DNA from: Clostridia bacterium
Lineage (GTDB): Bacteria; Bacillota; Clostridia; Christensenellales; CAG-138
Assembly: GCA_017394835.1 (NCBI GenBank)
Contig: JAFPXD010000067.1
Span: 15,929-79,928 of the forward strand
Length of the DNA stretch: 64,000 bases
Reading direction: 5' to 3'
Part shown: positions 1 through 64,000 of the stretch, in pieces
How positions within the stretch are numbered: position 1 is the stretch's first letter
Layout: each line of letters starts with the position of its first letter
The notes under the pieces: generated by a model
Told to the model about the DNA's origin: nothing
The model's database searches: none
Seen by the model: only the letters and a program-made list of their open reading frames with translations
Program-made: the position numbers and the translations under genes

Positions 1-88
1 GTATGAGGAGCATCAGCACGAATGCGAAAAATATCCACACAAGCGGCTGCATGCAGAGCTTGAATTCCTTATAGATAAGATTCTTCAT
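1..88 (-). CDS. ABC-2 type transporter permease, N-terminal fragment (gene runs off the window start)
   Basis: ATG at complement 86-88 overlaps the TGA of the upstream ATPase (ATGA). Translation MKNLIYKEFKLCMQPLVWIFFAFVLMLLI is a hydrophobic TM start, typical of the permease partner of an ABC ATPase. Confidence 0.55.
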   Translation of the reverse strand, partial: MKNLIYKEFKLCMQPLVWIFFAFVLMLLI

Positions 89-939
89 ACGGCTTTTTCC
101 TCCTGTTCGATATAGATCATAATGGATTCGAGATCGGCGGGGGCGGTGCGTATATCGGAAGGAAGCTCCGCCGCTTTAGCCGTTTCTATAAGCCCGGTAA
201 AGCCAAAGGCGTTATTTTTGACCCCCAGCAGACTGCCGCGCAGCGCTTCGAGCTGCGCTTCGCCGCCCGAAACGAGAAGATATTTCGAGCGGAAGGTTTC
301 GAGCTCTTCGGAAGCGTAAAGTTCGCCGTTCTTTATATAGGTGATAAGATCGGCGCATTTTTCGAGGTCCGAGATTATATGGGTCGAAAAGAGGATGCTC
401 CTCGTCCCATCCTCGACTATCCCGCGGAAAACGTCAAGAAGATCGTCGCGCGAGATGGGATCGAGACCGCTCGTGGGCTCATCCAGAATGAGAAGCTGTG
501 CATTGTGTGAAAGCGCAAGCGCAAGCGCGTATTTCACCCTCATTCCGGCGGAAAGCTCCTTTACGCGCTTGTTTTCATCAAGCTTAAAGCGGGAAAGGCA
601 GCCTCGGTAGGCTTCTTCGTTCCAATCGTCATAAAAACGCTTCGTGACCTTGGTGATCGTTTTGAGCTTATACCCGAGATAGCAGTTAAACTCGCCCATT
701 ACAAATCCAATGTTCTGTTTGCATTCCCTTTGATTGGCAAAAAAATCCATTCCTCCGATTTTGACCGAGCCCGCGTCCGCCGCGATAAGCCCGAGCATGG
801 ATTTCATTGTAGTTGTTTTACCTGCGCCGTTTCTTCCTATAAAGCCCATTATATAGCCGGGCTCCAGTGAAAACGAAACGTCTTTCAGCAAAAAGCCGGG
901 GTACTGCTTTCGCAGTCCTTTTACTTCAAGAAGCTCCAT
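85..939 (-). CDS. ABC transporter ATP-binding protein
   Basis: Walker A GRNGAGKTT, signature LSAGMRVK, Walker B LLILDEPTSGLD. RBS GGAGGAT lies upstream of the ATG at 939. Confidence 0.9.
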   Translation of the reverse strand: MELLEVKGLRKQYPGFLLKDVSFSLEPGYIMGFIGRNGAGKTTTMKSMLGLIAADAGSVKIGGMDFFANQRECKQNIGFVMGEFNCYLGYKLKTITKVTKRFYDDWNEEAYRGCLSRFKLDENKRVKELSAGMRVKYALALALSHNAQLLILDEPTSGLDPISRDDLLDVFRGIVEDGTRSILFSTHIISDLEKCADLITYIKNGELYASEELETFRSKYLLVSGGEAQLEALRGSLLGVKNNAFGFTGLIETAKAAELPSDIRTAPADLESIMIYIEQEEKAV

Positions 940-1083
940 ATCATATCCTCCGTTAATTGTGCTTATTGACTATACACAATTATATGCATGTGAACGGTGC
1001 TTGTCAACATGTTTTTTGATTATTTCGGAATAATTGCGCTCCGCGGGGAAACAATAGGCATAAAAAGCAAGAAGGAGAACAAT

Positions 1084-1638
1084 ATGAAAGCCACCGGAAT
1101 AGTCAGAAGGATAGATGAATTGGGGCGCGTCGTGATACCGAAGGAGATCAGACGTACGCTCCGAATAAGGGAGGGCGACCCCCTTGAAATATTCGTTGAC
1201 AGGGAAGGGGGAGTTATTCTGAAGAAATATTCCCCCATAGGCGAGCTCGGTGATTTCGCAAAGGAGTATGCGGAATCCATTCATCGCTCCGTAGGCAGGA
1301 TAACCGCGATATGCGATATGGATACCGTTATAGCCGCTTCCGGAGCAGGGCGTAAGGAGCTTGAAGGGAAGCCCGTGAACGAGGCGCTTGAAGCGGTGAT
1401 AGTTTCACGCAAGAGGACTGTCGCGGAAAGCGCAAAAGGGGATACCCTCATACCCGTCACCGCGGAAAACGGAGATCCCGGATACGCCGCGGAGCTCATC
1501 GTGCCCATAACAGCATCAGGAGATCCGATAGGGGCGGTAATACTCCTATCAAAGGAAGAAGGCGCGAATATCTCCGAATCGGATATAAAGGTATGCGAAA
1601 CAGCGGCCTCATTCATGGGGAAGCAGATGGAGTCTTAA
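1084..1638 (+). CDS. spoVT: Stage V sporulation protein T (AbrB-family transcriptional regulator SpoVT)
   Basis: RBS AAGGAGAAC precedes ATG 1084. N-terminal swapped-hairpin motif GIVRRIDELGRVVIPKEIRRTLRIREGDPLEIF is followed by a ~130-aa GAF-like domain. The track start at 997 is an extension with no RBS. Confidence 0.85.
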   Translation: MKATGIVRRIDELGRVVIPKEIRRTLRIREGDPLEIFVDREGGVILKKYSPIGELGDFAKEYAESIHRSVGRITAICDMDTVIAASGAGRKELEGKPVNEALEAVIVSRKRTVAESAKGDTLIPVTAENGDPGYAAELIVPITASGDPIGAVILLSKEEGANISESDIKVCETAASFMGKQMES

Positions 1639-1647
1639 AAAACGGGC

Positions 1648-1676
1648 TTGACATACTTCCGCATGGGTCTTATAAT
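1648..1676 (+). promoter_or_regulatory. Sigma-A promoter of the leuS leader (TTGACA-17 nt-TATAAT)
   Basis: Perfect -35 TTGACA (1648-1653), 17-nt spacer and perfect -10 TATAAT (1671-1676). Confidence 0.8.
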
Positions 1677-1683
1677 AGCAAAA

Positions 1684-1936
1684 GCTGAATAAGGCTGTGA
1701 TGCGGATCTTCATTTGCTTACGCCGCCCTCAGAGAGCTGCCGGAAGGTGCAAGGCAGCGGGGCTTGCTTATGATACTCGCCGCGGAGCCCCCTTGCCGAA
1801 CGATGATCCATTAGGCGGGGCGTAGTCGGGCGTTAACCGAAAATGAAAGCGGGCGTCCCTTTGGGGCGTCAACCGGAGTGGTACCGCGGAGCTTATCGCA
1901 CTTCGTCTCCTGTATGGGAGGCGAAGTTTTTATTTT
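1684..1936 (+). promoter_or_regulatory. T-box leader (tRNA-sensing riboswitch) controlling leuS, with intrinsic terminator
   Basis: Stem I elements AGAGAG (1731-1736) and distal-loop GGTGCAA (1746-1752). T-box sequence GGAGTGGTACCGCGGAG (~1874-1890). Terminator hairpin 1901-1926 followed by TTTTTATTTT. Candidate Leu specifier CTT-A at 1767-1770, with CTC as an alternative; not resolved. Confidence 0.85.
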
Positions 1937-1949
1937 AAGGAGCAAGAAT

Positions 1950-4361
1950 ATGGCAGGAGAAAAAAGATACGACCATATCGCCATCGAAAAGAAATGGCAG
2001 CAAACATGGAACGAAGCGCATTGTTTTGAAGCGAAGGATGATCGGAGCCTTCCCAAATACTATGCGCTCATAGAGTTCCCGTTCCCCAGCGGCGCGGGCC
2101 TGCACGTGGGCCATCCGCGCCCCTATACCGCGCTTGACGTTATTGCCAGAAAAAAGAGGCTCGAAGGCTATAACGTGCTCTTCCCGATCGGCTACGACAG
2201 TTTCGGACTTCCCACAGAGAATTACGCCATAAAGACGGGCGAGCACCCCATGAAGGTCACCGAGCGCAATATCTCCGTATTCCACCGCCAGCTTCAGATG
2301 CTCGGCATGAGCTTCGATTGGTCAAGGGAGATCTACACCTCCGATCCCGCTTACTACAAGTGGACTCAGTGGATATTTTTAAAGCTCTTCGAAAAGGGCC
2401 TGGCATACAAGGCGGAGCTGCCCATCAATTTCTGCACTTCATGCAAGGTCGGCCTTGCCAACGAAGAGGTTATTGACGGTACCTGCGAGCGCTGCGGCGC
2501 ACCCGTTATCCGCATGGTAAGGAGCCAGTGGATGCTCAAGATCACCGAATATGCGGACAGGCTGATCGACGATCTTGATAAGATCGATTTTTCCGATCGC
2601 ATCAAGACCACGCAGCGCAACTGGATAGGCAGAAGCACCGGCGCGGAGGTCACTTTCAAAATAGATGGCTATCCGGAAGGCCTGAAGATCTATACCACAA
2701 GGCCCGATACCATGTTTGGAGCCACCTACATGGTCGTTGCGCCCGAGCATCCTCTCGTTGAAGCATTGAAGGACCGCATCACGAATATGGAAGCAGTTGA
2801 AGCCTACCGCGAACAGGCGGCGCACAAGAGCGATTTCGAGCGCAGCGAGCTTGCAAAGGATAAGACAGGCGTTCCGCTCGAGGGCGTTTATGCGATCAAT
2901 CCCTGCACCGAAAAGCCCATTCCCGTATGGATCTCCGATTACGTTCTCATGGGCTACGGCACTGGCGCTATAATGGCGGTCCCCGGTCACGATACCCGCG
3001 ACTGGGAATTCGCAATGAAATTCGGCCTTCCCATAGTCGAAGTCGTTGCGGGGGGCGACGTTACGAAGGAAGCCTTCACCGACTGCGAAACGGGCGTGCT
3101 CGTCAATTCCGGGTTCCTGAACGGTATGCAGGTCGAAGAGGCCAAGAAGGCCATAATAGAATATCTCGAGGGTAAGGGTATAGGTCATAAAAAGACCAAC
3201 TTCAAGCTGCGCGACTGGCTCTTCTCCCGTCAGCGCTATTGGGGCGAGCCTATACCCCTCGTTTACTGCGAGCATTGCGGCTGGGTCCCCATCCCCGAGG
3301 ATCAGCTCCCGCTAACTCTGCCGGAGATAGACAATTACAAGCCCGCGGAGGACGGCTCTTCCGCATTGGCGAGAGCGACCGACTGGATCCACACCACCTG
3401 CCCCAAGTGCGGCGCGCCCGCAGAGCGCGAGATCGACACCATGCCCAACTGGGCCGGCTCGAGCTGGTATTTCCTGCGTTACTGCGATCCGCATAACGAC
3501 AAAGCGCTCGCTTCGAAGGAGGCGCTCGATTACTGGATGCCCGTCGATTGGTACAACGGCGGAATGGAGCACACCACTCTGCATCTGCTGTATTCCCGTT
3601 TCTGGCACAAATTCCTTTACGATATAGGAGTTGTGAGCTGCCCCGAGCCCTATTTGAAGCGCACGAGCCATGGCATGATATTGGCGGAGGACGGCCGCAA
3701 GATGTCCAAATCCTTCGGCAACGTAATTAACCCCGACGATCTCTGCCGCGATCTGGGCGCTGATACCGTAAGGCTTTACGAAATGTTCATAGGCGCCTTC
3801 GAGCAGACCATTCCCTGGAGCACTACCGGCGTCATGGGCTGCCGCCGCTTCCTCGACCGCGTATGGCGTATGCTGGATATGGTCAAGGGGGAGGGGGAGC
3901 GCCCGGAGATGCGCGCTTCGCTGCACACCTGCATAAAGAAGGTGACGGAGGATATAGAGCGCATGAAGTTCAACACCGCGATCGCGGGTATGATGAGCTT
4001 TGTAAACGAGGTTTATTCCAACGGCAGCATAACGCGCGACGAGCTGCGCACCCTGCTCATACTGCTCGATCCCTTCGCGCCCCATATCGCGGAGGAAATG
4101 AACGAGCAGTTGGGCTTCGAGCCTCTTTATAAAGCAAAGTGGCCCGTATGGGATGAAGCGGCCCTCGTTTCCAACGTACAGGAGCTCGGCATTCAGGTAA
4201 ACGGCAAGCTCCGCACCAAGATGACCGTTCCCGCGGATATTTCACAGGAGGAGCTTAAGGAGCTCGTTCTCTCCAACCCCGATCTTGCGAACTGGATCGA
4301 GGGAAAGACCCTCCGCAAGTTCATAGCGATCAGGAACATAGTCAACGTAGTTGTAGGCTGA
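1950..4361 (+). CDS. leuS: Leucine--tRNA ligase
   Basis: Class-I aaRS HIGH-type motif (PSGAGLHVGHP) and KMSKS (GRKMSKSFGN). 803 aa. RBS TAAGGAG precedes ATG 1950. The track start at 1878 lies inside the T-box terminator. Confidence 0.95.
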   Translation: MAGEKRYDHIAIEKKWQQTWNEAHCFEAKDDRSLPKYYALIEFPFPSGAGLHVGHPRPYTALDVIARKKRLEGYNVLFPIGYDSFGLPTENYAIKTGEHPMKVTERNISVFHRQLQMLGMSFDWSREIYTSDPAYYKWTQWIFLKLFEKGLAYKAELPINFCTSCKVGLANEEVIDGTCERCGAPVIRMVRSQWMLKITEYADRLIDDLDKIDFSDRIKTTQRNWIGRSTGAEVTFKIDGYPEGLKIYTTRPDTMFGATYMVVAPEHPLVEALKDRITNMEAVEAYREQAAHKSDFERSELAKDKTGVPLEGVYAINPCTEKPIPVWISDYVLMGYGTGAIMAVPGHDTRDWEFAMKFGLPIVEVVAGGDVTKEAFTDCETGVLVNSGFLNGMQVEEAKKAIIEYLEGKGIGHKKTNFKLRDWLFSRQRYWGEPIPLVYCEHCGWVPIPEDQLPLTLPEIDNYKPAEDGSSALARATDWIHTTCPKCGAPAEREIDTMPNWAGSSWYFLRYCDPHNDKALASKEALDYWMPVDWYNGGMEHTTLHLLYSRFWHKFLYDIGVVSCPEPYLKRTSHGMILAEDGRKMSKSFGNVINPDDLCRDLGADTVRLYEMFIGAFEQTIPWSTTGVMGCRRFLDRVWRMLDMVKGEGERPEMRASLHTCIKKVTEDIERMKFNTAIAGMMSFVNEVYSNGSITRDELRTLLILLDPFAPHIAEEMNEQLGFEPLYKAKWPVWDEAALVSNVQELGIQVNGKLRTKMTVPADISQEELKELVLSNPDLANWIEGKTLRKFIAIRNIVNVVVG

Positions 4362-4369
4362 CAGAATAA

Positions 4370-4399
4370 GGGGCGGTGCGTTTAACTGCGCTCCGCCCC
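4370..4399 (+). terminator. GC-rich hairpin downstream of leuS (possible terminator, weak T-tract)
   Basis: GGGGCGGTGCG / CGCTCCGCCCC stem with one mismatch; no strong U-run follows. Confidence 0.4.
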
Positions 4400-4410
4400 G
4401 CGGTTAATTT

Positions 4411-5061
4411 ATGGCGACCAGATCAAAAGGCGAAATAGCTAAAATTGAAAGGCGAATGCGGATGGAACGCACCGTGCTTCCGGTATTATGCGTTTTGGGA
4501 GTCGCGGTTTTCGTGGTGCTCTGCGCCGTATTCGGCAAGAAGCGCGGGGGAGAGGAAGAGGAGATCGCTCCCACTCCCGCTCCGTATTCGTATGCGATCC
4601 TTTCCCTGCGTGACAGTCTCGGCGGCGACATAACGAACGGCGATAAATTCACGTCGCTCACGTATAAAAGCAATTCGGACGGCCGTTATGCGAGCGTCAA
4701 CGCTTATATGAAATCGGGCGTACTGTGCATGTCTGTCACGCATCCTTTCGAAGTTAAGATGGCGGAACCCACCGCAGAGCCCACGGAGGATATTTTCGGA
4801 GGCTCCGTAAGTACGAGCTCCGTTCCCACGGAAGAGCCGGAGGACAGTTATCTTACAATGCTCGCGGATGAGCTAACGCTTTGTTTTTCTAAGGTTTATG
4901 TTCCGTCCGGTGACGATGACGCCGCAGAAAGGATAGGGGCGGCTCTCATTTCGCTGAAGGAAGGCGCTAAAAAGGCGAACGTCATTTACGGTATCTATAT
5001 GCTGAAATTCGAGCGTCTTGAAAGCGACGGGCTGCTTACCGTCACGTGCGAGCCCGCGTGA
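4411..5061 (+). CDS. Hypothetical membrane-anchored protein (single N-terminal TM helix)
   Basis: TM segment VLPVLCVLGVAVFVVLCAVF, then a soluble domain with an acidic or Pro/Thr-rich linker. Start uncertain: ATG 4411 has no clear RBS, while ATG 4456 follows GAAAGG. Confidence 0.55.
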   Translation: MATRSKGEIAKIERRMRMERTVLPVLCVLGVAVFVVLCAVFGKKRGGEEEEIAPTPAPYSYAILSLRDSLGGDITNGDKFTSLTYKSNSDGRYASVNAYMKSGVLCMSVTHPFEVKMAEPTAEPTEDIFGGSVSTSSVPTEEPEDSYLTMLADELTLCFSKVYVPSGDDDAAERIGAALISLKEGAKKANVIYGIYMLKFERLESDGLLTVTCEPA

Positions 5062-5098
5062 GAAAAAGCTCTTTCACGCAATATATTTAAGCAGATAC

Positions 5099-5127
5099 TT
5101 TACATTCTTCGGCGCGATATGTATAAT
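5099..5127 (+). promoter_or_regulatory. Sigma-A promoter (TTTACA-17 nt-TATAAT)
   Basis: -35 TTTACA at 5099-5104 and -10 TATAAT at 5122-5127, 40 nt upstream of the ECF S-component ATG. Confidence 0.65.
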
Positions 5128-5167
5128 CATATCGGCTTGATGCTAATTCATTCGGAGGTATAATTCA

Positions 5168-5776
5168 ATGAGCAATGCCACCACCAAAAGGTTTGACACC
5201 CGCACGCTTGTCGGCGTAGCGCTTCTGACCGCGATAGTCGTAGTGCTCCAGCTTCTCGGCAGCTTCATCCGCTTCGGGACCTTCTCCATATCCCTCGTAC
5301 TCATGCCCATCGTAGTCGGAGCGGCGCTTTTCGGAGTATGGGCGGGCGCATGGCTGGGTCTTGTATTCGCGATAGTGGTTCTTCTCCAGCCCGATACGGC
5401 CTTCTTCTTCGGAATAAGCCCCGCCGGCACCATAATCACAGTTATCCTCAAGGGCGTTCTCTGCGGAGCCTGCGCAGGTCTTGTTTACAAGCTTCTTTCA
5501 AAGAGGTTCAACACCGTTGCCGGCGTTATCGGCGCGGCGGCGACCGCTCCCATCGTGAATACCGGCATTTTCCTTATCGGCTGCAGGGTGTTCTTCTGGG
5601 ATACCATAAAGGATCTGGCCGCTCAGAACGGTTACGGCGATAAGACCGCGCTCTTCCTCATAGTCGTATTCGTCGGTTTGAATTTCGTGTTCGAGTTCGT
5701 TGTGAACCTTGTTCTTTGCCCCGCGATCGTCTATCTGATCCGCATCGGCGAAAAGAGCTTTAAGAAAAAGCATTGA
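5168..5776 (+). CDS. ECF transporter S component (substrate-capture membrane protein), substrate unassigned
   Basis: ~200 aa with about six hydrophobic helices rich in small residues. RBS GGAGG. No riboswitch was recognised in the short leader. Confidence 0.6.
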   Translation: MSNATTKRFDTRTLVGVALLTAIVVVLQLLGSFIRFGTFSISLVLMPIVVGAALFGVWAGAWLGLVFAIVVLLQPDTAFFFGISPAGTIITVILKGVLCGACAGLVYKLLSKRFNTVAGVIGAAATAPIVNTGIFLIGCRVFFWDTIKDLAAQNGYGDKTALFLIVVFVGLNFVFEFVVNLVLCPAIVYLIRIGEKSFKKKH

Positions 5777-5789
5777 CGCAGCTGATATC

Positions 5790-5818
5790 AAAAGCCGGCC
5801 TATAAGTCGGCTTTTTTC
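5790..5818. terminator. Bidirectional intrinsic terminator
   Basis: AAAAGCCGGC-loop-GTCGGCTTTTTT hairpin flanked by an A-run and a T-run, between convergent genes. Confidence 0.7.
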
Positions 5819-5996
5819 ATACTGTTCCAATGTATTTTATTATACTTGCCGCGGAGATCGCCGCCTGTACCGCAAAAAGCACGAAGCAGATCTTTCTTTT
5901 GCGGGCGTCGCCGTTTTTTCCGAAATGATGAGCTCCCCACAGCGGTACGGCCGGAATGAGCGCGGCATATACGGCAAACAATAACTCTTTAATCAT
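5817..5996 (-). CDS. Small hypothetical membrane protein (59 aa, two predicted TM helices)
   Basis: GAGGTG RBS lies 6 nt upstream of ATG 5996. Sequence MIKELLFAVYAALIPAVPLW...FVLFAVQAAISAASII. The gene ends at the terminator. Confidence 0.4.
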   Translation of the reverse strand: MIKELLFAVYAALIPAVPLWGAHHFGKNGDARKRKICFVLFAVQAAISAASIIKYIGTV

Positions 5997-6093
5997 CTTT
6001 ATCACCTCACGGGTATGATAGCATCGGCGTTCGTTTTGCTCAATAGTGTTCTTGAGGAAAAGCAGGTAATTTCAAGAAAACGCAAATTGGGGC

Positions 6094-6122
6094 TTTTTAG
6101 TTCGGCCGTGAGATGCTATAAT
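6094..6122 (+). promoter_or_regulatory. Candidate extended -10 promoter of uvrBA
   Basis: TGCTATAAT (6114-6122) with a weak -35 TTTTTA at 17-nt spacing. Confidence 0.35.
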
Positions 6123-6151
6123 ATAAGTTGAGTCAGTTTGAGGAGAAGCAA

Positions 6152-8176
6152 ATGAACGTATTCAAAGCCGTATCACCGTTTGAACCTACCGGCGATCAGC
6201 CGCAGGCGATAGAAAAGCTTGCGGAGGGCGTCAAGCGCGGCGACAGGCTCCAGGTATTATTGGGCGTTACGGGCTCGGGAAAGACCTTCACCATGGCAAA
6301 GGTAATCGAGAAGGTCCAGCTCCCGACGCTTGTTATCGCGCACAATAAAACGCTTGCGGCGCAGCTCTGCTCTGAGCTGAAAGAATTCTTCCCCGATTCC
6401 GCCGTCGAATATTTCGTCAGCTATTATGACTACTATCAGCCCGAGGCATATATAGCCTCTTCAGATACCTATATCGAAAAGGAATCCTCAATAAACGATG
6501 AGATAGAGCGTCTGCGCCACAGCGCCACCTGCGCGCTGAACGAACGGAAGGACGTTATAATAGTCGCTTCGGTCTCATGTATTTATGCGTTGGGCTCGCC
6601 CGAAGAATACATGAGGATGAGCTTATCCCTGCGAATAGGAATGCAGACAGACCGCGAAACCATCCTCCGCAAGCTCGTCGATATGCAGTATCAGCGCAAC
6701 GACCTTGATTTTTCCCGCGGGACTTTCAGGGTCCGCGGAGACGTTATCGAGGTTTTCCCCATCGGTGAAATGGAAAAAGCGCTCCGCATAGAGCTTTTCG
6801 GCGATGAGATAGAGAACATTTCGGAAATAACGGTGCTGACGGGCCAGCCCATTCGCACGCTCGCTCACGTCATGATATTCCCGGCGACTCATTACGCGGC
6901 GGACAGGGAGCGCATTGAAGGATCTCTTGACGAGATAAAGCACGATATGATAGAGCGCGTTAAGGAATTCAAGGCGCAGAACAAGCTACTTGAGGCGCAG
7001 AGGATAGAGCAGCGCACCACCTTTGACATCGAGATGATACGCGAAATAGGCTATTGCCAGGGCATAGAGAACTATTCCAGATACTTTGACGGGCGCAAAC
7101 CGGGCGAGCCGCCCTTCACCCTCATGGATTACTTCCCAAAGGGCTTCCTTACGATAGTCGATGAATCCCACGTAACTCTGCCTCAGCTTCGCGCCATGTA
7201 CCGCGGGGATCTTTCGCGCAAGACGGAGCTCGTAGAATACGGTTTCCGCATTCCCAGCGCATACGATAACCGCCCCTTGACTTTCGATGAATTCGAGCAG
7301 CGCGTGGGCCAGCTCATATGCGTCAGCGCCACTCCCGCAGAATATGAGCTCTCGCGCGCATCTCAAATAGCGGAGCAGATAATAAGACCGACGGGGCTCG
7401 TCGATCCCGAGATCACGGTAAAACCCGTAACCGGGCAGGTCGATGATCTTTTGGGCGAGATCCGCATTACGGCTGCAAAGGGCTATCGAACGCTCGTCAC
7501 GACCCTCACGAAACGCATGGCGGAAATGCTGACCGAGTATTTGGACGGAATGGGCGTAAGGGTCAGATACATGCACTCCGATATAGAAACTATCGAGCGA
7601 ATGGAGATCATTCGCGATCTGCGCCTCGGCGAATTCGACGTACTTGTGGGCATCAACCTTTTGAGGGAGGGGCTCGACCTTCCCGAAGTCGGGCTCGTCG
7701 CAATACTTGACGCCGATAAGGAGGGATTCCTCCGTTCAACGACCTCGCTCGTTCAGACAGTCGGCCGAGCGGCACGAAACGCCGACGGGCGCGTAATAAT
7801 GTATGCTGATACCGTCACGGATTCCATGCAGCGCGCGATAGACGAAACGAACCGCCGGCGCGAGATACAGATGAAGTATAACGAGGAGCACGGGATCACT
7901 CCCCAAAGCATCAAAAAGGCCGTGCACGACGTTATCGAGATCAGCTCCAAGGCCAAGCCCTCTAAGAACGGAATGTCCGACGAGGAGCGTGAGGAGCGCA
8001 TAAGGCTCATAACAGAGCAGATGAAGCAGGCCGCTATGGAGCTTGAATTCGAGCAGGCGGCAAAGCTCCGCGACGAGCTTTACAGGCTTCAAGGCAAGGA
8101 GCCTGACGGCACGAAGCGGCTTGCTCCCGGCACCGTCGGTTCAAAGAAAAAAGCAAGACAAAGGACGAGAAAATGA
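6152..8176 (+). CDS. uvrB: Excinuclease ABC subunit B
   Basis: Walker [10 protein letters not shown], helicase motifs, and a C-terminal UVR domain ([14 protein letters not shown]). ATG 6152 follows GAGGAGAAG; the track start at 6128 is a TTG. Confidence 0.95.
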
Positions 8177-10995
8177 AGGATTCCATTTACATACAAGGCG
8201 CGAGAGAGAACAACCTCAAGAATATCTCGCTGGAGCTCCCTCGAAACAAGCTGATAGTTTTTACGGGCGTTTCGGGCTCCGGAAAATCGAGTCTCGCTTT
8301 CGATACCATATACGCGGAGGGTCAGCGCAGGTACGTTGAATCCCTTTCGGCTTACGCACGCCAGTTTTTGGGGCAGATGGATAAGCCGGACGTAGATCAT
8401 ATCGAGGGACTTTCTCCCGCCATATCCATTGACCAGAAGAGTACCTCGAACAATCCTCGTTCCACGGTCGGCACCGTCACAGAGATAAACGATTATTTAA
8501 GGCTCCTTTACGCGCGCATCGGCCGCCCTCATTGCCCCGTCTGCGGCAGGCCCATAGAAAGGCAGAGCATAGATCAGGTCGTGGATCGCGTGCTCGATCT
8601 GCCCGAAGGAACGAAGATACTCGTCATAGCGCCCGTCATCCGCGCGAGAAAGGGCGAGCATAAGGCGGTATTCGAGCGCATCCGCAAGGAGGGTTACGTT
8701 AGAGTTAAGGTGGATGGCGCCGTTTACGACGTGAACGAAGTTCCCGATCTCGATAAAAAGAAGAAGCATACTATCGACGCAGTTGTTGACAGGCTCGTTG
8801 TAAGGGAGGGCGTCCGTTCGCGCCTTTCCGATTCGCTCGAGACCGCGTTTTCTTTCGGCGAAGGGCTTGCGAAGGTCGTTATAGTCGATGGCGAGGAGCT
8901 GCTGTTTTCACAGAATTACGCCTGCCCGGACTGCGGCATAAGCATAGAGGAACTTACTCCGAGGATGTTCTCGTTCAACAGCCCTTTCGGCGCCTGTCCC
9001 GAATGCACTGGCCTCGGCTTTACGCTCACGATCGATGAAACGCTCGTTGTGCCCGATACCCGTCTTTCTCTGAATTCGGGTGCGATCTCCGTTACCGGCT
9101 GGCAGAGCAATTCGAAAAACACCATTGCGGATATGTATTTTACCGCAATAGAAAAGGAATACGGCTTTGACGGCGATACCCCTTGGGAAAACATCCCCGA
9201 AGAAGGACGCCGAGCTCTGCTTTACGGCACGGGAGAGAAAAAACTGCATATACAGTATCAGAAGGAGTACGGCAGCGGCACGTTCGACACACCTTTTGAA
9301 GGGGTCATCCCCAATCTCGAACGGCGCTACCGTGAAACGCAGTCGGATTGGTCGAAACAGGATATCGAAGCCTATATGCGGAACACGCCCTGCGCGGCTT
9401 GCCGCGGCAAGCGTCTGAAGCCCGAATCCCTTGCCGTGACGGTTGGCGGAGTCTCCATAGCGGAGCTTTCGGATATGTCCGTCAAGCGTGCGAAAGAGTT
9501 TATAGAACATTTAAGCTTCAGCCCCTCCGAGGCGATCATTGCATCGCAGATAGTTAAGGAGCTTAAAGCGAGGCTCGGTTTCCTCGTCAACGTCGGCCTC
9601 GATTATCTCACTCTTTCGAGGGCTTCGTCTTCATTGTCCGGCGGAGAAGCGCAGAGGATAAGGCTGGCGACTCAGATAGGCTCCGGGCTCGTGGGCGTGC
9701 TTTACATACTGGATGAGCCCTCGATAGGTCTTCATCAGCGCGATAACAGGAAGCTTTTGGACGCTCTCTGCGGCCTGCGCGATCTCGGAAACACGCTTAT
9801 TGTAGTAGAACATGATGAAGAGACGATACGCACGGCGGATCATATCGTGGATATAGGCCCGGGCGCGGGGGAACACGGGGGAGAGGTCATCGCTCAAGGC
9901 TCCCTTTCCGATATAATGGCGGAACCCGCATCGGTCACGGGGCAGTATCTTACGGGCATAAAGAGCATAGCCGTTCCGAAACAGCGCCGAAAGCTCGGCG
10001 GGAATTGGCTTTCCATCCGCGGCGCGAGGGTAAACAACCTCAAGAACATAGACGTTAAGATCCCTCTCGGCGTATTCACCTGCGTGACCGGCGTTTCGGG
10101 CTCCGGCAAATCCAGCCTCGTAAACGAGATAGTCAAAAAGAGCCTTTTGAACAAGCTGAACCGCGCAAGGGTCCGCCCCGGCGATCATGACGGCATAGAC
10201 GGCGTTGAAGCGCTTGATAAGATAATCGATATAGATCAGTCTCCCATAGGCAGGACTCCGCGCAGCAATCCCGCGACATATACGGGCGTGTTCGACCTTA
10301 TAAGGGACGTATTCGCGCAGACCCCGGATGCGAAGCTTCGCGGCTATACGGCGGGCAGATTCAGCTTTAACGTAAAGGGAGGCCGCTGCGAGGCATGTTC
10401 CGGCGACGGAATACTCAAGATCGAGATGCATTTCCTTTCGGACGTTTACGTTCCCTGCGAAGTCTGCAAGGGCAAACGCTACAACCGCGAGACCCTTGAG
10501 GTGCGCTATAAAGGAAAAACTATTGCGGATGTGCTTGACATGACGGCGGAAGAGGCTTATCATTTCTTTAAGCCCATACCTAAGATAGCGAAAAAGCTCG
10601 AAACGCTGTGCGACGTGGGTCTGGGCTATATAAAGCTCGGTCAGCCTTCCACAACTCTTTCGGGCGGCGAAGCTCAGCGCGTCAAGCTTGCTGCCGAGCT
10701 TGCACGAAAGAACACGGGCAAGACCCTTTACGTATTGGATGAGCCCACAACGGGCCTTCATATTGCCGACGTTGACAGGCTTTTGGGCATACTCCGGCGT
10801 CTGTGCGACGGAGGCAGCAGCGTGCTCGTTATAGAGCACAATCTCGACGTTATAAAGACCGCCGATTACATTATAGATCTCGGCCCCGAAGGAGGCGACG
10901 CGGGCGGTACTGTGGTCGCCTGCGGAACTCCCGAACAGGTCGCCAAGGTCCCCGAAAGCTATACGGGGCAGTTTCTTAAGGAAATACTCAGCTAA
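8173..10995 (+). CDS. uvrA: Excinuclease ABC subunit A
   Basis: Two ABC modules ([10 protein letters not shown] twice, LSGGEAQR twice) and zinc-finger cysteines (CPDCG, CPEC, CEAC). ATGA overlap with uvrB. Confidence 0.95.
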
Positions 10996-11011
10996 CAGAG
11001 GAGGCATCACT

Positions 11012-11758
11012 ATGGAATCTTCGATGGAAAGATGGTACGAGGCCGCGTTCAAAAGGGTCTCCGTTCGCAAATACTCCGGCAGCGCTTCAAGGGATGAGCT
11101 GCGCGTCCTCAAGGAGGCCGCAAAATACTTCAGCACCGACGACGTCCGCATAGTCGTCGGCAGGCAGGAAGGCATTTTCAATCCCCTTATCGGCAAGCTC
11201 ATCTCCGGCACCGAAACATTCGCCGCTTTGATAAGCTGTGAGGGCGATCACGATTATATGGTCGGATCCGTTGGAGAGGCCTTCGTGCTTGAATGCACCG
11301 CGATGGGGCTCGGCACTTGCTGGGTTGGCGGCACCTATAACAGGAATATTGCCAATCAATGCATCAGATTGGATCCCGAAACGGAAAAGATACGCTGTCT
11401 CATAGCGATCGGTCATTATGACAAATTGCCCGAAAGAAAAAGGAACCGCAAGACGATCCAAAATCTTACGGGGATAGAGGAGAGGGAATTCGAATTGCTG
11501 CCCGAATGGCAGAGATCCGCTGTCGAATGCGCAAGGATAGCGCCCTCCGCAAGGAATTATCAGCCCTGGGAATTTGACGTTTTGAAGGATTCTCTGCAGG
11601 TCGCCTGTATTTCCAAGAATTTCGGTTTCGGCGGTATCGACTGCGGAATCGCCATGCTGCATATAGAGATCGGCGCCGCACATTGCGGCATATACGGCGA
11701 TTGGCAGGTCGAGGACAGGCTTCCGCTGTTCACGATCGATTACAATCTCGATACATGA
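11012..11758 (+). CDS. Nitroreductase-family protein with atypical motif order
   Basis: RVSVRKY (aa 15-21), GLGTCWVGG core, and [12 protein letters not shown] only at aa 177-188. RBS GGAGG. Confidence 0.7.
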
Positions 11759-12231
11759 AACGCGTAACGATCTATACCGACGGCGCGTGCTCGGGAAATC
11801 CCGGGCCCGGAGGCTGGGCGGCGATACTCATGTATAAGGATAAGCGGCGCGAATTATCCGGTGGGTGCGTGAATACGACCAATAACCGCATGGAAATGAC
11901 CGCCGCCATAATGGCGCTCAAAGCCTTGAAGGAGCCGTGCTCCGTGGATCTTTATACTGACAGCGCATATCTTTCAAACGGCTTTAACGAGCATTGGATA
12001 GACAACTGGGTTCGCCGCGGCTGGAAAAAGGCCGATAAAAAACCTGTTGAAAACACCGATCTTTGGCAGGAGCTTTACGCGCTTTCAAAAGCTCACGCCG
12101 TGACCTGGCACAAGGTCAAGGGCCATGCAGACAACGAATTCAATAACCGCTGCGATCAGATGGCGCGTGCGGAAGTTAAAAATCTCATTGAAAGCACAAA
12201 GCCCGATGATGATGCGTCTTCCGTGAAATGA
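11755..12231 (+). CDS. rnhA: Ribonuclease HI
   Basis: [22 protein letters not shown] start and a conserved DEDD-type core ([26 protein letters not shown]). ATGA overlap with the upstream gene; the track start at 11683 is an extension. Confidence 0.9.
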
Positions 12232-12284
12232 GTCACGAAAGGGCCCGGCTGTTCTAAAATAATATATTTTTGATTATCCGTATT

Positions 12285-12320
12285 CAACATTGCGTTAAAC
12301 TTGCCTTTAACGCAATGTTG
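12285..12320. repeat. Perfect 15-6-15 palindrome (CAACATTGCGTTAAA cttgcc TTTAACGCAATGTTG)
   Basis: Read directly from the sequence. The -35-like TTGCCT (12301-12306) sits in the 6-bp centre. An extended -10 TGTTATAAT (12321-12329) abuts the right arm. Confidence 0.9.
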
Positions 12321-12354
12321 TGTTATAATAAGGCAAAGCAAAGGAGGCTTCCCC

Positions 12355-13476
12355 ATGAGCGATTATTCGGTTGAAAAAAAGAAAAAATACACCGTCAAGC
12401 TTCGCGAGCTCATTTTGGAGCTTCCGAAATGCTGCACGGATTTCTTCCGCGGCATCGAGCTTACAACGGGCGTTATGACCAGATACGGTTATGCTGTCGA
12501 TCTGAGGACTTTTTTCACTTATCTCATGGGTACCGATCTCTGCGCCGGGATCGATTCCATGCGCAGTATCGGTTACGATATTCTCGAACAAGTCGATCAG
12601 GTATGCATCGAATGCTTTCTCGAATACGTATCGCTTTATCAGCCCAGCGATGAATCCGATGAGCTCGTTATAAACGGCGAACGCGCAAAGGCCCGTAAGC
12701 TTTCGGCGATACGCGCGCTTTTCAAGTATTTATACAAAAAAGAGCGTATCATAAACAACGCCCCCGCCCTCGTGGATACGCCCAAGCTGCACGAAAAGCC
12801 CATAATCCGTCTCGAGCCGGATGAGATGGCAAAGCTGCTCGATACTGTGGAAAGCGGCGACGGTCTTACGGAACGGCAGAAAATATATCATCAGTCGAAT
12901 TCAGTACGCGATACAGCTATTATTACATTATTCCTCGGTACCGGTATGCGTATAAGCGAGCTTGTGGGGATCGACCTGGACGATCTCAATTTCATGTCCA
13001 ACGAGGTCAGGATAACCCGCAAGGGCGGCAATGAGGAACAGGTCGTTTTCGGTTCGGACGTGCGCCACGCCCTCCTCGAATACATGGTTTACCGCGAATC
13101 CGTTATCCCTGCCGAAGGGCATGAAAAAGCCTTCTTCCTCTCCATGCAGAAAAAGCGCATGAGCGTGCGTTCGGTCGAAATTCTCGTTAAGAAATATGCG
13201 AAAATTGCGGCGCCTTTGAAGAAGATCTCTCCTCATAAGCTTCGCAGCACGTACGGCACCATGCTCTACCGCGAAACGGGCGACATTTATCTTGTTGCCG
13301 ATGTTTTGGGACACAAGGATGTAAACACCACACGCAAGCATTACGCGGCCATGAGCGAAGACAGGCGGCGACTGGCGGCAGAGGTCATTAAGCTCAGGGA
13401 CGATTCCCCCGCCCACGACTTTCCCAAAGATACGGGAAAAGACATCCCACCGGAAAACCCCGATGCAGAGGAATGA
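12355..13476 (+). CDS. Tyrosine site-specific recombinase (XerC/XerD-like, phage-integrase family)
   Basis: Complete catalytic set: R in GTGMRISEL, HKLRSTYGT (H-x-x-R) and LGHKDVNTTRKHY (H...Y). N-terminal SAM-like core-binding domain. RBS AAAGGAGG precedes ATG 12355. Confidence 0.85.
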   Translation: MSDYSVEKKKKYTVKLRELILELPKCCTDFFRGIELTTGVMTRYGYAVDLRTFFTYLMGTDLCAGIDSMRSIGYDILEQVDQVCIECFLEYVSLYQPSDESDELVINGERAKARKLSAIRALFKYLYKKERIINNAPALVDTPKLHEKPIIRLEPDEMAKLLDTVESGDGLTERQKIYHQSNSVRDTAIITLFLGTGMRISELVGIDLDDLNFMSNEVRITRKGGNEEQVVFGSDVRHALLEYMVYRESVIPAEGHEKAFFLSMQKKRMSVRSVEILVKKYAKIAAPLKKISPHKLRSTYGTMLYRETGDIYLVADVLGHKDVNTTRKHYAAMSEDRRRLAAEVIKLRDDSPAHDFPKDTGKDIPPENPDAEE

Positions 13477-14368
13477 GCCCGCCTTCATAAACATATCCTT
13501 CAGTATGAAGGAAGCCGGTAAAAAACATATAAAAGCAAGGATCGCCGCCGTCCTCGGCATAGCGGTCCTTTTGTTATACGCAGCGCTTTCGCCCCCTTTC
13601 TTTAAGGAGCGGCTTGGCGCCGATCCTTACGGGCAATGGCTGCAGTATAAGCGCGAACCGCCCTTGGGGATCATAACGGTTTGGCATATAGTGGGAGTCA
13701 GGCCTTATATCGGGAGCCTTGGGAACCGCATAGACAAGTGTGCAAGGGAATATCAAAAAAGGTTCATAGGCGTGTATTATAACGTCAAAGCCTACACGCC
13801 CGAGGAGGCGCGCCGTGAGATGGAACGAGGAATAACACCCGATATAATGAGCTTTCCCGCGGGGGAATATCCGGAAGATATGTTCCTTCCGCGAGAAAAT
13901 GAAAGCTCTCCCCTGCCCGCAGCCGAGCTCTTTTGCCTTTCAAAGCGTGTTATCGCTTTCGATCCCTCAGCATTTGGGGATGAAGGCTTTTCTGCCGCAG
14001 CATCCTCATTCGGTACCGAGGAAGAATTCAAAAGAGGCAAAGTCTCAGCTTGTATATGCGATATAAGGAGCGCGGGCAACATGCTTCGGGCTGTACAGAT
14101 GGGAAAAATGCGGTATTTTGAGCTTGTTCCTTCCGATGAAGCGCCCCTTGCGCAATACCTGGGGATAATGAAAGGTATCGACCCCGTAAAGCTGCCCTAT
14201 GCGGAAGGCTTGATCCAAAGACTTCTTGAAGATGAAATGCAGTCTTCGCTCTGCGGGATAGGCCTCTTCCCCGCCTCCTCCAAAACGGCCGCCGAATTCG
14301 ATTCGGATTGGCTGCGCGAGCTTTACGAAAGCCTCGACCGCGGGCTTGTTCCCGGTCCTTTCGATTAG
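13463..14368 (+). CDS. Hypothetical membrane-anchored protein, solute-binding-protein-like ectodomain
   Basis: TM anchor IAAVLGIAVLLLYAAL, then ITVWH / PDIMSFPAG segments reminiscent of type-2 periplasmic binding proteins. Start is either 13463 (overlaps the recombinase stop) or 13505. Confidence 0.5.
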   Translation: MQRNEPAFINISFSMKEAGKKHIKARIAAVLGIAVLLLYAALSPPFFKERLGADPYGQWLQYKREPPLGIITVWHIVGVRPYIGSLGNRIDKCAREYQKRFIGVYYNVKAYTPEEARREMERGITPDIMSFPAGEYPEDMFLPRENESSPLPAAELFCLSKRVIAFDPSAFGDEGFSAAASSFGTEEEFKRGKVSACICDIRSAGNMLRAVQMGKMRYFELVPSDEAPLAQYLGIMKGIDPVKLPYAEGLIQRLLEDEMQSSLCGIGLFPASSKTAAEFDSDWLRELYESLDRGLVPGPFD

Positions 14369-14371
14369 TGC

Positions 14372-14400
14372 TTGCAAAAACCTTCCCGACATGGTAATAT
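14372..14400 (+). promoter_or_regulatory. Sigma-A promoter (TTGCAA-17 nt-TAATAT with TG extension)
   Basis: -35 at 14372-14377, TGG then TAATAT at 14392-14400, 54 nt upstream of ATG 14454. Confidence 0.6.
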
Positions 14401-14432
14401 ATATTGAAAGCGGTTTTCCCGCGTATTACCAT
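14391..14432. repeat. 9-bp perfect inverted repeat with 24-bp spacer (ATGGTAATA ... TATTACCAT)
   Basis: Read directly from the sequence. The left arm overlaps the -10 element. Confidence 0.85.
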
Positions 14433-14453
14433 CGATGAAAGGCAGGGCGCTGT

Positions 14454-15059
14454 ATGAGCTTATTGGATCAGTTAGTAAGAAGGATCAAGACGACGCTGAA
14501 GAATGACGTCGGCAAAAAAATCGAAAACTCAATGATGAACGCCATAAACAATACGAAGAAGACCATCCGTTTCGATCATCTTCCCACCTCCGTTGAGGAT
14601 CTTAAGACCCTCCCCGGCGGGGATCTTTCCGATCCCTTTGAGGTCGCGGCGCTGACGATAGCCGTGCTCGCAAGGTTCCCCGAGGATGAGGAAGCCTGCT
14701 ATGCCATGATCGATTATCTTAAAGGGCCCCGACCCATGAACCCCATGGAGAAGCAGTTCGTTTCCGATAGGTTCATGGATGGAGTCGATTACATTCCCCG
14801 TTCCTATTTCGGCGGCTGTACGGTCGAAAACGACTATACCCCCAACGTGCCCTATACGGTTGACGTTTGGGAGCTCGGCCCCAGCAGGGAGAATTACTCT
14901 CAGGGCTATTACCGCCTCTATCTCAATTCCGCGGGCGCGGATTCCGCGCGCTTCCTCGATCTTCGCCTTAAGCCCTCCACAAAGCAGTGGTTCCTTTGGG
15001 AATACGGTGGACTTCTCAGCGGCATAAGAGTGCCTCAGAGCAAGAACGAGTGGGCGTAA
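14454..15059 (+). CDS. Conserved hypothetical protein (201 aa, soluble)
   Basis: ORF with its own promoter and terminator. No catalytic motif recognised. Confidence 0.6.
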   Translation: MSLLDQLVRRIKTTLKNDVGKKIENSMMNAINNTKKTIRFDHLPTSVEDLKTLPGGDLSDPFEVAALTIAVLARFPEDEEACYAMIDYLKGPRPMNPMEKQFVSDRFMDGVDYIPRSYFGGCTVENDYTPNVPYTVDVWELGPSRENYSQGYYRLYLNSAGADSARFLDLRLKPSTKQWFLWEYGGLLSGIRVPQSKNEWA

Positions 15060-15081
15060 TCCCTCAATAAAATCGAATTCC

Positions 15082-15114
15082 AGGCCGCCGTATTATCACG
15101 GCGGCCTTTCTTTA
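15082..15114 (+). terminator. Intrinsic terminator
   Basis: AGGCCGCCG-tattatca-CGGCGGCCT followed by TTCTTTA. Confidence 0.8.
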
Positions 15115-15190
15115 TGCCCTTTTCGTGCGAAACACCGAAAATATAATCTCTCATTGTAAAAAAGGGGGTTACGGTATTGACCTTTATATG

Positions 15191-15236
15191 ATATAATTAC
15201 TATTTGGGACTATCCCGATCAAATCAGTAATTATAT
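15191..15236. repeat. 11-bp perfect inverted repeat with 24-bp spacer (ATATAATTACT ... AGTAATTATAT) upstream of ord
   Basis: Read directly from the sequence. The left arm overlaps TGATATAAT (15189-15197), the right arm ends 6 nt before the GGAGG RBS, and the spacer holds an inner GGGA/TCCC pair. Confidence 0.85.
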
Positions 15237-15251
15237 TCACGGAGGTCAATT

Positions 15252-16298
15252 ATGGAAAATGTAAAGGTTGCTATTTGGGGCTTCGGCGCCATGGGTTCCG
15301 GCATCGCAAGGATGCTCCTCGGCAAGAAGGGCGTTGAGATCACCGGCGTATGCGATATGTGGGATAAGCTCAACGGTATGAGCATATTCGAGCGCCTCGG
15401 CATCGAGCGCGGCGACCGCAAGGATGTTCTTATCTCCAACGACATCAACACCGTCATCTACAAGGGCGCTGCCGACGTTGCGATAGTCGCCACCGATTCC
15501 TTCGTTCCCGCCGTATTCCCCAAGCTCAAGTTCGTCCTTGAGAACGGCATCAACGTTGTTACCACTGCCGAGGAAATGGCTTACCCCAAGGCTCAGCATC
15601 CCGAGCTCGCCGCAGAGCTTGACCGCATCGCCAAGGAGAACGGCGTTTCCGTTCTCGGCACCGGCATCAATCCCGGCCTCATGATGGATCTTCTTGCTAT
15701 CTGCCTTTCCGGCTGCATGATCGACGTTGAAAGCGTTATGTGCAAGCGCGTCAACTCCCTCTCCCCCTTCGGCCCCGCCGTTATGAAGGAGCAGGGCATC
15801 GGCATCACCGTCGATGAATTCAATAAGGGCGTTGAGGACGGTTCCCTCGCGGGTCATGTGGGCTTTGAAGAGAGCGCCGGCATGATCGCCGAAGCGCTCG
15901 GCTGGAAGATCGACAAGTTCGAAAAGCAGATGGCCCCCATCGTCACCAAGGTCGATCGTCAGGCTCCCTACGGCTTCGCCGCCGCGGGCAACGTTGCGGG
16001 CGTCAATATGACCGCTCAGGCTTACGTTGACGGCAAGATGAGGATCGATCTCATCCATCCCCAGCAGATCGAGCCCGAAATGGAAGGCACTCATACCGGC
16101 GATTACGTTGTTATCGAAGGCACTCCCGCGATCCACGTTGCCAATACTCCCGAAGTTGAAGGCGGCCTTGGCACCATTGCGATGTGCGTCAACATGATCC
16201 CCCACGTCATCAACGCGAAGCCCGGCCTCAAGACCATGATCGATCTGCCTGTTCCCCACGCCATAATGGGCGATTTCCGTGACTATATAGAAAAATAA
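15252..16298 (+). CDS. ord: 2,4-diaminopentanoate dehydrogenase
   Basis: N-terminal Rossmann motif VAIWGFGAMGSG and a DapB-like fold. First gene of an ord-ortA-ortB-oraS-oraE order matching the Clostridium sticklandii ornithine cluster. Confidence 0.85.
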   Translation: MENVKVAIWGFGAMGSGIARMLLGKKGVEITGVCDMWDKLNGMSIFERLGIERGDRKDVLISNDINTVIYKGAADVAIVATDSFVPAVFPKLKFVLENGINVVTTAEEMAYPKAQHPELAAELDRIAKENGVSVLGTGINPGLMMDLLAICLSGCMIDVESVMCKRVNSLSPFGPAVMKEQGIGITVDEFNKGVEDGSLAGHVGFEESAGMIAEALGWKIDKFEKQMAPIVTKVDRQAPYGFAAAGNVAGVNMTAQAYVDGKMRIDLIHPQQIEPEMEGTHTGDYVVIEGTPAIHVANTPEVEGGLGTIAMCVNMIPHVINAKPGLKTMIDLPVPHAIMGDFRDYIEK

Positions 16299-16358
16299 AA
16301 CCTTAGGGGAGCTCCTTTTTAGGGGCTTCCCAAAGCTGTTTATATGGAGGTATTTTAA

Positions 16359-16658
16359 ATGGCAAAGAAAGGCGATTGGGTGCAGATCCATAACGTAGTT
16401 CTGCCTCCCGAGGAGCGTTCTTCCTCTCTTCCCGACGATACGAAGGTCAATCCTCTTGAAATGTGGGTAAAGGGTTACCTGCAGGAGGACGCCGAGATCG
16501 GCGAAGTGGCTGAGGTCGTCACCCGCACCGGCCGTCACGCCAAGGGCGAGGTCGTTAAGGTCAACCCCTATTTCGAGCATAACTTCGGTTTCTTCGTGCC
16601 CGAAGTGCTCGAGATCGGCGATATGGTGCGCAAGATCACTTTCGGAGGTGAAGATTGA
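16359..16658 (+). CDS. ortA: 2-amino-4-ketopentanoate thiolase, alpha subunit
   Basis: 99-aa protein (MAKKGDWVQIHNVVL...) directly upstream of, and overlapping, the PLP beta subunit. Confidence 0.85.
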   Translation: MAKKGDWVQIHNVVLPPEERSSSLPDDTKVNPLEMWVKGYLQEDAEIGEVAEVVTRTGRHAKGEVVKVNPYFEHNFGFFVPEVLEIGDMVRKITFGGED

Positions 16659-18052
16659 TGGATAACAGCTATGACGCGATAATGGCCCGCAAGAACGAGA
16701 TCATAAAGAATGCCGTCGGCATGGACTTTGAGAAATTCGAAAAGCCCGGCATCGGCTTCGATTATGAGGCCATGATGGAAGCCACCGGCTACACCATTGA
16801 TGAGATCAGGCGCGTGCAGTCCATGTTCTCCATCGGCAACACTCCTCTGATCGAGCTCAAGAATCTGACAGAGCTTGCGAGAAAGTGCGCTCCCGAAGGC
16901 AAGGGCGCCCGCATATTCATAAAGGACGAAGCTTCCAACCCCTCCGGCTCCTTCAAGGCGCGCCGTGCCTGCACGAGCGTTTATCAGGCGAAGAAGCTGG
17001 GTTACAAGGGCGTTGTTACCGCAACGAGCGGCAATTACGGCGCCGCCGTCGCCTGCTGTGCGGCTATGGCGGGCTTGAAGTGCATCGTCGTTCAGGAATG
17101 CTACGATTCCAAGGGCGTCGGTCAGCCCGAGATCATTGAGAAGGCCAGGAAGTGCGAAGCGCTTGGCGCTGAGGTAGTTCAGCTCACCGTCGGTCCCGAG
17201 CTCTTCTCCACCGTGCTCCAGCTTCTTGAGGAGACCGGCTATTTCAACGCTTCCCTTTATACTCCCTTCGGCATCGCCGGAGTAGAGACCCTTGGCTATG
17301 AGATCGCCGAGCAGTTCCGCGCCAAGATCGGCAAGGATCCCGACGTTGTGGTATGCACCAACGCGGGCGGCGGCAACCTCACGGGCACCGCGCGCGGACT
17401 TCGCAAGGCCGGCTGCAATGCCAAGGTCATCGCGGCTTCCGTAAACCTTTCCGGTCTGCACATGGCTTCCGACGCGCAGTTCAATAAAAAGAGCTTCACC
17501 ACGGGCCATACCGGATTCGGCGTTCCCTATTCCGTAAACCCCGATCATTCCGACGTTCCTAGGAGCGCGGCCCGTCCTCTCCGCTATATGGACAGATACG
17601 TTACCGTCACTCAGGGCAGCGTCTTCTATATCACGGAGTGCCTGGCTTCCCTTGAAGGTCTTGAGAAGGGCCCCGCGGGCAACACCTCGCTTGCCGCCGC
17701 GTTCCGTCTGGCGCAGGATCTTGATCGCGATCAGTGCATCGTCGTTCAGGAGACCGAATACACCGGCGCGGGCAAGCACATCAATCCCCAGCTCTCCTTC
17801 GCAAGGCAGAACGGCATCGACATCCACTTCGGCGATCCCAAGGATGAGATCCCCGGCAAGAACATAATCCTTCCCGCTCATCCCTCCCTTATCCAGGTCA
17901 CAGATCTCGATCTCGATCATATGCGCAGATCCCGCATAAAGAGGGCCGTCGGCACTCATAAGGATGAGCTTACGGATGAGGATATCCGCTTCCTCATGGA
18001 GGAGACCAATTCTTCCGAAGAATTCGTCCGCAGCGCCGTCGCAGCGCTTTAA
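16658..18052 (+). CDS. ortB: 2-amino-4-ketopentanoate thiolase, beta subunit (PLP-dependent)
   Basis: Trp-synthase-beta-like PLP fold with lysine motif NPSGSFKARRA. ATG 16658 overlaps the ortA stop; the track start at 16655 is a TTG. Confidence 0.85.
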   Translation: MDNSYDAIMARKNEIIKNAVGMDFEKFEKPGIGFDYEAMMEATGYTIDEIRRVQSMFSIGNTPLIELKNLTELARKCAPEGKGARIFIKDEASNPSGSFKARRACTSVYQAKKLGYKGVVTATSGNYGAAVACCAAMAGLKCIVVQECYDSKGVGQPEIIEKARKCEALGAEVVQLTVGPELFSTVLQLLEETGYFNASLYTPFGIAGVETLGYEIAEQFRAKIGKDPDVVVCTNAGGGNLTGTARGLRKAGCNAKVIAASVNLSGLHMASDAQFNKKSFTTGHTGFGVPYSVNPDHSDVPRSAARPLRYMDRYVTVTQGSVFYITECLASLEGLEKGPAGNTSLAAAFRLAQDLDRDQCIVVQETEYTGAGKHINPQLSFARQNGIDIHFGDPKDEIPGKNIILPAHPSLIQVTDLDLDHMRRSRIKRAVGTHKDELTDEDIRFLMEETNSSEEFVRSAVAAL

Positions 18053-18084
18053 TGAAGCTAAACAACACACACGGAGGTTTATTT

Positions 18085-18450
18085 ATGAAACGTGACGACG
18101 ATTTCAAAGATCGCCATCAGCATTTGAAGGATCTGACCGATGAGCAGATCGATGCTCGCTTCTGGGAGCTTGCGAATAAGCTCGTCGATCCCCTTCTTCA
18201 GATGGGCAAGGAGTACACTTCTCCCGCTATAGAGCGTTCCGTTCTTCTTCGCATGGGCTTCTCCTCCATCGAGGCGAAGGCAATAGTGGAAGGCTGTATG
18301 GAGCGTTCGCTCATGTGCTACGGCGCAGGCAACGTGGTTTACCGTCTTGCCAAGGCCAAGGGCATGGAGATCCGTCCCGCGGGTCTCGAACTTGTGAACG
18401 GCCGTCTTTGGGACGAAGCCGCCGATCTTTTCAAGGGAGGTAACGAATAA
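18085..18450 (+). CDS. oraS: D-ornithine 4,5-aminomutase subunit S
   Basis: 121-aa small subunit. RBS ACGGAGG precedes ATG 18085. The stop overlaps the oraE start. Confidence 0.85.
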   Translation: MKRDDDFKDRHQHLKDLTDEQIDARFWELANKLVDPLLQMGKEYTSPAIERSVLLRMGFSSIEAKAIVEGCMERSLMCYGAGNVVYRLAKAKGMEIRPAGLELVNGRLWDEAADLFKGGNE

Positions 18451-20675
18451 TGAGCGATTACAGGCTTTCACCCGATGCTCCCATCAACGTAGCAGAGATA
18501 CTTAAGGATCTCGACAAGTACCGTCCCCGCCGCAGGGGCTGGACCTGGCGCAAGCCCGTTCCGAATCTTCACATGGGTCCCTTTGAGTATCAGGATGCGA
18601 CAGAGCCGCTGAAGTGCTCCGTCCCCCTTCCCCCCGCTCACTATTTCGAGGATATAGATCCTCAGCCCGCTCCCGTTATCACTACCGAGATCGCTTCCGG
18701 CCGCTTTGAAGACGATATCCGCCGTATGCGTATGGCGGCTCATCACGGCGCGGATCACATAATGGTCATCCGTACCGCAGGTCAGAGCCATTTTGACGGG
18801 CTTATCGAGGGCACTCCCCAGGGTATGGGCGGCGTTCCCATAACCCGTAAACAGGTAAGGGCGCAGCGCAAGGCCCTCGACATGATCGAGGACGAGGTCG
18901 GCCGCCCCATCAATTACCACAGCTACGTTTCCGGCGTTGCGGGTCCCGATATTGCGGTCATGTTCGCGGAAGAAGGCGTTAACGGCGTCCATCAGGATCC
19001 CCAGTATAACGTCATTTACCGCAACATCAATATGATCCGCTCCTTTGTTGACGCCTGCGAATCCAAGAAGCTAATAGCCTGGGCGGGCATGGCCCAGATC
19101 GACGGCGCGCATAACGCAAACGCCACCGCCCGCGAAGCATGGAAGGTAATGCCCGAGCTCATGGTCCAGCACGGCATTAACGCCATCTTCTCCGCAAGGG
19201 TCGGCATCAACAAAAAGAACATCTGCCTTTCCACCGTTCCTCCGACGGCCACTCCCGCGCCCTGTATCCACATGGATCTGCCTTACGCGGTAGCGCTGCG
19301 CGATCTCTTCCACGAGTACCGCATGAGGGCGCAGATGAACACCAAGTACATCGAATCCTCGACCCGCGAAGCGACCGTTACCCACGTTCTCAACATGGTC
19401 ATTTCCAAGCTGACGAGCGCGGATATCCAGTCCACCATCACCCCCGACGAGGGCCGCAACGTTCCCTGGCACATCTATAACATCGAAGCCTGCGACACCG
19501 CCAAGCAGGCGCTCATCGGCATGGACGGCCTTATGGAAATGGTTGAGCTCAAGAAGGACGGTTATCTGCGTGAAAAAGCTCGCGAGCTCAAGGAAAGGGC
19601 GGTCCTCTTCATGGAGGAAATGCTCGAGCTCGGCGGCTATTTCGCGGCCGTTGAGGAAGGCTTCTTCGTTGACTCCGGCATCTATCCCGAGCGCAACGGC
19701 GACGGTATCGCAAGAAAGATGAACGGCGGTATCGGCGCAGGCACCATCTTCAAGCGCGATCCGCAGTACATGGCGCCCGTCACCGCGCATTACGGCTATA
19801 ACAACGTCGAGCAGTACGGCGGAGATCCCATGGATCCCGCGGCGCTCATCGGCGGCTGCACCCTTGAGGATCCCGATAAAATCATATATATCGACGAGCT
19901 CGACGATAACGACAACGTCAACGTCCGTATGGCTGAGACCCGCGATTTCACTCCCGGCGGCAAGAAGATCCGCCCCGAGATGGAATGGCTTGCCGACGGT
20001 ACCGTTATGCTCACCATGTTCTTCCCCGCTCCCAAGCAGATCGCGGAAGCCGCGGCGCTTGAGTGTGCGAAGCGCATGAACCTTACCGAGTGCGAGGTCA
20101 TCTCCCGCGAGATAATGCATCCGCAGGACGGCACCCGCATAGAGGTCAAGGGCAAGGTCCCCTTCGAGATCGACGTGGATTCCCTCGTCATCCCCAAGGA
20201 GCCCGACGTTCTTTCCGATGCTGAGATCCGCGCTGACATAGAGCGCCGTCCCATGAAGATCGTCGCCGCGACGGTCGGCGAGGACGAGCACTCCGTCGGT
20301 CTTCGTGAGATAATCGACATAAAGCACGGCGGCATCGAAAAATACGGCATGGAGGTCATCTATCTCGGCACCTCCTGCTCGCCTGAAAAGCTCGTCAATG
20401 CGGCTGTTGAAACTCATGCGGACGCTATAATGGCTTCCACCATCATAAGCCATGACGATATCCACTATAAGAATATCGCCAAGATCGATCAGATCTGCCG
20501 TGAGATGGGTATTCGCGATAAGATAATCTTCATCGCGGGCGGCACGCAGGTCACTCCCGAGCTTGCAAGGAAAGCGGGCGCCGACGAAGGCTTCGGCCGC
20601 GGCAGCCACGGCGTGCATGACGCCACGTTCCTCATCAAAAAGCGTTGGGAAATGGAAAAAGAGGGCAAGATGTAA
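18450..20675 (+). CDS. oraE: D-ornithine 4,5-aminomutase subunit E (adenosylcobalamin- and PLP-dependent)
   Basis: 741 aa. C-terminal B12-binding Rossmann domain with base-off His motif (GEDEHSVGL) and an N-terminal TIM-barrel region. Confidence 0.9.
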   Translation: MSDYRLSPDAPINVAEILKDLDKYRPRRRGWTWRKPVPNLHMGPFEYQDATEPLKCSVPLPPAHYFEDIDPQPAPVITTEIASGRFEDDIRRMRMAAHHGADHIMVIRTAGQSHFDGLIEGTPQGMGGVPITRKQVRAQRKALDMIEDEVGRPINYHSYVSGVAGPDIAVMFAEEGVNGVHQDPQYNVIYRNINMIRSFVDACESKKLIAWAGMAQIDGAHNANATAREAWKVMPELMVQHGINAIFSARVGINKKNICLSTVPPTATPAPCIHMDLPYAVALRDLFHEYRMRAQMNTKYIESSTREATVTHVLNMVISKLTSADIQSTITPDEGRNVPWHIYNIEACDTAKQALIGMDGLMEMVELKKDGYLREKARELKERAVLFMEEMLELGGYFAAVEEGFFVDSGIYPERNGDGIARKMNGGIGAGTIFKRDPQYMAPVTAHYGYNNVEQYGGDPMDPAALIGGCTLEDPDKIIYIDELDDNDNVNVRMAETRDFTPGGKKIRPEMEWLADGTVMLTMFFPAPKQIAEAAALECAKRMNLTECEVISREIMHPQDGTRIEVKGKVPFEIDVDSLVIPKEPDVLSDAEIRADIERRPMKIVAATVGEDEHSVGLREIIDIKHGGIEKYGMEVIYLGTSCSPEKLVNAAVETHADAIMASTIISHDDIHYKNIAKIDQICREMGIRDKIIFIAGGTQVTPELARKAGADEGFGRGSHGVHDATFLIKKRWEMEKEGKM

Positions 20676-20813
20676 CGATACCCCTCCCTTATCCTAAGGG
20701 AAGCTTCAGATCCATCTCTTCTTATTGACGGATGAAGGGAAAACGCATATCCCTTCAATGGAATTAATGGGAGCCGCTGTTTTCAAACGGCGGTTCCCGT
20801 TTGCGAGGTCAAA

Positions 20814-22178
20814 ATGAACGTTGACGTTCTTGTTTACGAAATAGGTTCTACTACCACTCTCGTCAATGCCTTCAACGGCATAGATACCGACAAACCGCGC
20901 TTTATAGGCCAGGGGCAGGCGCCCACTTCCGTTCTGGAAGGCGACGTCCGCATAGGTCTTAAGGCAGCTATAAACGATCTTGCAAAAAATCTCGGCACGG
21001 AAAACGTAGAATACGGGATCGCCTTCGCGACTTCGAGCGCGGCCGGCGGGCTCCGAATGACAGTTCACGGCCTTGTTTACGATATGACCGTCAAGGCGGC
21101 TAAGGCCGCCGCTTTAGGCGCGGGCGCCATAATCAAGCACGCGACAGCGGGCATAATGTCCGATTACGATATAGAGGACGTGCGTGCGATCGCTCCCAAC
21201 CTCATTCTGCTTGCGGGCGGGACCGATTACGGCGAGCGCGAAACAGCGATAGAGAACGCAAAAAAGCTCGTCGCATCGGGTATAAAGGCCCCCGTCATTT
21301 ACGGCGGCAACATTCAAAACCACCATATTATCAGAGCGATCTTCGAGGGAAGCGGCATCCCTCTCTACATAACCGAAAACGTCTATCCTAAGCTCGACCT
21401 GTTGAATATCGAGCCCGCAAGGAAGATAATCCACAAGGTGTTTGAGGAGCATATCGTAAAGGCCGCGGGCATGGAGCACGTGCGCGATATGGTCACGGGC
21501 AATATAATCCCCACGCCCGGAGCCGTTATGGAAGCGGCGCAGCTCCTCTATAACGAGATAGGCGATCTTGCCGTTATAGATATAGGCGGCGCCACGACGG
21601 ACGTTCATTCCGTCACGCAGGGCTCCGATGAGATAGCGAGCATACAGACCACCCCCGAGCCCTTTGCAAAGAGGACGGTTGAAGGCGATCTCGGCATGTA
21701 CGTGAATGCACACAACGTGATAGATCTCATAGGCCGTGATAAGCTTCAGAAGGAACTGGAGCTCGATATGGACTCCGTTATGAGCGATTACAAGCCCATT
21801 CCCGAAACTCCCGAGCAGTTCAAGCTCACCCACAGGCTGGCGCTTGAAGCGGGCAGAGTTTCCGTTGAAAGGCACGCAGGCGCGCTTCGCTATATCTACA
21901 CGCCGAGAGGCCGCCAGACCATTGCCGAGGGCAAGGATTTGACAAAGCTCAAGTATTTAGTCGCCACCGGCGGCGCTTTAACGAGGCTTCCCGAGCACGA
22001 AAGGATAATGAAGAAGATAGCGGATTCCAATGAAAACGGAATGATGCTCTTCCCTAAGCCCAACGTGCTGAAGCTCCTATACGACAACGACTATATCATG
22101 GCGTCCCTCGGCGTTCTTTCGAAGCAGTATCCCGAAGCCGCACTCTCGCTGATGAAGCAGAGCCTCGGCATCGATTAA
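20814..22178 (+). CDS. GlmL/MutL-family protein (putative reactivase or chaperone for the B12 aminomutase)
   Basis: ASKHA-type motifs VYEIGSTTT and DIGGATTDVHSV. Located between oraE and orr. Confidence 0.75.
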   Translation: MNVDVLVYEIGSTTTLVNAFNGIDTDKPRFIGQGQAPTSVLEGDVRIGLKAAINDLAKNLGTENVEYGIAFATSSAAGGLRMTVHGLVYDMTVKAAKAAALGAGAIIKHATAGIMSDYDIEDVRAIAPNLILLAGGTDYGERETAIENAKKLVASGIKAPVIYGGNIQNHHIIRAIFEGSGIPLYITENVYPKLDLLNIEPARKIIHKVFEEHIVKAAGMEHVRDMVTGNIIPTPGAVMEAAQLLYNEIGDLAVIDIGGATTDVHSVTQGSDEIASIQTTPEPFAKRTVEGDLGMYVNAHNVIDLIGRDKLQKELELDMDSVMSDYKPIPETPEQFKLTHRLALEAGRVSVERHAGALRYIYTPRGRQTIAEGKDLTKLKYLVATGGALTRLPEHERIMKKIADSNENGMMLFPKPNVLKLLYDNDYIMASLGVLSKQYPEAALSLMKQSLGID

Positions 22179-22187
22179 GGAGGAAGC

Positions 22188-23255
22188 ATGTACCCCCGTA
22201 TAAACATACATCTTGATAAGCTCAAGGAAAACCTCGGTTTTCTTGTCGGACTCTGCCATGAGCAGGGGATCAAAGCAGCGATAGTGACCAAGGTATTTTG
22301 CGCGGACAGGCGTATCGTTCAGCTCATCAATGAGAGCGAAGCCGATATGCTCGCGGATTCCCGCACGCAGAACCTTCTTGGCATGAACACGAATAAGCCC
22401 CGTCTGCTGCTCCGTATAGGCATGCAGTCCGAGGCCGATACGACAGTCGCCTGCGCTGAAATATCCATGCAGAGCGAGCTTGAGACGCTTAATAAGCTTA
22501 ATTCCGCTGCAGAACGCGCCGGGCTCGTTCATAAGGTCATCCTCATGATAGACATGGGCGATCTTCGCGAGGGCATTTTCAATACCGACAGAGAAAAGAT
22601 CATGGAAACTGCGTCGTATATCCACAAAGCTTCAAACCTTGAGCTTTACGGCGTAGGCGTAAACCTCACCTGTTACGGCGGCATCCTTCCGGATGAAAAC
22701 AATCTGGGCGGCCTAGTCAGTATCGCAAACCGTTTAAGAGAAGCATTGGGCGAAGAGATACCGATCGTCTCTGGCGGGAATTCTTCAACGATGGGTCTTC
22801 TGATGGAAAGGAACGTGCCCGCAGGGATCAACCATCTGCGGCTCGGCGAAAGCTTCGTGCTCGGGAACGACACCGCGACAGGAAAACCCGTTCCCGGCCT
22901 CAACACCGATTGCTTCGTGCTTGAAGCGGAGATAGTGGAGCTTCAGACAAAGCCCTCCAAGCCCATAGGCAAGTCCGGCCCCAATGCTTTCGGCGAATAC
23001 CTCGAGTACCCCGACCGCGGAATGATGAAGCGCGCAATACTCGCGATAGGCAGGCAGGACGTTTCGGTTGACGGCCTCTTCCCCACCGATCCTTCCGTTG
23101 AGATCATCGGCGCGAGCTCCGATCACCTTATCGTGAATCTCACCGAATGCGGCCGTGAGCTCAAGGTAGGAGATACGCTCACGTTCATCCCCGATTACGG
23201 CGCGCTGCTCCACCTTATGACAAGCAAATATGTCGATAGGAACTATATCGGCTGA
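22188..23255 (+). CDS. orr: Ornithine racemase (PLP, alanine-racemase N-terminal fold)
   Basis: 355 aa with PLP-lysine context AAIVTKVF. Its position in the ornithine cluster supports the call. RBS AAGGAGG. Confidence 0.75.
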   Translation: MYPRINIHLDKLKENLGFLVGLCHEQGIKAAIVTKVFCADRRIVQLINESEADMLADSRTQNLLGMNTNKPRLLLRIGMQSEADTTVACAEISMQSELETLNKLNSAAERAGLVHKVILMIDMGDLREGIFNTDREKIMETASYIHKASNLELYGVGVNLTCYGGILPDENNLGGLVSIANRLREALGEEIPIVSGGNSSTMGLLMERNVPAGINHLRLGESFVLGNDTATGKPVPGLNTDCFVLEAEIVELQTKPSKPIGKSGPNAFGEYLEYPDRGMMKRAILAIGRQDVSVDGLFPTDPSVEIIGASSDHLIVNLTECGRELKVGDTLTFIPDYGALLHLMTSKYVDRNYIG

Positions 23256-23273
23256 TATAAGAAAGGCAATAAA

Positions 23274-24437
23274 ATGTTCGTACATAACGTAACCTTCCAG
23301 AACAATCTTCGTTACCGCACCTGGGCGGAGATAGACCTCGCCGCGATGAAGTCCAATCTCGAATACGCAAAGAAGCAGTCCGGAAAGCCCGTGATATGCG
23401 TCATTAAGGGCGACGCATACGGCCATGGCGCAGTCGAGTGCGGTAAATACCTTCAGGATAACGGCGCCGATATGTTTGCCGTCGCCTGCATCGAGGAAGC
23501 GCTTGAGCTCCGTGAAAACGGCATCACAATCCCCATCCTCATTCTCGGCTACACGCCCGCGCTCTTCGTCAAGGAGCTTTCCTATTACGATCTCGAGCAG
23601 ACCGTTGTTGACGTTTCCCATGCGGATGAGCTGAATAAAGCTGCCGAGGAGGCGCACGTCCGCATAAAGGTCCACATCAAGATCGATACGGGCATGGGCC
23701 GTATAGGTCTTTACGCGCACGGACATATCGGCGGCAGGAAGGTCATTGATAAGGCCATAGACGATGCGGAGCATATCTACAATCTGCCCCATCTTAACGC
23801 CGTGGGCCTCTATTCGCATTTCGCTGTAGCCGATTTCCCGGAAGGCGACGAATACACCGCCGCGCAGTATAAGAACTACTGCGACGTAAGGAACGGTCTG
23901 ATCGCCCGCGGCATTCATATCGAGAAATGCCATATCTCGAATTCCGCCGCCATCATGGATCATCCCGAGGTGCATTTCGATTACGTTCGCGAAGGTATAA
24001 TCCTTTACGGCATGTACCCCAACTCCAAGCCCCAGGAAGGCCCCCTAAAGCCCGTTATGACTCTTAAATCCCGCGTCGCGCTCGTCCGCGACATCCCCAA
24101 GGGCTCGACCATCAGCTACGGCAGGCTCTTTAAGGCGGAGCAGGATATGAAGGTCGCCGTCATCTCGATAGGCTATGCCGATGGTTTCCCCCGCCGCCTG
24201 ACCAATCAGGCTATCATGACCATCAACGGTCAGCGCTTCCCGCAGATAGGCCGCGTATGTATGGATATGTGCATGTGCGACGTAACGGGTTCCGACGTAA
24301 AGCGCGGCGATGAAGTCATTATTTTCGGCAAGGGCGGAATTTCCGCCGAGGAAGTCTCCGTCATGGTCAACACCATAAACTATGAGGTCACCTGCGATAT
24401 TTCAAGGCGCGCGCACACCTTCTATCTGAACCGCTGA
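23274..24437 (+). CDS. alr: Alanine racemase
   Basis: Canonical VIKGDAYGHGAV PLP-lysine motif and a C-terminal beta domain with SYG. Confidence 0.9.
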   Translation: MFVHNVTFQNNLRYRTWAEIDLAAMKSNLEYAKKQSGKPVICVIKGDAYGHGAVECGKYLQDNGADMFAVACIEEALELRENGITIPILILGYTPALFVKELSYYDLEQTVVDVSHADELNKAAEEAHVRIKVHIKIDTGMGRIGLYAHGHIGGRKVIDKAIDDAEHIYNLPHLNAVGLYSHFAVADFPEGDEYTAAQYKNYCDVRNGLIARGIHIEKCHISNSAAIMDHPEVHFDYVREGIILYGMYPNSKPQEGPLKPVMTLKSRVALVRDIPKGSTISYGRLFKAEQDMKVAVISIGYADGFPRRLTNQAIMTINGQRFPQIGRVCMDMCMCDVTGSDVKRGDEVIIFGKGGISAEEVSVMVNTINYEVTCDISRRAHTFYLNR

Positions 24438-24438
24438 T

Positions 24439-25026
24439 ATGGCTCTGCTTCGTTTTGATTGGGATACGCTCTACCGTGAGCTTGACGGATGCACGAAATG
24501 CGGCCTCTGCAAGGGGCGGCACAGCATCGTCATTTCCGACGGCGATCCTCATGCCGAAATAATGTTCATAGGCGAAGGCCCCGGCCGTGAGGAGGATGAA
24601 CAGGGCGTCCCCTTCGTGGGTGCCGCCGGAAGGCTTTTCAACTATCTGCTTGAAGAAGCCGGGCTCACACGCGAGGAGATCTACATCTGCAACATCGTCA
24701 AATGCAGGCCTCCGCAGAACCGCGATCCCTTTCCCGAGGAAGCGGAAGCTTGTCTCCCCTATTTAAGGGCTCAGATAGCGCTCGTTCGCCCAAAGGTCAT
24801 CGTCTGTCTCGGAAGGATCGCAGCAAGATACGTCTATGACAGCGAGATACAGATCTCCCGTCAGCGCGGTCAGGTAAGGAAAAAGGGCGCTTTCTACGTG
24901 ATACCCACCTATCATCCCGCCGCGATACTCCGAAAGCAGGAGCTTACCAACGATTTCGTTTGGGATCTCAATACCGCACGAAGAATCAGGGATAAGATAA
25001 ACAACGGCGAAGAGATACTTGTTTGA
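24439..25026 (+). CDS. Uracil-DNA glycosylase, family 4 (Fe-S)
   Basis: CxxC start (CTKCGLC), then [20 protein letters not shown] and HPAA motifs. Starts 1 nt after the alr stop. Confidence 0.85.
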
Positions 25027-25037
25027 CTTAAGCTAAA

Positions 25038-25064
25038 ATGACCCGTCCACAAGGGACGGGTCAT
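25038..25064. terminator. Bidirectional intrinsic terminator between udg and lpd
   Basis: ATGACCCGTCC-acaag-GGACGGGTCAT, an 11-bp perfect stem flanked by an A-run and a T-rich tail. Confidence 0.8.
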
Positions 25065-25083
25065 CGTTATATTATTTAGGTCA

Positions 25084-26487
25084 TTATTTGCGCTTGGGCA
25101 TGCCGTGGCAGCAGAGGCCCTTCCAATCATGGGCGGCTTCCATAACGCATTCGGATACGGTGGGATGCGGGTGGATGGTATCGGCAATATCCTTGACGGA
25201 TCCGCCGAGCTTCATCACCGCGGCAAGCTCCGCGATCATGTCGGTAGCCCTCGGGCACATGAGCTGAGCGCCGATGAGTTTCCCTTCCATATCGGAGATG
25301 AGCTTGACAATACCGAGGTTTTCGCCCATTACCATTGCGCGGCCGTTGCCCGCCACGTTGAAAGTACCGAGCTTATATTCGATCCCCTGCGCCTTTGCCT
25401 TATCCTCCGAAATGCCAACGAACGCGATCTCGGGGCTCGTATAAATACAGGAGGGAACGACGTTATAATCCATTACTTCGTCATGGCCCGCGGCGTTCGC
25501 GGCGGCAACAAGACCCTGTGCGGAGGCGACGTGCGCCAACTGTATCTTTCCGGTTATATCGCCTATCGCATAGATGTTTTCAATATTGGTGCGGCAATGA
25601 TCGTCTATCACAACGAAATTGCGGTTGAATTCAATGCCGACTTCTTCAAGGCCAATGCCCCTCGTTTCCGCTTTGCGGCCAACGCTTACCACGCAGCAGG
25701 CGCCGCTCGCGGTCTTGACGGCCCCGTTCAGCTCATAGCTTACGGTGACGGTATCGCCGCCTTCGAGCTTGGTGACCTTCGCGTTGTTTACGATCTGCAC
25801 CTTCTTATTTTTAAGAACTCGCAGGCAGGTGCGAACTATATCCGCATCTGCGCCGGGCAGTATAGAGGGCATCATTTCAATAACGGTGACGGGCTTGCCA
25901 AGAGTCGCAAACAGGGTAGCAAATTCTATGCCGATAACGCCGCCGCCTATTATGACGAAGCTTTCGGGCAGCTCGGTCATGGTAAGGATATCATCGGAGG
26001 TGACTATGTTCTTACCGTCTATCCCCTCGATGGGAGGACGCGCGGGAGAAGAACCCGTTGCAAGTATCAGCCGATCGTACGATACAGTTTCAGGCTCCAC
26101 GTCCGGTCGTACGATTTCGATATGGTGCGCGTCGGTCAATCGGCCGAAGCCCTTTATAACCTTAACGCCATGTGCCTTTTCGAGCATTCCGATACCGGAA
26201 ACGAGCTTTTCGACAGTCGCGGTCTTATATGCCGCCATCTTGCTGTAATCATAGCCCACCTCCGAAGCCTCTACGCCGAAAACGGAGGCGTTGACGGTCT
26301 GCTCATATACTTCCGCGCCGTGCAGGAGCGCCTTGGTGGGTATGCAGCCGCGATTCAAGCAGGTGCCGCCGAGTTCGCGCGCTTCGATCAAAGCGACCTT
26401 TTTGCCAAGCTGAGCCGCCCTTATCGCTGCGACGTAACCGCCGGGGCCGCCGCCCAGAACAACTATATCATATTCGTATTCGCACAT
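25084..26487 (-). CDS. lpd: Dihydrolipoyl dehydrogenase
   Basis: FAD motif VVLGGGPGGY, redox-active disulfide GGTCLNRGCIPTK, and C-terminal HPHPT interface motif. RBS AAGGAGG precedes ATG 26487; the track start at 26544 is an extension. Confidence 0.9.
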   Translation of the reverse strand: MCEYEYDIVVLGGGPGGYVAAIRAAQLGKKVALIEARELGGTCLNRGCIPTKALLHGAEVYEQTVNASVFGVEASEVGYDYSKMAAYKTATVEKLVSGIGMLEKAHGVKVIKGFGRLTDAHHIEIVRPDVEPETVSYDRLILATGSSPARPPIEGIDGKNIVTSDDILTMTELPESFVIIGGGVIGIEFATLFATLGKPVTVIEMMPSILPGADADIVRTCLRVLKNKKVQIVNNAKVTKLEGGDTVTVSYELNGAVKTASGACCVVSVGRKAETRGIGLEEVGIEFNRNFVVIDDHCRTNIENIYAIGDITGKIQLAHVASAQGLVAAANAAGHDEVMDYNVVPSCIYTSPEIAFVGISEDKAKAQGIEYKLGTFNVAGNGRAMVMGENLGIVKLISDMEGKLIGAQLMCPRATDMIAELAAVMKLGGSVKDIADTIHPHPTVSECVMEAAHDWKGLCCHGMPKRK

Positions 26488-26569
26488 GGAAAAAACCTCC
26501 TTGTTTGTTAGCTTTAGAATACCATAAAGCTCCTGTGTTTTCAACCTTTTACGGGATTATATGATTTGA

Positions 26570-26597
26570 TTGACAAATGTATCGGTTTTGGTATAAT
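26570..26597 (+). promoter_or_regulatory. Sigma-A promoter (TTGACA-16 nt-TGGTATAAT)
   Basis: -35 at 26570-26575 and an extended -10 at 26589-26597. Confidence 0.7.
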
Positions 26598-26626
26598 CAA
26601 AGCATGGATCATAAGGAGGCGTTTAT

Positions 26627-27358
26627 ATGGATAAGATCGAACAGCTCAAATCAATGATAAAGGAAAGCGGCCGCATCGTTTTTTTAGGCGGCGCCGGCGT
26701 TTCTACGGAAAGCGGCATTCCCGATTTTCGCAGTGAGAACGGCATATTCAAAGCCATACGCGATTTCGGTTATCCGCCCGAAACGCTTCTTTCCCGCTCC
26801 TTCTTCGACAGGGATCCGGAGGTTTTCTTCAAGTATTATCGCACTCTTTTGATGAGCGGAGACGCCAAACCCAACCGCGCTCATTACGCGCTTGCTAAGC
26901 TTGAACAAGAAGGCAAGCTCACCGCCGTTGCTACTCAGAACATAGACGGGCTTCACACCATGGCCGGAAGCAGGGCGGTATTCGAGCTGCATGGCTCCAT
27001 TAAGCGCAATCACTGCATGAAGTGCCATAAATTCTATGACGATACCTTCGTAGCGGAAAGCGAGGGCATCCCCCGCTGCTCCTGCGGAGGCATAGTCAAG
27101 CCCGACGTCGTGCTCTATGAAGAAGGTCTCGATTATGAGACTTTGAACGGCGCCTGCACCCACATAATGCGCGCGGATATGCTCATAGTCGGCGGAACGA
27201 GCCTGCAGGTCTATCCCGCCGCGGGGCTCATCGATTACTACCGCGGGCACAGGCTCGTGCTTATAAACAAATCCTCAACGCCTTATGACAGCTATGCCGA
27301 TCTTGTTATAAACGATTCGATAGGCAAGGTTTTGGGCGAGGCCGTCGGCATAGTATAA
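26627..27358 (+). CDS. cobB: NAD-dependent protein deacetylase/deacylase (Sir2 family)
   Basis: GAGVSTESGIPDFRS, TQNIDGLH, zinc cysteines CxxC...CxCG, and catalytic His in ELHGS. Confidence 0.9.
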   Translation: MDKIEQLKSMIKESGRIVFLGGAGVSTESGIPDFRSENGIFKAIRDFGYPPETLLSRSFFDRDPEVFFKYYRTLLMSGDAKPNRAHYALAKLEQEGKLTAVATQNIDGLHTMAGSRAVFELHGSIKRNHCMKCHKFYDDTFVAESEGIPRCSCGGIVKPDVVLYEEGLDYETLNGACTHIMRADMLIVGGTSLQVYPAAGLIDYYRGHRLVLINKSSTPYDSYADLVINDSIGKVLGEAVGIV

Positions 27359-27373
27359 AACAATTACACAAGT

Positions 27374-27406
27374 AAAAGGACTCCCTTCGTCAAAGGGAGC
27401 CCTTTT
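27374..27406. terminator. Bidirectional intrinsic terminator
   Basis: AAAAGGACTCCCTT-cgtca-AAGGGAGCCCTTTT. Confidence 0.75.
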
Positions 27407-27416
27407 CGTTTCCGTA

Positions 27417-29525
27417 TCAATAATACGCGACGTCTTCGTACATATTACCGTAAGCTTCGATCACCTTCGCAATAAGCTCTAACTGCTGCCCGGTGAGCTC
27501 TATGACCGCGCTTGTCTCCGTCCTCTCATACGTTGATCCGTAAAGGTCTCTCGTAATGGTTATGAGGTATGCGCTTGAAGGATCCGTATTGAACTTGACG
27601 TTCTTAAGGCTCGACATAAGCTCATAGAACACGGGGTCGGTATCCTTTGCAAGCTCCGAAGGGCCTGTGCTGTAAAACTTAAAGTCAAAGTTCATGGTCG
27701 AGAGAATGCATTCACTGCCCGCAAAAGCTCTGGGATCGTAGATGTTTATGCTGAAATAACCGTCCCAATCCCAGTTCTCCATCCATGAAACGATGTCTTC
27801 AAGATCCTGCTTGACTTCGGCCTCGTTATAGCTGTTCAGGATCTCATAATAACGGGCGGTCGTCTTGGGAGTCTTGGAGTTAAGGCGATACACCGCTCTG
27901 TAATTATCGGCGCCCTTGCAGCCGATCAGATGCACATAGCCGGGCCTGTCGATATAATACCCCCTCAGAGTCTCCTTATCGGCGGGAGTAAGCGCGTTGT
28001 ATTCCTCTTTGAAGAGCGATCCGAGCTCCTTGTTTTCGGCCCTTGTGAAGGAGCCGCAGATGTACCAGTTCCTGCCGTCGGGAAGCTTCTCGGCTATTTT
28101 GCGGCATTCTTCGGAATCGTTCCATCGTTTCATAAGCTCTATGTACTGCCCATCGGATAAAGTCAGGCAGCGGGTCAGCGTTCCGCCCAAGCCCTTCCTG
28201 AATATCTTGACGTTAATGCCGTTCCCCGAAGTATGCTCGCGGGAGGACGTAAATCCATAGGCGTTGGCTATTATCTTTATCGCATCGGGATCGTTAAGCA
28301 CAACTTTGTTCTGCATCTGGGTCACGTAATCGTCGGCCGTGCCGGAATTATACAGGAAGCCTCCAATACCGCCGTAGTCAGGATAGTAATCTTCCTGAAT
28401 AATCGTAATGCCTTTTATGTTGTTAACGTCAGCTCTCTTTGAAAGCTCCGCCTTGCTGATAAGCTCCGGCAATACGAAGTACAGCACGCTTATTCCGAGA
28501 CAGATCACGAACAGAGGCATTGCTTTAAGCATCCTCTTTGCGCTCTTGGTGGAAATGAGTTCATACAGGCAGTACGCGACGAACGCGAGTATCAAAAGCA
28601 CCAAGCATCCGGTGGAGAATTCGCCATCATCCTTTATTACGAAAACCATAATGAGCAGGAAAGGCAGGCCGATAGCCGTCCTGATTATGTGCTGGAATAC
28701 GCCCTTCGTGGTGGCCATTCCGGCATGCTCGGACTTGCGCTTGTTGAATGCGACGCCGCCCAGGAATACAAGAATGAGCGAATAAACGAGGTTGTAAATC
28801 ATTGCCCAGCCGTTTGCGAAATCGTTCACGAAGTCTCTCCAGCCAAAGGCACTCACCATAGCCGCGTAAGGCGTTGCGATCATGTTGAAGGTGGGATCGA
28901 ACAGGGGCGAGATCGTGGGGACCACAAGGCTTTCATGACCGTACCTCCATACGAACACTCCGAGCACCGTTAAGAGGAACCTGGGAATGAACAGTATGAC
29001 GGCCGCGGCGATGAGATCGACGAACCTCGTGCCGGATATGGCGCAGGCAATGGCGGCTGCGCCCATTACCTCAAGCGCGGCTATGACCATATTCCCAAGC
29101 ACGCAGAGGTAAAGGAAATAGTTGAAGGGAGCGCCGATCGCGGCATAGATCAGCACGGTAGCAGCCGCAAACGCCGCAATACCTATCATAAGCCACACAA
29201 ATACCGCAAGCAGCGAGGAGCCGTATATCGCGGTTCTTGTGACGGGGATGCTGTGATAGAAATCGCTCGTTGAACGCTTATTCAGCCAGCCGAACGCGTT
29301 GAAGGTGAGTATAACGCCCATTATGTAGATGAACGCCATGAACGGTCCCGCAAGCGATAAGCCCGAAGGGATGCTGTAATTATTGAAATTATCGGCTCTA
29401 TGCCGTATGAGCTCCAATATGACCGTTACGTTTGCGAGCATGAGGAAGCAAGCGCCGACAATGCCCGCGGTCTTGAGCTGACGGAATATCTCTTTGAAAT
29501 AACCTCTATGGAAAAGCTTATTCAT
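27417..29525 (-). CDS. ABC-2-like multi-pass permease with a ~330-aa C-terminal soluble domain of unknown function
   Basis: About 9-10 hydrophobic helices in aa 1-365, then a hydrophilic domain rich in Tyr/Asn/Asp with no recognised motif. RBS GGAGGTGG. Follows the ATPase after a 1-nt gap. Confidence 0.75.
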   Translation of the reverse strand: MNKLFHRGYFKEIFRQLKTAGIVGACFLMLANVTVILELIRHRADNFNNYSIPSGLSLAGPFMAFIYIMGVILTFNAFGWLNKRSTSDFYHSIPVTRTAIYGSSLLAVFVWLMIGIAAFAAATVLIYAAIGAPFNYFLYLCVLGNMVIAALEVMGAAAIACAISGTRFVDLIAAAVILFIPRFLLTVLGVFVWRYGHESLVVPTISPLFDPTFNMIATPYAAMVSAFGWRDFVNDFANGWAMIYNLVYSLILVFLGGVAFNKRKSEHAGMATTKGVFQHIIRTAIGLPFLLIMVFVIKDDGEFSTGCLVLLILAFVAYCLYELISTKSAKRMLKAMPLFVICLGISVLYFVLPELISKAELSKRADVNNIKGITIIQEDYYPDYGGIGGFLYNSGTADDYVTQMQNKVVLNDPDAIKIIANAYGFTSSREHTSGNGINVKIFRKGLGGTLTRCLTLSDGQYIELMKRWNDSEECRKIAEKLPDGRNWYICGSFTRAENKELGSLFKEEYNALTPADKETLRGYYIDRPGYVHLIGCKGADNYRAVYRLNSKTPKTTARYYEILNSYNEAEVKQDLEDIVSWMENWDWDGYFSINIYDPRAFAGSECILSTMNFDFKFYSTGPSELAKDTDPVFYELMSSLKNVKFNTDPSSAYLITITRDLYGSTYERTETSAVIELTGQQLELIAKVIEAYGNMYEDVAYY

Positions 29526-29526
29526 T

Positions 29527-30438
29527 TCATTCCACCTCCTGCTTCAGAACTTCGGAGAATTCGTACCCCAAAGCGTCCATTTCATAGACGAATACCTCTT
29601 CAAGCGAAAGGGGCAGTATCTCAAAGAGAAGCGGATCCATCGCGCGGAGCTTCTTTTCGGTCTCTTCCCTTTCCCCTCGCACTATTATAGAGGAAACGCT
29701 GCCGTGCTTCGTGAATGAGAGCATATCTATACCGGCGAACTTGGAGCGGTCGTATTCCCCGCTGAACGCAATCTGCACCTTGAAGAGCGAAGTCTTGAGG
29801 TTGCCTACGTCGCTTTCGAATATGACGCCGCCCTTATGCAGGAGCGCCAACTGATCGCAGGTATCCTCGAGCTCGCGCAGCGAATGGCTCGTTATAACGG
29901 CGGTCGCATTGCGCTCCATAACGTCGTCGTAAAGCAGGTTCTTGACGAGGTTGCGCATAACGGGATCGAGTCCGTCGAAGGTCTCGTCGAAAAGGATGTA
30001 ATCCGCCTTGCAGGAGAGAGCGAGTATTGTCGCCGCCTGACGCTTCATACCTTTGGAGAAGGTGGCGATATTGGCGTTCGGATCGAGCTTGAAGGTCGAA
30101 ACGAGATCCTTGAACCTATCGTATGAAAAGCGCTCGTAAACCGAGGAATAGAGCTTTGCCATCCTCACAAGATTTGCGCGCGGCAGGAAATAGAGCTCAT
30201 CGGGAACGAATACGAGCCTGTTCTTTATTTCGGTGTTGTCATAGACGTCCTTGCCGTCGATCTCGACCTTGCCGCCATCCGCCCTGTATATGCCGCTTAT
30301 AAGGCGCAGAAGAGTCGATTTCCCGGCTCCGTTGGAGCCGACCATACCATAGACGCATCCTTCGGAAATGCTGCAGGAAAGCGCGTTAAGCGCCGTAAAA
30401 CGATCGAACTTTTTTGTCAGGTCCTTTGCAATTATCAT
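29527..30438 (-). CDS. ABC transporter ATP-binding protein
   Basis: Walker A GSNGAGKST, signature FSKGMKRQ, Walker B YILFDETFDGLD. ATGA overlap with the GntR gene. Confidence 0.9.
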   Translation of the reverse strand: MIIAKDLTKKFDRFTALNALSCSISEGCVYGMVGSNGAGKSTLLRLISGIYRADGGKVEIDGKDVYDNTEIKNRLVFVPDELYFLPRANLVRMAKLYSSVYERFSYDRFKDLVSTFKLDPNANIATFSKGMKRQAATILALSCKADYILFDETFDGLDPVMRNLVKNLLYDDVMERNATAVITSHSLRELEDTCDQLALLHKGGVIFESDVGNLKTSLFKVQIAFSGEYDRSKFAGIDMLSFTKHGSVSSIIVRGEREETEKKLRAMDPLLFEILPLSLEEVFVYEMDALGYEFSEVLKQEVE

Positions 30439-30839
30439 TCTTGGGTCACCTTCCCTTCCGTATTATCAGAGTTTCCGTAGATCCTTTTCACTATTGTCAG
30501 GATCGTGTCTTCCTTAACTCCCTTCGAGCGCAGCTCTTCGAGGAGTTTTTCAAGCACCGCCGTCTTTTCCGATGCGTTGCTGCGCAGCCTTTCGAGCGCA
30601 TCCTTCGATATGAACCTGCCGTTCCCCGGCACCGTGTAGCAAAGCCCTCTGCGCTCTATCTCGGCATATGCTCGCTGGAGCGTGTTGGGGTTTACGTTGA
30701 GCGCCTGCGAAAGCGCCCTTACGGACGGGAGCTGACCTTCGGGACCTATATCGCCGCTGATTATGCTCTTTTCGAAGCACTCTATAAGCTGCTCATAGAT
30801 GGGCGTGCGCGACATCTTATCGATGGTAAACACATTCAT
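30435..30839 (-). CDS. GntR-family transcriptional regulator, YtrA subfamily (134 aa)
   Basis: wHTH PIYEQLIECFEKSIISGDIGPEGQLPSVRALSQALNVNPNTLQRAYAEIERRG with a short C-terminal region. ATG 30839; the track start at 31025 runs through the promoter and terminator. Confidence 0.85.
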   Translation of the reverse strand: MNVFTIDKMSRTPIYEQLIECFEKSIISGDIGPEGQLPSVRALSQALNVNPNTLQRAYAEIERRGLCYTVPGNGRFISKDALERLRSNASEKTAVLEKLLEELRSKGVKEDTILTIVKRIYGNSDNTEGKVTQE

Positions 30840-30859
30840 CCCCCTTTCTGTCTTTACTG

Positions 30860-30876
30860 TGTTAATAATGTTAATA
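30860..30876. repeat. Tandem direct repeat TGTTAATA-A-TGTTAATA over the -10/+1 region of the gntR promoter (candidate operator)
   Basis: Read directly from the sequence. It sits within the promoter TTGACA (complement 30891-30896)-17 nt-TAACAT (complement 30868-30873). Confidence 0.5.
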
Positions 30877-30910
30877 CACATAAAACGGTTTGTCAACCCC
30901 TTTTTTTCAA

Positions 30911-30947
30911 AAAAGGCAAAAAAATCCGCCGCATTGCTGCGGCGGAT
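30911..30947 (-). terminator. Intrinsic terminator of the lipoprotein gene
   Basis: On the minus strand, ATCCGCCGC-agcaat-GCGGCGGAT is followed by TTTTTTTGCCTTTTTT. Confidence 0.85.
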
Positions 30948-30961
30948 CAGTTTATCGGTTA

Positions 30962-32629
30962 TCAGCCCTGATAGAAGGTCTTGAGAAGGTTCTTGTGGGT
31001 AACGATCTTGGTGCTTTCCTTCCACTCCTTGAACTTCTCATTGAACATATCGTTTTCCATGTCCGTCTGCTTGGCTTTACGGCATGCTTCAAAGAGGGTC
31101 TTGGCGGTGATGGGCTCGTCCTCTTCCTCTTCGGTGTTCTCGGCGTTCTCGGCGTCCTCGCCCTCATTGGCGTTGGGATCCTCAGTGGCGTCGGTCTTGT
31201 TATCCTCGGCTGTCTTATCATCCTTTTCGATGGTGATCTGCTTATGAGCCTTGGAGAGAGTTTCGTTCATGGCGTCAAGCTGAGCCTGAGTCATGTGGCC
31301 GTGCAGAGTGACGATACCTTCGGAATCGGTAACGAGCTCGTCATTCTCATAAATGGGGACCATGAGATAACCGTCCTCATCATACATGGAGAAGATCTCG
31401 TTCTCATTGAGGATGATGTAATGAGCGCCCGCCTTGGTGAACACCTTAACGACCTGAGTGCCGTCGGTCAAGGTGAAATACTTAAGAGCATACTGGGTGG
31501 AGTCGGGGTTGACCTGCTCCTTCGCTTCATCGTTGACTTCAGCAGGCTCCCACTCGTCACCGAACATGAGCTTCATAGCCGCATAGCCGAAGCCGGGATA
31601 ATAGCTGTCGATCAGCTCCTGCTGCATGATGTAGCCGAAATACTGATAGGCAGGCTGGAGCATGCCGGGATCCTCATCGGTATCCTTGTCGAAGCACTTC
31701 TCAAGGAAGCCCGCGCGGTCAAGGGTGGGGATAAGGGCCTCAAACTCCTCCATCTTGGAAACGAAATCGGCGTCATCAGCGGCGTACTGGGCAAGATCCT
31801 TTACGTCGTCGCCCGCGGAGGTCTTGAACTGGAGAAGGGTATGATAGACGGAGAAGAATTCGCCGTAAGGATCGGCTTCCTTCGCTTCGTTCTTATCGGC
31901 GGTCTCGGGATCGTCTTCAACGGCCTTTTCGGGATGGGGCATGAAGAAGGGCAGAGTCTCACTGGTGCGAACTACGAAGCTGTCGAAACCGGACTTGAAG
32001 GCGGCAACAGTGGTATCGGTCTTGGCGTTCTCTTCGAAGTACTTAACGACGTCATCATTGGAGGCGGAAACGCCCTCAACGGCGAGATCGTGCAGCCTCT
32101 CGAGGCGAGCGGTCTGACGGAGGGAATCTTCAAGATTCTTGCGATACTCGTCAAAGGTCATCTTGCTGTTCGCAAGATCGGCTTTCAGAAGCTCGAGCTC
32201 GGCCTGATACTTGGCCTCTTCATCGGTGATGGAAGAATCGATCTTGGAAGCGTAGGTGGTATTGCAGTACTCGCGGATCTTGTCTTCGATATCCTGCTGG
32301 AGCTTGGCCTCGCCTTCCTCGGTGAGGGTGATGTTCTGCTTTTCGAGCTGATCGAGCTGAACGCCGTAATTTACGAGCTCATCGAGCATGTAGTTGGCAT
32401 ACTGCTCACGGTCGATAAGGCCGTACTGCATGTAAGCATAATACATATTGGAATTGGTATCGGTGTTGTTGTAAAGCGTGAGATACTGGTTGAGATCGAG
32501 CTTTACGTTGCCGACCTTGGCCACGGTGGGGTTGCTATTGTAGGAGCTTACGCAGGCGGTAAGGGAGGCGATCATAATGACGGCCATTACGACAGCGAGA
32601 GCTCGAACGATTGCATTGGTGCGTTTCAT
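30962..32629 (-). CDS. Large lipoprotein, SurA/PrsA N-terminal-domain-like, acidic C-terminal tract, no PPIase motif seen
   Basis: Signal peptide with lipobox LTAC, and N-terminal VAKVGNVKLDLNQY as in SurA_N/PrsA chaperones. Acidic low-complexity tract TEDPNANEGEDAENAENTEEEEDE. RBS AAAGGAGAA. Confidence 0.7.
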   Translation of the reverse strand: MKRTNAIVRALAVVMAVIMIASLTACVSSYNSNPTVAKVGNVKLDLNQYLTLYNNTDTNSNMYYAYMQYGLIDREQYANYMLDELVNYGVQLDQLEKQNITLTEEGEAKLQQDIEDKIREYCNTTYASKIDSSITDEEAKYQAELELLKADLANSKMTFDEYRKNLEDSLRQTARLERLHDLAVEGVSASNDDVVKYFEENAKTDTTVAAFKSGFDSFVVRTSETLPFFMPHPEKAVEDDPETADKNEAKEADPYGEFFSVYHTLLQFKTSAGDDVKDLAQYAADDADFVSKMEEFEALIPTLDRAGFLEKCFDKDTDEDPGMLQPAYQYFGYIMQQELIDSYYPGFGYAAMKLMFGDEWEPAEVNDEAKEQVNPDSTQYALKYFTLTDGTQVVKVFTKAGAHYIILNENEIFSMYDEDGYLMVPIYENDELVTDSEGIVTLHGHMTQAQLDAMNETLSKAHKQITIEKDDKTAEDNKTDATEDPNANEGEDAENAENTEEEEDEPITAKTLFEACRKAKQTDMENDMFNEKFKEWKESTKIVTHKNLLKTFYQG

Positions 32630-32665
32630 TTCTGTTCTCCTTTAGGTTAATAAAGATACCGTAGT

Positions 32666-32694
32666 ATTTTATACAGTTAACGGCTTGTTGTCAA
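32666..32694 (-). promoter_or_regulatory. Sigma-A promoter (TTGACA-17 nt-TAAAAT) of the lipoprotein gene
   Basis: The reverse complement of 32689-32694 is TTGACA, and of 32666-32671 is TAAAAT. Confidence 0.7.
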
Positions 32695-32746
32695 TATCCA
32701 ATATCAAAAACTTGCCGAAAACAGCCATGGGTTATGCGCCCTTTTA

Positions 32747-34444
32747 TCAGCGCGGAGGTATGGGCTGCGAAGCGTCGCCCGTTCCGATCTCTATCTCGCC
32801 GCGGACGGGAGAATACTTATCGGTATAGAGGTAAAGCTGCTCTATGAGCTCGCCGTCCTTATCGTAGTGCATAAGATACGCCTTTGCGGTATAGCCGATC
32901 CTTTCGGTGATCCTCACGCGCTCATAACCGGCTCTCCAAAGCGGGTTTTCAATGTAAAGAGGTTCTTCGGGCTGAAGCTCTTCCTCTATCTCGGCATAGG
33001 TCTCGTAATAGGAGCCGTCCTCTTCGGGCACGCCGTAGATATAGACGTACATGACGCCCTTCTTTATATCGGCATAGGTGAAGATATACATGGGCTCCTT
33101 GGATTTGTTCTGCCACTTGAGATCGGGGCCGTTTGTATCAACCGTAGCGTCAAGACCGATGGGAACGTAAGAGCTCGGCCAGGAATGATGCTGGCGCTGT
33201 GTGATCTTCATCCTCGGGCCGCACTGCAGAAGAGCGTTATACAGCGTTCCCGATACCTGGCAGATGCCGCCGCCCGCGCTGTCTTCATATTCTTTGCCTC
33301 CGACAATGCCGGGAGCGGGGAGCCAGCCGCCCGCTTCCGTACGGGGGCCAACGTATTTGTTGAAGCTTATCTCCTCGCCCGGTCTGCATACGCAGGCGTT
33401 GAGGATGCTCGCGCCTTTCTGAACGTTGCGCGCGCGGTTATGGTGCTTTTCGTCAACGTCGAATTCCGAGGTGTAGCTCGAAATGAGAACTATGCTGTCC
33501 TTGATGTCCTGCGGGGTCTTTTCGGGCTCCGATTCGGTAAGATCTGCGGTAATTACGGCGTCAAGATCGCCGTTGTTGAAGGCTTCTACTATGCGGTCCG
33601 TCATGGATTCCGTATCCATCACGTAGCCCTTCTTGCCGGGGTTGTAGTAGATGTAGCCTATCGCCTTGCCGTTATCTGCATAGACCGTTTTGACTATCGT
33701 GCCCGAATCCCTTATTACGGGGGAATCATCGCCGGAGCTGGTATCGTCATTCGCGGAAGGACGCTGGCTGACGGTGATATAGGGCTCAACGGGTTTGGTA
33801 TCGACAAAATCGGCGATGCGTTCGACACGCTTCTCTATGCTTTCCCTGCTGCAGTTGTATTCTATATGGAACTCAACGGGGTTTTCCTTAAGCTCCTGCT
33901 GTTTCCTGTAATTGGCCGCATGATCGTTAATGCTTTCGCGACCGAGGTAATAGGCCTTTTCGAGCACGTCGTTCACGTTGACAGTCATGCCGAAATCGCT
34001 CGCTCCCAAAGCCATGCAAGCATCGCCTACCGAAACGACGATGCTTATATCGTTGAGTTTGTTTTCAACGACCTTTATGAGCGCGCTGCGCGCATCGTCA
34101 TAGGTCATGCCGCCTATGTTGACGCCCTCAACGATTATTCCATCGTAGAACCTGCCGTCGTCAATATAGGAGTATTCCTCCCCTTCCGCCATACCGTGAT
34201 AAGACTTGCCGTTCGGAAGAGTCTGCACTTCCTCCCAATTATCGGCAAAATACTGCTTTATGGCACGCTTCTTCTCCGCCTTTATGAGCAGATCCGTACC
34301 AAGCAGAAGAGCGCCCGAAAGTATAAAGGCCGCGCCGCAGCTCAGGAAAGCTATCCCGAACGCACGGCCCTTCTTCTTTTCGGAAGCTCCGTTAACTATA
34401 TTCATCTCATGACCCGCACCGTTTTTCAAGTACGATACCTCCAT
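32747..34444 (-). CDS. VanW-family protein (membrane-anchored, cell-wall associated)
   Basis: N-terminal TM (FGIAFLSCGAAFILSGALLL). C-terminal VanW core ICQVSGTLYNALLQCG...HHSWPSSYVPIGLDATV. ATG 34444 follows GGAGA; the track start at 34501 is an extension. Confidence 0.8.
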   Translation of the reverse strand: MEVSYLKNGAGHEMNIVNGASEKKKGRAFGIAFLSCGAAFILSGALLLGTDLLIKAEKKRAIKQYFADNWEEVQTLPNGKSYHGMAEGEEYSYIDDGRFYDGIIVEGVNIGGMTYDDARSALIKVVENKLNDISIVVSVGDACMALGASDFGMTVNVNDVLEKAYYLGRESINDHAANYRKQQELKENPVEFHIEYNCSRESIEKRVERIADFVDTKPVEPYITVSQRPSANDDTSSGDDSPVIRDSGTIVKTVYADNGKAIGYIYYNPGKKGYVMDTESMTDRIVEAFNNGDLDAVITADLTESEPEKTPQDIKDSIVLISSYTSEFDVDEKHHNRARNVQKGASILNACVCRPGEEISFNKYVGPRTEAGGWLPAPGIVGGKEYEDSAGGGICQVSGTLYNALLQCGPRMKITQRQHHSWPSSYVPIGLDATVDTNGPDLKWQNKSKEPMYIFTYADIKKGVMYVYIYGVPEEDGSYYETYAEIEEELQPEEPLYIENPLWRAGYERVRITERIGYTAKAYLMHYDKDGELIEQLYLYTDKYSPVRGEIEIGTGDASQPIPPR

Positions 34445-34530
34445 GCAGTTATCTCCATTTATCATTATACATCTATTGATACTCAATCGCAACCTTTCCA
34501 ATACAATATAATCTGTTATCCCGGCCCGTA

Positions 34531-34558
34531 TTTACAAATCCGCAAACCGTGGTATAAT
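34531..34558 (+). promoter_or_regulatory. Sigma-A promoter (TTTACA-16 nt-TGGTATAAT)
   Basis: -35 at 34531-34536 and an extended -10 at 34550-34558. Confidence 0.65.
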
Positions 34559-34596
34559 TAACTAATGGCCATACGCCGTATTGAAAGGAGCCTAAA

Positions 34597-35430
34597 ATGA
34601 GAGCCGACGGTAAAAGAGTAAAAAACATTCCCCCTATGTATGCCGTTGCCGCGCATATTATGGCAAAGCGGTCCGACGCATGCAATTCGATAGAACTCAA
34701 CATTCCTTTGGAGCCCATGCAGAATTACCTGCGCGACGTCCGGGCGAGAGGTCATAATATAAGCCATCTTGCGCTTATAATCGCCGCATTCCTTCGCACC
34801 ACCGCGGAATACCCCTTCCTTAACAGGTTCGTCGTTAACAAGACGATCTATGCAAGGAACGAGTTTGCCGTCGGTATGGTGGTATTGAAACCCGGCCAGC
34901 TTGACGGCACAATGAACAAGATGTATTTCGAGCTTGAGGATGATATTTTCGAGGTGCAGAAGAAGGTTGACGCCTACGTTGACGAGAACCGCGGAGCGGG
35001 AGAAACCAACTCGACCGATAAGCTGATCTCCACACTGCTCAAGATCCCCGGGCTGTGCCGTTTCGGCGTATGTATGTTCAAGCTGCTCGATAAATGGGGC
35101 CTCCTCCCCCGCTCCATCATTAAAGCGAGCCCCTTCCACACGAGCTTCGTCATATCCAATCTTGCAAGCATAAGGACAAACCACATTTTCCACCATATTT
35201 ACGATTTCGGCACGACAAGCATGATCCTCACAATGGGCAATTCCCGTGAGGTACCCAAGAGGGTCGGCGGCGAGATCAAGTTTGAAAAATGCATGCCCTT
35301 CGGCCTCGTTATGGATGAACGCATCTGCTCCGGCAGCTATTATGCGCTCGCGTTCCGCAGGCTTTCAGAATATCTGCGCGATCCGAAGCTTTTGGAAGAG
35401 CCTCCCCGCGCGGTAAACAAGGATATTTGA
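34597..35430 (+). CDS. Stand-alone 2-oxoacid dehydrogenase E2-type acyltransferase catalytic domain (CAT-like fold), degenerate active-site motif
   Basis: SFVISNLAS (compare TISNLG) and C-terminal MPFGLVMDERICSG aligning to canonical ...DHRxxDG. No lipoyl or subunit-binding domains. RBS GAAAGGAG. Confidence 0.7.
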   Translation: MRADGKRVKNIPPMYAVAAHIMAKRSDACNSIELNIPLEPMQNYLRDVRARGHNISHLALIIAAFLRTTAEYPFLNRFVVNKTIYARNEFAVGMVVLKPGQLDGTMNKMYFELEDDIFEVQKKVDAYVDENRGAGETNSTDKLISTLLKIPGLCRFGVCMFKLLDKWGLLPRSIIKASPFHTSFVISNLASIRTNHIFHHIYDFGTTSMILTMGNSREVPKRVGGEIKFEKCMPFGLVMDERICSGSYYALAFRRLSEYLRDPKLLEEPPRAVNKDI

Positions 35431-35438
35431 CGTATCGA

Positions 35439-35466
35439 GGCTCCGCTGTCATGCGGAGCCTTTTTC
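35439..35466 (+). terminator. Intrinsic terminator
   Basis: GGCTCCGC-tgtcat-GCGGAGCC followed by TTTTT. Confidence 0.85.
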
Positions 35467-35467
35467 A

Positions 35468-35497
35468 TGCATATCGGGAGCTTTTCACGCATATCCT
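35468..35497 (+). promoter_or_regulatory. Candidate sigma-E-type (mother-cell) promoter of spoIIID
   Basis: GCATATC, a 14-nt spacer, then CATATCCT. This resembles the B. subtilis SigE consensus (-35 ATATT-like, -10 CATACA-T). Confidence 0.35.
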
Positions 35498-35529
35498 TCT
35501 ATCGAAGTAAACGAAAGGTCTTTATCTTG

Positions 35530-35781
35530 ATGGAAGCTTATATAGAGGAGCGTGTGCTTGAAACGGCCGCATACATAATAGATACCGGAGCCACCGTAAG
35601 AACGGCGGCGAAGCAGTTCGGAGTATCAAAATCGACCGTCCATAAGGACATGACGGAAAGGCTCAGGCATATCGACAAAGGCATGGCTAAGGACGTTGCC
35701 TCCGTGCTTGAGACCAACAAGGAGGAACGTCACATAAGGGGCGGATACGCTACTTACTTGAAGTATAAGGGCGCAAAATAA
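35530..35781 (+). CDS. spoIIID: Stage III sporulation protein D (SpoIIID transcription factor)
   Basis: 83 aa with HTH TVRTAAKQFGVSKSTVHKDMTERL and C-terminal RHIRGGYATYLKYK, as in B. subtilis SpoIIID. The start could instead be TTG 35527. Confidence 0.9.
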   Translation: MEAYIEERVLETAAYIIDTGATVRTAAKQFGVSKSTVHKDMTERLRHIDKGMAKDVASVLETNKEERHIRGGYATYLKYKGAK

Positions 35782-35805
35782 AAGGAGCTTTCCGGCTCCT
35801 TTTTG
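35781..35805. terminator. Bidirectional intrinsic terminator
   Basis: AAAGGAGC-tttccg-GCTCCTTTTT between the convergent spoIIID and tsaB genes. Confidence 0.75.
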
Positions 35806-35814
35806 TAATCCCGT

Positions 35815-36417
35815 TCAGTTCTGTTTCATCCGCTCCGCCTGAGAAGGACGCAGATACATTGGTACGGCCTCGGGTACGGGCTGTACGATCCCGCGCAAAA
35901 CTTCCTTGAGAACAAGCTCCGCATCCGGGAACATATTTTCACCCAAACAGTTCCCCACCGTTCTTGCGCCTGCAGGCAGTGCTGAGATCACCTCTTCCGT
36001 AACGGCGGGAGCGGGGCCTGACAAGACTTTGCCTTCAATGAATACAGCCGCGTAACAGTTGCCGTTCCTGCAGTCGATAAACACGGCGGTCACGCCCTCA
36101 TCCGGCGCAAGGCAGCGGAGCGCGGCAAGCGAGCTTACGGGATAAACGCTTATTCCGAGGGCGTATGCCATCGCGTTTGCGCATGATACGCCTATGCGTA
36201 CCCCTGTAAACGAGCCGGGGCCAATATCGACTGCAACGCCGTCAAGACCGGACCTTTCTACCCCCGCTTCTTTCAGCGCGTTTTCTATGAGCTCCATAAG
36301 CACCGCGGAATGCGAGGCGCCGCTTTCATCCTTCTGAAAGCTCAATATCTCTCCCCCGCGCATCACGGCAGCGGAGGGGCAGCGCGACGAGGTCGATATT
36401 CCGAGCAAAGTCATCAT
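35815..36417 (-). CDS. tsaB: tRNA t6A37 biosynthesis protein TsaB
   Basis: YeaZ-type ASKHA motifs LGISTSS and DIGPGSFTGVRIGV. ATGA overlap with tsaE. Confidence 0.85.
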   Translation of the reverse strand: MMTLLGISTSSRCPSAAVMRGGEILSFQKDESGASHSAVLMELIENALKEAGVERSGLDGVAVDIGPGSFTGVRIGVSCANAMAYALGISVYPVSSLAALRCLAPDEGVTAVFIDCRNGNCYAAVFIEGKVLSGPAPAVTEEVISALPAGARTVGNCLGENMFPDAELVLKEVLRGIVQPVPEAVPMYLRPSQAERMKQN

Positions 36418-36881
36418 AAAAGCGCCTCCGTTATTTCTTCATATCTTTTGCCGAAGGGTAAAAGCTCCACTCTGCGCAGCTCCGATCCGCTTCCCGCGAT
36501 ATGTATTTCGAGCCTTTCCGCGGGGAGCGCTTCCGGCACGTTCTCACACCATTCCATTACCTTTACGCTGTCGGAGGCCAAATGATCTTCATAACCGATA
36601 GCGTAAAGCTCGTCCGCTTCCTCGATCCTGTAAGCATCGAAATGATCGAGCGTAAGCTTTCCCCTGTGGCGGCGCACTATTGTAAAGGTGGGGCTCAAAA
36701 TGCCCTCTATGCCGAGCGCGGCGGCAATTCCTTTGGTCATAGTCGTCTTGCCGGCGCCAAGACCTCCGAAAAAGGCTATGAATGCGCCGGGGAACAGTCT
36801 TTCGCCAATAAAGCGGCCTATCGCGCGGAGCTCCGCGTCGGAATGGGCGGTCAATTCTGTTTTATGCGATACGGCGTTCAT
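36414..36881 (-). CDS. tsaE: tRNA t6A37 biosynthesis ATPase TsaE
   Basis: P-loop GGLGAGKTT and SPTFTIV motif. ATGA overlap with tgt. Confidence 0.85.
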   Translation of the reverse strand: MNAVSHKTELTAHSDAELRAIGRFIGERLFPGAFIAFFGGLGAGKTTMTKGIAAALGIEGILSPTFTIVRRHRGKLTLDHFDAYRIEEADELYAIGYEDHLASDSVKVMEWCENVPEALPAERLEIHIAGSGSELRRVELLPFGKRYEEITEALL

Positions 36882-38017
36882 CAGTTAAAAGTACCTCTGA
36901 GCATGAGCTCGTTCCTGTAATCCATGAGTCTGTCCTCACGGATGGCCTGCCTTATGCCCTCCATAAGCCTGTAAGTGAAGCGCAGATTGTGGATGGTCAA
37001 AAGCTGGGCTGCAAGTATTTCGTCGGCCTTTATCAGATGGCGGATATACGCCTTTGTGAAATGGCGGCAGGCATAGCAGTCGCAGCCTTCTTCTATGGGG
37101 GTGAAATCCTCACGATAGCCCACCTGCTTGAGGCTCTTCTTACCATCGAATGTCATTGCCAGCGCATTGCGGGCGGTGCGGGTCTGCATCACGCAGTCGA
37201 ACATATCGATACCGCGCATCGCGCCTTCTACAAGGCAATCCGGACTGCCCACGCCCATAAGATAATGAGGCTTGTTTTCGGGAAGATAGGGACGGATCGT
37301 ATCGAGCATTTCGTACATGACGGGCTTCGGCTCGCCGACCGAAAGGCCGCCTATCCCGTAACCGGGGAAATCCATAGCAGTCAAAGCCTTCGTGCTCTCT
37401 ATTCGAAGATCGCCGAACATTCCCCCTTGGATTATGCCGAAGAGCGCCTGATCTTCGCGCGTGTGAGCCGATCTGCAGCGTTCCGCCCAGCGATGAGTCC
37501 TGTCCATAGCCTTTACCGTGTAATCGTATGAGCAGCCTGCGGGGGCGCATTCGTCAAACGCCATGGCTATATCGGCGCCCAAAGCTTCCTCGATCTCCAT
37601 CACCTTTTCGGGAGTGAAGAAATGCCTGCTCCCGTCTATATGCGAATGGAACTCCACCCCGTCTTCCTTTATCTTGTTCATTGCGGCAAGGCTGAATACC
37701 TGAAATCCGCCGCTGTCTGTAAGCATGGGGCCGTGCCACTGTGAGAATTCATGCAGGCCTCCCGCCTTTTTGACAAGCTCATGACCGGGGCGCAGATACA
37801 GGTGGTAAGTATTGGAAAGAACGACTCCCGCTCCGATCTCTTTCAGATCCTTTGGGAGTATCGCCTTAACGGTCGCCTGAGTGCCGACGCACATATAGGC
37901 CGGGGTCTCTATATCTCCGTGCGGAGTATGCAGTATGCCGAGCCTTGCTCCGGTCTGCCCGCAGGTCTTTATAAGCTCGTAAGTCACGGGGGGACGCTTT
38001 TCGTTAATCTCTTGCAT
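36881..38017 (-). CDS. tgt: Queuine tRNA-ribosyltransferase
   Basis: TPAYMCVGT, LTDSGGFQV and the zinc site CDCYAC...H. ATG 38017; the track start at 38068 is an extension. Confidence 0.95.
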   Translation of the reverse strand: MQEINEKRPPVTYELIKTCGQTGARLGILHTPHGDIETPAYMCVGTQATVKAILPKDLKEIGAGVVLSNTYHLYLRPGHELVKKAGGLHEFSQWHGPMLTDSGGFQVFSLAAMNKIKEDGVEFHSHIDGSRHFFTPEKVMEIEEALGADIAMAFDECAPAGCSYDYTVKAMDRTHRWAERCRSAHTREDQALFGIIQGGMFGDLRIESTKALTAMDFPGYGIGGLSVGEPKPVMYEMLDTIRPYLPENKPHYLMGVGSPDCLVEGAMRGIDMFDCVMQTRTARNALAMTFDGKKSLKQVGYREDFTPIEEGCDCYACRHFTKAYIRHLIKADEILAAQLLTIHNLRFTYRLMEGIRQAIREDRLMDYRNELMLRGTFN

Positions 38018-38120
38018 GATCGTTCCTTTTAACGCGTAATTGCCCCGAAGGCCTTTCGGAGCAATCATATTTTACATTATACGCGCCTGTATTGCAACCG
38101 TTAAATCCCGATCGCCGCAA

Positions 38121-39578
38121 TTATACAAGACGGTCGAGTATCCGGTAAACGAGCTCCATATCGAGCCCATCCCGCACGGCCGAGGCAAGCTTTTCGTACT
38201 GTTCTTCCTTGTAATTGACGGGGTCAAACGAGCCGAGCCTTTCGTATCCCACGCCCTTTTTATCGCAAAGCGCCTTCAATACGGCTTTCGCTGCTCCTTC
38301 CGCATCGAATATCCCGTGGATATAGCTCCCGTAAACGCAGCCCCTTGATACAACGGGCGAGGCTTTGCCGCTCCTTCCCATGTGGATCTCATACCCTTCG
38401 TAACGGACGCCGTTCAATCCGGCGAAAACGCCTTCTATCCCACAGAAAACGCCTTCCGTCTGCCGCTGTATCTTTTCACCTTCGAAAACAGTTTCGATCG
38501 GGAGCAGGCCTATCCCGCCGATCTCGCTTATCCCGGAGGATTCCACGTTTTCGGGATCGGCTATGCGGGTACCGAGCATCTGATAACCGCCGCATACGCC
38601 GAATACGGGCGTATTCCTTGAAGCCGCCTGTTTTATCTTCGCTTCAAGGCCGCATTCGCGCAGCCAGACGAGATCCGATATGGTGCTCTTTGTGCCGGGA
38701 ATGACTATCATATCCGGCTCGCCGAGTTCCGACGGGCGTTCGATATAGCGGACGGATACGTTTTCAAAGCGTTCGAAAGGCGCAAGATCGGTGAAATTGG
38801 AGATGCGCGGAAGCTTTATAACCGCTATGTCGATGAGCTTCTTCGCGCCCTTGCCGAATCTTTCGGAAAGGCTGTCCTCATCGTCTATATCGACGTGCAG
38901 ATACGGCACAACGCCGGCGACGGGCACGCCGCAGAGCCTTTCGAGTATCTCAAGGCCGGGTTCGAGTATCTTTTTATCGCCGCGGAATTTATTGACGACA
39001 GTACCCTTTACGCGGGCGCGCTCATCGGGATCGAGCAAAGCGACCGTTCCGTAAAGCTGAGCGAAAACGCCGCCGCGGTCTATATCCCCCACGAGCAAAA
39101 CGGGCGCGTCAACGAGCTTTGCCAAGCCCATATTGACTATATCCTCCTGCTTAAGGTTTATTTCCGCAGGGCTCCCCGCGCCCTCTATCACTATTATATC
39201 GTTTTCGTCGGCAAGCGAGCTGTATGCTTCCATGACCGCGGGAACGAACTCGCGTTTGCGGCGGTAATACTCCATAGCGCGCATGTTCCCTATGGGCCTG
39301 CCGTTCACTATCACCTGACTCCCCACGTCGGTAGTGGGCTTTAGCAGTATCGGATTCATGCGGACGTCGGGCTCCTTCCCCGCCGCCTCCGCCTGCACCA
39401 CCTGCGCTCTGCCCATCTCAAAGCCGTCCTTCGTGATAAATGAGTTGAGCGCCATGTTCTGGCTCTTGAAGGGCGCGACCTTAAAGCCGTCCTGCTTGAA
39501 TATGCGGCAGAGCCCCGCGCAGAGCAGGCTCTTTCCCGCATTGGACATAGTGCCCTGTATCATTATGTTTTTTGCCAT
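38121..39578 (-). CDS. cobQ: Cobyric acid synthase (CobQ/CbiP)
   Basis: [12 protein letters not shown] nucleotide-binding start and GATase domain [15 protein letters not shown] lies 7 nt before ATG 39578; the track start at 39719 is an extension into cobD. Confidence 0.92.
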
Positions 39579-40615
39579 TGCAATACCTCCGATACGGCTT
39601 TTGTCAGCCTTTCGTTTTCCTCGGGCAGCTTCACGGCGATGCGGTAAAACCCCTCCCCGAGTCCATGATAGTTCGAGCAGTCCCTTATCTTGACGCCCTT
39701 TTCGAGCAGTTTTTCGCAAAGCCCCGCTTCACCTTTGAAAAGCAGGTAGTTGACCTCCGAAGGGAATACGATAAAGCCCATATTCATAAGCGAAGCCGAA
39801 AGCCTTTCCCTTTCCGCGCGTATGAGCTTCCTCGTTTTTTCAAGGAATTCCGTTTCCTTCAGCGCCGCCGCGCCGGCTTCCTGCGCCGGGACCGAAACGT
39901 TCCATTGCTGAGTTTGGCGGGACATTCGGGCAAGCAGACCGCGATCGGCCGTTAGGCTGTAGCCGAGCCTTATTCCCGCCATACCGAAGCTTTTTGTAAA
40001 CGCTTTAAGTACGACCGCGTTGGGATAGTGGGAAAGCCGGGGCACAAAGCTTTTATTTTCATCGGCAAGATCCATAAAGCATTCGTCTATGAAGAGCCTT
40101 ATGCCGAGCCTTTCACAAAGCCTTGCCGTTTCCTCGATAAGCTCCGCATCCGCAGTAAGTCCCGTTGGATTGTTCGGATCGCAGATAAACACAGCATCCG
40201 GCTTTGTTTCCTCTATCTGCCGCAGTACGGAAGGCGTCAGTCTGAAATCGTTTTCCTCTGAAAGAAAGTGCCTCACGATAAGGGCGCCCTCCGCAGGGAG
40301 CGAGTATTCCGCAAAGGTCGGAGCGAGCTCCAGCACGGATCCCGGCCTTTCGGAATGGGCGAAAGCATAGATCAGCTCCGCGGCGCCGGCGCCGCAAAGC
40401 ACGTATTCCTTCGGGACGTTTTCATGCTCCGCGATAGCCGAAACGAGCTTTCGGCAGTACGGATCGGGGTAATGCGCCGCGTTTTCGAGCGCGCGGACAA
40501 CGGCCCTTTTTACGCCTTCCGGCATGCCGAAGGGGTTTGTGTTAGCTGAAAAATCGAGCTCGATATTTCCCTCGTATATGTCTCCGCCATGGAGATTTTC
40601 GGAATTATAAAGCAT
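39563..40615 (-). CDS. cobD: Threonine-phosphate decarboxylase (CobD, class I/II aminotransferase fold)
   Basis: Histidinol-phosphate-aminotransferase-like PLP fold ([16 protein letters not shown]). Sits between cbiB and cobQ. Confidence 0.8.
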
Positions 40616-41588
40616 GGGTCAAAACCAGTATTATGAGTCTTAGTCCCGCGAATACAATAAGCGACAAACCCGCCGCGGCGAACATTATCCTGTTTGCACG
40701 GGTAATGTCGGTGTTTTCTATCTCGCGCACAGGGTCGCCTATGAACTCCTTTTTGTGCAGCGCGCCGTGATAGTATGCGTCGCCCGCGAGCCGCAAGCCC
40801 AGCAGTCCCGCCATAACAGATTCGGTCTGGGCGGAGTTGGGGCTCGCGTGCTTATAACGGTCGCGTCTGAATATGCGGAGGCCGTTTTTCGCATCGAAAC
40901 CGAGCAGCGCCCCGCCTGAAAGCATTATGACGGCGGACAGCCTTGCGGGAATGAAATTGAAAAGATCGTCGAGCTTCGCGGGAAAGAAGCCGAAATGCTT
41001 ATACGGCGGCTCAACGTAGCCGAGCATCGAATCCATCGTGTTGACGGCCTTATACAGCATTCCGAGCGGCCCGCCGCCTATCGCAAGAAACATGAGCGGC
41101 GCGATCACGCCATCCGAGGCGTTTTCCGCAACGGTCTCCACGGCGGCGCGGGCTACGGCCTTTTCGTCAAGGGAAGCCGTATCGCGCCCGACTATCATTG
41201 AAACGGCCCTGCGCGAAGCTTCAATATCGCCCGTATCAAGGGCATATTTCACCTTCATGCTCTCGTCGCGGAGAGACCTTGCGGCAAGGCACTGCCAGCA
41301 CATTACGCTTTCGGCGGCAAACCCGAACCACGGAGTGACCTTGTAAAGCAAAAACAGAATGACGGCGGGAACTGCGAACGCCGCGGCTGCGACCATTGTC
41401 CAGAGCACTCCTCCCGCGGCCTTTTCTCCGCGTTCCGTTTTCGGGAACGCCTTTCTCAAAAGCTTTTCCAATGCCGAAATAAGCTTCCCCATGAGCACCA
41501 CAGGATGCGGGATCGAATGCGGATCACCGACCGCAATATCTATGACCGCGCCCGCGAGGAGCGCGAATAAAGACCATTTACCGAACAT
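40605..41588 (-). CDS. cbiB: Adenosylcobinamide-phosphate synthase (CbiB)
   Basis: Integral membrane protein with GDPHSIPHPV and SPNSAQTES motifs typical of CbiB/CobD. Confidence 0.88.
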   Translation of the reverse strand: MFGKWSLFALLAGAVIDIAVGDPHSIPHPVVLMGKLISALEKLLRKAFPKTERGEKAAGGVLWTMVAAAAFAVPAVILFLLYKVTPWFGFAAESVMCWQCLAARSLRDESMKVKYALDTGDIEASRRAVSMIVGRDTASLDEKAVARAAVETVAENASDGVIAPLMFLAIGGGPLGMLYKAVNTMDSMLGYVEPPYKHFGFFPAKLDDLFNFIPARLSAVIMLSGGALLGFDAKNGLRIFRRDRYKHASPNSAQTESVMAGLLGLRLAGDAYYHGALHKKEFIGDPVREIENTDITRANRIMFAAAGLSLIVFAGLRLIILVLTHAL

Positions 41589-43558
41589 CAGCCCTGAAAT
41601 GTGAACACGTAAACGGGGTTGCGCGCAGTCATAAGGTTATACCCCCCGATCCGACGCGCCTTTGAAACGTTTATCATAACGGCTTCCTTTTCGGCAAAGT
41701 CCCTCTCATTCATAAGCTTGGTGAGCTCCGCCGCCGTTTCGAGCGATACTGCCGCCGCGACTATCCGCGCGTGTGGCGATCTCTCCCATACAAGCTCCGC
41801 TATCTCGCGAATGCTGCCGGAGCTGCCCCCTATGAAAACGTGCGTGGGAGCGGGCAGATCCGTGCATGCTTCCGGGGCCGCGCCCGTGACCGAAACAATG
41901 TTCACCGTGCCGAAGGCCTCCGCGTTGGCTTTCAAAAGCTCAGCGGCTTCGGGCTTTTTCTCTATCGCATAAACCTTTCCGCGAGGAGCGGCGAGCGCCA
42001 TTTCAACGGAGACCGAGCCCGTTCCCGCGCCAACGTCCCAGCACACCGAATCGGGCAAAAGACGAAGCTTTGACATGACTATCGCCCTTATTTCGGATTT
42101 GGTCATGGGCACTATGGGCTTTTCATCCGCGCTGCGGGTAAACGCCTCGTCCGGGAGCCCCGCGGCGGAGCTTTCGATATTATCGTTTTCAATGAGGAGC
42201 GCGCAAAGGGGATCGAACTTTGTGTTTTTAAGCTCCGCGGCAGAGCCCTCTGTGATGCGTTCCTCCGGATAGCCGAGCCTTTCGCCCGCCCAAAGCTTTA
42301 CGTTTTCAAGGCCCGCTGAGCAAAGCTCCTTAATGAGCTTCCCCGCGCCGTTCTCACCTCCGACGAGAGCGAACACGCTGCGGTTCCTGCGGACGGCCGG
42401 GACGATCGCGGCGTCTCTTCCATGGAGGCTGACCGCCGCCGTGTTTTCGTAAGAAGCCCCCGCCTTTGCGCAGAGGTATGAAAGCGAGCTTACGCCCGGT
42501 ATCACCCTCACATCACAAAAATCGAGCTTGGGAACGAGCTTTTTGGCTCCGCTGAAGAAGCCGACGTCGCCGCTCAGCATGACCGCAAAGCGGGAGAATT
42601 CCTTGTGTTCCTTTATTACGCTTATTATCGCATCCGGCGATATTGCCTCGAATACCGTCTGATCCGGCCTCGCAGTCTCAAGCATGCGGGCGGCGCCTAT
42701 AAGGCATTCCGCATGGGAAGCCGCTTCCGCCGCTTCCGCAGTCATGCCCGCTCTTGTTCCCGTACCCACTCCTATTACGCTTACGCTCGGGCGCGATACG
42801 AACCCGAAACGCTTTTCTAAAAGCTCCAGCGTTTCTTCAAACGTTGATCCCAGAGCGCCGCTTTCCGGACGCCCTATGACAATGAGCTTCGCGCCCGCCT
42901 TCATTGCGGCAAGCGCCTTTTCCTCAAAGCCGCCCGCCTTGCCGGAATCCTTCGTTACGACGTAAGCGGCGTTCACGGACTTTATCATAGCCGCGTTCAT
43001 GCCCACGGAGAATGGCCCCTGCATCGCGAGTATGTGGGAGGGCTTCAGACCCGCCTCGCGGCAGGCGGTTATAGAGCTTTCAACAGGGAGCACCCTTGCA
43101 AAAGCTCTTTCATCAAAATCTTTGATCCCCGAAAAAGCGGCAAGCTCCTTCGAACCCGTAGTCAGCAGGATATTGCCTATCGCACCGCTTAAGTATTCCA
43201 CCGCTTCCGGAATATCCTTTACGCAGACGGCGCTTTCCGGCGCGCCTTCTCCGCTTCTTTCGACGCGAAGGTATTCCGTGCCCGTTTCAAGGCAAGCATG
43301 CATCAGGTTTTCAGTCACGACGGACGCATACGGGTGGGTCGCGTCTATGACAAGATCAAAGCGCTCTTTTGAAAAGAGCTCCTTCATCTCCTCAAGATCC
43401 ATTCTCTTGGACAGCACCTTGAGCTTTTCGGCGGGTTCTATAAGCTCCCCGCCGTATTCCGTCGCCGTGCAGGCCGTAACGAGAGCATCCTGCAGGCTGA
43501 GAAGATCCGCTATCCTTCTTCCTTCGGTGGTTCCGGCAAAAACACAGAGCTTAAACAT
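41588..43558 (-). CDS. cbiJ-cbiE-cbiT: Triple fusion: cobalt-precorrin-6A reductase (CbiJ) + cobalt-precorrin-7 C5-methyltransferase (CbiE) + cobalt-precorrin-6B C15-methyltransferase, decarboxylating (CbiT)
   Basis: aa 1-~245 are CbiJ-like (CVFAGTTEGR, IDATHPYA, MQGPFS). aa ~250-455 are CbiE-like (VIGVGTG...VIPGVSS). aa ~460-656 are CbiT-like with SAM motif WDVGAGTGSVS. Confidence 0.85.
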   Translation of the reverse strand: MFKLCVFAGTTEGRRIADLLSLQDALVTACTATEYGGELIEPAEKLKVLSKRMDLEEMKELFSKERFDLVIDATHPYASVVTENLMHACLETGTEYLRVERSGEGAPESAVCVKDIPEAVEYLSGAIGNILLTTGSKELAAFSGIKDFDERAFARVLPVESSITACREAGLKPSHILAMQGPFSVGMNAAMIKSVNAAYVVTKDSGKAGGFEEKALAAMKAGAKLIVIGRPESGALGSTFEETLELLEKRFGFVSRPSVSVIGVGTGTRAGMTAEAAEAASHAECLIGAARMLETARPDQTVFEAISPDAIISVIKEHKEFSRFAVMLSGDVGFFSGAKKLVPKLDFCDVRVIPGVSSLSYLCAKAGASYENTAAVSLHGRDAAIVPAVRRNRSVFALVGGENGAGKLIKELCSAGLENVKLWAGERLGYPEERITEGSAAELKNTKFDPLCALLIENDNIESSAAGLPDEAFTRSADEKPIVPMTKSEIRAIVMSKLRLLPDSVCWDVGAGTGSVSVEMALAAPRGKVYAIEKKPEAAELLKANAEAFGTVNIVSVTGAAPEACTDLPAPTHVFIGGSSGSIREIAELVWERSPHARIVAAAVSLETAAELTKLMNERDFAEKEAVMINVSKARRIGGYNLMTARNPVYVFTFQG

Positions 43559-44282
43559 TTCTGTACCCCCTCGGAGTTACCATGCTCCCGTTTATCATTT
43601 TGGCAGATGAATTGCCTATAAAAACCGTGCAGAACATATCCGCCGGGAACTCCGCAAGCTCCGAAAGCGGCATGAAGAATCGCTCCTCCCCCTCGCGCCC
43701 TATATTGCGGGCAACGCCGCAGATACGGTCTTCGGGAAGGTATCTCAAAAGTATTTCGCAGGCCTTTTTCAGATGATCGGGGCGGCCGTGGCTCGCCGGA
43801 TTGTAAAGGGCGATCGAAAAATCCGCCTCCGCCGCGTTCACCAAACGCTTTTCTATGATCGCCCATTCCGTGAGCCTGTCGGAAAGCGATATAACGGCGA
43901 AATCGTGCGTGAGCGGCGCGCCCAGAAGCGCCGCGCCCGAGCAGGCGGCGGTAAGACCGGGTACTACCTCTATCTCGGGCTCCGCGTCTTCACCGCGAAG
44001 CTCGAAGCAAAGCCCCGCCATGCCGTAAATGCCGCTGTCGCCGGAGCAGACGAGCGCGGTATTCCTGCCTTTTTTCGCTTCGTCCAACGCCATGCGGCAG
44101 CGCTCCGCTTCACGCGTCATGGGAGTGGTGAGGTATTCCTTTTCGGGATAACGCGCTTTTACAAGCTCGACGTAAACGTGATAGCCTATTATCGCGTCCG
44201 CGCTTTTCAGCGCCTCGTCCGCGCGGACGGTCATGTTTTCGTAATTGCCGGGGCCTATGCCCACAACGTAAAGCTTACTCAA
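43551..44282 (-). CDS. cbiH: Cobalt-factor III / precorrin-3B C17-methyltransferase (CbiH)
   Basis: LYVVGIGPGN and VCSGDSGIYGMA motifs. TTG 44282 follows GGAGGT by 5 nt; the track start (TTG 44303) would contain that RBS. Confidence 0.88.
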   Translation of the reverse strand: MSKLYVVGIGPGNYENMTVRADEALKSADAIIGYHVYVELVKARYPEKEYLTTPMTREAERCRMALDEAKKGRNTALVCSGDSGIYGMAGLCFELRGEDAEPEIEVVPGLTAACSGAALLGAPLTHDFAVISLSDRLTEWAIIEKRLVNAAEADFSIALYNPASHGRPDHLKKACEILLRYLPEDRICGVARNIGREGEERFFMPLSELAEFPADMFCTVFIGNSSAKMINGSMVTPRGYRNV

Positions 44283-45285
44283 ATCGCACCTCCGTTTTTT
44301 CAAGCGCGGCGGCGACTGTCACGCCGCCCTGCGCAGTCTTCCTTATTATGAGCTCGTCCGCTCCCATAAGCGCCGCGCGCTCGCATACGTTATCCACGCC
44401 CGTCACGCTCTTCACGAAATCGGAGGGGGTGAAATCGCCCTTGACGGCGGCAAGCTCCTCCGCCGAATAAAAGCTTATCGGGAGCCCTCTTTCACGGCAA
44501 AATCCCAAAAGGCCCGCCTCGTCCTTTTTGAGGTCTATGGATGCGGCGGATTTTACCGCGCGCGGGTCGATCCCTTTTTCCTCAAGCACAGTGTTTACGG
44601 CGTTTTCGATCGCTTCCTTCGTCGCGCCCCTTCGGCAGCCTATGCCGAGCGTTACGCATTTTGGGATGAGGCGGAGAGTTCGATTAAACGGCTCTTCGGT
44701 ACGGTACGTGATAAAGATCCCCGTAACGCCTTCGCCTATCTTGAGCCCAGCGGGGAGCTCGCCCGTTATCGGAAGATCGCTCTTTAGCGGGACTTCCCCC
44801 TCGAGCACGGCGGCGGAAACGGCCTTCGCTGCCCCCATGTCGCTTATTTCGTAACCCTGCGTTTTCGCCCATGAATCCACGGAAAAACGGCCGTTCCTGT
44901 CAGTCGCGGTAGTGACGACGGGCACGGCGCCTATGGCTTCGGCAATGCGCTCCGTGAGCTCGTTCGCGCCGCCCAGATGCCCGGAAAGAAGGGAGACCGC
45001 GAACCTTCCCGTTTCATCGACGGCGATAACGGCGGGATCGGTCGTTTTGCTCTTTACAAAGGGCGCTACGCACCTTACCGCGATCCCGCAGGAGGATACG
45101 AAAACGAGCGCTTCGGATGCGCCGAACGCCTCCTCATAGAGCGGCGCCGAGGGCTTTGGAAGGGGCAAAAAGCCATCGCCCGAAAGCCTTTCAGCAGTAT
45201 AAAAGCGGAGCTCGCCCGAAAGCGCTTCGCCTATGCGACGCGCGGTCTCGATCCCTTTTTTGCTGTATGCGAAAAGCGTTATCAT
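44275..45285 (-). CDS. cbiG: Cobalt-precorrin-5A hydrolase (CbiG)
   Basis: Two-domain CbiG architecture (LVFVSSCGIAVR, VTLGIGCRRG). ATGA overlap with cbiF; the track start at 45357 is an extension. Confidence 0.85.
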   Translation of the reverse strand: MITLFAYSKKGIETARRIGEALSGELRFYTAERLSGDGFLPLPKPSAPLYEEAFGASEALVFVSSCGIAVRCVAPFVKSKTTDPAVIAVDETGRFAVSLLSGHLGGANELTERIAEAIGAVPVVTTATDRNGRFSVDSWAKTQGYEISDMGAAKAVSAAVLEGEVPLKSDLPITGELPAGLKIGEGVTGIFITYRTEEPFNRTLRLIPKCVTLGIGCRRGATKEAIENAVNTVLEEKGIDPRAVKSAASIDLKKDEAGLLGFCRERGLPISFYSAEELAAVKGDFTPSDFVKSVTGVDNVCERAALMGADELIIRKTAQGGVTVAAALEKTEVRFE

Positions 45286-46034
45286 TTGGCCTTCCTGAAC
45301 TCCGTTGTGAATTTCGGGTCGTACAGAAGCGAGCGCAGGTAATCTTCGCCCATACATCCGCCTACTATTATTAGGCTCGTTTTCTTCAAGCCGTTCTCCG
45401 TGACGGTCTTATGGAGCGTTCCCACCGTGCAGCGGAATATGCGTTCGTCCGGCCAGGTCGCCTTATAGACCACGGCGGCGGGGGTATCCTCGGTATAACC
45501 GCCCTCTATGAGCTCCCGCTGGAGTTTTTCTGTAAGCGAGGTCGAAAGGAAGAGCACCATGGTCGCGTTGTGCGCAGCCAAGGATGCGATGCTTTCCTTT
45601 TCCGGTACGGGCGTTTTGCCCGCGGCTCTCGTTATTATGACCGTCTGGCTGACGCCGGGAAGGGTGTATTCCGCCTTCAGAGAGGCCGCCGCTCCGCAGA
45701 ACGAGCTGACACCGGGGGTCACGTCGTAATCTATCCCGAGGGCGTCGAGCTCATCGAACTGCTCGCGCACCGCGCCGTAGATAGAGCTGTCGCCTGTGTG
45801 GAGGCGGACGGTGGTCTTCCCCGCCGCTTCCGCGTTTTTTATGGCCTCAACGACCTCTTCAAGGGTCAGCTTCGCGCTGTCCATTATCTCGCAGTCGGGT
45901 CTGCAGTAAGAAAGCAGCTCCGGATTGACGAGCGAACCCGCCCATATCACGACGTCCGCTTCCGAAAGGAGCCTCGCGCCGCGCACGGTGATGAGATCTG
46001 CGGCGCCCGAGCCCGCTCCCACAAAATGCACCAT
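45282..46034 (-). CDS. cbiF: Cobalt-precorrin-4 C11-methyltransferase (CbiF)
   Basis: VHFVGAGSGAADLITVRG and RLHTGDSSIYGA motifs. ATG 46034 lies 7 nt after GGAGG. The alternative ATG 46040 overlaps the cbiD stop. Confidence 0.88.
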   Translation of the reverse strand: MVHFVGAGSGAADLITVRGARLLSEADVVIWAGSLVNPELLSYCRPDCEIMDSAKLTLEEVVEAIKNAEAAGKTTVRLHTGDSSIYGAVREQFDELDALGIDYDVTPGVSSFCGAAASLKAEYTLPGVSQTVIITRAAGKTPVPEKESIASLAAHNATMVLFLSTSLTEKLQRELIEGGYTEDTPAAVVYKATWPDERIFRCTVGTLHKTVTENGLKKTSLIIVGGCMGEDYLRSLLYDPKFTTEFRKAK

Positions 46035-46036
46035 AG

Positions 46037-47173
46037 TCATTCCTCCGTAAAAAAGTTCAGGTATCCGCGGGCGTTTTCGGTCTCGCCCAGGACCCCGTAT
46101 TCCTTTGAAAACATTATCATTTCAACGCTCATCCCGTCGCCTGCGCGGTGGGAAAGATTTGCTTTCGCCCTTGCCGTGACGCTTTTGAGAGCGGCTTTTT
46201 CAAGCACGGGATCGGCCTCGCGCATGAGGCGCACAGCCTCGTCGCAGGCGACGCATTCCAGCATCTTTTTAATAAGTCCCGTGTCCGCTCCCGCCGCGCC
46301 CGCGTGGGCGGCCAGTATCTCCATGCGGCAGTCGCCGTATTTGGAGTGGGTGTTCATCATATTGCCAGCGAGCTTCACGAGTTTCCCGATATGTCCTATC
46401 AGCAGGAGCCTTTTGAAGCCGAGCTCACGGCAAATATCAAGCGTATCCCCTATGAAATTTGAAGTCTGCACGGCTTTTTCCGGGTCTGTGCCGAGGCTCG
46501 CTCTTATGAACTCCGCTCCGTAATTGCCGGGGGTCAGAAGCGCGGTTTCAAACCCCAAAGCCCTTCTTTGTGAAAGCTCGGCGCGGATCGTATCGACGAG
46601 CGCCTTTTCGCTCATTGGCTCCACTATGCCCGTCGTACCGAGCACCGATATGCCTCCGACGATGCCGAGCCGTGGATTGAAGGTCTTTTTCGCAAGCTCC
46701 TTACCCTGTGGTATGGATATCACTACGGAAAGCCCCTCACCGCAGTCGAAAAGCTTCATGACCTCCTCTGTGTTTTCCTTTATCATGAGCCGCGGTACGG
46801 AGTTTATAGCCGCGTTCCCGACAGGCTGATCGAGGCCGGGCTTTGTAACTCTGCCCACTCCCTCGCCCCCGTCGATAGTCACTCCGGGCGTGTTCGAATA
46901 CGTTACGCAAGAATACACTAGCGCGCCGTCCGTTATATCGGGATCGTCGCCCGCATCCTTTCTGACCGCACAGGATACGGCGGTATCGCTCATTGCTATA
47001 TCCTCAATATCGAGCTCGAGCGTTATTCCCTTCGGCGTTTCGAGCGTAATATGCTCCTTGCGTCTGCCGGATAAAAGCATATAGGCCGCCGCCTTCGAGG
47101 CCGCCGCCGCGCAGGAGCCGGTAGTATAGCCGAGTCTTAATCTTTTGCCGTCCTGAATGATAAATTCGTTCAT
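46037..47173 (-). CDS. cbiD: Cobalt-precorrin-5B C1-methyltransferase (CbiD)
   Basis: LRLGYTTGSCAAAASKAA and GISVLGTTGIVEPMS motifs. Confidence 0.9.
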   Translation of the reverse strand: MNEFIIQDGKRLRLGYTTGSCAAAASKAAAYMLLSGRRKEHITLETPKGITLELDIEDIAMSDTAVSCAVRKDAGDDPDITDGALVYSCVTYSNTPGVTIDGGEGVGRVTKPGLDQPVGNAAINSVPRLMIKENTEEVMKLFDCGEGLSVVISIPQGKELAKKTFNPRLGIVGGISVLGTTGIVEPMSEKALVDTIRAELSQRRALGFETALLTPGNYGAEFIRASLGTDPEKAVQTSNFIGDTLDICRELGFKRLLLIGHIGKLVKLAGNMMNTHSKYGDCRMEILAAHAGAAGADTGLIKKMLECVACDEAVRLMREADPVLEKAALKSVTARAKANLSHRAGDGMSVEMIMFSKEYGVLGETENARGYLNFFTEE

Positions 47174-47799
47174 TTCGTTATCCGGTAAAGCATTGCGTTG
47201 ACTATAGCCGCGGCAACGTTAGAGCCGCCCTTCCTGCCGCGCGCAACGATGTGCGGCACGGAGGACGCGATGATCAGTTCCTTCGATTCCACTACGTTCA
47301 CGAAGCCCACGGGCACGCCTATTATGAGCTTCGGGGAAAGCCGCCCCTCCCTCATCAGCTCGTCCAATGCGATAAGCGCCGTCGGCGCGTTGCCTATCGC
47401 GAATATAAGCGGCTTTTCAAGCTTCGCCGCCTTCTCCATGGAGACCGCGGCGCGGGTGACGCCGCGCGCCTTGGCTTCAGCCGCCACGTCGTCATCGCTC
47501 ATGAAGCAGCGGACCTCCCCGCCGAGCTTCGAAAGGGCCGCTTTGCTTATTCCCGCTTTTGCCATCTGCGTATCGGTCACTATATCGCAGCCGCTGTTAA
47601 GGGCTTCGATCCCGATCTTTACCGCATTTTCGGAAAAAACGAGGTTGTTGACGTACTCGAAATCGGCGGTCGTGTGAATGACGCGCTTTATTACGGGCTC
47701 GTTTTCGGGATCGAGCACGACTCCCTCTTCGGCAAGGATGCCGGAGATGATCTCAAAGCTGCGTTTTTCTATATCCATGGGTCTTAATATCTCAAACAC
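47170..47799 (-). CDS. cbiC: Cobalt-precorrin-8 methylmutase (CbiC)
   Basis: IEKRSFEII, VIHTTADF and IGNAPTAL motifs. GTG 47799 is preceded by AAGGAG. Confidence 0.9.
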   Translation of the reverse strand: MFEILRPMDIEKRSFEIISGILAEEGVVLDPENEPVIKRVIHTTADFEYVNNLVFSENAVKIGIEALNSGCDIVTDTQMAKAGISKAALSKLGGEVRCFMSDDDVAAEAKARGVTRAAVSMEKAAKLEKPLIFAIGNAPTALIALDELMREGRLSPKLIIGVPVGFVNVVESKELIIASSVPHIVARGRKGGSNVAAAIVNAMLYRITK

Positions 47800-49147
47800 G
47801 ATGCTTCTCCTTTATGCAGGCGTTGTAAAAGCCCGCGGCAAATACTGGGTTCGCGTAAAAATGGATGTGCGGATAGCCCGCGTAAAGCGTTTCTGAGGCG
47901 TGTACGCAGGGCCAGCTCCTGCCGTCGGGCTTTCGCGCGGTAAAGTCCCCGCCCGGGCGCTCCGCATCCCAATGATGGAATTCGTGCGCGGGGATGCTCC
48001 CGCCCGCCGGGCAAAGCATATTATCGCGCTCGGCGGTCAGCGTGACGTAGCCGAAGCGCGTGAGCCTTCCGTTATCGAAGCTCCTTCCCTTTATCAAGCC
48101 GACCATGGGAAGCGCGCCAATCGCCTCCGTCAGATACATGAAGCCGCCGCATTCGGCAATGCAAGGCAAGCCTTTTTTCAAGGCTTTGCTTATGCTTTCG
48201 CGCATTGATATGTTTGCAGAAAGCTCCTTTGCGTAAAGCTCCGGATAGCCTCCGCCGAGGTAAAGGCCGCAAACGTTTTCGGGAAGCCGCTCATCCTCCA
48301 TGGGGCTGAACGGTATGAGCTCGGCGCCCATCTCGCGCAGAAGCTCCAGGCTGTCTTCATAGTAAAAACAGAACGCCTTATCACGGGCGACCGCTATGCG
48401 GACGGGCTCGCGTTTTTCGGTCTTGACCGCTTCGTATAAAAGCTTCGGCGCGGTTCCCGCCAATTCCATGACCCCGTCAATATCGAGGCTCTTTTCCGCC
48501 TGTTCGGCAAGTCTTTGCAGTTTTTCCTTTATATCAGAGATCTCTTCCGCGGTTACAAGCCCCAGATGGCGGCTGCCTATCTCGCATTCCGCCATGCGCG
48601 GCATGAAGCCGAGGGGCTTTATGCCGAGTCGGGAGCTAATCTCCGGAGCAAGCGCCGAATACACCTTCCCGGAGCAGTTGTTGAGAATTACGCCCTTTAT
48701 CAAGCTTTCCGGCACGAATTCCGAAAAGCCCTTTATCTGCGCCAATACGGAAAGCGAGGCGCCCTTCGCGTTCACGATGAGGACCGCGGGCGTTTCGGTA
48801 ACTCCTGCAAGATCGTACGCGCTCGCCTTCATCGTCGTAAGGCCGAGCCCGTCATAATAGCCCATCACGCCCTCTATGACGGTGATATCCCTTCCCCTTC
48901 CGTTTTTCGCAAGCAGGAAGCGAAGCGTGTTTTCATCGAAAAAGAACGGATCGAGATTGGATGATGGCGCGCCGATGACCTTTCTGTGGAACATCGGGTC
49001 TATGTAATCGGGGCCGCATTTGGCTCCGCCCACATCTATCCCGCGATTTTTGAGCGCCTGCAGCACGGCGCAGGTCACGGTCGTTTTTCCGCAGCCCGAG
49101 CCCGTGCCGGCTATGATCACCCTTTTTACGCTTGCTTCCTCAATCAT
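47792..49147 (-). CDS. cbiA: Cobyrinate a,c-diamide synthase (CbiA)
   Basis: GTGSGCGKTTVT P-loop and GATase domain AECGGFMYL. ATG 49147; the track start at 49180 is an extension. Confidence 0.9.
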   Translation of the reverse strand: MIEEASVKRVIIAGTGSGCGKTTVTCAVLQALKNRGIDVGGAKCGPDYIDPMFHRKVIGAPSSNLDPFFFDENTLRFLLAKNGRGRDITVIEGVMGYYDGLGLTTMKASAYDLAGVTETPAVLIVNAKGASLSVLAQIKGFSEFVPESLIKGVILNNCSGKVYSALAPEISSRLGIKPLGFMPRMAECEIGSRHLGLVTAEEISDIKEKLQRLAEQAEKSLDIDGVMELAGTAPKLLYEAVKTEKREPVRIAVARDKAFCFYYEDSLELLREMGAELIPFSPMEDERLPENVCGLYLGGGYPELYAKELSANISMRESISKALKKGLPCIAECGGFMYLTEAIGALPMVGLIKGRSFDNGRLTRFGYVTLTAERDNMLCPAGGSIPAHEFHHWDAERPGGDFTARKPDGRSWPCVHASETLYAGYPHIHFYANPVFAAGFYNACIKEKHRV

Positions 49148-50234
49148 AGTGCAAAAGCCCCTTTTCCTTTGCGATCTCAAGCAGTTTACCGTTATACTCG
49201 TTGAGTTTTCCGATAGGAGCGCCCGCGTCTATCACTTCCTCGCAGGACAGCATGAGCGCCCGCGCCCTAATAAAATGCTCTTCCCGCATGGGCTCGAACG
49301 CCGTCGCCGTAACGCATTCCGAAGCAAGATTATTTGCGACGGCTGCATCCACGTCGTTTTCAAACAGTATCCCCGCGGCAAAAGGCACGCGCTCCCTTTG
49401 CAGTCTTCTCATGACGGGGATGCCGAAGCCGGCTCCAGCTATTACGAATACCTTGGGCTTCCCTTCCGCTTTTTCAAGCTCAACGCTTCCGAACGCGGCG
49501 TTATAGGAACCCTTTTTAAGATCGTAGAGCTCCTCAATGGGGACCTTTTTTATGACCTCATCGGGCGTGCCGAATGCGGCGATCGTCTCCCCCTTAACGC
49601 AAAGGAGCAGATCCGAAGCTTTCGCCGCAAGATCCGTTTCGTGCAGGCTCATTATCACCGTAACGCCGCGCTCGCGGGCAAGATACCTTAAAACGGAAAG
49701 CAGCTCCGTCTTGTGCTTTATATCGAGGAAGGCCGTCGGCTCGTCAAGTATCAGAAGCTCCGGCTGCTGAGCAAGCGCGCGCGCAAGAATAACGCGCTGC
49801 TTCTGACCGTCCGAAAGGGTCATAAAATCGCGATCCGCAAGCGGCTTAACGCTGACGAGCTCAAGCGAGTCGTCAACAATGCGTTTATCTTCATCGGTCA
49901 TTCGTCCGACAATATTCGTATAGGGGTATCTGCCGAGTTCGACGATCTCGCGCACCGAAAGCAGTTCGGGCCTTATACGGTCGGTAAGCACGACGGCCTG
50001 TTTTTTGGCAAGCTCCTTCACCGTCATCGCCGAAAGCTCCCCGCCTTCGATCGCGACCGTGCCGCGGATCGCCGCAAGCTGGCGGGCGATCGTCTTCAAT
50101 ATGGTTGATTTGCCCGAGCCGTTGGGCCCGATGAGCGTGAGTATCCCGCCCTTTTCGAGCGCTATATCTATATCGCGGATAAGCGTTTTTCCGTTATAAC
50201 CGACTGCAAGGCCGCGCGTTTCAAAAAAGCTCAT
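49140..50234 (-). CDS. BtuD/FecE-like ABC importer ATPase with a ~110-aa C-terminal extension
   Basis: Walker A GPNGSGKST, signature LSDGQKQRV, Walker B LLILDEPTAFLD, then an extra domain KVFVIAGAGFGIPVMRRL...LLHYD. ATGA overlap with the permease. Confidence 0.85.
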   Translation of the reverse strand: MSFFETRGLAVGYNGKTLIRDIDIALEKGGILTLIGPNGSGKSTILKTIARQLAAIRGTVAIEGGELSAMTVKELAKKQAVVLTDRIRPELLSVREIVELGRYPYTNIVGRMTDEDKRIVDDSLELVSVKPLADRDFMTLSDGQKQRVILARALAQQPELLILDEPTAFLDIKHKTELLSVLRYLARERGVTVIMSLHETDLAAKASDLLLCVKGETIAAFGTPDEVIKKVPIEELYDLKKGSYNAAFGSVELEKAEGKPKVFVIAGAGFGIPVMRRLQRERVPFAAGILFENDVDAAVANNLASECVTATAFEPMREEHFIRARALMLSCEEVIDAGAPIGKLNEYNGKLLEIAKEKGLLHYD

Positions 50235-51268
50235 GCCGACTCCCTTCTGCGACGCGAGATCATCATTGAGATCACTATCGGAGCGCCGAATATGCTCGTG
50301 ACCGTGCCTATATTGAGCTCGGTAGGCGCGAATACGGTCCTTGCGATAAGATCGCAGAACACGCAGAATACCGCCCCCGCCAGGAACGCCGCGGGGATCA
50401 CAAAAGCGGGACGGGACGTTTTAAGAAGCCTTCTTGTAATATGGGGTACGGCGATCCCCACGAATGAGATCGGGCCCGCAAGCGCCGTCACGCAGGCTGA
50501 AAGCAGGCTTGAAAGAAGTATCAGCGCAACACGGAAAGGCTTTACCGAAACGCCCATGCTTTTTGCGTACCCTTCGCCCAATGCATAAGCGCCCATGGGC
50601 TTTGAAAGCAGCCATGAAGTCAATACCGCGGGCAGGCAGATGACGGCCGCCGTAACTACCGAATCCCAGCCCTTTCCCGAGAAGGTTCCCATGGACCAGT
50701 ATTTGAGATTTACTATATCCTGTTCGGAAGCGAAAGTGACCGCCATATCGGTGACCGCAGAGCAGATATACCCCACCATTATGCCGACCACGAGCAGCAG
50801 CTCCATGTTCTTGACCTTTTGAGAAAAGAGCAGTACGAGCGCGGTTATGAGCAGCGAGCCCAAAAAGGCAGCGGCTACCGTCACTCCCGGGCTCATGGCG
50901 ATCCTGCCCGTCAGGAATATCATCGTGATCCCCACTATCATTTTAGCGCCCGAGGATATGCCGAGCACGAACGGACCCGCTATCGGATTGCGGAAGAAGC
51001 TTTGGAGCAGGAAGCCCGAAACAGCGAGCGCGCCGCCCAAAAGCGCCGCCAAAAGCATTCGCGGCATTCGGACGTTGAAGAGGATAATGCTTTCTGTCGA
51101 TGCGTCCTTTCCGTTAAACAGGAGCGCCCGGATCTCCCCGAGGGTCAGGCGCACGGAGCCTATCGCGAGATTCAGAAACAGCGCCGCCGCGAGCAGACCG
51201 AAAAGAAGCATCATCACTGCGGCGAAGCGGCTTACCGTATTTCTTTTTGAAGCGTTTTCGGCGCGCAT
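50231..51268 (-). CDS. BtuC/FecCD-family ABC importer permease
   Basis: About 9-10 TM helices with FecCD hallmarks (PRMLLAALLGGALAVSG, VGIAVPHITR). GGAGGG RBS precedes ATG 51268. First gene after the riboswitch. Confidence 0.85.
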   Translation of the reverse strand: MRAENASKRNTVSRFAAVMMLLFGLLAAALFLNLAIGSVRLTLGEIRALLFNGKDASTESIILFNVRMPRMLLAALLGGALAVSGFLLQSFFRNPIAGPFVLGISSGAKMIVGITMIFLTGRIAMSPGVTVAAAFLGSLLITALVLLFSQKVKNMELLLVVGIMVGYICSAVTDMAVTFASEQDIVNLKYWSMGTFSGKGWDSVVTAAVICLPAVLTSWLLSKPMGAYALGEGYAKSMGVSVKPFRVALILLSSLLSACVTALAGPISFVGIAVPHITRRLLKTSRPAFVIPAAFLAGAVFCVFCDLIARTVFAPTELNIGTVTSIFGAPIVISMMISRRRRESA

Positions 51269-51278
51269 ATACCCTCCG

Positions 51279-51572
51279 AAAAAACAATAAAAGACCGAGC
51301 ATGGCAATAAGCATGCACGGCCGTTTTTCCGCACTTAAACAAACGCCTCCGCCTTCTGTCCTTCGGCTCAAGGCTCACTCAAGCAGGTCTTCCGGCTTGC
51401 GCATCAACGGCTTTGGGAGCGCCTTCTCGGGCAAATTGCCCAATGGCCGACTTTCGTCCGCTCCCGCCTTCGCGCTTACGGCGGCGGTTCCGCTCGGGAT
51501 TTTCACCCGATTGTCTATTCTCCCCCAAAGGCAGTTGAGCCAAAGGGGGCACTCGAGTTCTTTCGTCACAGC
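51279..51572 (-). promoter_or_regulatory. Cobalamin riboswitch (minus strand) with intrinsic terminator expression platform
   Basis: Minus-strand core GGGTGAAAATCCCGAGCGGAACCGCCGCCGTAAGC (reverse complement of ~51471-51510). B12 box GCCGGAAGACCTGC (reverse complement of 51383-51396). Terminator CCGTGCATG-loop-CATGCTCGG plus TCTTTTATTGTTTTTT (complement 51279-51320). Confidence 0.88.
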
Positions 51573-51573
51573 T

Positions 51574-51602
51574 ATTTTAATGTTTGGGAAACGGTTTGTC
51601 AA
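51574..51602 (-). promoter_or_regulatory. Sigma-A promoter (TTGACA-17 nt-TAAAAT) of the btuCD-cbi operon
   Basis: The reverse complement of 51597-51602 is TTGACA, and of 51574-51579 is TAAAAT. Confidence 0.75.
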
Positions 51603-51648
51603 GCTATGGCTGAACAATGCTGTTTTGAAAATATATTGGCTTTACGTG

Positions 51649-51677
51649 TTGACAAAACCTTTAATGGGAGTTATGCT
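51649..51677 (+). promoter_or_regulatory. Sigma-A promoter (TTGACA-17 nt-TATGCT) of the lipoprotein operon
   Basis: -35 at 51649-51654 and -10 at 51672-51677. Confidence 0.7.
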
Positions 51678-51694
51678 CAAAATAATCGAATAAG

Positions 51695-51978
51695 CGTTTG
51701 AGTGCGCCGCCCTGCCTTCGGGCTCTGCGGCGAGAATAGGGAATCCGGTGCAAATCCGGAACGGTACCGCCACTGTATGCGCGTAGAAACCGTCATGTGA
51801 CGAAAGTCGGTCATTGAGGGAAACCTTGAGAAGGCTGATGTCGGTTTTGCTGATGCGTGAGTCAGGAGACCTGCTTGGATGTGTGTTATCGGTGCGCCCT
51901 CGGTCGTGGGGCGGATCGGTATGCTTTATGTGTGCATATCTTTAAGCGGAGCGGTATTCAGGCTCCGCTTTTATTATT
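51695..51978 (+). promoter_or_regulatory. Cobalamin riboswitch (plus strand) with intrinsic terminator expression platform
   Basis: Core AATAGGGAATCCGGTGCAAATCCGGAACGGTACCGCCACTGTA (51734-51776). B12 box GTCAGGAGACCTGC (51861-51874). Terminator AGCGGAGC-loop-GCTCCGCT plus TTTTATTATTT (51945-51978). Confidence 0.92.
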
Positions 51979-52042
51979 TCAGACGCGTATTCTTATTGGA
52001 TAATATTTGCCCTCAGGGGCTTAAACATCAGGAGGTTTTACA

Positions 52043-53224
52043 ATGAAAAAACTCGTAAAGATCCTTAGCATCGCCCTTGCTCTCTGCATGGCGCTGGGCC
52101 TCGCCGCCTGTGCGAAGAAGCCCGTTCCCGATGCGCAGAAGACCGACAAAGAGCTCGCCGACGAAGTCGCCAAGCTCATTGACGCCATCTACGTTCAGGC
52201 CCGCACCGATAAGACCGATGAGGAGTGCGCCGCCGCAAAGGCCGCGTGGGACAAGCTCACCGACGCTCAGAAGGAGCTCGTCGAAGGCGAAGAGGCAGAT
52301 CCCGATTACTTCGGCCGCGACACCGGCGACGCCAAGAAGGACGATCCCCGCAACGCGGACGAGATCGGCGAAAAGGAGCTGCTCGTCGTTTCCTTCGGCA
52401 CCTCTTTCAACGACAGCCGCGCTCTTGACATAAAGGGCATCGAGGACGCCATTGCCGCCGCATTCCCCGAGTGGAGCGTGCGCCGCGCCTTCACCGCGCA
52501 GATCATCATCAACCACGTTCAGGCCCGCGATAACGAGAAGATCGACAACATGGATCAGGCTCTCGAGCGCGCCGTCGCCAACGGCGTAAAGACCCTCGTC
52601 ATCCAGCCCACCCACCTTATGCACGGCGCCGAGTATGACGAGCTCAAGGCCGCCGCCGACAAGTATGCCGACAAGATCGAAAAGATCATCATTTCCGAGC
52701 CTCTCCTCGGTGAAGTGGGCGCGGACGCTTCCGCCGTCAACACCGATAAGGAAGCCGTAGCCAAGGCCGTTGTAGCCGCCGCCGTTGCCGACGCCGGTTT
52801 TGCCACCATTGAGGAAGCAGAAGCCGCGGGCACCGCTTTCGTACTCATGGGTCACGGCACCTCCCACACCGCGAAGGTCAGCTATTCCCAGATGCAGGCG
52901 CAGATGAACGCGCTGGGCTACAAGAACGTATTTATCGGCACCGTTGAGGGCGAGCCCGAAGAGACCGCCTGCGAAGCCGTTATCGAGGCCGTTTCCGCCG
53001 CCGGTTACAAGAACGTCGTGCTCCGTCCTCTTATGGTCGTAGCCGGCGATCACGCCAATAACGATATGGCCGACGCCGAGGATCCCGAATCCTGGCTCTC
53101 CATGTTCACCGCTTCCAAGAAGTTCGAGAAGATCGACTGTCAGATCGCCGGTCTCGGCCGTCTTGCTGACGTCCAGGCGCTTTACGTTGCTCATGCTCAG
53201 GCGGCTGTTGATTCCGCCAACTGA
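52043..53224 (+). CDS. cbiK: Lipoprotein-anchored (exported) sirohydrochlorin cobaltochelatase CbiK homologue
   Basis: Signal peptide with lipobox LAAC and a ~75-aa charged linker. Class-II chelatase core: LLVVSFGTSFNDSR, RRAFT, QPTHLMHGAEYDEL and LMGHGTSH. RBS AGGAGG. Confidence 0.8.
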   Translation: MKKLVKILSIALALCMALGLAACAKKPVPDAQKTDKELADEVAKLIDAIYVQARTDKTDEECAAAKAAWDKLTDAQKELVEGEEADPDYFGRDTGDAKKDDPRNADEIGEKELLVVSFGTSFNDSRALDIKGIEDAIAAAFPEWSVRRAFTAQIIINHVQARDNEKIDNMDQALERAVANGVKTLVIQPTHLMHGAEYDELKAAADKYADKIEKIIISEPLLGEVGADASAVNTDKEAVAKAVVAAAVADAGFATIEEAEAAGTAFVLMGHGTSHTAKVSYSQMQAQMNALGYKNVFIGTVEGEPEETACEAVIEAVSAAGYKNVVLRPLMVVAGDHANNDMADAEDPESWLSMFTASKKFEKIDCQIAGLGRLADVQALYVAHAQAAVDSAN

Positions 53225-53232
53225 TAATACGA

Positions 53233-54027
53233 ATGAACATCAGAAAGACTTTTTCATTTTTCCTCTGTGCCGCCGTCCTGTGTCTTCTGTTCGCCGCGTG
53301 CGGGCAGAAGCCGGACGGTAAGGCGCCGATCGCGGACGGAGTCTATTCCGCCGATTTCAAGACGGACGGCTCCATGTTCCACGTGAACGAGGCCCATCAC
53401 GGCAAGGGCACCCTCACCGTTAAGGACGGCAAGATGACCATTCACATCACCATGCCTTCCAAGAACACGGTCAACCTGTTCCCGGGCCTTGCCGAGGATG
53501 CGCAGAAGGAAGGCGCCGAGCTCATACAGCCGACTCTGGATACCGTCACATATGAAGATGGCACGACCGAGGAGGTCTATGGCTTCGATATCCCCGTTCC
53601 CTATCTCGATAAGGAATTCGACTGCGCGCTCGTGGGCACCAAGGGCAAGTGGTACGATCATAAGGTATCCGTATCAAATCCCCAGCCCGTTTCCGATAAC
53701 GCCGAGTCCATAAAGGACGGCGAGTACCTCTGCGAGGTCACCCTGTCCGGCGGAAGCGGCAAGGCGAGCATCGAAAGCCCCGCGAAGATAACCGTGAAGG
53801 ACGGAAAAATGACCGCCGTGATCGTATGGTCGAGCAGCCATTACGAATACATGACGATCGGCGAGGTCAAGTATGAGCCCGTCAATACCGAGGGCAATTC
53901 CACGTTCGAGATACCCGTCGAGCTCGATCGCGATATAGCGGTATCGGCTCTCACCACAGCCATGAGCGAACCGCATCTTATCGATTACACCATCCGCTTC
54001 GACGGTTCCACCATTAAGTCCAACTGA
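53233..54027 (+). CDS. Lipoprotein of unknown function with an internal tandem duplication
   Basis: Signal peptide with lipobox FAAC. Two ~125-aa repeats each carry DG-x-Y ... TVKDGKMT (DNA 53416-53439 versus 53791-53814). Confidence 0.7.
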   Translation: MNIRKTFSFFLCAAVLCLLFAACGQKPDGKAPIADGVYSADFKTDGSMFHVNEAHHGKGTLTVKDGKMTIHITMPSKNTVNLFPGLAEDAQKEGAELIQPTLDTVTYEDGTTEEVYGFDIPVPYLDKEFDCALVGTKGKWYDHKVSVSNPQPVSDNAESIKDGEYLCEVTLSGGSGKASIESPAKITVKDGKMTAVIVWSSSHYEYMTIGEVKYEPVNTEGNSTFEIPVELDRDIAVSALTTAMSEPHLIDYTIRFDGSTIKSN

Positions 54028-54102
54028 TTTGGCTCCGTGTGTCTTCTGCGTGCGTCGGCATGTTCGGCGTGCGCAGAAGTTTTCACTATGTAAAGGAGGA
54101 TC

Positions 54103-55230
54103 ATGAAACGCATTGCCGCTTTAGCACTCGTAATACTGTCTCTGTTTTCGCTTATCGGCTGCCGCGAGCACCCCAATTCGGGCGCGCTCGGAAACGGCTG
54201 GGAGCCCGTTTCGAAAACGGAGCTTTCCTTCGCTCACGAATTTTCGATAGACGAGTACGAAGGCGGTTACAAGCTCGTTACCATCAACGACGGCGGCAGG
54301 TTCCTCATCGTACCGGAGGGAATGGATGCGCCCAAAGGTATCGCTTCCGATATAGCGGTGCTTAAAAGGCCCGTCCGGAATATCTATATTGCGGCAACAG
54401 CCGTTATGTGCCTTTTCGACGGGCTCGGCCGTCTCGACGCGATACGCCTTTCCGGCACGAAGGCCGAGGGCTGGTACATTGAGAACGCCCGTAAGGCGAT
54501 GGAATCGGGCTCCATTCTTTATGCGGGCAAATACTCACAGCCCGATTACGAGCTTATTTTGAAGGAGAATTGCCCTCTTGCCATTGAATCCGGCATGATA
54601 GGGCATGCTTCCGACGTGAAGGCACAGCTTGAAAAGCTCGGCGTGCCGGTGCTCATCGACCGTTCAAGCTACGAAACGCATCCTCTGGGGCGCACCGAAT
54701 GGGTAAAGGTTTACGGCGCGATCCTCGGCGAGGAGGAAAAGGCCGAAGCGCTGTTTCGCGAACAGGTCGCGCTTATGTCTTCCGTGGGCGGTACCAATAC
54801 GGGCAAGACCGTCGCTTTCTTCCGCATAAGCGGAACAGGCTATGCGGTCGCCCGCAGATCCGGCGATTACGTCAGCAAAATGATAGCACTTGCCGGAGGC
54901 GAATACGCGTTCAAGGATCTCGGCGGCGAAAGCGCCATGGCGACCGTTAATGTCGAAATGGAGACCTTCTTCGCCACCGCACGCAATTCCGATATAGTAA
55001 TTTATAACAGCACCATCGGCGGAGAAGTCGCCAATATGGATGAATTCCTGGCGCTCAATCCGCTTATGAAGGAACTGAAGGCCGTTCAAAACAGCGCCGT
55101 ATGGTGCACGCGTGAAAGCATGTATCAGCAGACTCTCAATATAGGCCGAATGATAAGCGAGCTCAACGAAATAATGAACGCCTCTCCCGAAGAAGATCCC
55201 GATCTCGTCTATTTCTTCCGTCTGCACTGA
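54103..55230 (+). CDS. BtuF-like ABC importer substrate-binding lipoprotein (cluster A-II / Peripla_BP_2 type)
   Basis: Signal peptide with lipobox LIGC. Two-lobe iron-siderophore/cobalamin binding-protein architecture. RBS AAGGAGG. Same riboswitch-controlled transcript. Confidence 0.8.
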   Translation: MKRIAALALVILSLFSLIGCREHPNSGALGNGWEPVSKTELSFAHEFSIDEYEGGYKLVTINDGGRFLIVPEGMDAPKGIASDIAVLKRPVRNIYIAATAVMCLFDGLGRLDAIRLSGTKAEGWYIENARKAMESGSILYAGKYSQPDYELILKENCPLAIESGMIGHASDVKAQLEKLGVPVLIDRSSYETHPLGRTEWVKVYGAILGEEEKAEALFREQVALMSSVGGTNTGKTVAFFRISGTGYAVARRSGDYVSKMIALAGGEYAFKDLGGESAMATVNVEMETFFATARNSDIVIYNSTIGGEVANMDEFLALNPLMKELKAVQNSAVWCTRESMYQQTLNIGRMISELNEIMNASPEEDPDLVYFFRLH

Positions 55231-55250
55231 TCTTCATTGATTCGTTCCCG

Positions 55251-55306
55251 CGCCTTTTTTGAGCGTTTCCGGATCCGGATCCGCCGTTCCTGAAAGGCGT
55301 TTTTTT
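55251..55306 (+). terminator. Probable intrinsic terminator (branched hairpin plus T7)
   Basis: CGCCTTT ... AAAGGCG stem enclosing the self-complementary CCGGATCCGGATCCG, followed by TTTTTTT. Confidence 0.5.
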
Positions 55307-55326
55307 ATGCCGAGGCTTTCGGCTTC

Positions 55327-55355
55327 TTGAAATATCGTTCCCGTTTTGTTAAAAT
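55327..55355 (+). promoter_or_regulatory. Sigma-A promoter (TTGAAA-17 nt-TAAAAT with TG extension)
   Basis: -35 at 55327-55332 and TGT then TAAAAT at 55347-55355. Confidence 0.65.
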
Positions 55356-55446
55356 GTTTTCGTATGCGGCCCTCTTCAAGCGATATGCTGATCAAAGAGC
55401 CCGTCATACGGCCGTAACAGCAGATCAAAGCCGGAGGTATTCGTTA

Positions 55447-56658
55447 ATGGTAAGATTTGATACGAGGGATAAAAAGCCCAAGCTTTACTGGCTTATTCCT
55501 TTTGCCGTCGTTTACGCGGCCTGTCTTGCTCTGCTTATCGCATTCGGCGGCGAGGGGTTTGCCGTTCCCATGTGCATTGCGACCATTGCTTTCTTTTCAT
55601 TGACCGCGGCGGCGCTTTTCCATGCGTTCAAGGAGCAGCTTAAATACAACCCTTATTCCTATAACACGATCTACTACATCGGGTTCGCGCTGTTTATCTG
55701 CACCGTCGTGATAACCAACGTCATCCTTCTTGCAAAGATGTTAGCGCATCCCGATTTATATAATGCCGAATACATTGTCAGCGATATTTGTTTTTCGGCA
55801 AGGAATTACATGTTTTTCTCCGCCCCCTTCATACTTGCTTTCTCGCTTGCGCTGTGCGTATCTAATATCTCTTTGCTTATGCACGAGCGCAAAAGGTTCG
55901 TGAATGTTTTGGGGATAATCCTCGCTCTGCTGCTCATCGCCGGAGAGGTGTTCCTGTTTATGTTTGACCGCTATGTGCAAGGCAGCCAGTTCGAGGTGAT
56001 GATGCACGATCTTGTGAGCAGCATATTCGCTTCTATCTATCTCTATTTCGAATGCATGGTGATAGGCGCCATTATCGCAAATATCATAGTGGTCAGCTAC
56101 AAGCCGGATCTTAACAAGGACTATATCATAATCTTGGGCTGCGGACTTCGCCCCGACGGCACCCCCTCTCCCCTTTTGAGAGGCAGGATAGAACGCGCTC
56201 TCGCCTTCTATAACAAGCAGAAGGCCGAAACCGGTAAAGAGCTCAAATTCATCGCTTCCGGCGGTCAGGGACCGAACGAGGTCAATTCCGAAAGCACGGC
56301 CATAAAGCGCTTTTTGATAGAAAAAGGGATCCCGGAAGAAATGATAATCGAGGAGGACCGCTCCTCCTCCACGTTGGAAAACATGAGGAATTCAAAGGAG
56401 ATCATCTTCTCCGAAGATCCCGCCGCAAAAGTACTGTTTTCCACCACGAATTATCACGTTTTCAGGAGCGGGCTTTCCGCGCGGCGCGTTAAGATGCGCG
56501 CCGTCGGGATAGGCGCTAAAACGAAATGGTATTTCTGGCCCAATGCCGCCGTGCGCGAGTTCGTAGGTCTGCTTTCCGCTCACCGTGTGAAGCAGGCCGT
56601 GATCCTCGGCAGTATGATCCTTTTCTATGTAATTCTCACCATCGCCGTTTACAGATAA
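55447..56658 (+). CDS. Multi-pass membrane protein with C-terminal DUF218 (YdcF/SanA/ElyC-like) domain
   Basis: About six TM helices, then DYIIILGCGLRPDG...ASGGQG...SSSTLEN, typical of DUF218. GGAGGT RBS precedes ATG 55447; the track start at 55327 lies on the promoter. Confidence 0.75.
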   Translation: MVRFDTRDKKPKLYWLIPFAVVYAACLALLIAFGGEGFAVPMCIATIAFFSLTAAALFHAFKEQLKYNPYSYNTIYYIGFALFICTVVITNVILLAKMLAHPDLYNAEYIVSDICFSARNYMFFSAPFILAFSLALCVSNISLLMHERKRFVNVLGIILALLLIAGEVFLFMFDRYVQGSQFEVMMHDLVSSIFASIYLYFECMVIGAIIANIIVVSYKPDLNKDYIIILGCGLRPDGTPSPLLRGRIERALAFYNKQKAETGKELKFIASGGQGPNEVNSESTAIKRFLIEKGIPEEMIIEEDRSSSTLENMRNSKEIIFSEDPAAKVLFSTTNYHVFRSGLSARRVKMRAVGIGAKTKWYFWPNAAVREFVGLLSAHRVKQAVILGSMILFYVILTIAVYR

Positions 56659-56682
56659 CGAACCGTCATTCAAGGAGGTAGC

Positions 56683-57339
56683 ATGAGCCGCGTCTATTCA
56701 AAATCCACTATGGATCCTTCCGGATTCGTACTGCTTTCGGATATCGTTCCGCAGATAATACAGGAGATCCGTTATTTCTCGACCTACAATTTCATAGGCG
56801 ACCGTATCGACGGTTATGAGGAACCCTGCGCGCTATGCACCAAGGAAGCGGCGCGGGCGCTCAAATCCGTCTCAAATGAAATGATGGTGCGCGGACTGCG
56901 TCTTAAAGTTTTTGACGCGTACCGCCCCGTCTGTGCGGTAAAGCATTTCGTGCTCTGGGGCATCGAGGATCAGGATATCCGAATGAAGCCCTATTTCTAC
57001 CCGGAGCTCGAAAAGCAGGAGCTGTTCGCAAAGGGCTATATAGCAAAGCTTTCAAGTCATTCCCGCGGCAGTACGATAGACCTCACCCTTCTCGATATGA
57101 AAACAGGCAAAGAGCTTGACATGGGCAGCCCCTTCGATCTGTTCAGCGAGGTTTCCCATCCCGCCAACAGGAGCGTTACCGAGGAGCAGTTCCAAAACCG
57201 CATGCTTCTGCAAAGGGCGATGGTCCGAAACGGCTTCCGCCCGCTCGACTGCGAATGGTGGCACTTCACTCTTGAAGACGAGCCTTATCCCGATACCTAC
57301 TTTGAGTTCCCCGTATCATCCGATTATCTTAAACGCTGA
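56683..57339 (+). CDS. D-alanyl-D-alanine dipeptidase (VanX/DdpX, M15D)
   Basis: Zinc ligand and catalytic motifs SSHSRGSTIDLTL and EWWHFTL. RBS AAGGAGG. Confidence 0.88.
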   Translation: MSRVYSKSTMDPSGFVLLSDIVPQIIQEIRYFSTYNFIGDRIDGYEEPCALCTKEAARALKSVSNEMMVRGLRLKVFDAYRPVCAVKHFVLWGIEDQDIRMKPYFYPELEKQELFAKGYIAKLSSHSRGSTIDLTLLDMKTGKELDMGSPFDLFSEVSHPANRSVTEEQFQNRMLLQRAMVRNGFRPLDCEWWHFTLEDEPYPDTYFEFPVSSDYLKR

Positions 57340-57355
57340 GCTTAATGAAACAATA

Positions 57356-57390
57356 ACGCCCGCATGGCTTTTAGCCGGCGGGCGTCTTTT
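57356..57390. terminator. Bidirectional intrinsic terminator
   Basis: ACGCCCGC-loop-GCGGGCGT followed by CTTTT; A-rich on the other side. Confidence 0.7.
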
Positions 57391-57456
57391 CCGTTTGCCG
57401 ATAGGCGACGTTTCGGAGCAGGGCTTGGCTTGTTTTCGGTTTCATGCGGCGTCGCC

Positions 57457-58479
57457 TTATACGATGAGCATCGCGTCGCCGAAAGAGAAGAACCTGTATC
57501 GTTCATCAACGGCGTGCTTATAAACGCGCATTATCTCCTCACGCGAGGAGAAGGCGGAAATGAGCATGAGCAGGGTGGATTCGGGCAGGTGAAAATTGGT
57601 TATAAGCGCATCCACCGCTTTGAACTTATAGCCGGGGGTAATGAAAATATCGGTCCATCCGCTGCCCGCGTGCACGACGCCGTTATCATCGGCGGCGCTT
57701 TCGAGAGTACGGCAGCCCGTGGTGCCTACGGATATGATCCTTCCGCCCGCACGCCTTGCGGAATTGATGAGTTCCGCCGCCTCCTCCGTTATCTGCCAGA
57801 ATTCGGAGTGCATGTGATGATCTTCAACGTTCTCCGCGGAAACGGGGCGGAAGGTCCCGAGCCCGACGTGCAGAAGCACGTCCGCAATAAAGACGCCCTT
57901 CGCGCGAATGGCTTCAAGCAGCTCGGGAGTGAAATGCAGTCCCGCGGTAGGTGCGGCGGCGGAGCCGTTATCGCGCGCATAGACGGTCTGATAGCGGGAT
58001 CTGTCCTCGAGCTTTTCGGTGATATAGGGCGGGAGCGGCATTTCGCCCGCGCGGTCAAGCACTTCCTCGAAAATGCCCTCATAATTAAGGCGGACTATGC
58101 GGTTGCCGTCCTCAAGGCATTCGAGAACGGTCACCGAAAGCTCGTCGTTCACTATGAATTCCCTCCCGGGGAGCGCCTTTCTTCCGGGCTTTACGAGGCA
58201 TTCCCAGTCGGTCTCGTTCACGCGGCGGAGGAGCAGGAATTCCATCGCTCCCCCCGTTCCTTCGCGCTTTGCATAGAGCCTCGCGGGAATGACCTTGGTA
58301 ACGTTGCGAACGAGCACGTCTCCCGGCTCCAGATAATCTATAACGTCATGAAAGATCCTATCCTCTATCGAGCCCGTCTCCCTGTTATAGACGAGCAGAC
58401 GGGACATATCGCGCTTTTCCGCGGGAGACTGCGCGATGAGTTCATGAGGAAGATCATAGTAAAAATCAGAAGTTTTCAA
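57457..58479 (-). CDS. queA: S-adenosylmethionine:tRNA ribosyltransferase-isomerase
   Basis: [19 protein letters not shown] start (TTG start codon), [11 protein letters not shown] motif. 340 aa. Confidence 0.93.
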
Positions 58480-58491
58480 TTCGGTTTACCT

Positions 58492-59811
58492 TTATTCGAT
58501 AATAGTATAGACGAGCGGGAGCTCTCCGGGCTTTTCTTCGGAATAGTTGACGGCGCTTTCGATGAGCGAAACGGCTTCTTCAAGGCGGCTCTCGTCATTG
58601 ACGTAAAGCTCGGCTACGGGCTCTCCCTTTCTGACGCTTTCGCCGCAGCGTTTCTTCATCAGTATTCCGACTGCGGGATCGACCTTATCCTCCTTCCTGA
58701 ACCTGCCCGCGCCGAGCAGACAGGAAGAGACGCCCAATGATTTGGCGTCAAAGGAAGCAATATAGCCGTCATTCGGGGCGCATACGGATACTTTGCGTTT
58801 TACCGCAACAAGCTTTTCGGGATTTTCGACGTAACTTATATCGCCTCCCAGCGCTTCGAGCATATCGCAGAGCTTCCTGTATCCCGCGCCGGATACGAGC
58901 GCCTCTTCAAGCTTCCGTTTCGCATCCTCCGGGCCTTCGGCAAGGCCCGCGAGCATGAGCATCCTGCCGCCCAATGTCAAGCATACGGAAACGAGAGGAT
59001 CGTCCATGGGGACTTCACCGCGAAGGACCTCTATCGCCTCCTTCATTTCGAGGCCGTTGCCTATCGCCATGCCGAGGGGTCTGTTCATATCGGTGATGAT
59101 GGCGACTGTCCTGCGGCCGAGGCTGTTGCCGATAGAGACCATACTGCGGGCAAGCGCGGCGGATTCTTCGAGAGTGTTCATAAACGCGCCGTTGCCCGTC
59201 TTAACGTCGAGCACTATCGCATCCGCGCCTGCTGCAAGCTTCTTGCTCATTATGCTGGAAGCGATGAGCGGGATGCTCTTTACTGTGCCTGTCACGTCCC
59301 GGAGCTGATACATCTTCTTATCGGCGGGATCGAGATCCGTCGACTGGCCTATCACAGCGATGCCTATTCTGCGGACTATATCCTTGAACGTATCGAGGGG
59401 CTGTTCGACGCACACTCCCGGTACTGATTCGAGCTTATCGAGAGTACCGCCGGAATGTGCGAGCCCGCGACCGCTCATTTTGGCGACAGTGCCTCCGCAG
59501 GCTGCTACGAGCGGAGCCGCAACGAGGGTCGTGGTATCGCCCACGCCGCCCGTCGAGTGCTTATCCACCTTAACTCCGGGCAGATCGGAAAGATCGACCG
59601 TATCGCCCGAATGCATCATGGCCATTGTGAGATCGGCGGTTTCCCTTTCGGTCATGCCGCGGCAGCATACCGCCATCATGAAGGCGGACATCTGCGAATC
59701 CTCAACCTTCCCTTCAACAAGACTGCGAATGAGGAATTCAAGCTCCTCGGCGGTCATTTCACCGCAGTCCCTTTTCTTTTCGATGAGTTTTGTGACAAGC
59801 ATATCCTTCAC
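58492..59811 (-). CDS. pdp: Pyrimidine-nucleoside (thymidine) phosphorylase
   Basis: DKHSTGGVGDTTTL phosphate-binding motif and LIEKKRD N-terminus. Start is GTG 59811 or ATG 59802. Confidence 0.9.
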   Translation of the reverse strand: MKDMLVTKLIEKKRDCGEMTAEELEFLIRSLVEGKVEDSQMSAFMMAVCCRGMTERETADLTMAMMHSGDTVDLSDLPGVKVDKHSTGGVGDTTTLVAAPLVAACGGTVAKMSGRGLAHSGGTLDKLESVPGVCVEQPLDTFKDIVRRIGIAVIGQSTDLDPADKKMYQLRDVTGTVKSIPLIASSIMSKKLAAGADAIVLDVKTGNGAFMNTLEESAALARSMVSIGNSLGRRTVAIITDMNRPLGMAIGNGLEMKEAIEVLRGEVPMDDPLVSVCLTLGGRMLMLAGLAEGPEDAKRKLEEALVSGAGYRKLCDMLEALGGDISYVENPEKLVAVKRKVSVCAPNDGYIASFDAKSLGVSSCLLGAGRFRKEDKVDPAVGILMKKRCGESVRKGEPVAELYVNDESRLEEAVSLIESAVNYSEEKPGELPLVYTIIE

Positions 59812-59952
59812 GCGCCTTTCGGGCGGGCTCCTTTCATTTTCTTTAATGTGATTTTATCACGGAAACGCGCTTTTGTGAACTGTTATTTTGCTTAAAACAG
59901 CCCCGAAGAGCAAAAAACAACACATATATTGTTGAAATCGGCGATTTCTCGA

Positions 59953-59981
59953 TTTACTTTTACTTCAGATCGTGGTAAAAT
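59953..59981 (+). promoter_or_regulatory. Candidate sigma-A promoter of tig (TTTACT-17 nt-TGGTAAAAT); a second TGGTATAAT follows at 59981-59989
   Basis: Read directly from the sequence. There are two overlapping extended -10 elements. Confidence 0.5.
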
Positions 59982-60057
59982 GGTATAATATGGGGTCTTT
60001 GTGGGGATCCCGTAATAATGTTAACAAAAGGGCGTTCGCCCAATTACGGAGGAATAT

Positions 60058-61365
60058 ATGTCTGAAATCACCACCATCGAAACCGGTAAGGTCAAGCTGA
60101 CCTTCAAGCTTTCCGCCGAGGATTATACCAAGGCTCTCGTCGATGCTTATCACCGCATCGGCTCCCGCTACGCCATGCCCGGCTTCCGCAACGGCAAGGC
60201 GCCCCGCAAGATGATCGAAAAGCAATACGGCGACGCGGCTTTCTGGGATAAGGAGCTCGATATGGCCGTTGAAAAGGCCTGTGCCGAAGCCGTTGCCGAG
60301 CATAAGATCTTCCCCGCCCTCGCTCCCGAATACAGCATCATCAGCTATTCCGAGACCGAAGGCTGTGAGATAGAAGCTTCCATAGTCCTTGAGCCCACCT
60401 GCGAGCTTGGCGCTTACAAGGGTATAGAAGTCCCCATGCAGGAGTATAATGTTACGGAAGAAATGATCGACTCCGAGCTTGATAAACTCCGCCATGAGCA
60501 GGCCCGTATCGTTGCCGTTGAGGACCGTCCCCTCGAGGAGGGCGATACCGCCGTGTTCGATTTTGCCGGCTTTGTTGACGGCGAGCAGTTCGAAGGCGGC
60601 ACTGCCGAAAAATACAGCATGGTCATCGGTTCCCATCAGTTCATCCCCGGATTTGAGGAGCAGATGATCGGCATGACCATCGGCGAGGAAAGGGACGTTA
60701 ACGTTACCTTCCCCGAAGATTATCATGCCGAAAACCTGAAGGGCAAGCCCGCCGTATTCAAGGTAAAGCTCCATGAGCTTTCCCGCGAGGAGCTTCCGGA
60801 GCTCAACGATGAGTTCGCTTCCGAAAGCAGCGAGTTCGAGACTCTTGCCGAGCTTCGCGAATCCACCCGCGCAAAGCTTGACGAGCAGATGAAGAAGGAT
60901 CACGACCGCGCTTTCGAATCCGCCGCCATCCAGCAGGTCATCGACAACGCGAAGGTCGAGATGAACGAAGAGCTCGTTCATGCCGAAGCTCACGCGGAGC
61001 TCCACAACCTTGAGCATCAGCTTGCCGATATAGGTCTCAAGTTCGAGGATTACGCAAATTACATGGGCACGACCGTTGAGGATCTGCATCAGCGTTATCA
61101 CAAGATGGCCGAGGATCAGATCAGGGCGCGCTCCGTCATCCAGGCGCTCATCGACGCCGAGAAGATCGAGCCCTCCGACGCCGATTACGAGGCTGCCGTC
61201 AATTCCTATGCCGACCGTTCCGAGGGCTGGACTCCCGAAAAGGTCGCCGAAGAGCTTGCTCCCGACAAGCGCGTGAAGTACGGTCAGGCCGCTCTCTATG
61301 AGGCCGTGATCCGCTTCATCAAGGAAAACGCCGTCATCACCAAGAAAGAGAAGGTCGAAGAATGA
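60058..61365 (+). CDS. tig: Trigger factor
   Basis: N-terminal ribosome-binding signature [13 protein letters not shown], a central FKBP-type PPIase (FEGG...FIPGFEEQ), and a C-terminal chaperone domain. Confidence 0.95.
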
Positions 61366-61946
61366 ATTTAGTCCCCATTGTTGTAGAGCAGACCAATAAG
61401 GGCGAACGCTCCTACGATATCTACTCCCGCCTTTTGAAGGACAGGATACTGTTCCTGGGAGGCGAGGTGACCGATGAGGAAGCGAACCTTATCATCGCTC
61501 AGCTTCTTTTCCTTGAAGCGGACGATCCCGATAAGGATATCTTCCTTTACATCAACAGCCCCGGCGGCTCCGTTTCCGCAGGGCTCGCGATCTACGATAC
61601 CATCCGTTATCTCAAGTGCGAGGTCGTTACCATCTGCGTCGGTCTTGCCGCCTCAATGGGCGCTTTCCTGCTGGCTTCCGGCGCAAAAGGCAAGCGCAAG
61701 GCGCTCCCCAACAGTGAGATAATGATCCATCAGCCCTCCGGCGGGGCTTACGGCCAGGCTTCCGACGTTAAGATCCATGCCGATCACATAATAAAGACCC
61801 GCAGGAAGCTTAACGAGATACTTGCAGAGCGCACCGGCAGGCCCCTTTCCGTTATTGAGGAAGCTACCGAGCGCGATAATTTCCTTTCCGCCGAGGAGGC
61901 GCTAGAGTTCGGTCTTATAGATGAGATCGTGGCTCCCCGCCGCTGA
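61362..61946 (+). CDS. clpP: ATP-dependent Clp protease proteolytic subunit
   Basis: Catalytic Ser context [11 protein letters not shown] and His context IMIHQP. ATGA overlap with tig. Confidence 0.97.
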
Positions 61947-61977
61947 CGTAAAGGGTAAAATTCTTTAGGAGAAATCA

Positions 61978-63240
<1,263 letters not shown>

Positions 63241-63251
63241 ACACCGAGATC

Positions 63252-64000
63252 ATGAAAACAGTACGTGCAGAATTTGAAGGTGAAGTCTTCTACGGCATCC
63301 TCGAAAACGGATGCGTGAAGCGTCTTGTCCGCGCGCCCTATGACGGCTTTGAGGAGGACGGCAGGATCTACCGTGAGGATGAGGTCCGCTTCCTTGCTCC
63401 CGCGGAGCCCACAAAGATCGTTGCGGTGGGCAAGAACTACCGCGCTCATGCCGATGAAATGGGCGAAGGTCAGCCCGAAGAGCCCCTGCTCTTCCTCAAG
63501 CCCTCCACCTCCGTCGTCGGCAGCGGCGATAACGTGGTCTATCCCAGGATCAGCCACAGGCTCGATTATGAAGGCGAGCTCGGCGTTGTCATTGGCAAGA
63601 AGTGCCATGCGGTGCAGCCCGGACATTCCGCGGAAGTCATATTCGGTTTTACCTGCCTCAACGACATAACCGCAAGGGATATCCAGAAGGCGGTCTCACA
63701 GTGGACCCGCGGCAAGGGTTTCGATACCTTCTGCCCCATCGGCCCGCATATCGAGACGGAGCTTGACGCTTATAACGCGCCCATCGAAACGAGGGTGAAC
63801 GGCGAGACCCGCCAGCGCTCCAACACCAACTGCATGACCCACGATATAGACAAGCTCATCTGTTACATAACCGAGTGCATGACCCTTTTGCCCGGCGACG
63901 TTATCGCAACGGGCACTCCCGAGGGGATCGGCTCTATGCAGAGGGGCGACGTTGTCGAAGTCGAAATAGGCGGCATTGGCGTACTCAGAAACACCATAGT
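63252..64000 (+). CDS. Fumarylacetoacetate hydrolase (FAH) family protein, 3'-truncated by the window end
   Basis: Not in the ORF track because no stop lies in the window. ATG 63252, translation MKTVRAEFEGEVFYG...KIVAVGKNYRAHADEMG...YEGELGVVIGKK...GTPEGIG carries FAH-family metal and substrate motifs. Confidence 0.8.
   Translation, partial: MKTVRAEFEGEVFYGILENGCVKRLVRAPYDGFEEDGRIYREDEVRFLAPAEPTKIVAVGKNYRAHADEMGEGQPEEPLLFLKPSTSVVGSGDNVVYPRISHRLDYEGELGVVIGKKCHAVQPGHSAEVIFGFTCLNDITARDIQKAVSQWTRGKGFDTFCPIGPHIETELDAYNAPIETRVNGETRQRSNTNCMTHDIDKLICYITECMTLLPGDVIATGTPEGIGSMQRGDVVEVEIGGIGVLRNTI

Follow-up and report, generated by a model that had tools for sequence, protein, structure and literature searches.

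We analyzed a lipoprotein operon and the divergent operon beside it in a 64,000-nucleotide stretch of DNA (the window) from a Clostridia bacterium. The following features were located.

51649..51677, plus strand: sigma-70-type promoter of the lipoprotein operon, TTGACA-17-TATGCT, 10/12 matches
51683..51892, plus strand: cobalamin riboswitch aptamer (RF00174) of the lipoprotein operon, 95.0 bits, E 2.2e-22, model positions 1-189/189
51944..51979, plus strand: intrinsic terminator of the expression platform, a 9-bp G+C stem followed by the U-rich tail UUUUAUUAUUU, -19.3 kcal/mol, z -3.7
52043..53224, plus strand: ORF1, lipoprotein (Cys23) with a conserved helical linker of about 85 aa and a CbiK class II chelatase domain (residues 111-389; H271/E302/H337)
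53233..54027, plus strand: ORF2, lipoprotein (Cys23) with two NEAT-fold domains, D1 (about residues 30-156) and D2 (about residues 157-264)
54043..54083, plus strand: intercistronic hairpin between the NEAT and receptor genes, 16 bp and UUUU, -29.1 kcal/mol, z -6.0
54103..55230, plus strand: ORF3, lipoprotein (Cys20), BtuF-like class III (Peripla_BP_2) substrate-binding protein
55250..55307, plus strand: probable operon-end terminator, a predicted long hairpin and U7, z-score not significant
51574..51602, minus strand: divergent promoter TTGACA-17-TAAAAT, 11/12 matches
51365..51571, minus strand: second cobalamin riboswitch (RF00174), head of the btuCD-cbi operon, 88.3 bits, E 1.8e-20
50231..51334, minus strand: btuC-like FecCD permease of a type II ABC importer (start at 51268 according to gene callers)
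49140..50234, minus strand: btuD-like ATPase with a C-terminal MJ0874-type extension
38121..49180, minus strand: cbiA, cbiC, cbiD, cbiF, cbiG, cbiH, cbiJ-E-T fusion, cbiB, cobD and cbiP, in the same operon as btuC-btuD

The first-pass annotation had described a near-consensus promoter, a canonical B12 riboswitch and a terminator ahead of three co-directional ORFs spaced 8 and 75 nt apart, and all of these were found, with the ORF coordinates verified. A riboswitch score below threshold would have refuted the first-pass reading; the score obtained was three times the Rfam gathering score of 31.5. The second RF00174 element had been overlooked. It heads btuC-btuD and ten cobamide-synthesis genes, and while the three genes of the proposed lipoprotein module were confirmed, the unit is not limited to them but includes this divergent operon. 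Neither cbiL, cytoplasmic cbiK/X nor cbiMNQO was found in the operon at 38121..49180. The intercistronic hairpin was also kept in some of the surveyed loci described below (L005-L016 and L019), and a partial terminator or a stabilizer are candidate roles for it.

All three N-termini matched the Gram-positive lipoprotein pattern (LAAC in ORF1, FAAC in ORF2, LIGC in ORF3), and the signals were kept in homologues, in agreement with the three lipoprotein signals proposed earlier. ORF1 matched Pfam CbiK with 218 bits over profile positions 1-261/262, and its H271, E302 and H337 aligned with H145, E175 and H207 of Salmonella CbiK, as expected for the full-length CbiK with intact metal-binding histidines that had been annotated. 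Across 77 CbiK domains, comprising the window's own and 76 from the surveyed loci (one of them the cytoplasmic copy in L055), this triad and the surrounding motifs were invariant (E302 in 76/77, the exception being an alignment gap). Against cytoplasmic Salmonella CbiK, ORF1 scored 112 bits, and it was no closer to the exported relatives FetB (101 bits) and CbiKP (87 bits). It differs from both in its conserved N-terminal helical linker, and it carries Asp where CbiKP has two aligned histidines, which we take to be haem ligands. Chelatase activity of ORF1 outside the cell is inferred.

No family had been assigned to ORF2, which by fold is a tandem NEAT protein. The Pfam NEAT match was sub-threshold (28.0 vs 32.8 bits); the AlphaFold model (pLDDT 86) matched IsdH, IsdB and IsdX NEAT structures in Foldseek with probability 1.0, and its TM score against IsdX2-N5 was 0.70. 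The D1 and D2 halves were mutually homologous (hhalign 92%). In our alignment the canonical haem motif YxxxY reads YxxxV in D1 and HxxxY in D2. ORF2 homologues carry the NCBI name 'iron transporter'. The NEAT fold is a tetrapyrrole carrier, and in Isd systems it delivers haem to a binding protein of class III. The identification of ORF2 as a tandem NEAT protein strengthens the reading that a tetrapyrrole is handled outside the cell. The first-pass annotation had proposed such handling of tetrapyrroles or corrinoids, leaving capture versus processing undecided, and the in silico tests that could have refuted it came out in its favour.

ORF3 matched Pfam Peripla_BP_2 with 103 bits. The view that it is the binding protein of the BtuCD-like importer is supported by synteny, since the gene abuts btuC-btuD in most loci. 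The best NCBIfam names of the transporter genes were 'vitamin B12 ABC transporter permease BtuC' and 'corrinoid ABC transporter ATPase', both below cutoffs, and the permease scored slightly higher against HmuU (169 bits) than against BtuC (151 bits). Conserved residues of the ORF3 family are aromatic or acidic, together with Met and His, and just two conserved Arg were seen.

Relatives of ORF2 were surveyed in 80 loci from 80 genomes of Clostridia and Spirochaetia; they are known from the locus sequence alone, and no whole genomes were inspected. The module recurs across rumen and gut Clostridia. Of the 77 loci that could be evaluated, 75 had an exported CbiK next to the ORF2 relative and 62 had an adjacent BtuF-like gene. 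BtuC and/or BtuD were present in 61/80 loci, and cobamide-synthesis genes were co-transcribed or adjacent in 54/80. Of 74 loci evaluable for the leader, 63 had a cobalamin-riboswitch-like one upstream of the module. Had homologues of ORF1 and ORF2 occurred mainly in haem or iron loci, the first-pass reading would have been refuted; these counts place them in cobalamin loci. Fusions were observed to CbiK (D1 in 9 proteins, D1-D2 in 4) and to the binding protein (D2 at its N-terminus in 11 proteins, D1 in 2). These recurrent fusions suggest a hand-off from exported CbiK to NEAT D1, NEAT D2, the BtuF-like receptor and the type II ABC importer, an order that is inferred.

Four loci (L058, L060, L061 and L063) contain one riboswitch-led operon encoding, in order, lipoprotein CbiK, NEAT, a membrane-anchored di-NEAT protein and CbiL (190 bits, cutoff 163), followed by a DrrAB-type ABC-2 exporter, CobA/HemD, SirC and a D2-BtuF fusion; no chelatase besides the lipoprotein CbiK was found in this operon. 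Lipoprotein CbiK was likewise the sole chelatase beside cbiL or ring genes in L084, L073, L074 and L049. When 34 in-cluster ORFs that had no other assignment were searched against Pfam, CobT, CobU, CobS and CobC were detected, but none of CbiM, CbiN, CbiQ, NiCoT or CbiX. Within the locus sequences, no cobalt transporter was found in any locus, including the 54 linked to cbi genes. In other loci the module stands by itself (e.g., L042, L064 and L065) or with only late or salvage genes (cbiP, cobT, cobU, cobS and cbiB, as in L035, L044 and L050).

These results suggest that the three lipoproteins probably bring a cobalt tetrapyrrole from outside the cell into the B12 pathway. We tentatively propose, at somewhat less than even confidence, that the lipoproteins and BtuC-BtuD form one cobalamin-repressed tetrapyrrole line on the outer face of the membrane, with Co-sirohydrochlorin made at the surface as its cargo. 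At low cellular adenosylcobalamin, both riboswitches would permit transcription. Sirohydrochlorin, exported by the cell itself or released by neighbours, would receive scarce Co2+ outside from the ATP-independent CbiK, and the membrane-tethered NEAT domains would stop the product diffusing off and deliver it to the receptor. Once imported, it would be processed further by CbiL and then the later Cbi enzymes. On this view cobalt would enter the cell on the tetrapyrrole, which would take over from both a cobalt-ion transporter and a chelatase in the cytoplasm. Sub-nanomolar Co(II) suffices for CbiK to metalate sirohydrochlorin, and no ATP is required (PMC10206600). We slightly favour this cargo over ready-made corrinoids because the exported CbiK is the sole chelatase in the cobA/hemD-sirC-cbiL-exporter operons and no locus has a cobalt transporter. 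The identity of the cargo is inferred and unresolved. Because no whole genomes were inspected, it is possible that these genomes encode a cytoplasmic CbiK/CbiX at another site, or cbiMNQO or a different cobalt transporter.

Several observations count against Co-sirohydrochlorin. No exporter, cbiL, cobA or sirC was found near the window locus; 26/80 loci had no cbi gene in the available sequence, and 4 had only the late genes cbiP, cbiB or cobD. L055 has a 266-aa cytoplasmic CbiK in the same operon, and D. vulgaris is said to have a cytoplasmic CbiK as well. The invariant His/Glu/His might just as well act as axial ligands to a finished metallo-tetrapyrrole. Both exported relatives with solved structures bind haem: PDB 9b86 labels its chain 'Heme-binding protein FetB', and haem binding by CbiKP has been published (Lobo 2017). 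The ORF3-family residues are unlike those expected for an octa-carboxylate ligand, which is weak evidence, as the pocket was not mapped. Many of these points suit a relay in which CbiK, D1, D2 and the receptor take ready-made cobamides, or late intermediates such as cobinamide and cobyric acid, out of the rumen or gut pool and pass them to BtuCD, much as Isd does with haem or BtuJ/H/K/G with B12 in Bacteroides. We hold this possibility nearly as likely as Co-sirohydrochlorin. The CbiK domain would then be a binder with cobalt-ligating histidines and no enzyme. B12 is normally taken up by BtuFCD-type importers under cobalamin-riboswitch control, and the sub-cutoff NCBIfam names, the aromatic and acidic residues suited to amidated corrinoids, the loci with the module alone or with late and salvage genes, and the known extracellular multi-lipoprotein B12 relays of Bacteroides (PMC13616437) agree with it. 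However, capture of finished corrinoids requires an unseen second chelatase wherever lipoprotein CbiK holds the cbiK position beside cbiL, sirC and cobA/hemD. It leaves the embedded ABC-2 exporter and the missing cobalt transporter in the 54 cbi-linked loci unexplained, and gives no reason for the strictly conserved catalytic Glu and entire chelatase motifs.

An Isd-/Iht-like system would use NEAT and a CbiK-like 'reverse ferrochelatase' to acquire haem, or iron removed from it. This reading could draw on the Isd parts list of NEAT fold and class III binding protein, the haem-binding descriptions of FetB/IhtB and CbiKP, the HmuU score and the 'iron transporter' name. We consider it improbable, as cobalamin riboswitches rather than an iron regulator control both sides, cobamide-synthesis genes are linked in most loci, the NEAT motifs and the presumed CbiKP haem ligands are changed, and the operon has no haem-degrading enzyme or sortase signal. 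About as improbably, the exported CbiK could be a dechelatase acting on environmental cobalt tetrapyrroles, or a mere Co2+ binder, with the transporter importing metal and not macrocycle. The intact metal-binding triad, the earlier proposal of IhtB as a reverse chelatase and the lack of a nearby cobalt transporter are compatible with this. Against it, type II importers with class III receptors, such as the structural neighbours of ORF3, generally take metal chelates, not free ions; there would be no need for the 2-4 NEAT tetrapyrrole-carrier domains of each locus, and corrin-bound cobalt is kinetically inert.

The P. gingivalis IhtABCDE (IhtB/FetB) and D. vulgaris CbiK(P)/cbiL-btuCDF systems likewise place an exported CbiK-family protein beside a BtuFCD/FecBCD-type importer. 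Both are Gram-negative, with a TonB receptor or periplasm and no NEAT component, and have been read as haem/iron systems, their physiological role being unsettled. P. gingivalis reportedly retains the precorrin-2-to-B12 genes without precorrin-2 synthesis, a point in favour of the Co-sirohydrochlorin reading. These precedents had been cited in the first-pass annotation and stand, but they are closer than was noted, being themselves reported as controlled by B12 riboswitches: the Desulfovibrio cbiK-cbiL and btuCDF genes follow a B12 element, with no known cobalt transporter found (PMC545781), and in P. gingivalis a B12 riboswitch stands ahead of ihtABCDE, which includes the CbiK-like lipoprotein IhtB (PMC3764172).

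The module also resembles Isd of Staphylococcus and Bacillus (NEAT to IsdE to IsdF), where surface NEAT passes a tetrapyrrole to a lipoprotein class III receptor and FecCD permease, and the ORF2 fold matches IsdH, IsdB, IsdX1 and IsdX2. In contrast to Isd, it is lipid- and not sortase-anchored, B12-riboswitch- and not Fur-regulated, has sub-threshold NEAT domains with altered haem motifs, and combines a chelatase partner with a cobamide-synthesis context and no haem oxygenase. Bacteroides BtuJ/BtuH/BtuK/BtuG are also riboswitch-controlled surface lipoproteins upstream of a core B12 transporter, and relay parts are fused in both systems (BtuGH; D1-CbiK and D2-BtuF), whereas the Bacteroides folds (DUF4465, beta-propellers and others) are unrelated to CbiK and NEAT and the relay is outer-membrane/TonB based. 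The canonical Firmicutes cbi operon (cobA/hemD-cbiK-cbiL-cbiMNQO-...-sirA) shares the biosynthetic genes, with cbiK beside cbiL in L049 and in loci of the L058-L063 type. Here, however, CbiK is a lipoprotein with NEAT partners, and a chelate-type importer, in some loci with an ABC-2 exporter, replaces the absent cbiMNQO.

A 2026 review called the Gram-positive counterpart of the Bacteroides cobamide relay 'entirely uncharacterized', and we found no published description of the NEAT component or of a Firmicutes version of the module. If true, extracellular delivery of a cobalt tetrapyrrole would be a route for which we found no description in Gram-positive bacteria.

Covariance model analysis revealed two cobalamin riboswitches on opposite strands, both covering model positions 1-189 of 189 and scoring above the gathering threshold. 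The following features of the window bear on the three-gene module (ORF1 to ORF3) and on cobamide metabolism.

51649-51677, plus strand: promoter TTGACA-17-TATGCT, found by sequence match
51683-51892, plus strand: cobalamin riboswitch RF00174 (95.0 bits vs gathering 31.5, E 2.2e-22)
51944-51979, plus strand: terminator with a 9-bp G+C stem and U-rich tail (-19.3 kcal/mol, z -3.7)
52043-53224, plus strand: ORF1, lipoprotein CbiK
53233-54027, plus strand: ORF2, predicted NEAT lipoprotein
54043-54083, plus strand: intercistronic hairpin and UUUU between ORF2 and ORF3 (perfect 16 bp, -29.1 kcal/mol, z -6.0)
54103-55230, plus strand: ORF3, BtuF-like lipoprotein
51365-51571, minus strand: second cobalamin riboswitch RF00174 (88.3 bits vs 31.5)
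38121-51334, minus strand: 12-gene operon btuC-btuD-cbiA-C-D-F-G-H-cbiJ-cbiE-cbiT fusion-cbiB-cobD-cbiP, headed by the second riboswitch
18450-20675, plus strand: B12-binding ornithine/lysine aminomutase

The promoter, plus-strand riboswitch, terminator and three co-directional ORFs with 8- and 75-nt gaps were all recovered where the first-pass annotation had placed them; that annotation had left unmentioned the minus-strand riboswitch, which has its own promoter (11/12 matches). The stem and U-tract lie 64 nt upstream of the ORF1 start codon and, judged from sequence, would form an expression platform able to switch the genes off, the response to ligand being inferred. The aminomutase belongs to a B12-dependent gene set at ~15250-20675 on the plus strand (OrtA, PALP enzyme, OAM alpha and Lys-AminoMut_A with the B12-binding domain), so the organism consumes cobamide. 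A T-box leader (RF00230, 1688-1913, plus strand, 96.7 bits) was also found upstream of a class I aminoacyl-tRNA synthetase gene (1878-4361).

We compared 80 loci carrying the closest ORF2 relatives, one genome per species, with flanks of up to 8 kb (handles such as L060 denote loci, and numbers after a colon denote positions within them); more distant family members may have other contexts. The loci came from rumen and gut Clostridia (Oscillospiraceae, Lachnospiraceae, Christensenellales, Mogibacterium and Eubacterium) and some Spirochaetia. Exported CbiK was encoded on the same strand within 3.5 kb of the ORF2 homologue in 75 of 77 evaluable loci, and a BtuF-like gene was near it in 62/77. 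BtuC and/or BtuD were present in 61/80 loci and at least one cobamide-synthesis gene in 54/80, the most frequent gene order being CbiK, NEAT, BtuF, BtuC, BtuD, CbiA, CbiC, CbiD. Riboswitch-like leaders preceded the module in 63 of the 74 loci with enough upstream sequence (49 standard RF00174-like and 14 divergent). The first-pass annotation had raised a haem or iron context for homologues of the first two genes as a possible objection; given this co-occurrence and these leaders, the two genes belong to cobalamin loci instead.

The divergent leader, found upstream of exported cbiK in Oscillospiraceae/Ruminococcaceae, retains GGTTCGAATCC, CCATTACTGTA and AGTCAG from the cobalamin riboswitch; it has lost the GGGAA, and its B12 box reads AGTCAGTTAACTGCCGTATC instead. 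Examples are located at L021:6457-6642, L024:4876-5052, L026:2259-2438, L028:6451-6641, L029:2331-2520, L039:6469-6637, L017:2132-2293 and L018:177-329. This leader does not reach the RF00174 gathering threshold (in L028 it scored 16.7 bits), and the consensus obtained for the group with RNAalifold was implausible. Two possibilities are a variant riboswitch whose ligand preference has changed and a riboswitch in decay. The hairpin between ORF2 and ORF3 also occurs between the NEAT and BtuF genes in L005-L016 and L019, where its outer stem CUUCUGCG/CGCAGAAG is kept and the inner pairs vary. It probably acts as a partial terminator or stabilises the mRNA, and it probably sets the dose of CbiK and NEAT protein above that of the receptor. 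A 55-aa ORF in the public gene call just upstream of cbiK (L001:8647-8814, window ~51879-52046) is almost certainly spurious; it overlies the riboswitch 3' end and the terminator.

The N-termini of ORF1-3 each consist of a basic n-region, a hydrophobic core and a lipobox (LAAC with Cys23 in ORF1, FAAC with Cys23 in ORF2, LIGC with Cys20 in ORF3). All three fit the Gram-positive lipoprotein pattern, in agreement with the earlier claim of three lipoprotein signals; the calls are pattern-based only. Export signals are conserved across the loci, mostly as lipoboxes, with type I signals in Spirochaetia and a few others. The strict pattern was met by 65 of 76 CbiK homologues, and most of the others had variant lipoboxes or type I signals. 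An annotation artefact at the ORF1 signal peptide was rejected given the conservation of the lipobox and the adjoining linker in most of these 76 homologues. This helical linker of ~85 residues (ORF1 residues ~24-110, window 52112-52370, KELADEVAKLIDAIYVQ...AAAKAAWDKLTDAQKELV) separates the lipobox from the CbiK domain and had no Pfam match. Spirochaete homologues share it; a subgroup comprising L057, L059, L075 and L082 lacks it.

The CbiK domain of ORF1 (PF06180) scored 218 bits against a Pfam threshold of 26.2 over profile positions 1-261 of 262, and H271, E302 and H337 correspond in the alignment to H145, E175 and H207, the metal-binding and catalytic residues of Salmonella CbiK. This bears out the first-pass description of a full-length CbiK with intact metal-binding histidines. 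The His-Glu-His set was invariant in 77 homologous CbiK domains (E302 in 76/77), and a decayed, non-catalytic scaffold was therefore rejected as the default. ORF1 is not of the cytoplasmic type, as it bears a lipoprotein signal, and it fell below the sirohydrochlorin cobaltochelatase equivalog NF047852 (168 bits vs a cutoff of 400). By sequence scores, it is about equally distant from three solved relatives, Salmonella cytoplasmic CbiK (112 bits), P. gingivalis FetB/IhtB (101) and D. vulgaris periplasmic CbiK (87). Where CbiKP reads FHGLLETAH, ORF1 has YDELKAAAD in the alignment and lacks the CbiKP histidine pair; this pair is reported to make the inter-subunit haem site (Lobo 2017). Lipoproteins of 742-1043 aa with two tandem CbiK domains were observed at L048:480-3611, L055:5634-7862 and L081:5496-8369.

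ORF2, for which the first-pass annotation could assign no family, gave a sub-threshold match to Pfam NEAT (PF05031; 28.0 bits vs gathering 32.8, with no single stretch passing) and a NEAT fold in its AlphaFold model. The model (pLDDT 86) contains two beta-sandwiches that matched IsdH-N2N3, IsdB, IsdX1 and IsdX2-N5 with Foldseek probability 1.0 at ~20% identity; single domains reached a TM of 0.70, for example against IsdX2-N5. On the basis of this model, ORF2 is predicted to adopt the NEAT beta-sandwich fold. The link to solved structures came from fold comparison only, since sequence searches of the PDB with phmmer and with profiles of the two halves found nothing usable. The halves, D1 (~residues 30-156) and D2 (~residues 157-264), are mutually homologous (hhalign 92%, E 6.5e-7). 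The YxxxY haem motif of the last NEAT strand appears altered to Y141xxxV145 in D1 and H248xxxY252 in D2, YxxxY in D2 being seen in one homologue only (L084); these positions were inferred from our own alignment and an extrapolated Pfam match. By the same inferred mapping, an SMFH lip in D1 and Met244 in D2 are invariant. The ORF2 family comprises 1,893 clusters (50% identity, E <= 1e-3), mostly from rumen and gut Clostridia, with up to six repeats, and NCBI names its members "iron transporter". At L060:8595-9869 lies a protein of 424 aa (homologues in L058, L061, L063 and L079) that combines a type I signal peptide and a C-terminal membrane anchor with two diverged NEAT-like domains; the putative axial His of its D2-like domain is replaced by Val.

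ORF3 matched Peripla_BP_2 (103 bits) and, by this match and its AlphaFold model (pLDDT 90), is a class III binding protein. Its best Foldseek match was V. cholerae BtuF (5ysc, E 1.4e-12), with the same scores for CeuE and the haem binders 3md9, HutB, ShuT and BhuT. NCBIfam gave no match, and PDB sequence search gave a single weak one (Lmo2184). The importer permease and ATPase, which adjoin the receptor gene in most of the 80 loci, matched FecCD (267 bits) and ABC_tran (102 bits) in Pfam and missed the NCBIfam equivalogs (BtuC 218 bits vs 334; corrinoid ATPase 219 vs 537); the permease was equally close to HmuU, FhuB and BtuC in the PDB. Because class III binders and type II permeases all score alike, B12, haem and siderophore specificity of ORF3 and BtuC could not be separated by PDB sequence search or by AlphaFold and Foldseek. 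The BtuD-like ATPase (49140-50234, minus strand) carries a C-terminal extension of ~110 aa (MJ0874 in precomputed Pfam annotation), a feature shared with archaeal corrinoid ABC ATPases. Tandem paralogous BtuF-like proteins follow the NEAT gene in L018, L027, L033 and L053, which may point to two forms of cargo or to two roles in docking.

Domain fusions among the homologues revealed how the parts are associated.

Architectures of the ORF2 domains in homologues, with counts
D1-D2, free-standing: 51
D1 alone: 17
D2 on the N-terminus of the binding protein: 11
D1 fused to CbiK, at either end: 9
D1-D2 fused to CbiK: 4
D1 fused to the binding protein: 2

D1 and D2 behave as independent modules, and the fusion pattern ties D1 to CbiK and D2 to the receptor. 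In Isd systems, NEAT domains pass haem to a class III binding protein. From the fusion pattern and this precedent we infer a path in which cargo would move from CbiK to D1, D2, the receptor and finally BtuCD. We consider it likely that the common core is a B12-repressed surface line for tetrapyrroles feeding the importer; ligand binding and repression are inferred.

As for the cargo, cobalt may be inserted outside the cytoplasm, a proposal that we rate somewhat short of an even chance, with no whole genome checked. We hold less firmly its full form, in which the committed anaerobic B12 step is extracytoplasmic. Sirohydrochlorin would be secreted or scavenged and metalated by surface CbiK, the NEAT domains would channel cobalt-sirohydrochlorin, and a BtuFCD-type transporter would re-import it; the intermediate would double as a "cobaltophore", leaving a cobalt-ion transporter and a cytoplasmic chelatase unneeded. 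The invariant chelatase motifs favour cobalt insertion, as does the ability of CbiK to metalate sirohydrochlorin without ATP at sub-nanomolar Co(II) (PMC10206600). Canonical Firmicutes operons read cbiK-cbiL-cbiMNQO, whereas none of the clusters yielded a CbiM, CbiN, CbiQ, NiCoT or CbiX. In L058, L060, L061 and L063, a single riboswitch-led operon encodes, in order, lipoprotein CbiK, a D1 lipoprotein, the membrane-anchored di-NEAT protein, CbiL, a DrrAB-type ABC-2 exporter, CobA/HemD, SirC, a BioY-family protein and a D2-BtuF fusion; sirohydrochlorin synthesis, a post-chelation step, an exporter and an import receptor are thus all encoded, and lipoprotein CbiK is the only chelatase. The same holds for the chelatase beside cbiL or ring genes in L084, L073, L074 and L049. 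The window itself lacks the exporter, cbiL and sirC, which weighs against cobalt insertion, and the solved exported relatives have been described as haem-binding proteins. Its btuCD-cbi operon contains no cbiL, cytoplasmic cbiK/cbiX or cbiMNQO; neither cbiL, cytoplasmic cbiK nor cobalt transporters were found within 10 kb past the right end or in a left-hand contig look-up falling almost entirely within the window, both of which gave unrelated genes. The ABC-2 exporter (DrrAB/NodIJ-type) lies between cbiL and cobA/hemD at L060:9900-14871 and also occurs in L058, L061, L063, L078 and L079; its ATPase gene overlaps cbiL by 4 nt, and the substrates of the exporter and of the BioY-family protein are undetermined.

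Capture of ready-made corrinoids is a real possibility that we hold with limited confidence, only slightly less than for cobalt insertion. This is the default reading for a BtuFCD-type transporter downstream of a B12 riboswitch, and it parallels the Bacteroides BtuJ/H/K/G relay (PMC13616437). Pfam scans of ORF1-3 found CbiK/CbiX, NEAT and Peripla_BP_2 only, without the DUF4465, BtuG/BtuK beta-propellers or BtuH C-terminal domain of BtuG/H/J/K. Capture also fits loci that hold the module by itself or accompanied only by late or salvage genes (L035, L042, L044, L050, L064 and L065), the aromatic and acidic residues conserved in the receptor family, and an additional CbiK in L055 (signal-less, 266 aa, 11786-12586, same operon), the only cytoplasmic one in the 80 loci. 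Haem or iron uptake, in line with the descriptions of the solved relatives and at odds with the cobalamin context of the loci, seems improbable, and we give very little credence to cobalt stripping or ion binding. A small remainder of our confidence is assigned to no explanation.

Two Gram-negative lineages are already known to encode an exported CbiK next to a chelate-type ABC importer, with control by a B12 riboswitch. In Desulfovibrio, cbiK-cbiL and btuCDF are preceded by a B12 element, and no cobalt transporter of a known type was found (PMC545781); in P. gingivalis, ihtABCDE lies behind a B12 riboswitch and IhtA is a BtuB homologue (PMC3764172). These systems were interpreted in terms of haem or iron. 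A 2024 paper still described the physiological role of CbiKP as undetermined, and a 2026 review called Gram-positive extracellular cobamide capture "entirely uncharacterized". Our full-text literature searches turned up neither a module combining NEAT, CbiK and BtuF nor any account of extracytoplasmic cobalt chelation. The NEAT-fold partner with two specialised domains, the relay evidence from fusions, the Gram-positive lipoprotein form abundant in rumen and gut Clostridia, and the placement in cbi operons instead of a cytoplasmic chelatase and cobalt transporter appear to be new. P. gingivalis reportedly retains a corrin pathway while lacking precorrin-2 synthesis. Cobalt insertion outside the cytoplasm would account for the Desulfovibrio and P. 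gingivalis observations; if true, it would be categorically new and would explain the B12-riboswitch-controlled exported CbiKs of both, together with the P. gingivalis corrin "enigma".

Gut and rumen communities compete for cobamides, and the B12 supply of ruminants is limited by cobalt. Current names mislead metabolic reconstructions, both the "iron transporter" label of ORF2 homologues and that of "sirohydrochlorin cobaltochelatase" for a lipoprotein, which is thereby counted as the cytoplasmic enzyme of the pathway. The module is widespread, as the size of the ORF2 family indicates, and provides a concrete, testable parts list. It gives the NEAT fold a new use outside haem biology, offers a reason for the puzzling exported CbiK proteins of three phyla, and possibly represents an extracytoplasmic step of B12 biosynthesis.

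Follow-up and report, generated by a model that had tools for sequence, protein, structure and literature searches.

The window (the whole stretch of 64,000 nucleotides of DNA from a Clostridia bacterium analysed here) encodes a lipoprotein placed between an exported CbiK-type chelatase and a class-III substrate-binding lipoprotein, behind a cobalamin riboswitch (Table 1). A sequence-only reading had described this placement, which our searches confirm, and had proposed the protein as a candidate binder of corrinoids or tetrapyrroles that belongs to no assignable family. The questions raised by the locus are to which fold this protein belongs, with which partners it is associated, and what it may carry.

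Table 1. Features of the window in and around the lipoprotein locus (positions counted from the first nucleotide of the window)
Feature	Position	Strand	Evidence
cbiA, cbiC, cbiD, cbiF, cbiG, cbiH, cbiJ-E-T, cbiB, cobD, cbiP	38121-49180	-	Pfam and orthology to the G135 cluster
Importer ABC ATPase, extra C-terminal domain	49140-50234	-	PF00005, E 4e-29
FecCD/BtuC-type importer permease	50231-51334	-	PF01032, E 3e-79
Second cobalamin riboswitch, divergent, heading the permease/ATPase/cbi operon	51365-51571	-	RF00174, 88 bits, full length
Putative sigma-70-like promoter of the plus-strand operon	51649-51677	+	TTGACA-17-TATGCT, 10/12 consensus matches; consensus match only
Cobalamin riboswitch ahead of CbiK, tandem NEAT and binding protein	51683-51892	+	RF00174, 95 bits, E 2e-22, full length
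Exported CbiK-type chelatase lipoprotein, 393 aa; lipobox LAAC, linker about 100 aa, core 111-389	52043-53224	+	PF06180, E 2e-64
Lipoprotein with predicted tandem NEAT fold, 264 aa	53233-54027	+	Signal and lipobox, residues 1-23
N-terminal NEAT-like domain, residues about 33-152	53329-53688	+	AF2 strands 36-152; conservation in diverse alignment
C-terminal NEAT-like domain, residues about 159-258	53707-54006	+	AF2 strands 163-256; conservation; IsdX1 profile match
Strong hairpin and T-run in the gap between the NEAT and binding-protein genes	54043-54079	+	16-pair stem, 9 GC pairs, then TTTTCACTAT
Class-III substrate-binding lipoprotein (Peripla_BP_2), extra N-terminal beta domain	54103-55230	+	PF01497, E 2e-29; AF2 pLDDT 90

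Predicted fold of the lipoprotein

The hydrophobic signal of the protein is followed by the lipobox LLFAAC23 and by two similar halves. The block TVKDGKMT occurs at residues 62-69 and again at residues 187-194 (positions 53416-53439 and 53791-53814), i.e. with a spacing of 375 nt, and the two coding stretches are identical in 21 of 24 nt. BLASTP comparison of the N-terminal with the C-terminal half reported 30% identity over 76 columns (E-value 4e-4), while the profile-profile alignment by hhalign, with profiles built from 30 homologues, reported 35% identity over 71 columns (E-value 1.2e-4); AF2 and Foldseek predict the same beta-sandwich for both. The relationship of the two halves exceeds chance, and the internal duplication read from the sequence, including the position of the repeated block, stands.

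The statement that no family can be assigned does not. The Pfam profile of the NEAT family (PF05031) matches the protein in two stretches (E-value 3.3e-6), with a score of 28.0 bits that falls below the curated gathering threshold of 32.8 bits; a precomputed PF05031 match is present on some of the close homologues, and one fusion protein of the family (P0228) scores 32.3 bits. The NCBIfam search revealed a weak match to IsdC, and a search of the PDB with the single target sequence returned no matches. The AF2 model, calculated from an alignment of 30 sequences (mean pLDDT 85.3), comprises two beta-sandwiches (residues 36-152 and 163-256), and the 13 best matches reported by Foldseek in the PDB are all NEAT proteins (IsdH, IsdB, IsdX1, IsdX2 and Hbp2), with a probability of 1.00 (IsdH N2N3: 7e-7; IsdX1: TM 0.66; IsdX2-NEAT5: TM 0.71; single-domain superpositions: TM 0.66-0.71, rmsd 3.4-3.7). 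Judged by this model, the protein is composed of two diverged copies of the NEAT (haem-receptor) fold in tandem. The structure prediction ends the family-less status of the protein. The suggested resemblance to FMN_bind was rejected, as neither Pfam nor NCBIfam reported any match to that family.

Residues of the predicted pockets

Among diverse members of the family, Y38, M48, W140 and Y141 of the N-terminal domain are invariant, and D142 and H143 nearly so. The invariant residues of the C-terminal domain are Y165, G173, G174, S201, Y204, P228, M244 and Y252, and position 248 is usually occupied by His, at times by Tyr, Arg or Thr. The profile of the C-terminal domain matches IsdX1 (3sz6) with an E-value of 1.6e-3, and its last strand, H248-L-I-D-Y252, appears to be the counterpart of Y-N-A-S-Y in the IsdX1 strand NYNASYDI. 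The canonical haem-iron motif Y-x3-Y is altered in both domains, to H248-x3-Y252 in the C-terminal one and to Y141 without the second Tyr in the N-terminal one (WYDHKV, i.e. Y-x-H). The lip of IsdX1, SSRMNRY (S-x4-Y, a 3-10 helix), is placed by the HMMER alignment alone opposite a shorter GGSGK loop of the C-terminal domain; the candidate counterpart in the N-terminal domain reads S47-M48-F49-H50, with M48 invariant. Judging from these alignments, the axial-ligand position would be kept in both domains, by Tyr141, perhaps together with Met48, in the N-terminal one, and by His248, backed by Tyr252, in the C-terminal one.

Genomic context and conserved gene order

According to Rfam, the two cobalamin riboswitches of the window stand back to back, one ahead of the operon with the lipoprotein gene and the other ahead of the operon for the importer permease, its ATPase and the cbi genes, which encode the corrin pathway minus its first steps. 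The hairpin downstream of the lipoprotein gene is possibly a partial terminator.

The conservation of this arrangement was analysed in 80 loci from GTDB genomes, which are the closest relatives retrieved with two peptide patterns and onto which the proteins of the window were mapped by tblastn. The gene for the exported CbiK lies immediately upstream of the NEAT gene in 79 of the 80 loci and the binding-protein gene lies downstream of it in about 74, with the permease and ATPase genes next; in many loci cbiA-cbiC-cbiD follow the importer genes in the same direction. The order exported CbiK, tandem NEAT, binding protein, permease, ATPase thus recurs in about 80 genomes, and in genomes other than that of the window the permease directly follows the binding protein, unlike the divergent arrangement seen here. 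The NEAT protein is moreover found fused to both of its neighbours: to CbiK (CbiK-NEAT in P0159, P0181 and P0228; NEAT-CbiK in P0167) and to Peripla_BP_2 (P0133, P0136, P0241 and P0253). Enough upstream DNA was available for 70 loci, of which 56 have a plus-strand cobalamin riboswitch no farther than 1.6 kb ahead of the exported CbiK gene, two have a divergent riboswitch alone, and 12 have none; these counts include an Rfam rescan of the 13 loci without an nhmmer match, which recovered one divergent riboswitch and left 12 without any. The link of homologues to RF00174, on which the earlier proposal depended, is thus borne out. The conserved synteny, the fusions with both partners and the riboswitch in 56 of 70 loci support a functional tie between the NEAT protein and its two neighbours, the exported CbiK and the binding protein. 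That part of the proposal which made the lipoprotein a candidate tetrapyrrole binder is strengthened by the same evidence, and the protein is a good candidate for such a role at the cell surface; finished cobalamin as the ligand fares less well (see below).

In the open literature searched we found no paper that connects NEAT with cobalamin, B12 or cobamides, or that reports the cassette; this combination of an exported CbiK, a tandem NEAT protein and an ABC importer in gut and rumen Clostridia is undescribed in that literature, and so is the collection of corrinoids or their precursors at a Gram-positive surface in general.

The exported chelatase and the binding protein

The best PDB matches of the exported CbiK are CbiK from Salmonella enterica (1qgo), FetB from Porphyromonas gingivalis (9b86) and CbiK(P) from Desulfovibrio vulgaris (2xvx), the last two of which entered the PDB as haem binders. 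Its residues H271, E302 and H337 align with the metal-site residues H145, E175 and H207 of the S. enterica enzyme, and this His/Glu/His triad is unchanged in all 67 exported orthologues compared, for which reason the exported CbiK looks catalytically competent. A signal or a lipobox is present on nearly all NEAT and CbiK copies of the related loci.

For the binding protein, Foldseek ranked V. cholerae BtuF first (1.7e-12), with CeuE, haem binders of the ShuT/PhuT/HutB type and FecB no more than one to two orders of magnitude behind. A single-sequence search of the PDB returned no matches, and the best sequence-profile match is Lmo2184 from Listeria (5joq), which we take to be part of the Listeria NEAT locus. 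We attempted to read the ligand of the binding protein from its fold and dropped this approach, because BtuF and the siderophore and haem binders score almost alike.

Phyletic distribution

In a class sample of 400 evenly drawn genomes, the family (profile A1, E-value at most 1e-10) is present in 11, and CbiD, the marker of corrin-ring synthesis, in 71 of 399. All 11 carriers have CbiD, versus 60 of 388 non-carriers (Fisher p 3e-9, a value that ignores kinship), and so do all 50 further carriers reached through the loci, while none of the 328 CbiD-negative genomes of the class sample has the family. Since a scavenger of finished B12 would be expected no less often in auxotrophs than in producers, this distribution links the cassette to synthesis, although the association with CbiD could arise solely because the cassette and the cbi operon are inherited together.

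Other markers are depleted among carriers. HemB (ALA dehydratase) is present in 9 of 42 carriers versus 26 of 38 non-carrier producers (p 4e-5), and CbiL in 22 of 42 versus 34 of 38 (p 5e-4), with p-values that ignore kinship and with many MAGs, which may be incomplete, among the carriers counted. CbiM, of the cobalt ECF transporter, is found in one of 11 carriers versus 45 of 60 non-carrier producers in the class sample (p 6e-5, likewise ignoring kinship), but in 25 of the 50 further carriers (26 of 61 overall), and strict complementarity of the cassette with CbiMNQO was rejected for this reason, the counts giving it partial support only. The carriers with HemB or CbiM belong mainly to the Anaerovoracaceae/Mogibacterium group, in which the cassette lies beside a full hem-cbi cluster. 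As these carriers exist, the cassette is not confined to auxotrophs; conversely, other precursor routes must exist, because 12 of the 38 non-carrier producers also lack HemB.

Missing pathway steps in the genome of the window and its relatives

We used the hem-cbi cluster of G135, a complete Clostridial genome, to search the genome to which the window belongs (2.38 Mb, 93% complete). Orthologues of CbiA, C, D, ET, F, G, H, J, P and B and of CobD were identified, while tblastn and phmmer found none of HemA, HemL, HemB, HemC, HemD, SirC, CobA and CbiL in this genome. It has only four TP_methylase genes, those of CbiF, CbiH, CbiE and an RsmI-like protein; the weak TP_methylase match on contig C12, considered as CbiL or SUMT, was judged RsmI-like from its sequence, and a ParB-like ORF adjoins it. 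Neither CbiM nor a NicO match above the cut-off was found in this genome. It has a second CbiK, a cytoplasmic protein of 262 aa on contig C19 with a riboswitch of its own, which rules out the exported CbiK as the sole chelatase.

CbiM is absent from all nine genomes of the clade of the window (G000 and the eight MAGs G401-G408), and HemB and CbiL from all eight of those covered (G402 left out). An isolate, Lachnospiraceae bacterium AC2029, in which the locus lies on a 3.86-Mb scaffold, has also lost HemB, CbiL and CbiM; since it shares these losses with the clade of the window, assembly gaps are not the explanation.

Such genomes resemble the "tetrapyrrole precursor salvagers" defined by Shelton et al. 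in 2019, mostly host-associated Firmicutes (PMC6461909). In the parts of that paper considered here, the phenotype is defined, ALA is the only compound tested, and the uptake system is not named. The genome of the window and most carriers are like the salvagers of these parts in being host-associated Firmicutes with the corrin pathway and without its early steps, and the genome of the window differs from them in that its gaps reach down to CbiL.

Proposed function and alternative explanations

The cassette probably imports a ring precursor, because its carriers make the B12 ring but often not the precursor of that ring. Our preferred explanation, to which we assign a probability of roughly 45%, is a relay in which a scavenged early ring precursor, perhaps loaded with cobalt, would pass from an active surface chelatase to the importer and feed the cell's own cbi pathway. 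The scheme is modelled by analogy on Isd. Neighbours would release a metal-free isobacteriochlorin, an early ring intermediate such as sirohydrochlorin or factor III, which would arrive at the cell surface, where the exported CbiK would load it with cobalt or at least bind it. The NEAT lipoprotein would be anchored in the membrane at the surface; its two domains, each with a putative metal-tetrapyrrole pocket, would hold the cargo and then hand it over to the binding lipoprotein, and the ABC importer of the BtuFCD/Isd type would supply it to the cbi enzymes. Cargo arriving metal-free could be metallated by the cytoplasmic CbiK, and both operons of the window would be off under B12 through their riboswitches.

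Metal-free factors II and III accumulate in cobalt-starved cultures of Propionibacterium and Clostridium, which would make such factors plausible public goods in a cobalt-poor rumen. In the genome of the window, import of a precursor would permit B12 synthesis, because the corrin pathway is kept from CbiH onward, while hemA/L/B/C/D, cobA, sirC, cbiL and CbiMNQO are absent. Cobalt-sirohydrochlorin alone could not enter this pathway, as CbiL is missing; for the same reason, the cargo in this lineage should already bear the C20 methyl group (factor III or precorrin-3), unless the genome encodes an unrecognised C20 methylase. A farther-reaching version, which we put forward tentatively and hold less firmly than the relay itself, is that the anaerobic B12 pathway of many gut and rumen Clostridia effectively starts outside the cell, where the exported CbiK would insert cobalt into scavenged, metal-free sirohydrochlorin or factor III and a branch of the NEAT fold, re-tuned to this cargo instead of haem, would relay the product to the ABC importer.

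The strongest competitor is the capture of finished corrinoids, by which the NEAT domains would bind cobalamin, other cobamides or cobinamide at the cell surface and deliver them across the wall to the BtuF-like protein and on to BtuCD, with the exported CbiK as a further corrinoid binder; the cassette would then be a Gram-positive counterpart of BtuG/BtuH of Bacteroides. The cobalamin riboswitch, the first rank of V. cholerae BtuF among the Foldseek matches of the binding protein, the His in axial position of the C-terminal domain, which would suit cobalt, and the fact that the importer of the cassette is the sole riboswitch-controlled importer of the genome are all consistent with it. However, riboswitch control fits the import of a precursor or of cobalt equally well, the fold of the binding protein fails to separate BtuF from haem and siderophore binders, and no role would be given to the catalytic triad, which is invariant in the exported chelatase. 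Above all, the family is absent from every one of the 328 sampled CbiD-negative Clostridia, which are the neediest for B12 uptake. This absence, together with the enrichment of the family where HemB or CbiL is missing, makes an early precursor of the B12 ring a more likely ligand than finished cobalamin, and we regard capture of finished corrinoids as less likely than the relay. A supply of cobalt only, with Co2+ captured by the exported CbiK, cobalt or a small chelate taken up by the importer in place of CbiMNQO, and the NEAT protein serving as a scaffold or chaperone, would agree with the scarcity of CbiM among the carriers of the class sample, with the lack of CbiM and of an above-cut-off NicO match in the genome of the window, and with the position of the cassette at the place of the cobalt transporter in cbi operons. 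Yet half of the further carriers keep CbiM, the lower frequency of HemB and CbiL in carriers would be unexplained, two conserved putative pockets with Tyr, His and Met at axial positions would be left without a role, and to our knowledge NEAT domains are known solely as porphyrin binders; we consider this explanation quite improbable.

Ordinary haem or iron acquisition of the Isd/Hbp type appears very improbable to us, despite the match to the NEAT fold, the layout with NEAT near a transporter, Lmo2184 as the best profile match of the binding protein, and the deposition of FetB and CbiK(P) as haem binders. It is difficult to reconcile with the control by B12 riboswitches and the joining of the cassette to cbi operons, with the restriction of the family to CbiD-positive genomes in the class sample and among the further carriers, or with the alteration of Y-x3-Y in both domains and the GGSG at the lip of the C-terminal one; besides, a haem-degrading gene was not seen in the cassette, and haem is not convertible to corrin. 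Finally, the lipoprotein could be a structural, adhesin-like surface protein that merely travels with the operon and has no ligand, as beta-sandwiches are frequent in adhesins and Foldseek reported weak matches to SiiE and SGBP-B. The probabilities of these matches (0.3-0.6 versus 1.00 for NEAT), the fusions that join the lipoprotein to CbiK or the binding protein, and the invariant Tyr, Met and His at predicted pocket positions make this idea scarcely credible.

Relation to known systems

The Isd, IsdX and Hbp relays of S. aureus, B. anthracis and L. monocytogenes share with the cassette the fold, the tandem domains and an adjoining Peripla_BP_2/FecCD/ATPase importer, and, in the relay proposed here, also the logic by which a binding lipoprotein receives a tetrapyrrole through a thick wall. 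The protein of the window differs from them in being a lipobox lipoprotein without sortase anchoring and with a sub-threshold Pfam NEAT match (among its annotated neighbours there is neither a sortase nor an IsdG-like gene), in the apparent change of Y-x3-Y to H/Y-x3-Y in the C-terminal and Y-x-H in the N-terminal domain, and in the short GGSG loop aligned with the lip of the C-terminal domain. It also differs in being controlled by a B12 riboswitch instead of iron, in having an exported chelatase as its partner (79/80 loci), and in its confinement to genomes with the corrin pathway.

The exported homologues of CbiK, CbiK(P) of D. vulgaris (2xvx) and IhtB/FetB of P. gingivalis (9b86), likewise combine an export signal with an adjoining ABC importer. 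They are discussed as haem or iron systems, and we know of no NEAT partner in either. The chelatase described here differs from them in being a lipoprotein of a Gram-positive bacterium, in its long linker and in the NEAT gene that follows. In Desulfovibrio, a B12 element was reported ahead of cbiK-cbiL and of btuCDF (PMC545781).

BtuFCD together with BtuG, BtuH, BtuJ and DUF4465 of Bacteroides resembles the cassette in riboswitch control, a class-III binding protein, a type-II ABC importer and accessory surface lipoproteins. The folds of the accessory proteins are, however, unrelated, and the Bacteroides binders serve auxotrophs, whereas the cassette occurs in 0/328 CbiD-negative genomes.

B12 is a keystone nutrient shared in gut and rumen communities, and ruminants rely on microbial B12. 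The cassette is a testable candidate for the precursor supply of the "tetrapyrrole precursor salvagers", a question raised in 2019. If the proposed relay is true, ring and cobalt would be supplied by one system. Tetrapyrrole precursors of B12 would thereby have their first uptake route, and the NEAT domain its first non-haem ligand; the NEAT fold would be extended beyond haem, and exported CbiK homologues would gain a defined role. The scoring of genomes as "producers" is affected as well, as the genome of the window has CbiD and would count as a producer, yet is without CbiL and all steps that precede CbiK.

Breadth of the family

A word-index search returned more than 8,000 sequences of the family, and 1,893 clusters at 50% identity have an E-value below 1e-3. 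Homologues are named "iron transporter" by NCBI, and their architectures range from single-domain forms to giants with up to six domains. The family and the cassette are found in Christensenellales-like Clostridia, Oscillospiraceae, Lachnospiraceae, Butyrivibrio, the Anaerovoracaceae/Mogibacterium group and some Spirochaetia (two among the 80 loci), and most hosts of the 80 loci are of rumen and gut origin.

Corrin pathway and additional CbiK genes

The corrin pathway of the Clostridia bacterium is present from CbiH on (window and whole genome). A search of the whole assembly found no hemA, hemL, hemB, hemC, hemD, sirC, cobA or cbiL. The genome encodes just four TP_methylases. Marker scoring based on CbiD, which indicates corrin-ring synthesis, would mistake this organism for a de novo B12 producer.

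Apart from the cbi operon, contig C19 of the same genome carries a solitary CbiK gene with a cobalamin riboswitch of its own, encoding a cytoplasmic protein of normal size (262 aa). Related cassette loci from Anaerovoracaceae/Mogibacterium (L041, L044-L046, L049, L050, L054-L056, L059, L062, L064, L067-L069, L071, L076 and L081) possess an additional CbiK gene that immediately precedes the riboswitch and the gene for the exported CbiK. The match of its product is limited to the chelatase core, and this CbiK is presumably cytoplasmic. The genomes with the additional gene retain HemB (ALA dehydratase), CbiL and the cobalt transporter component CbiM.

Coordinates of the features discussed
Feature	Location	Strand
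Corrin pathway genes	window 38121-49180	-
Importer ATPase	window 49140-50234	-
GC-rich hairpin, 16 pairs, then TTTT, between NEAT and binding-protein genes	window 54043-54079	+
Binding protein	window 54103-55230	+
Solitary CbiK gene with riboswitch	C19:36083-37219	
Cytoplasmic CbiK (same site, locus numbering)	L091:3441-4229	
Fourth cobalamin riboswitch	C62:125282-125486	-
Riboswitch-led 329-aa gene and 527-aa gene	L092:10645-13217	-

Importer components

The importer ATPase (364 aa) has ~110 surplus residues at its C-terminus; for its orthologue in locus L001, a precomputed match to PF27219 (MJ0874) is available. The binding protein possesses an additional N-terminal beta domain of ~60 residues (about 36-96), which is absent from the matched PDB binding proteins (255-290 aa; TM 0.5-0.6, query-normalised). 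The hairpin upstream of its gene may act as a partial terminator, by which the amount of surface proteins relative to importer components would be set.

Dockerin protein and unusual arrangements

The genome's fourth cobalamin riboswitch is followed by the gene of a 329-aa protein, whose sole Pfam match is a C-terminal type-I dockerin; the Pfam search with the 527-aa protein that follows it gave no match. The dockerin protein is a candidate for a B12-regulated protein anchored to the cellulosome or the surface.

The gene pair encoding CbiK and the NEAT-fold lipoprotein occurs twice in each of the cassette loci L073 and L079, with an ABC ATPase gene between the copies. In the protein P0206 (662 aa), an N-terminal Ser/Thr protein kinase domain is joined to an N-type NEAT-like domain (residues 439-557); P0206 may be a sensor employing the same ligand-binding domain.
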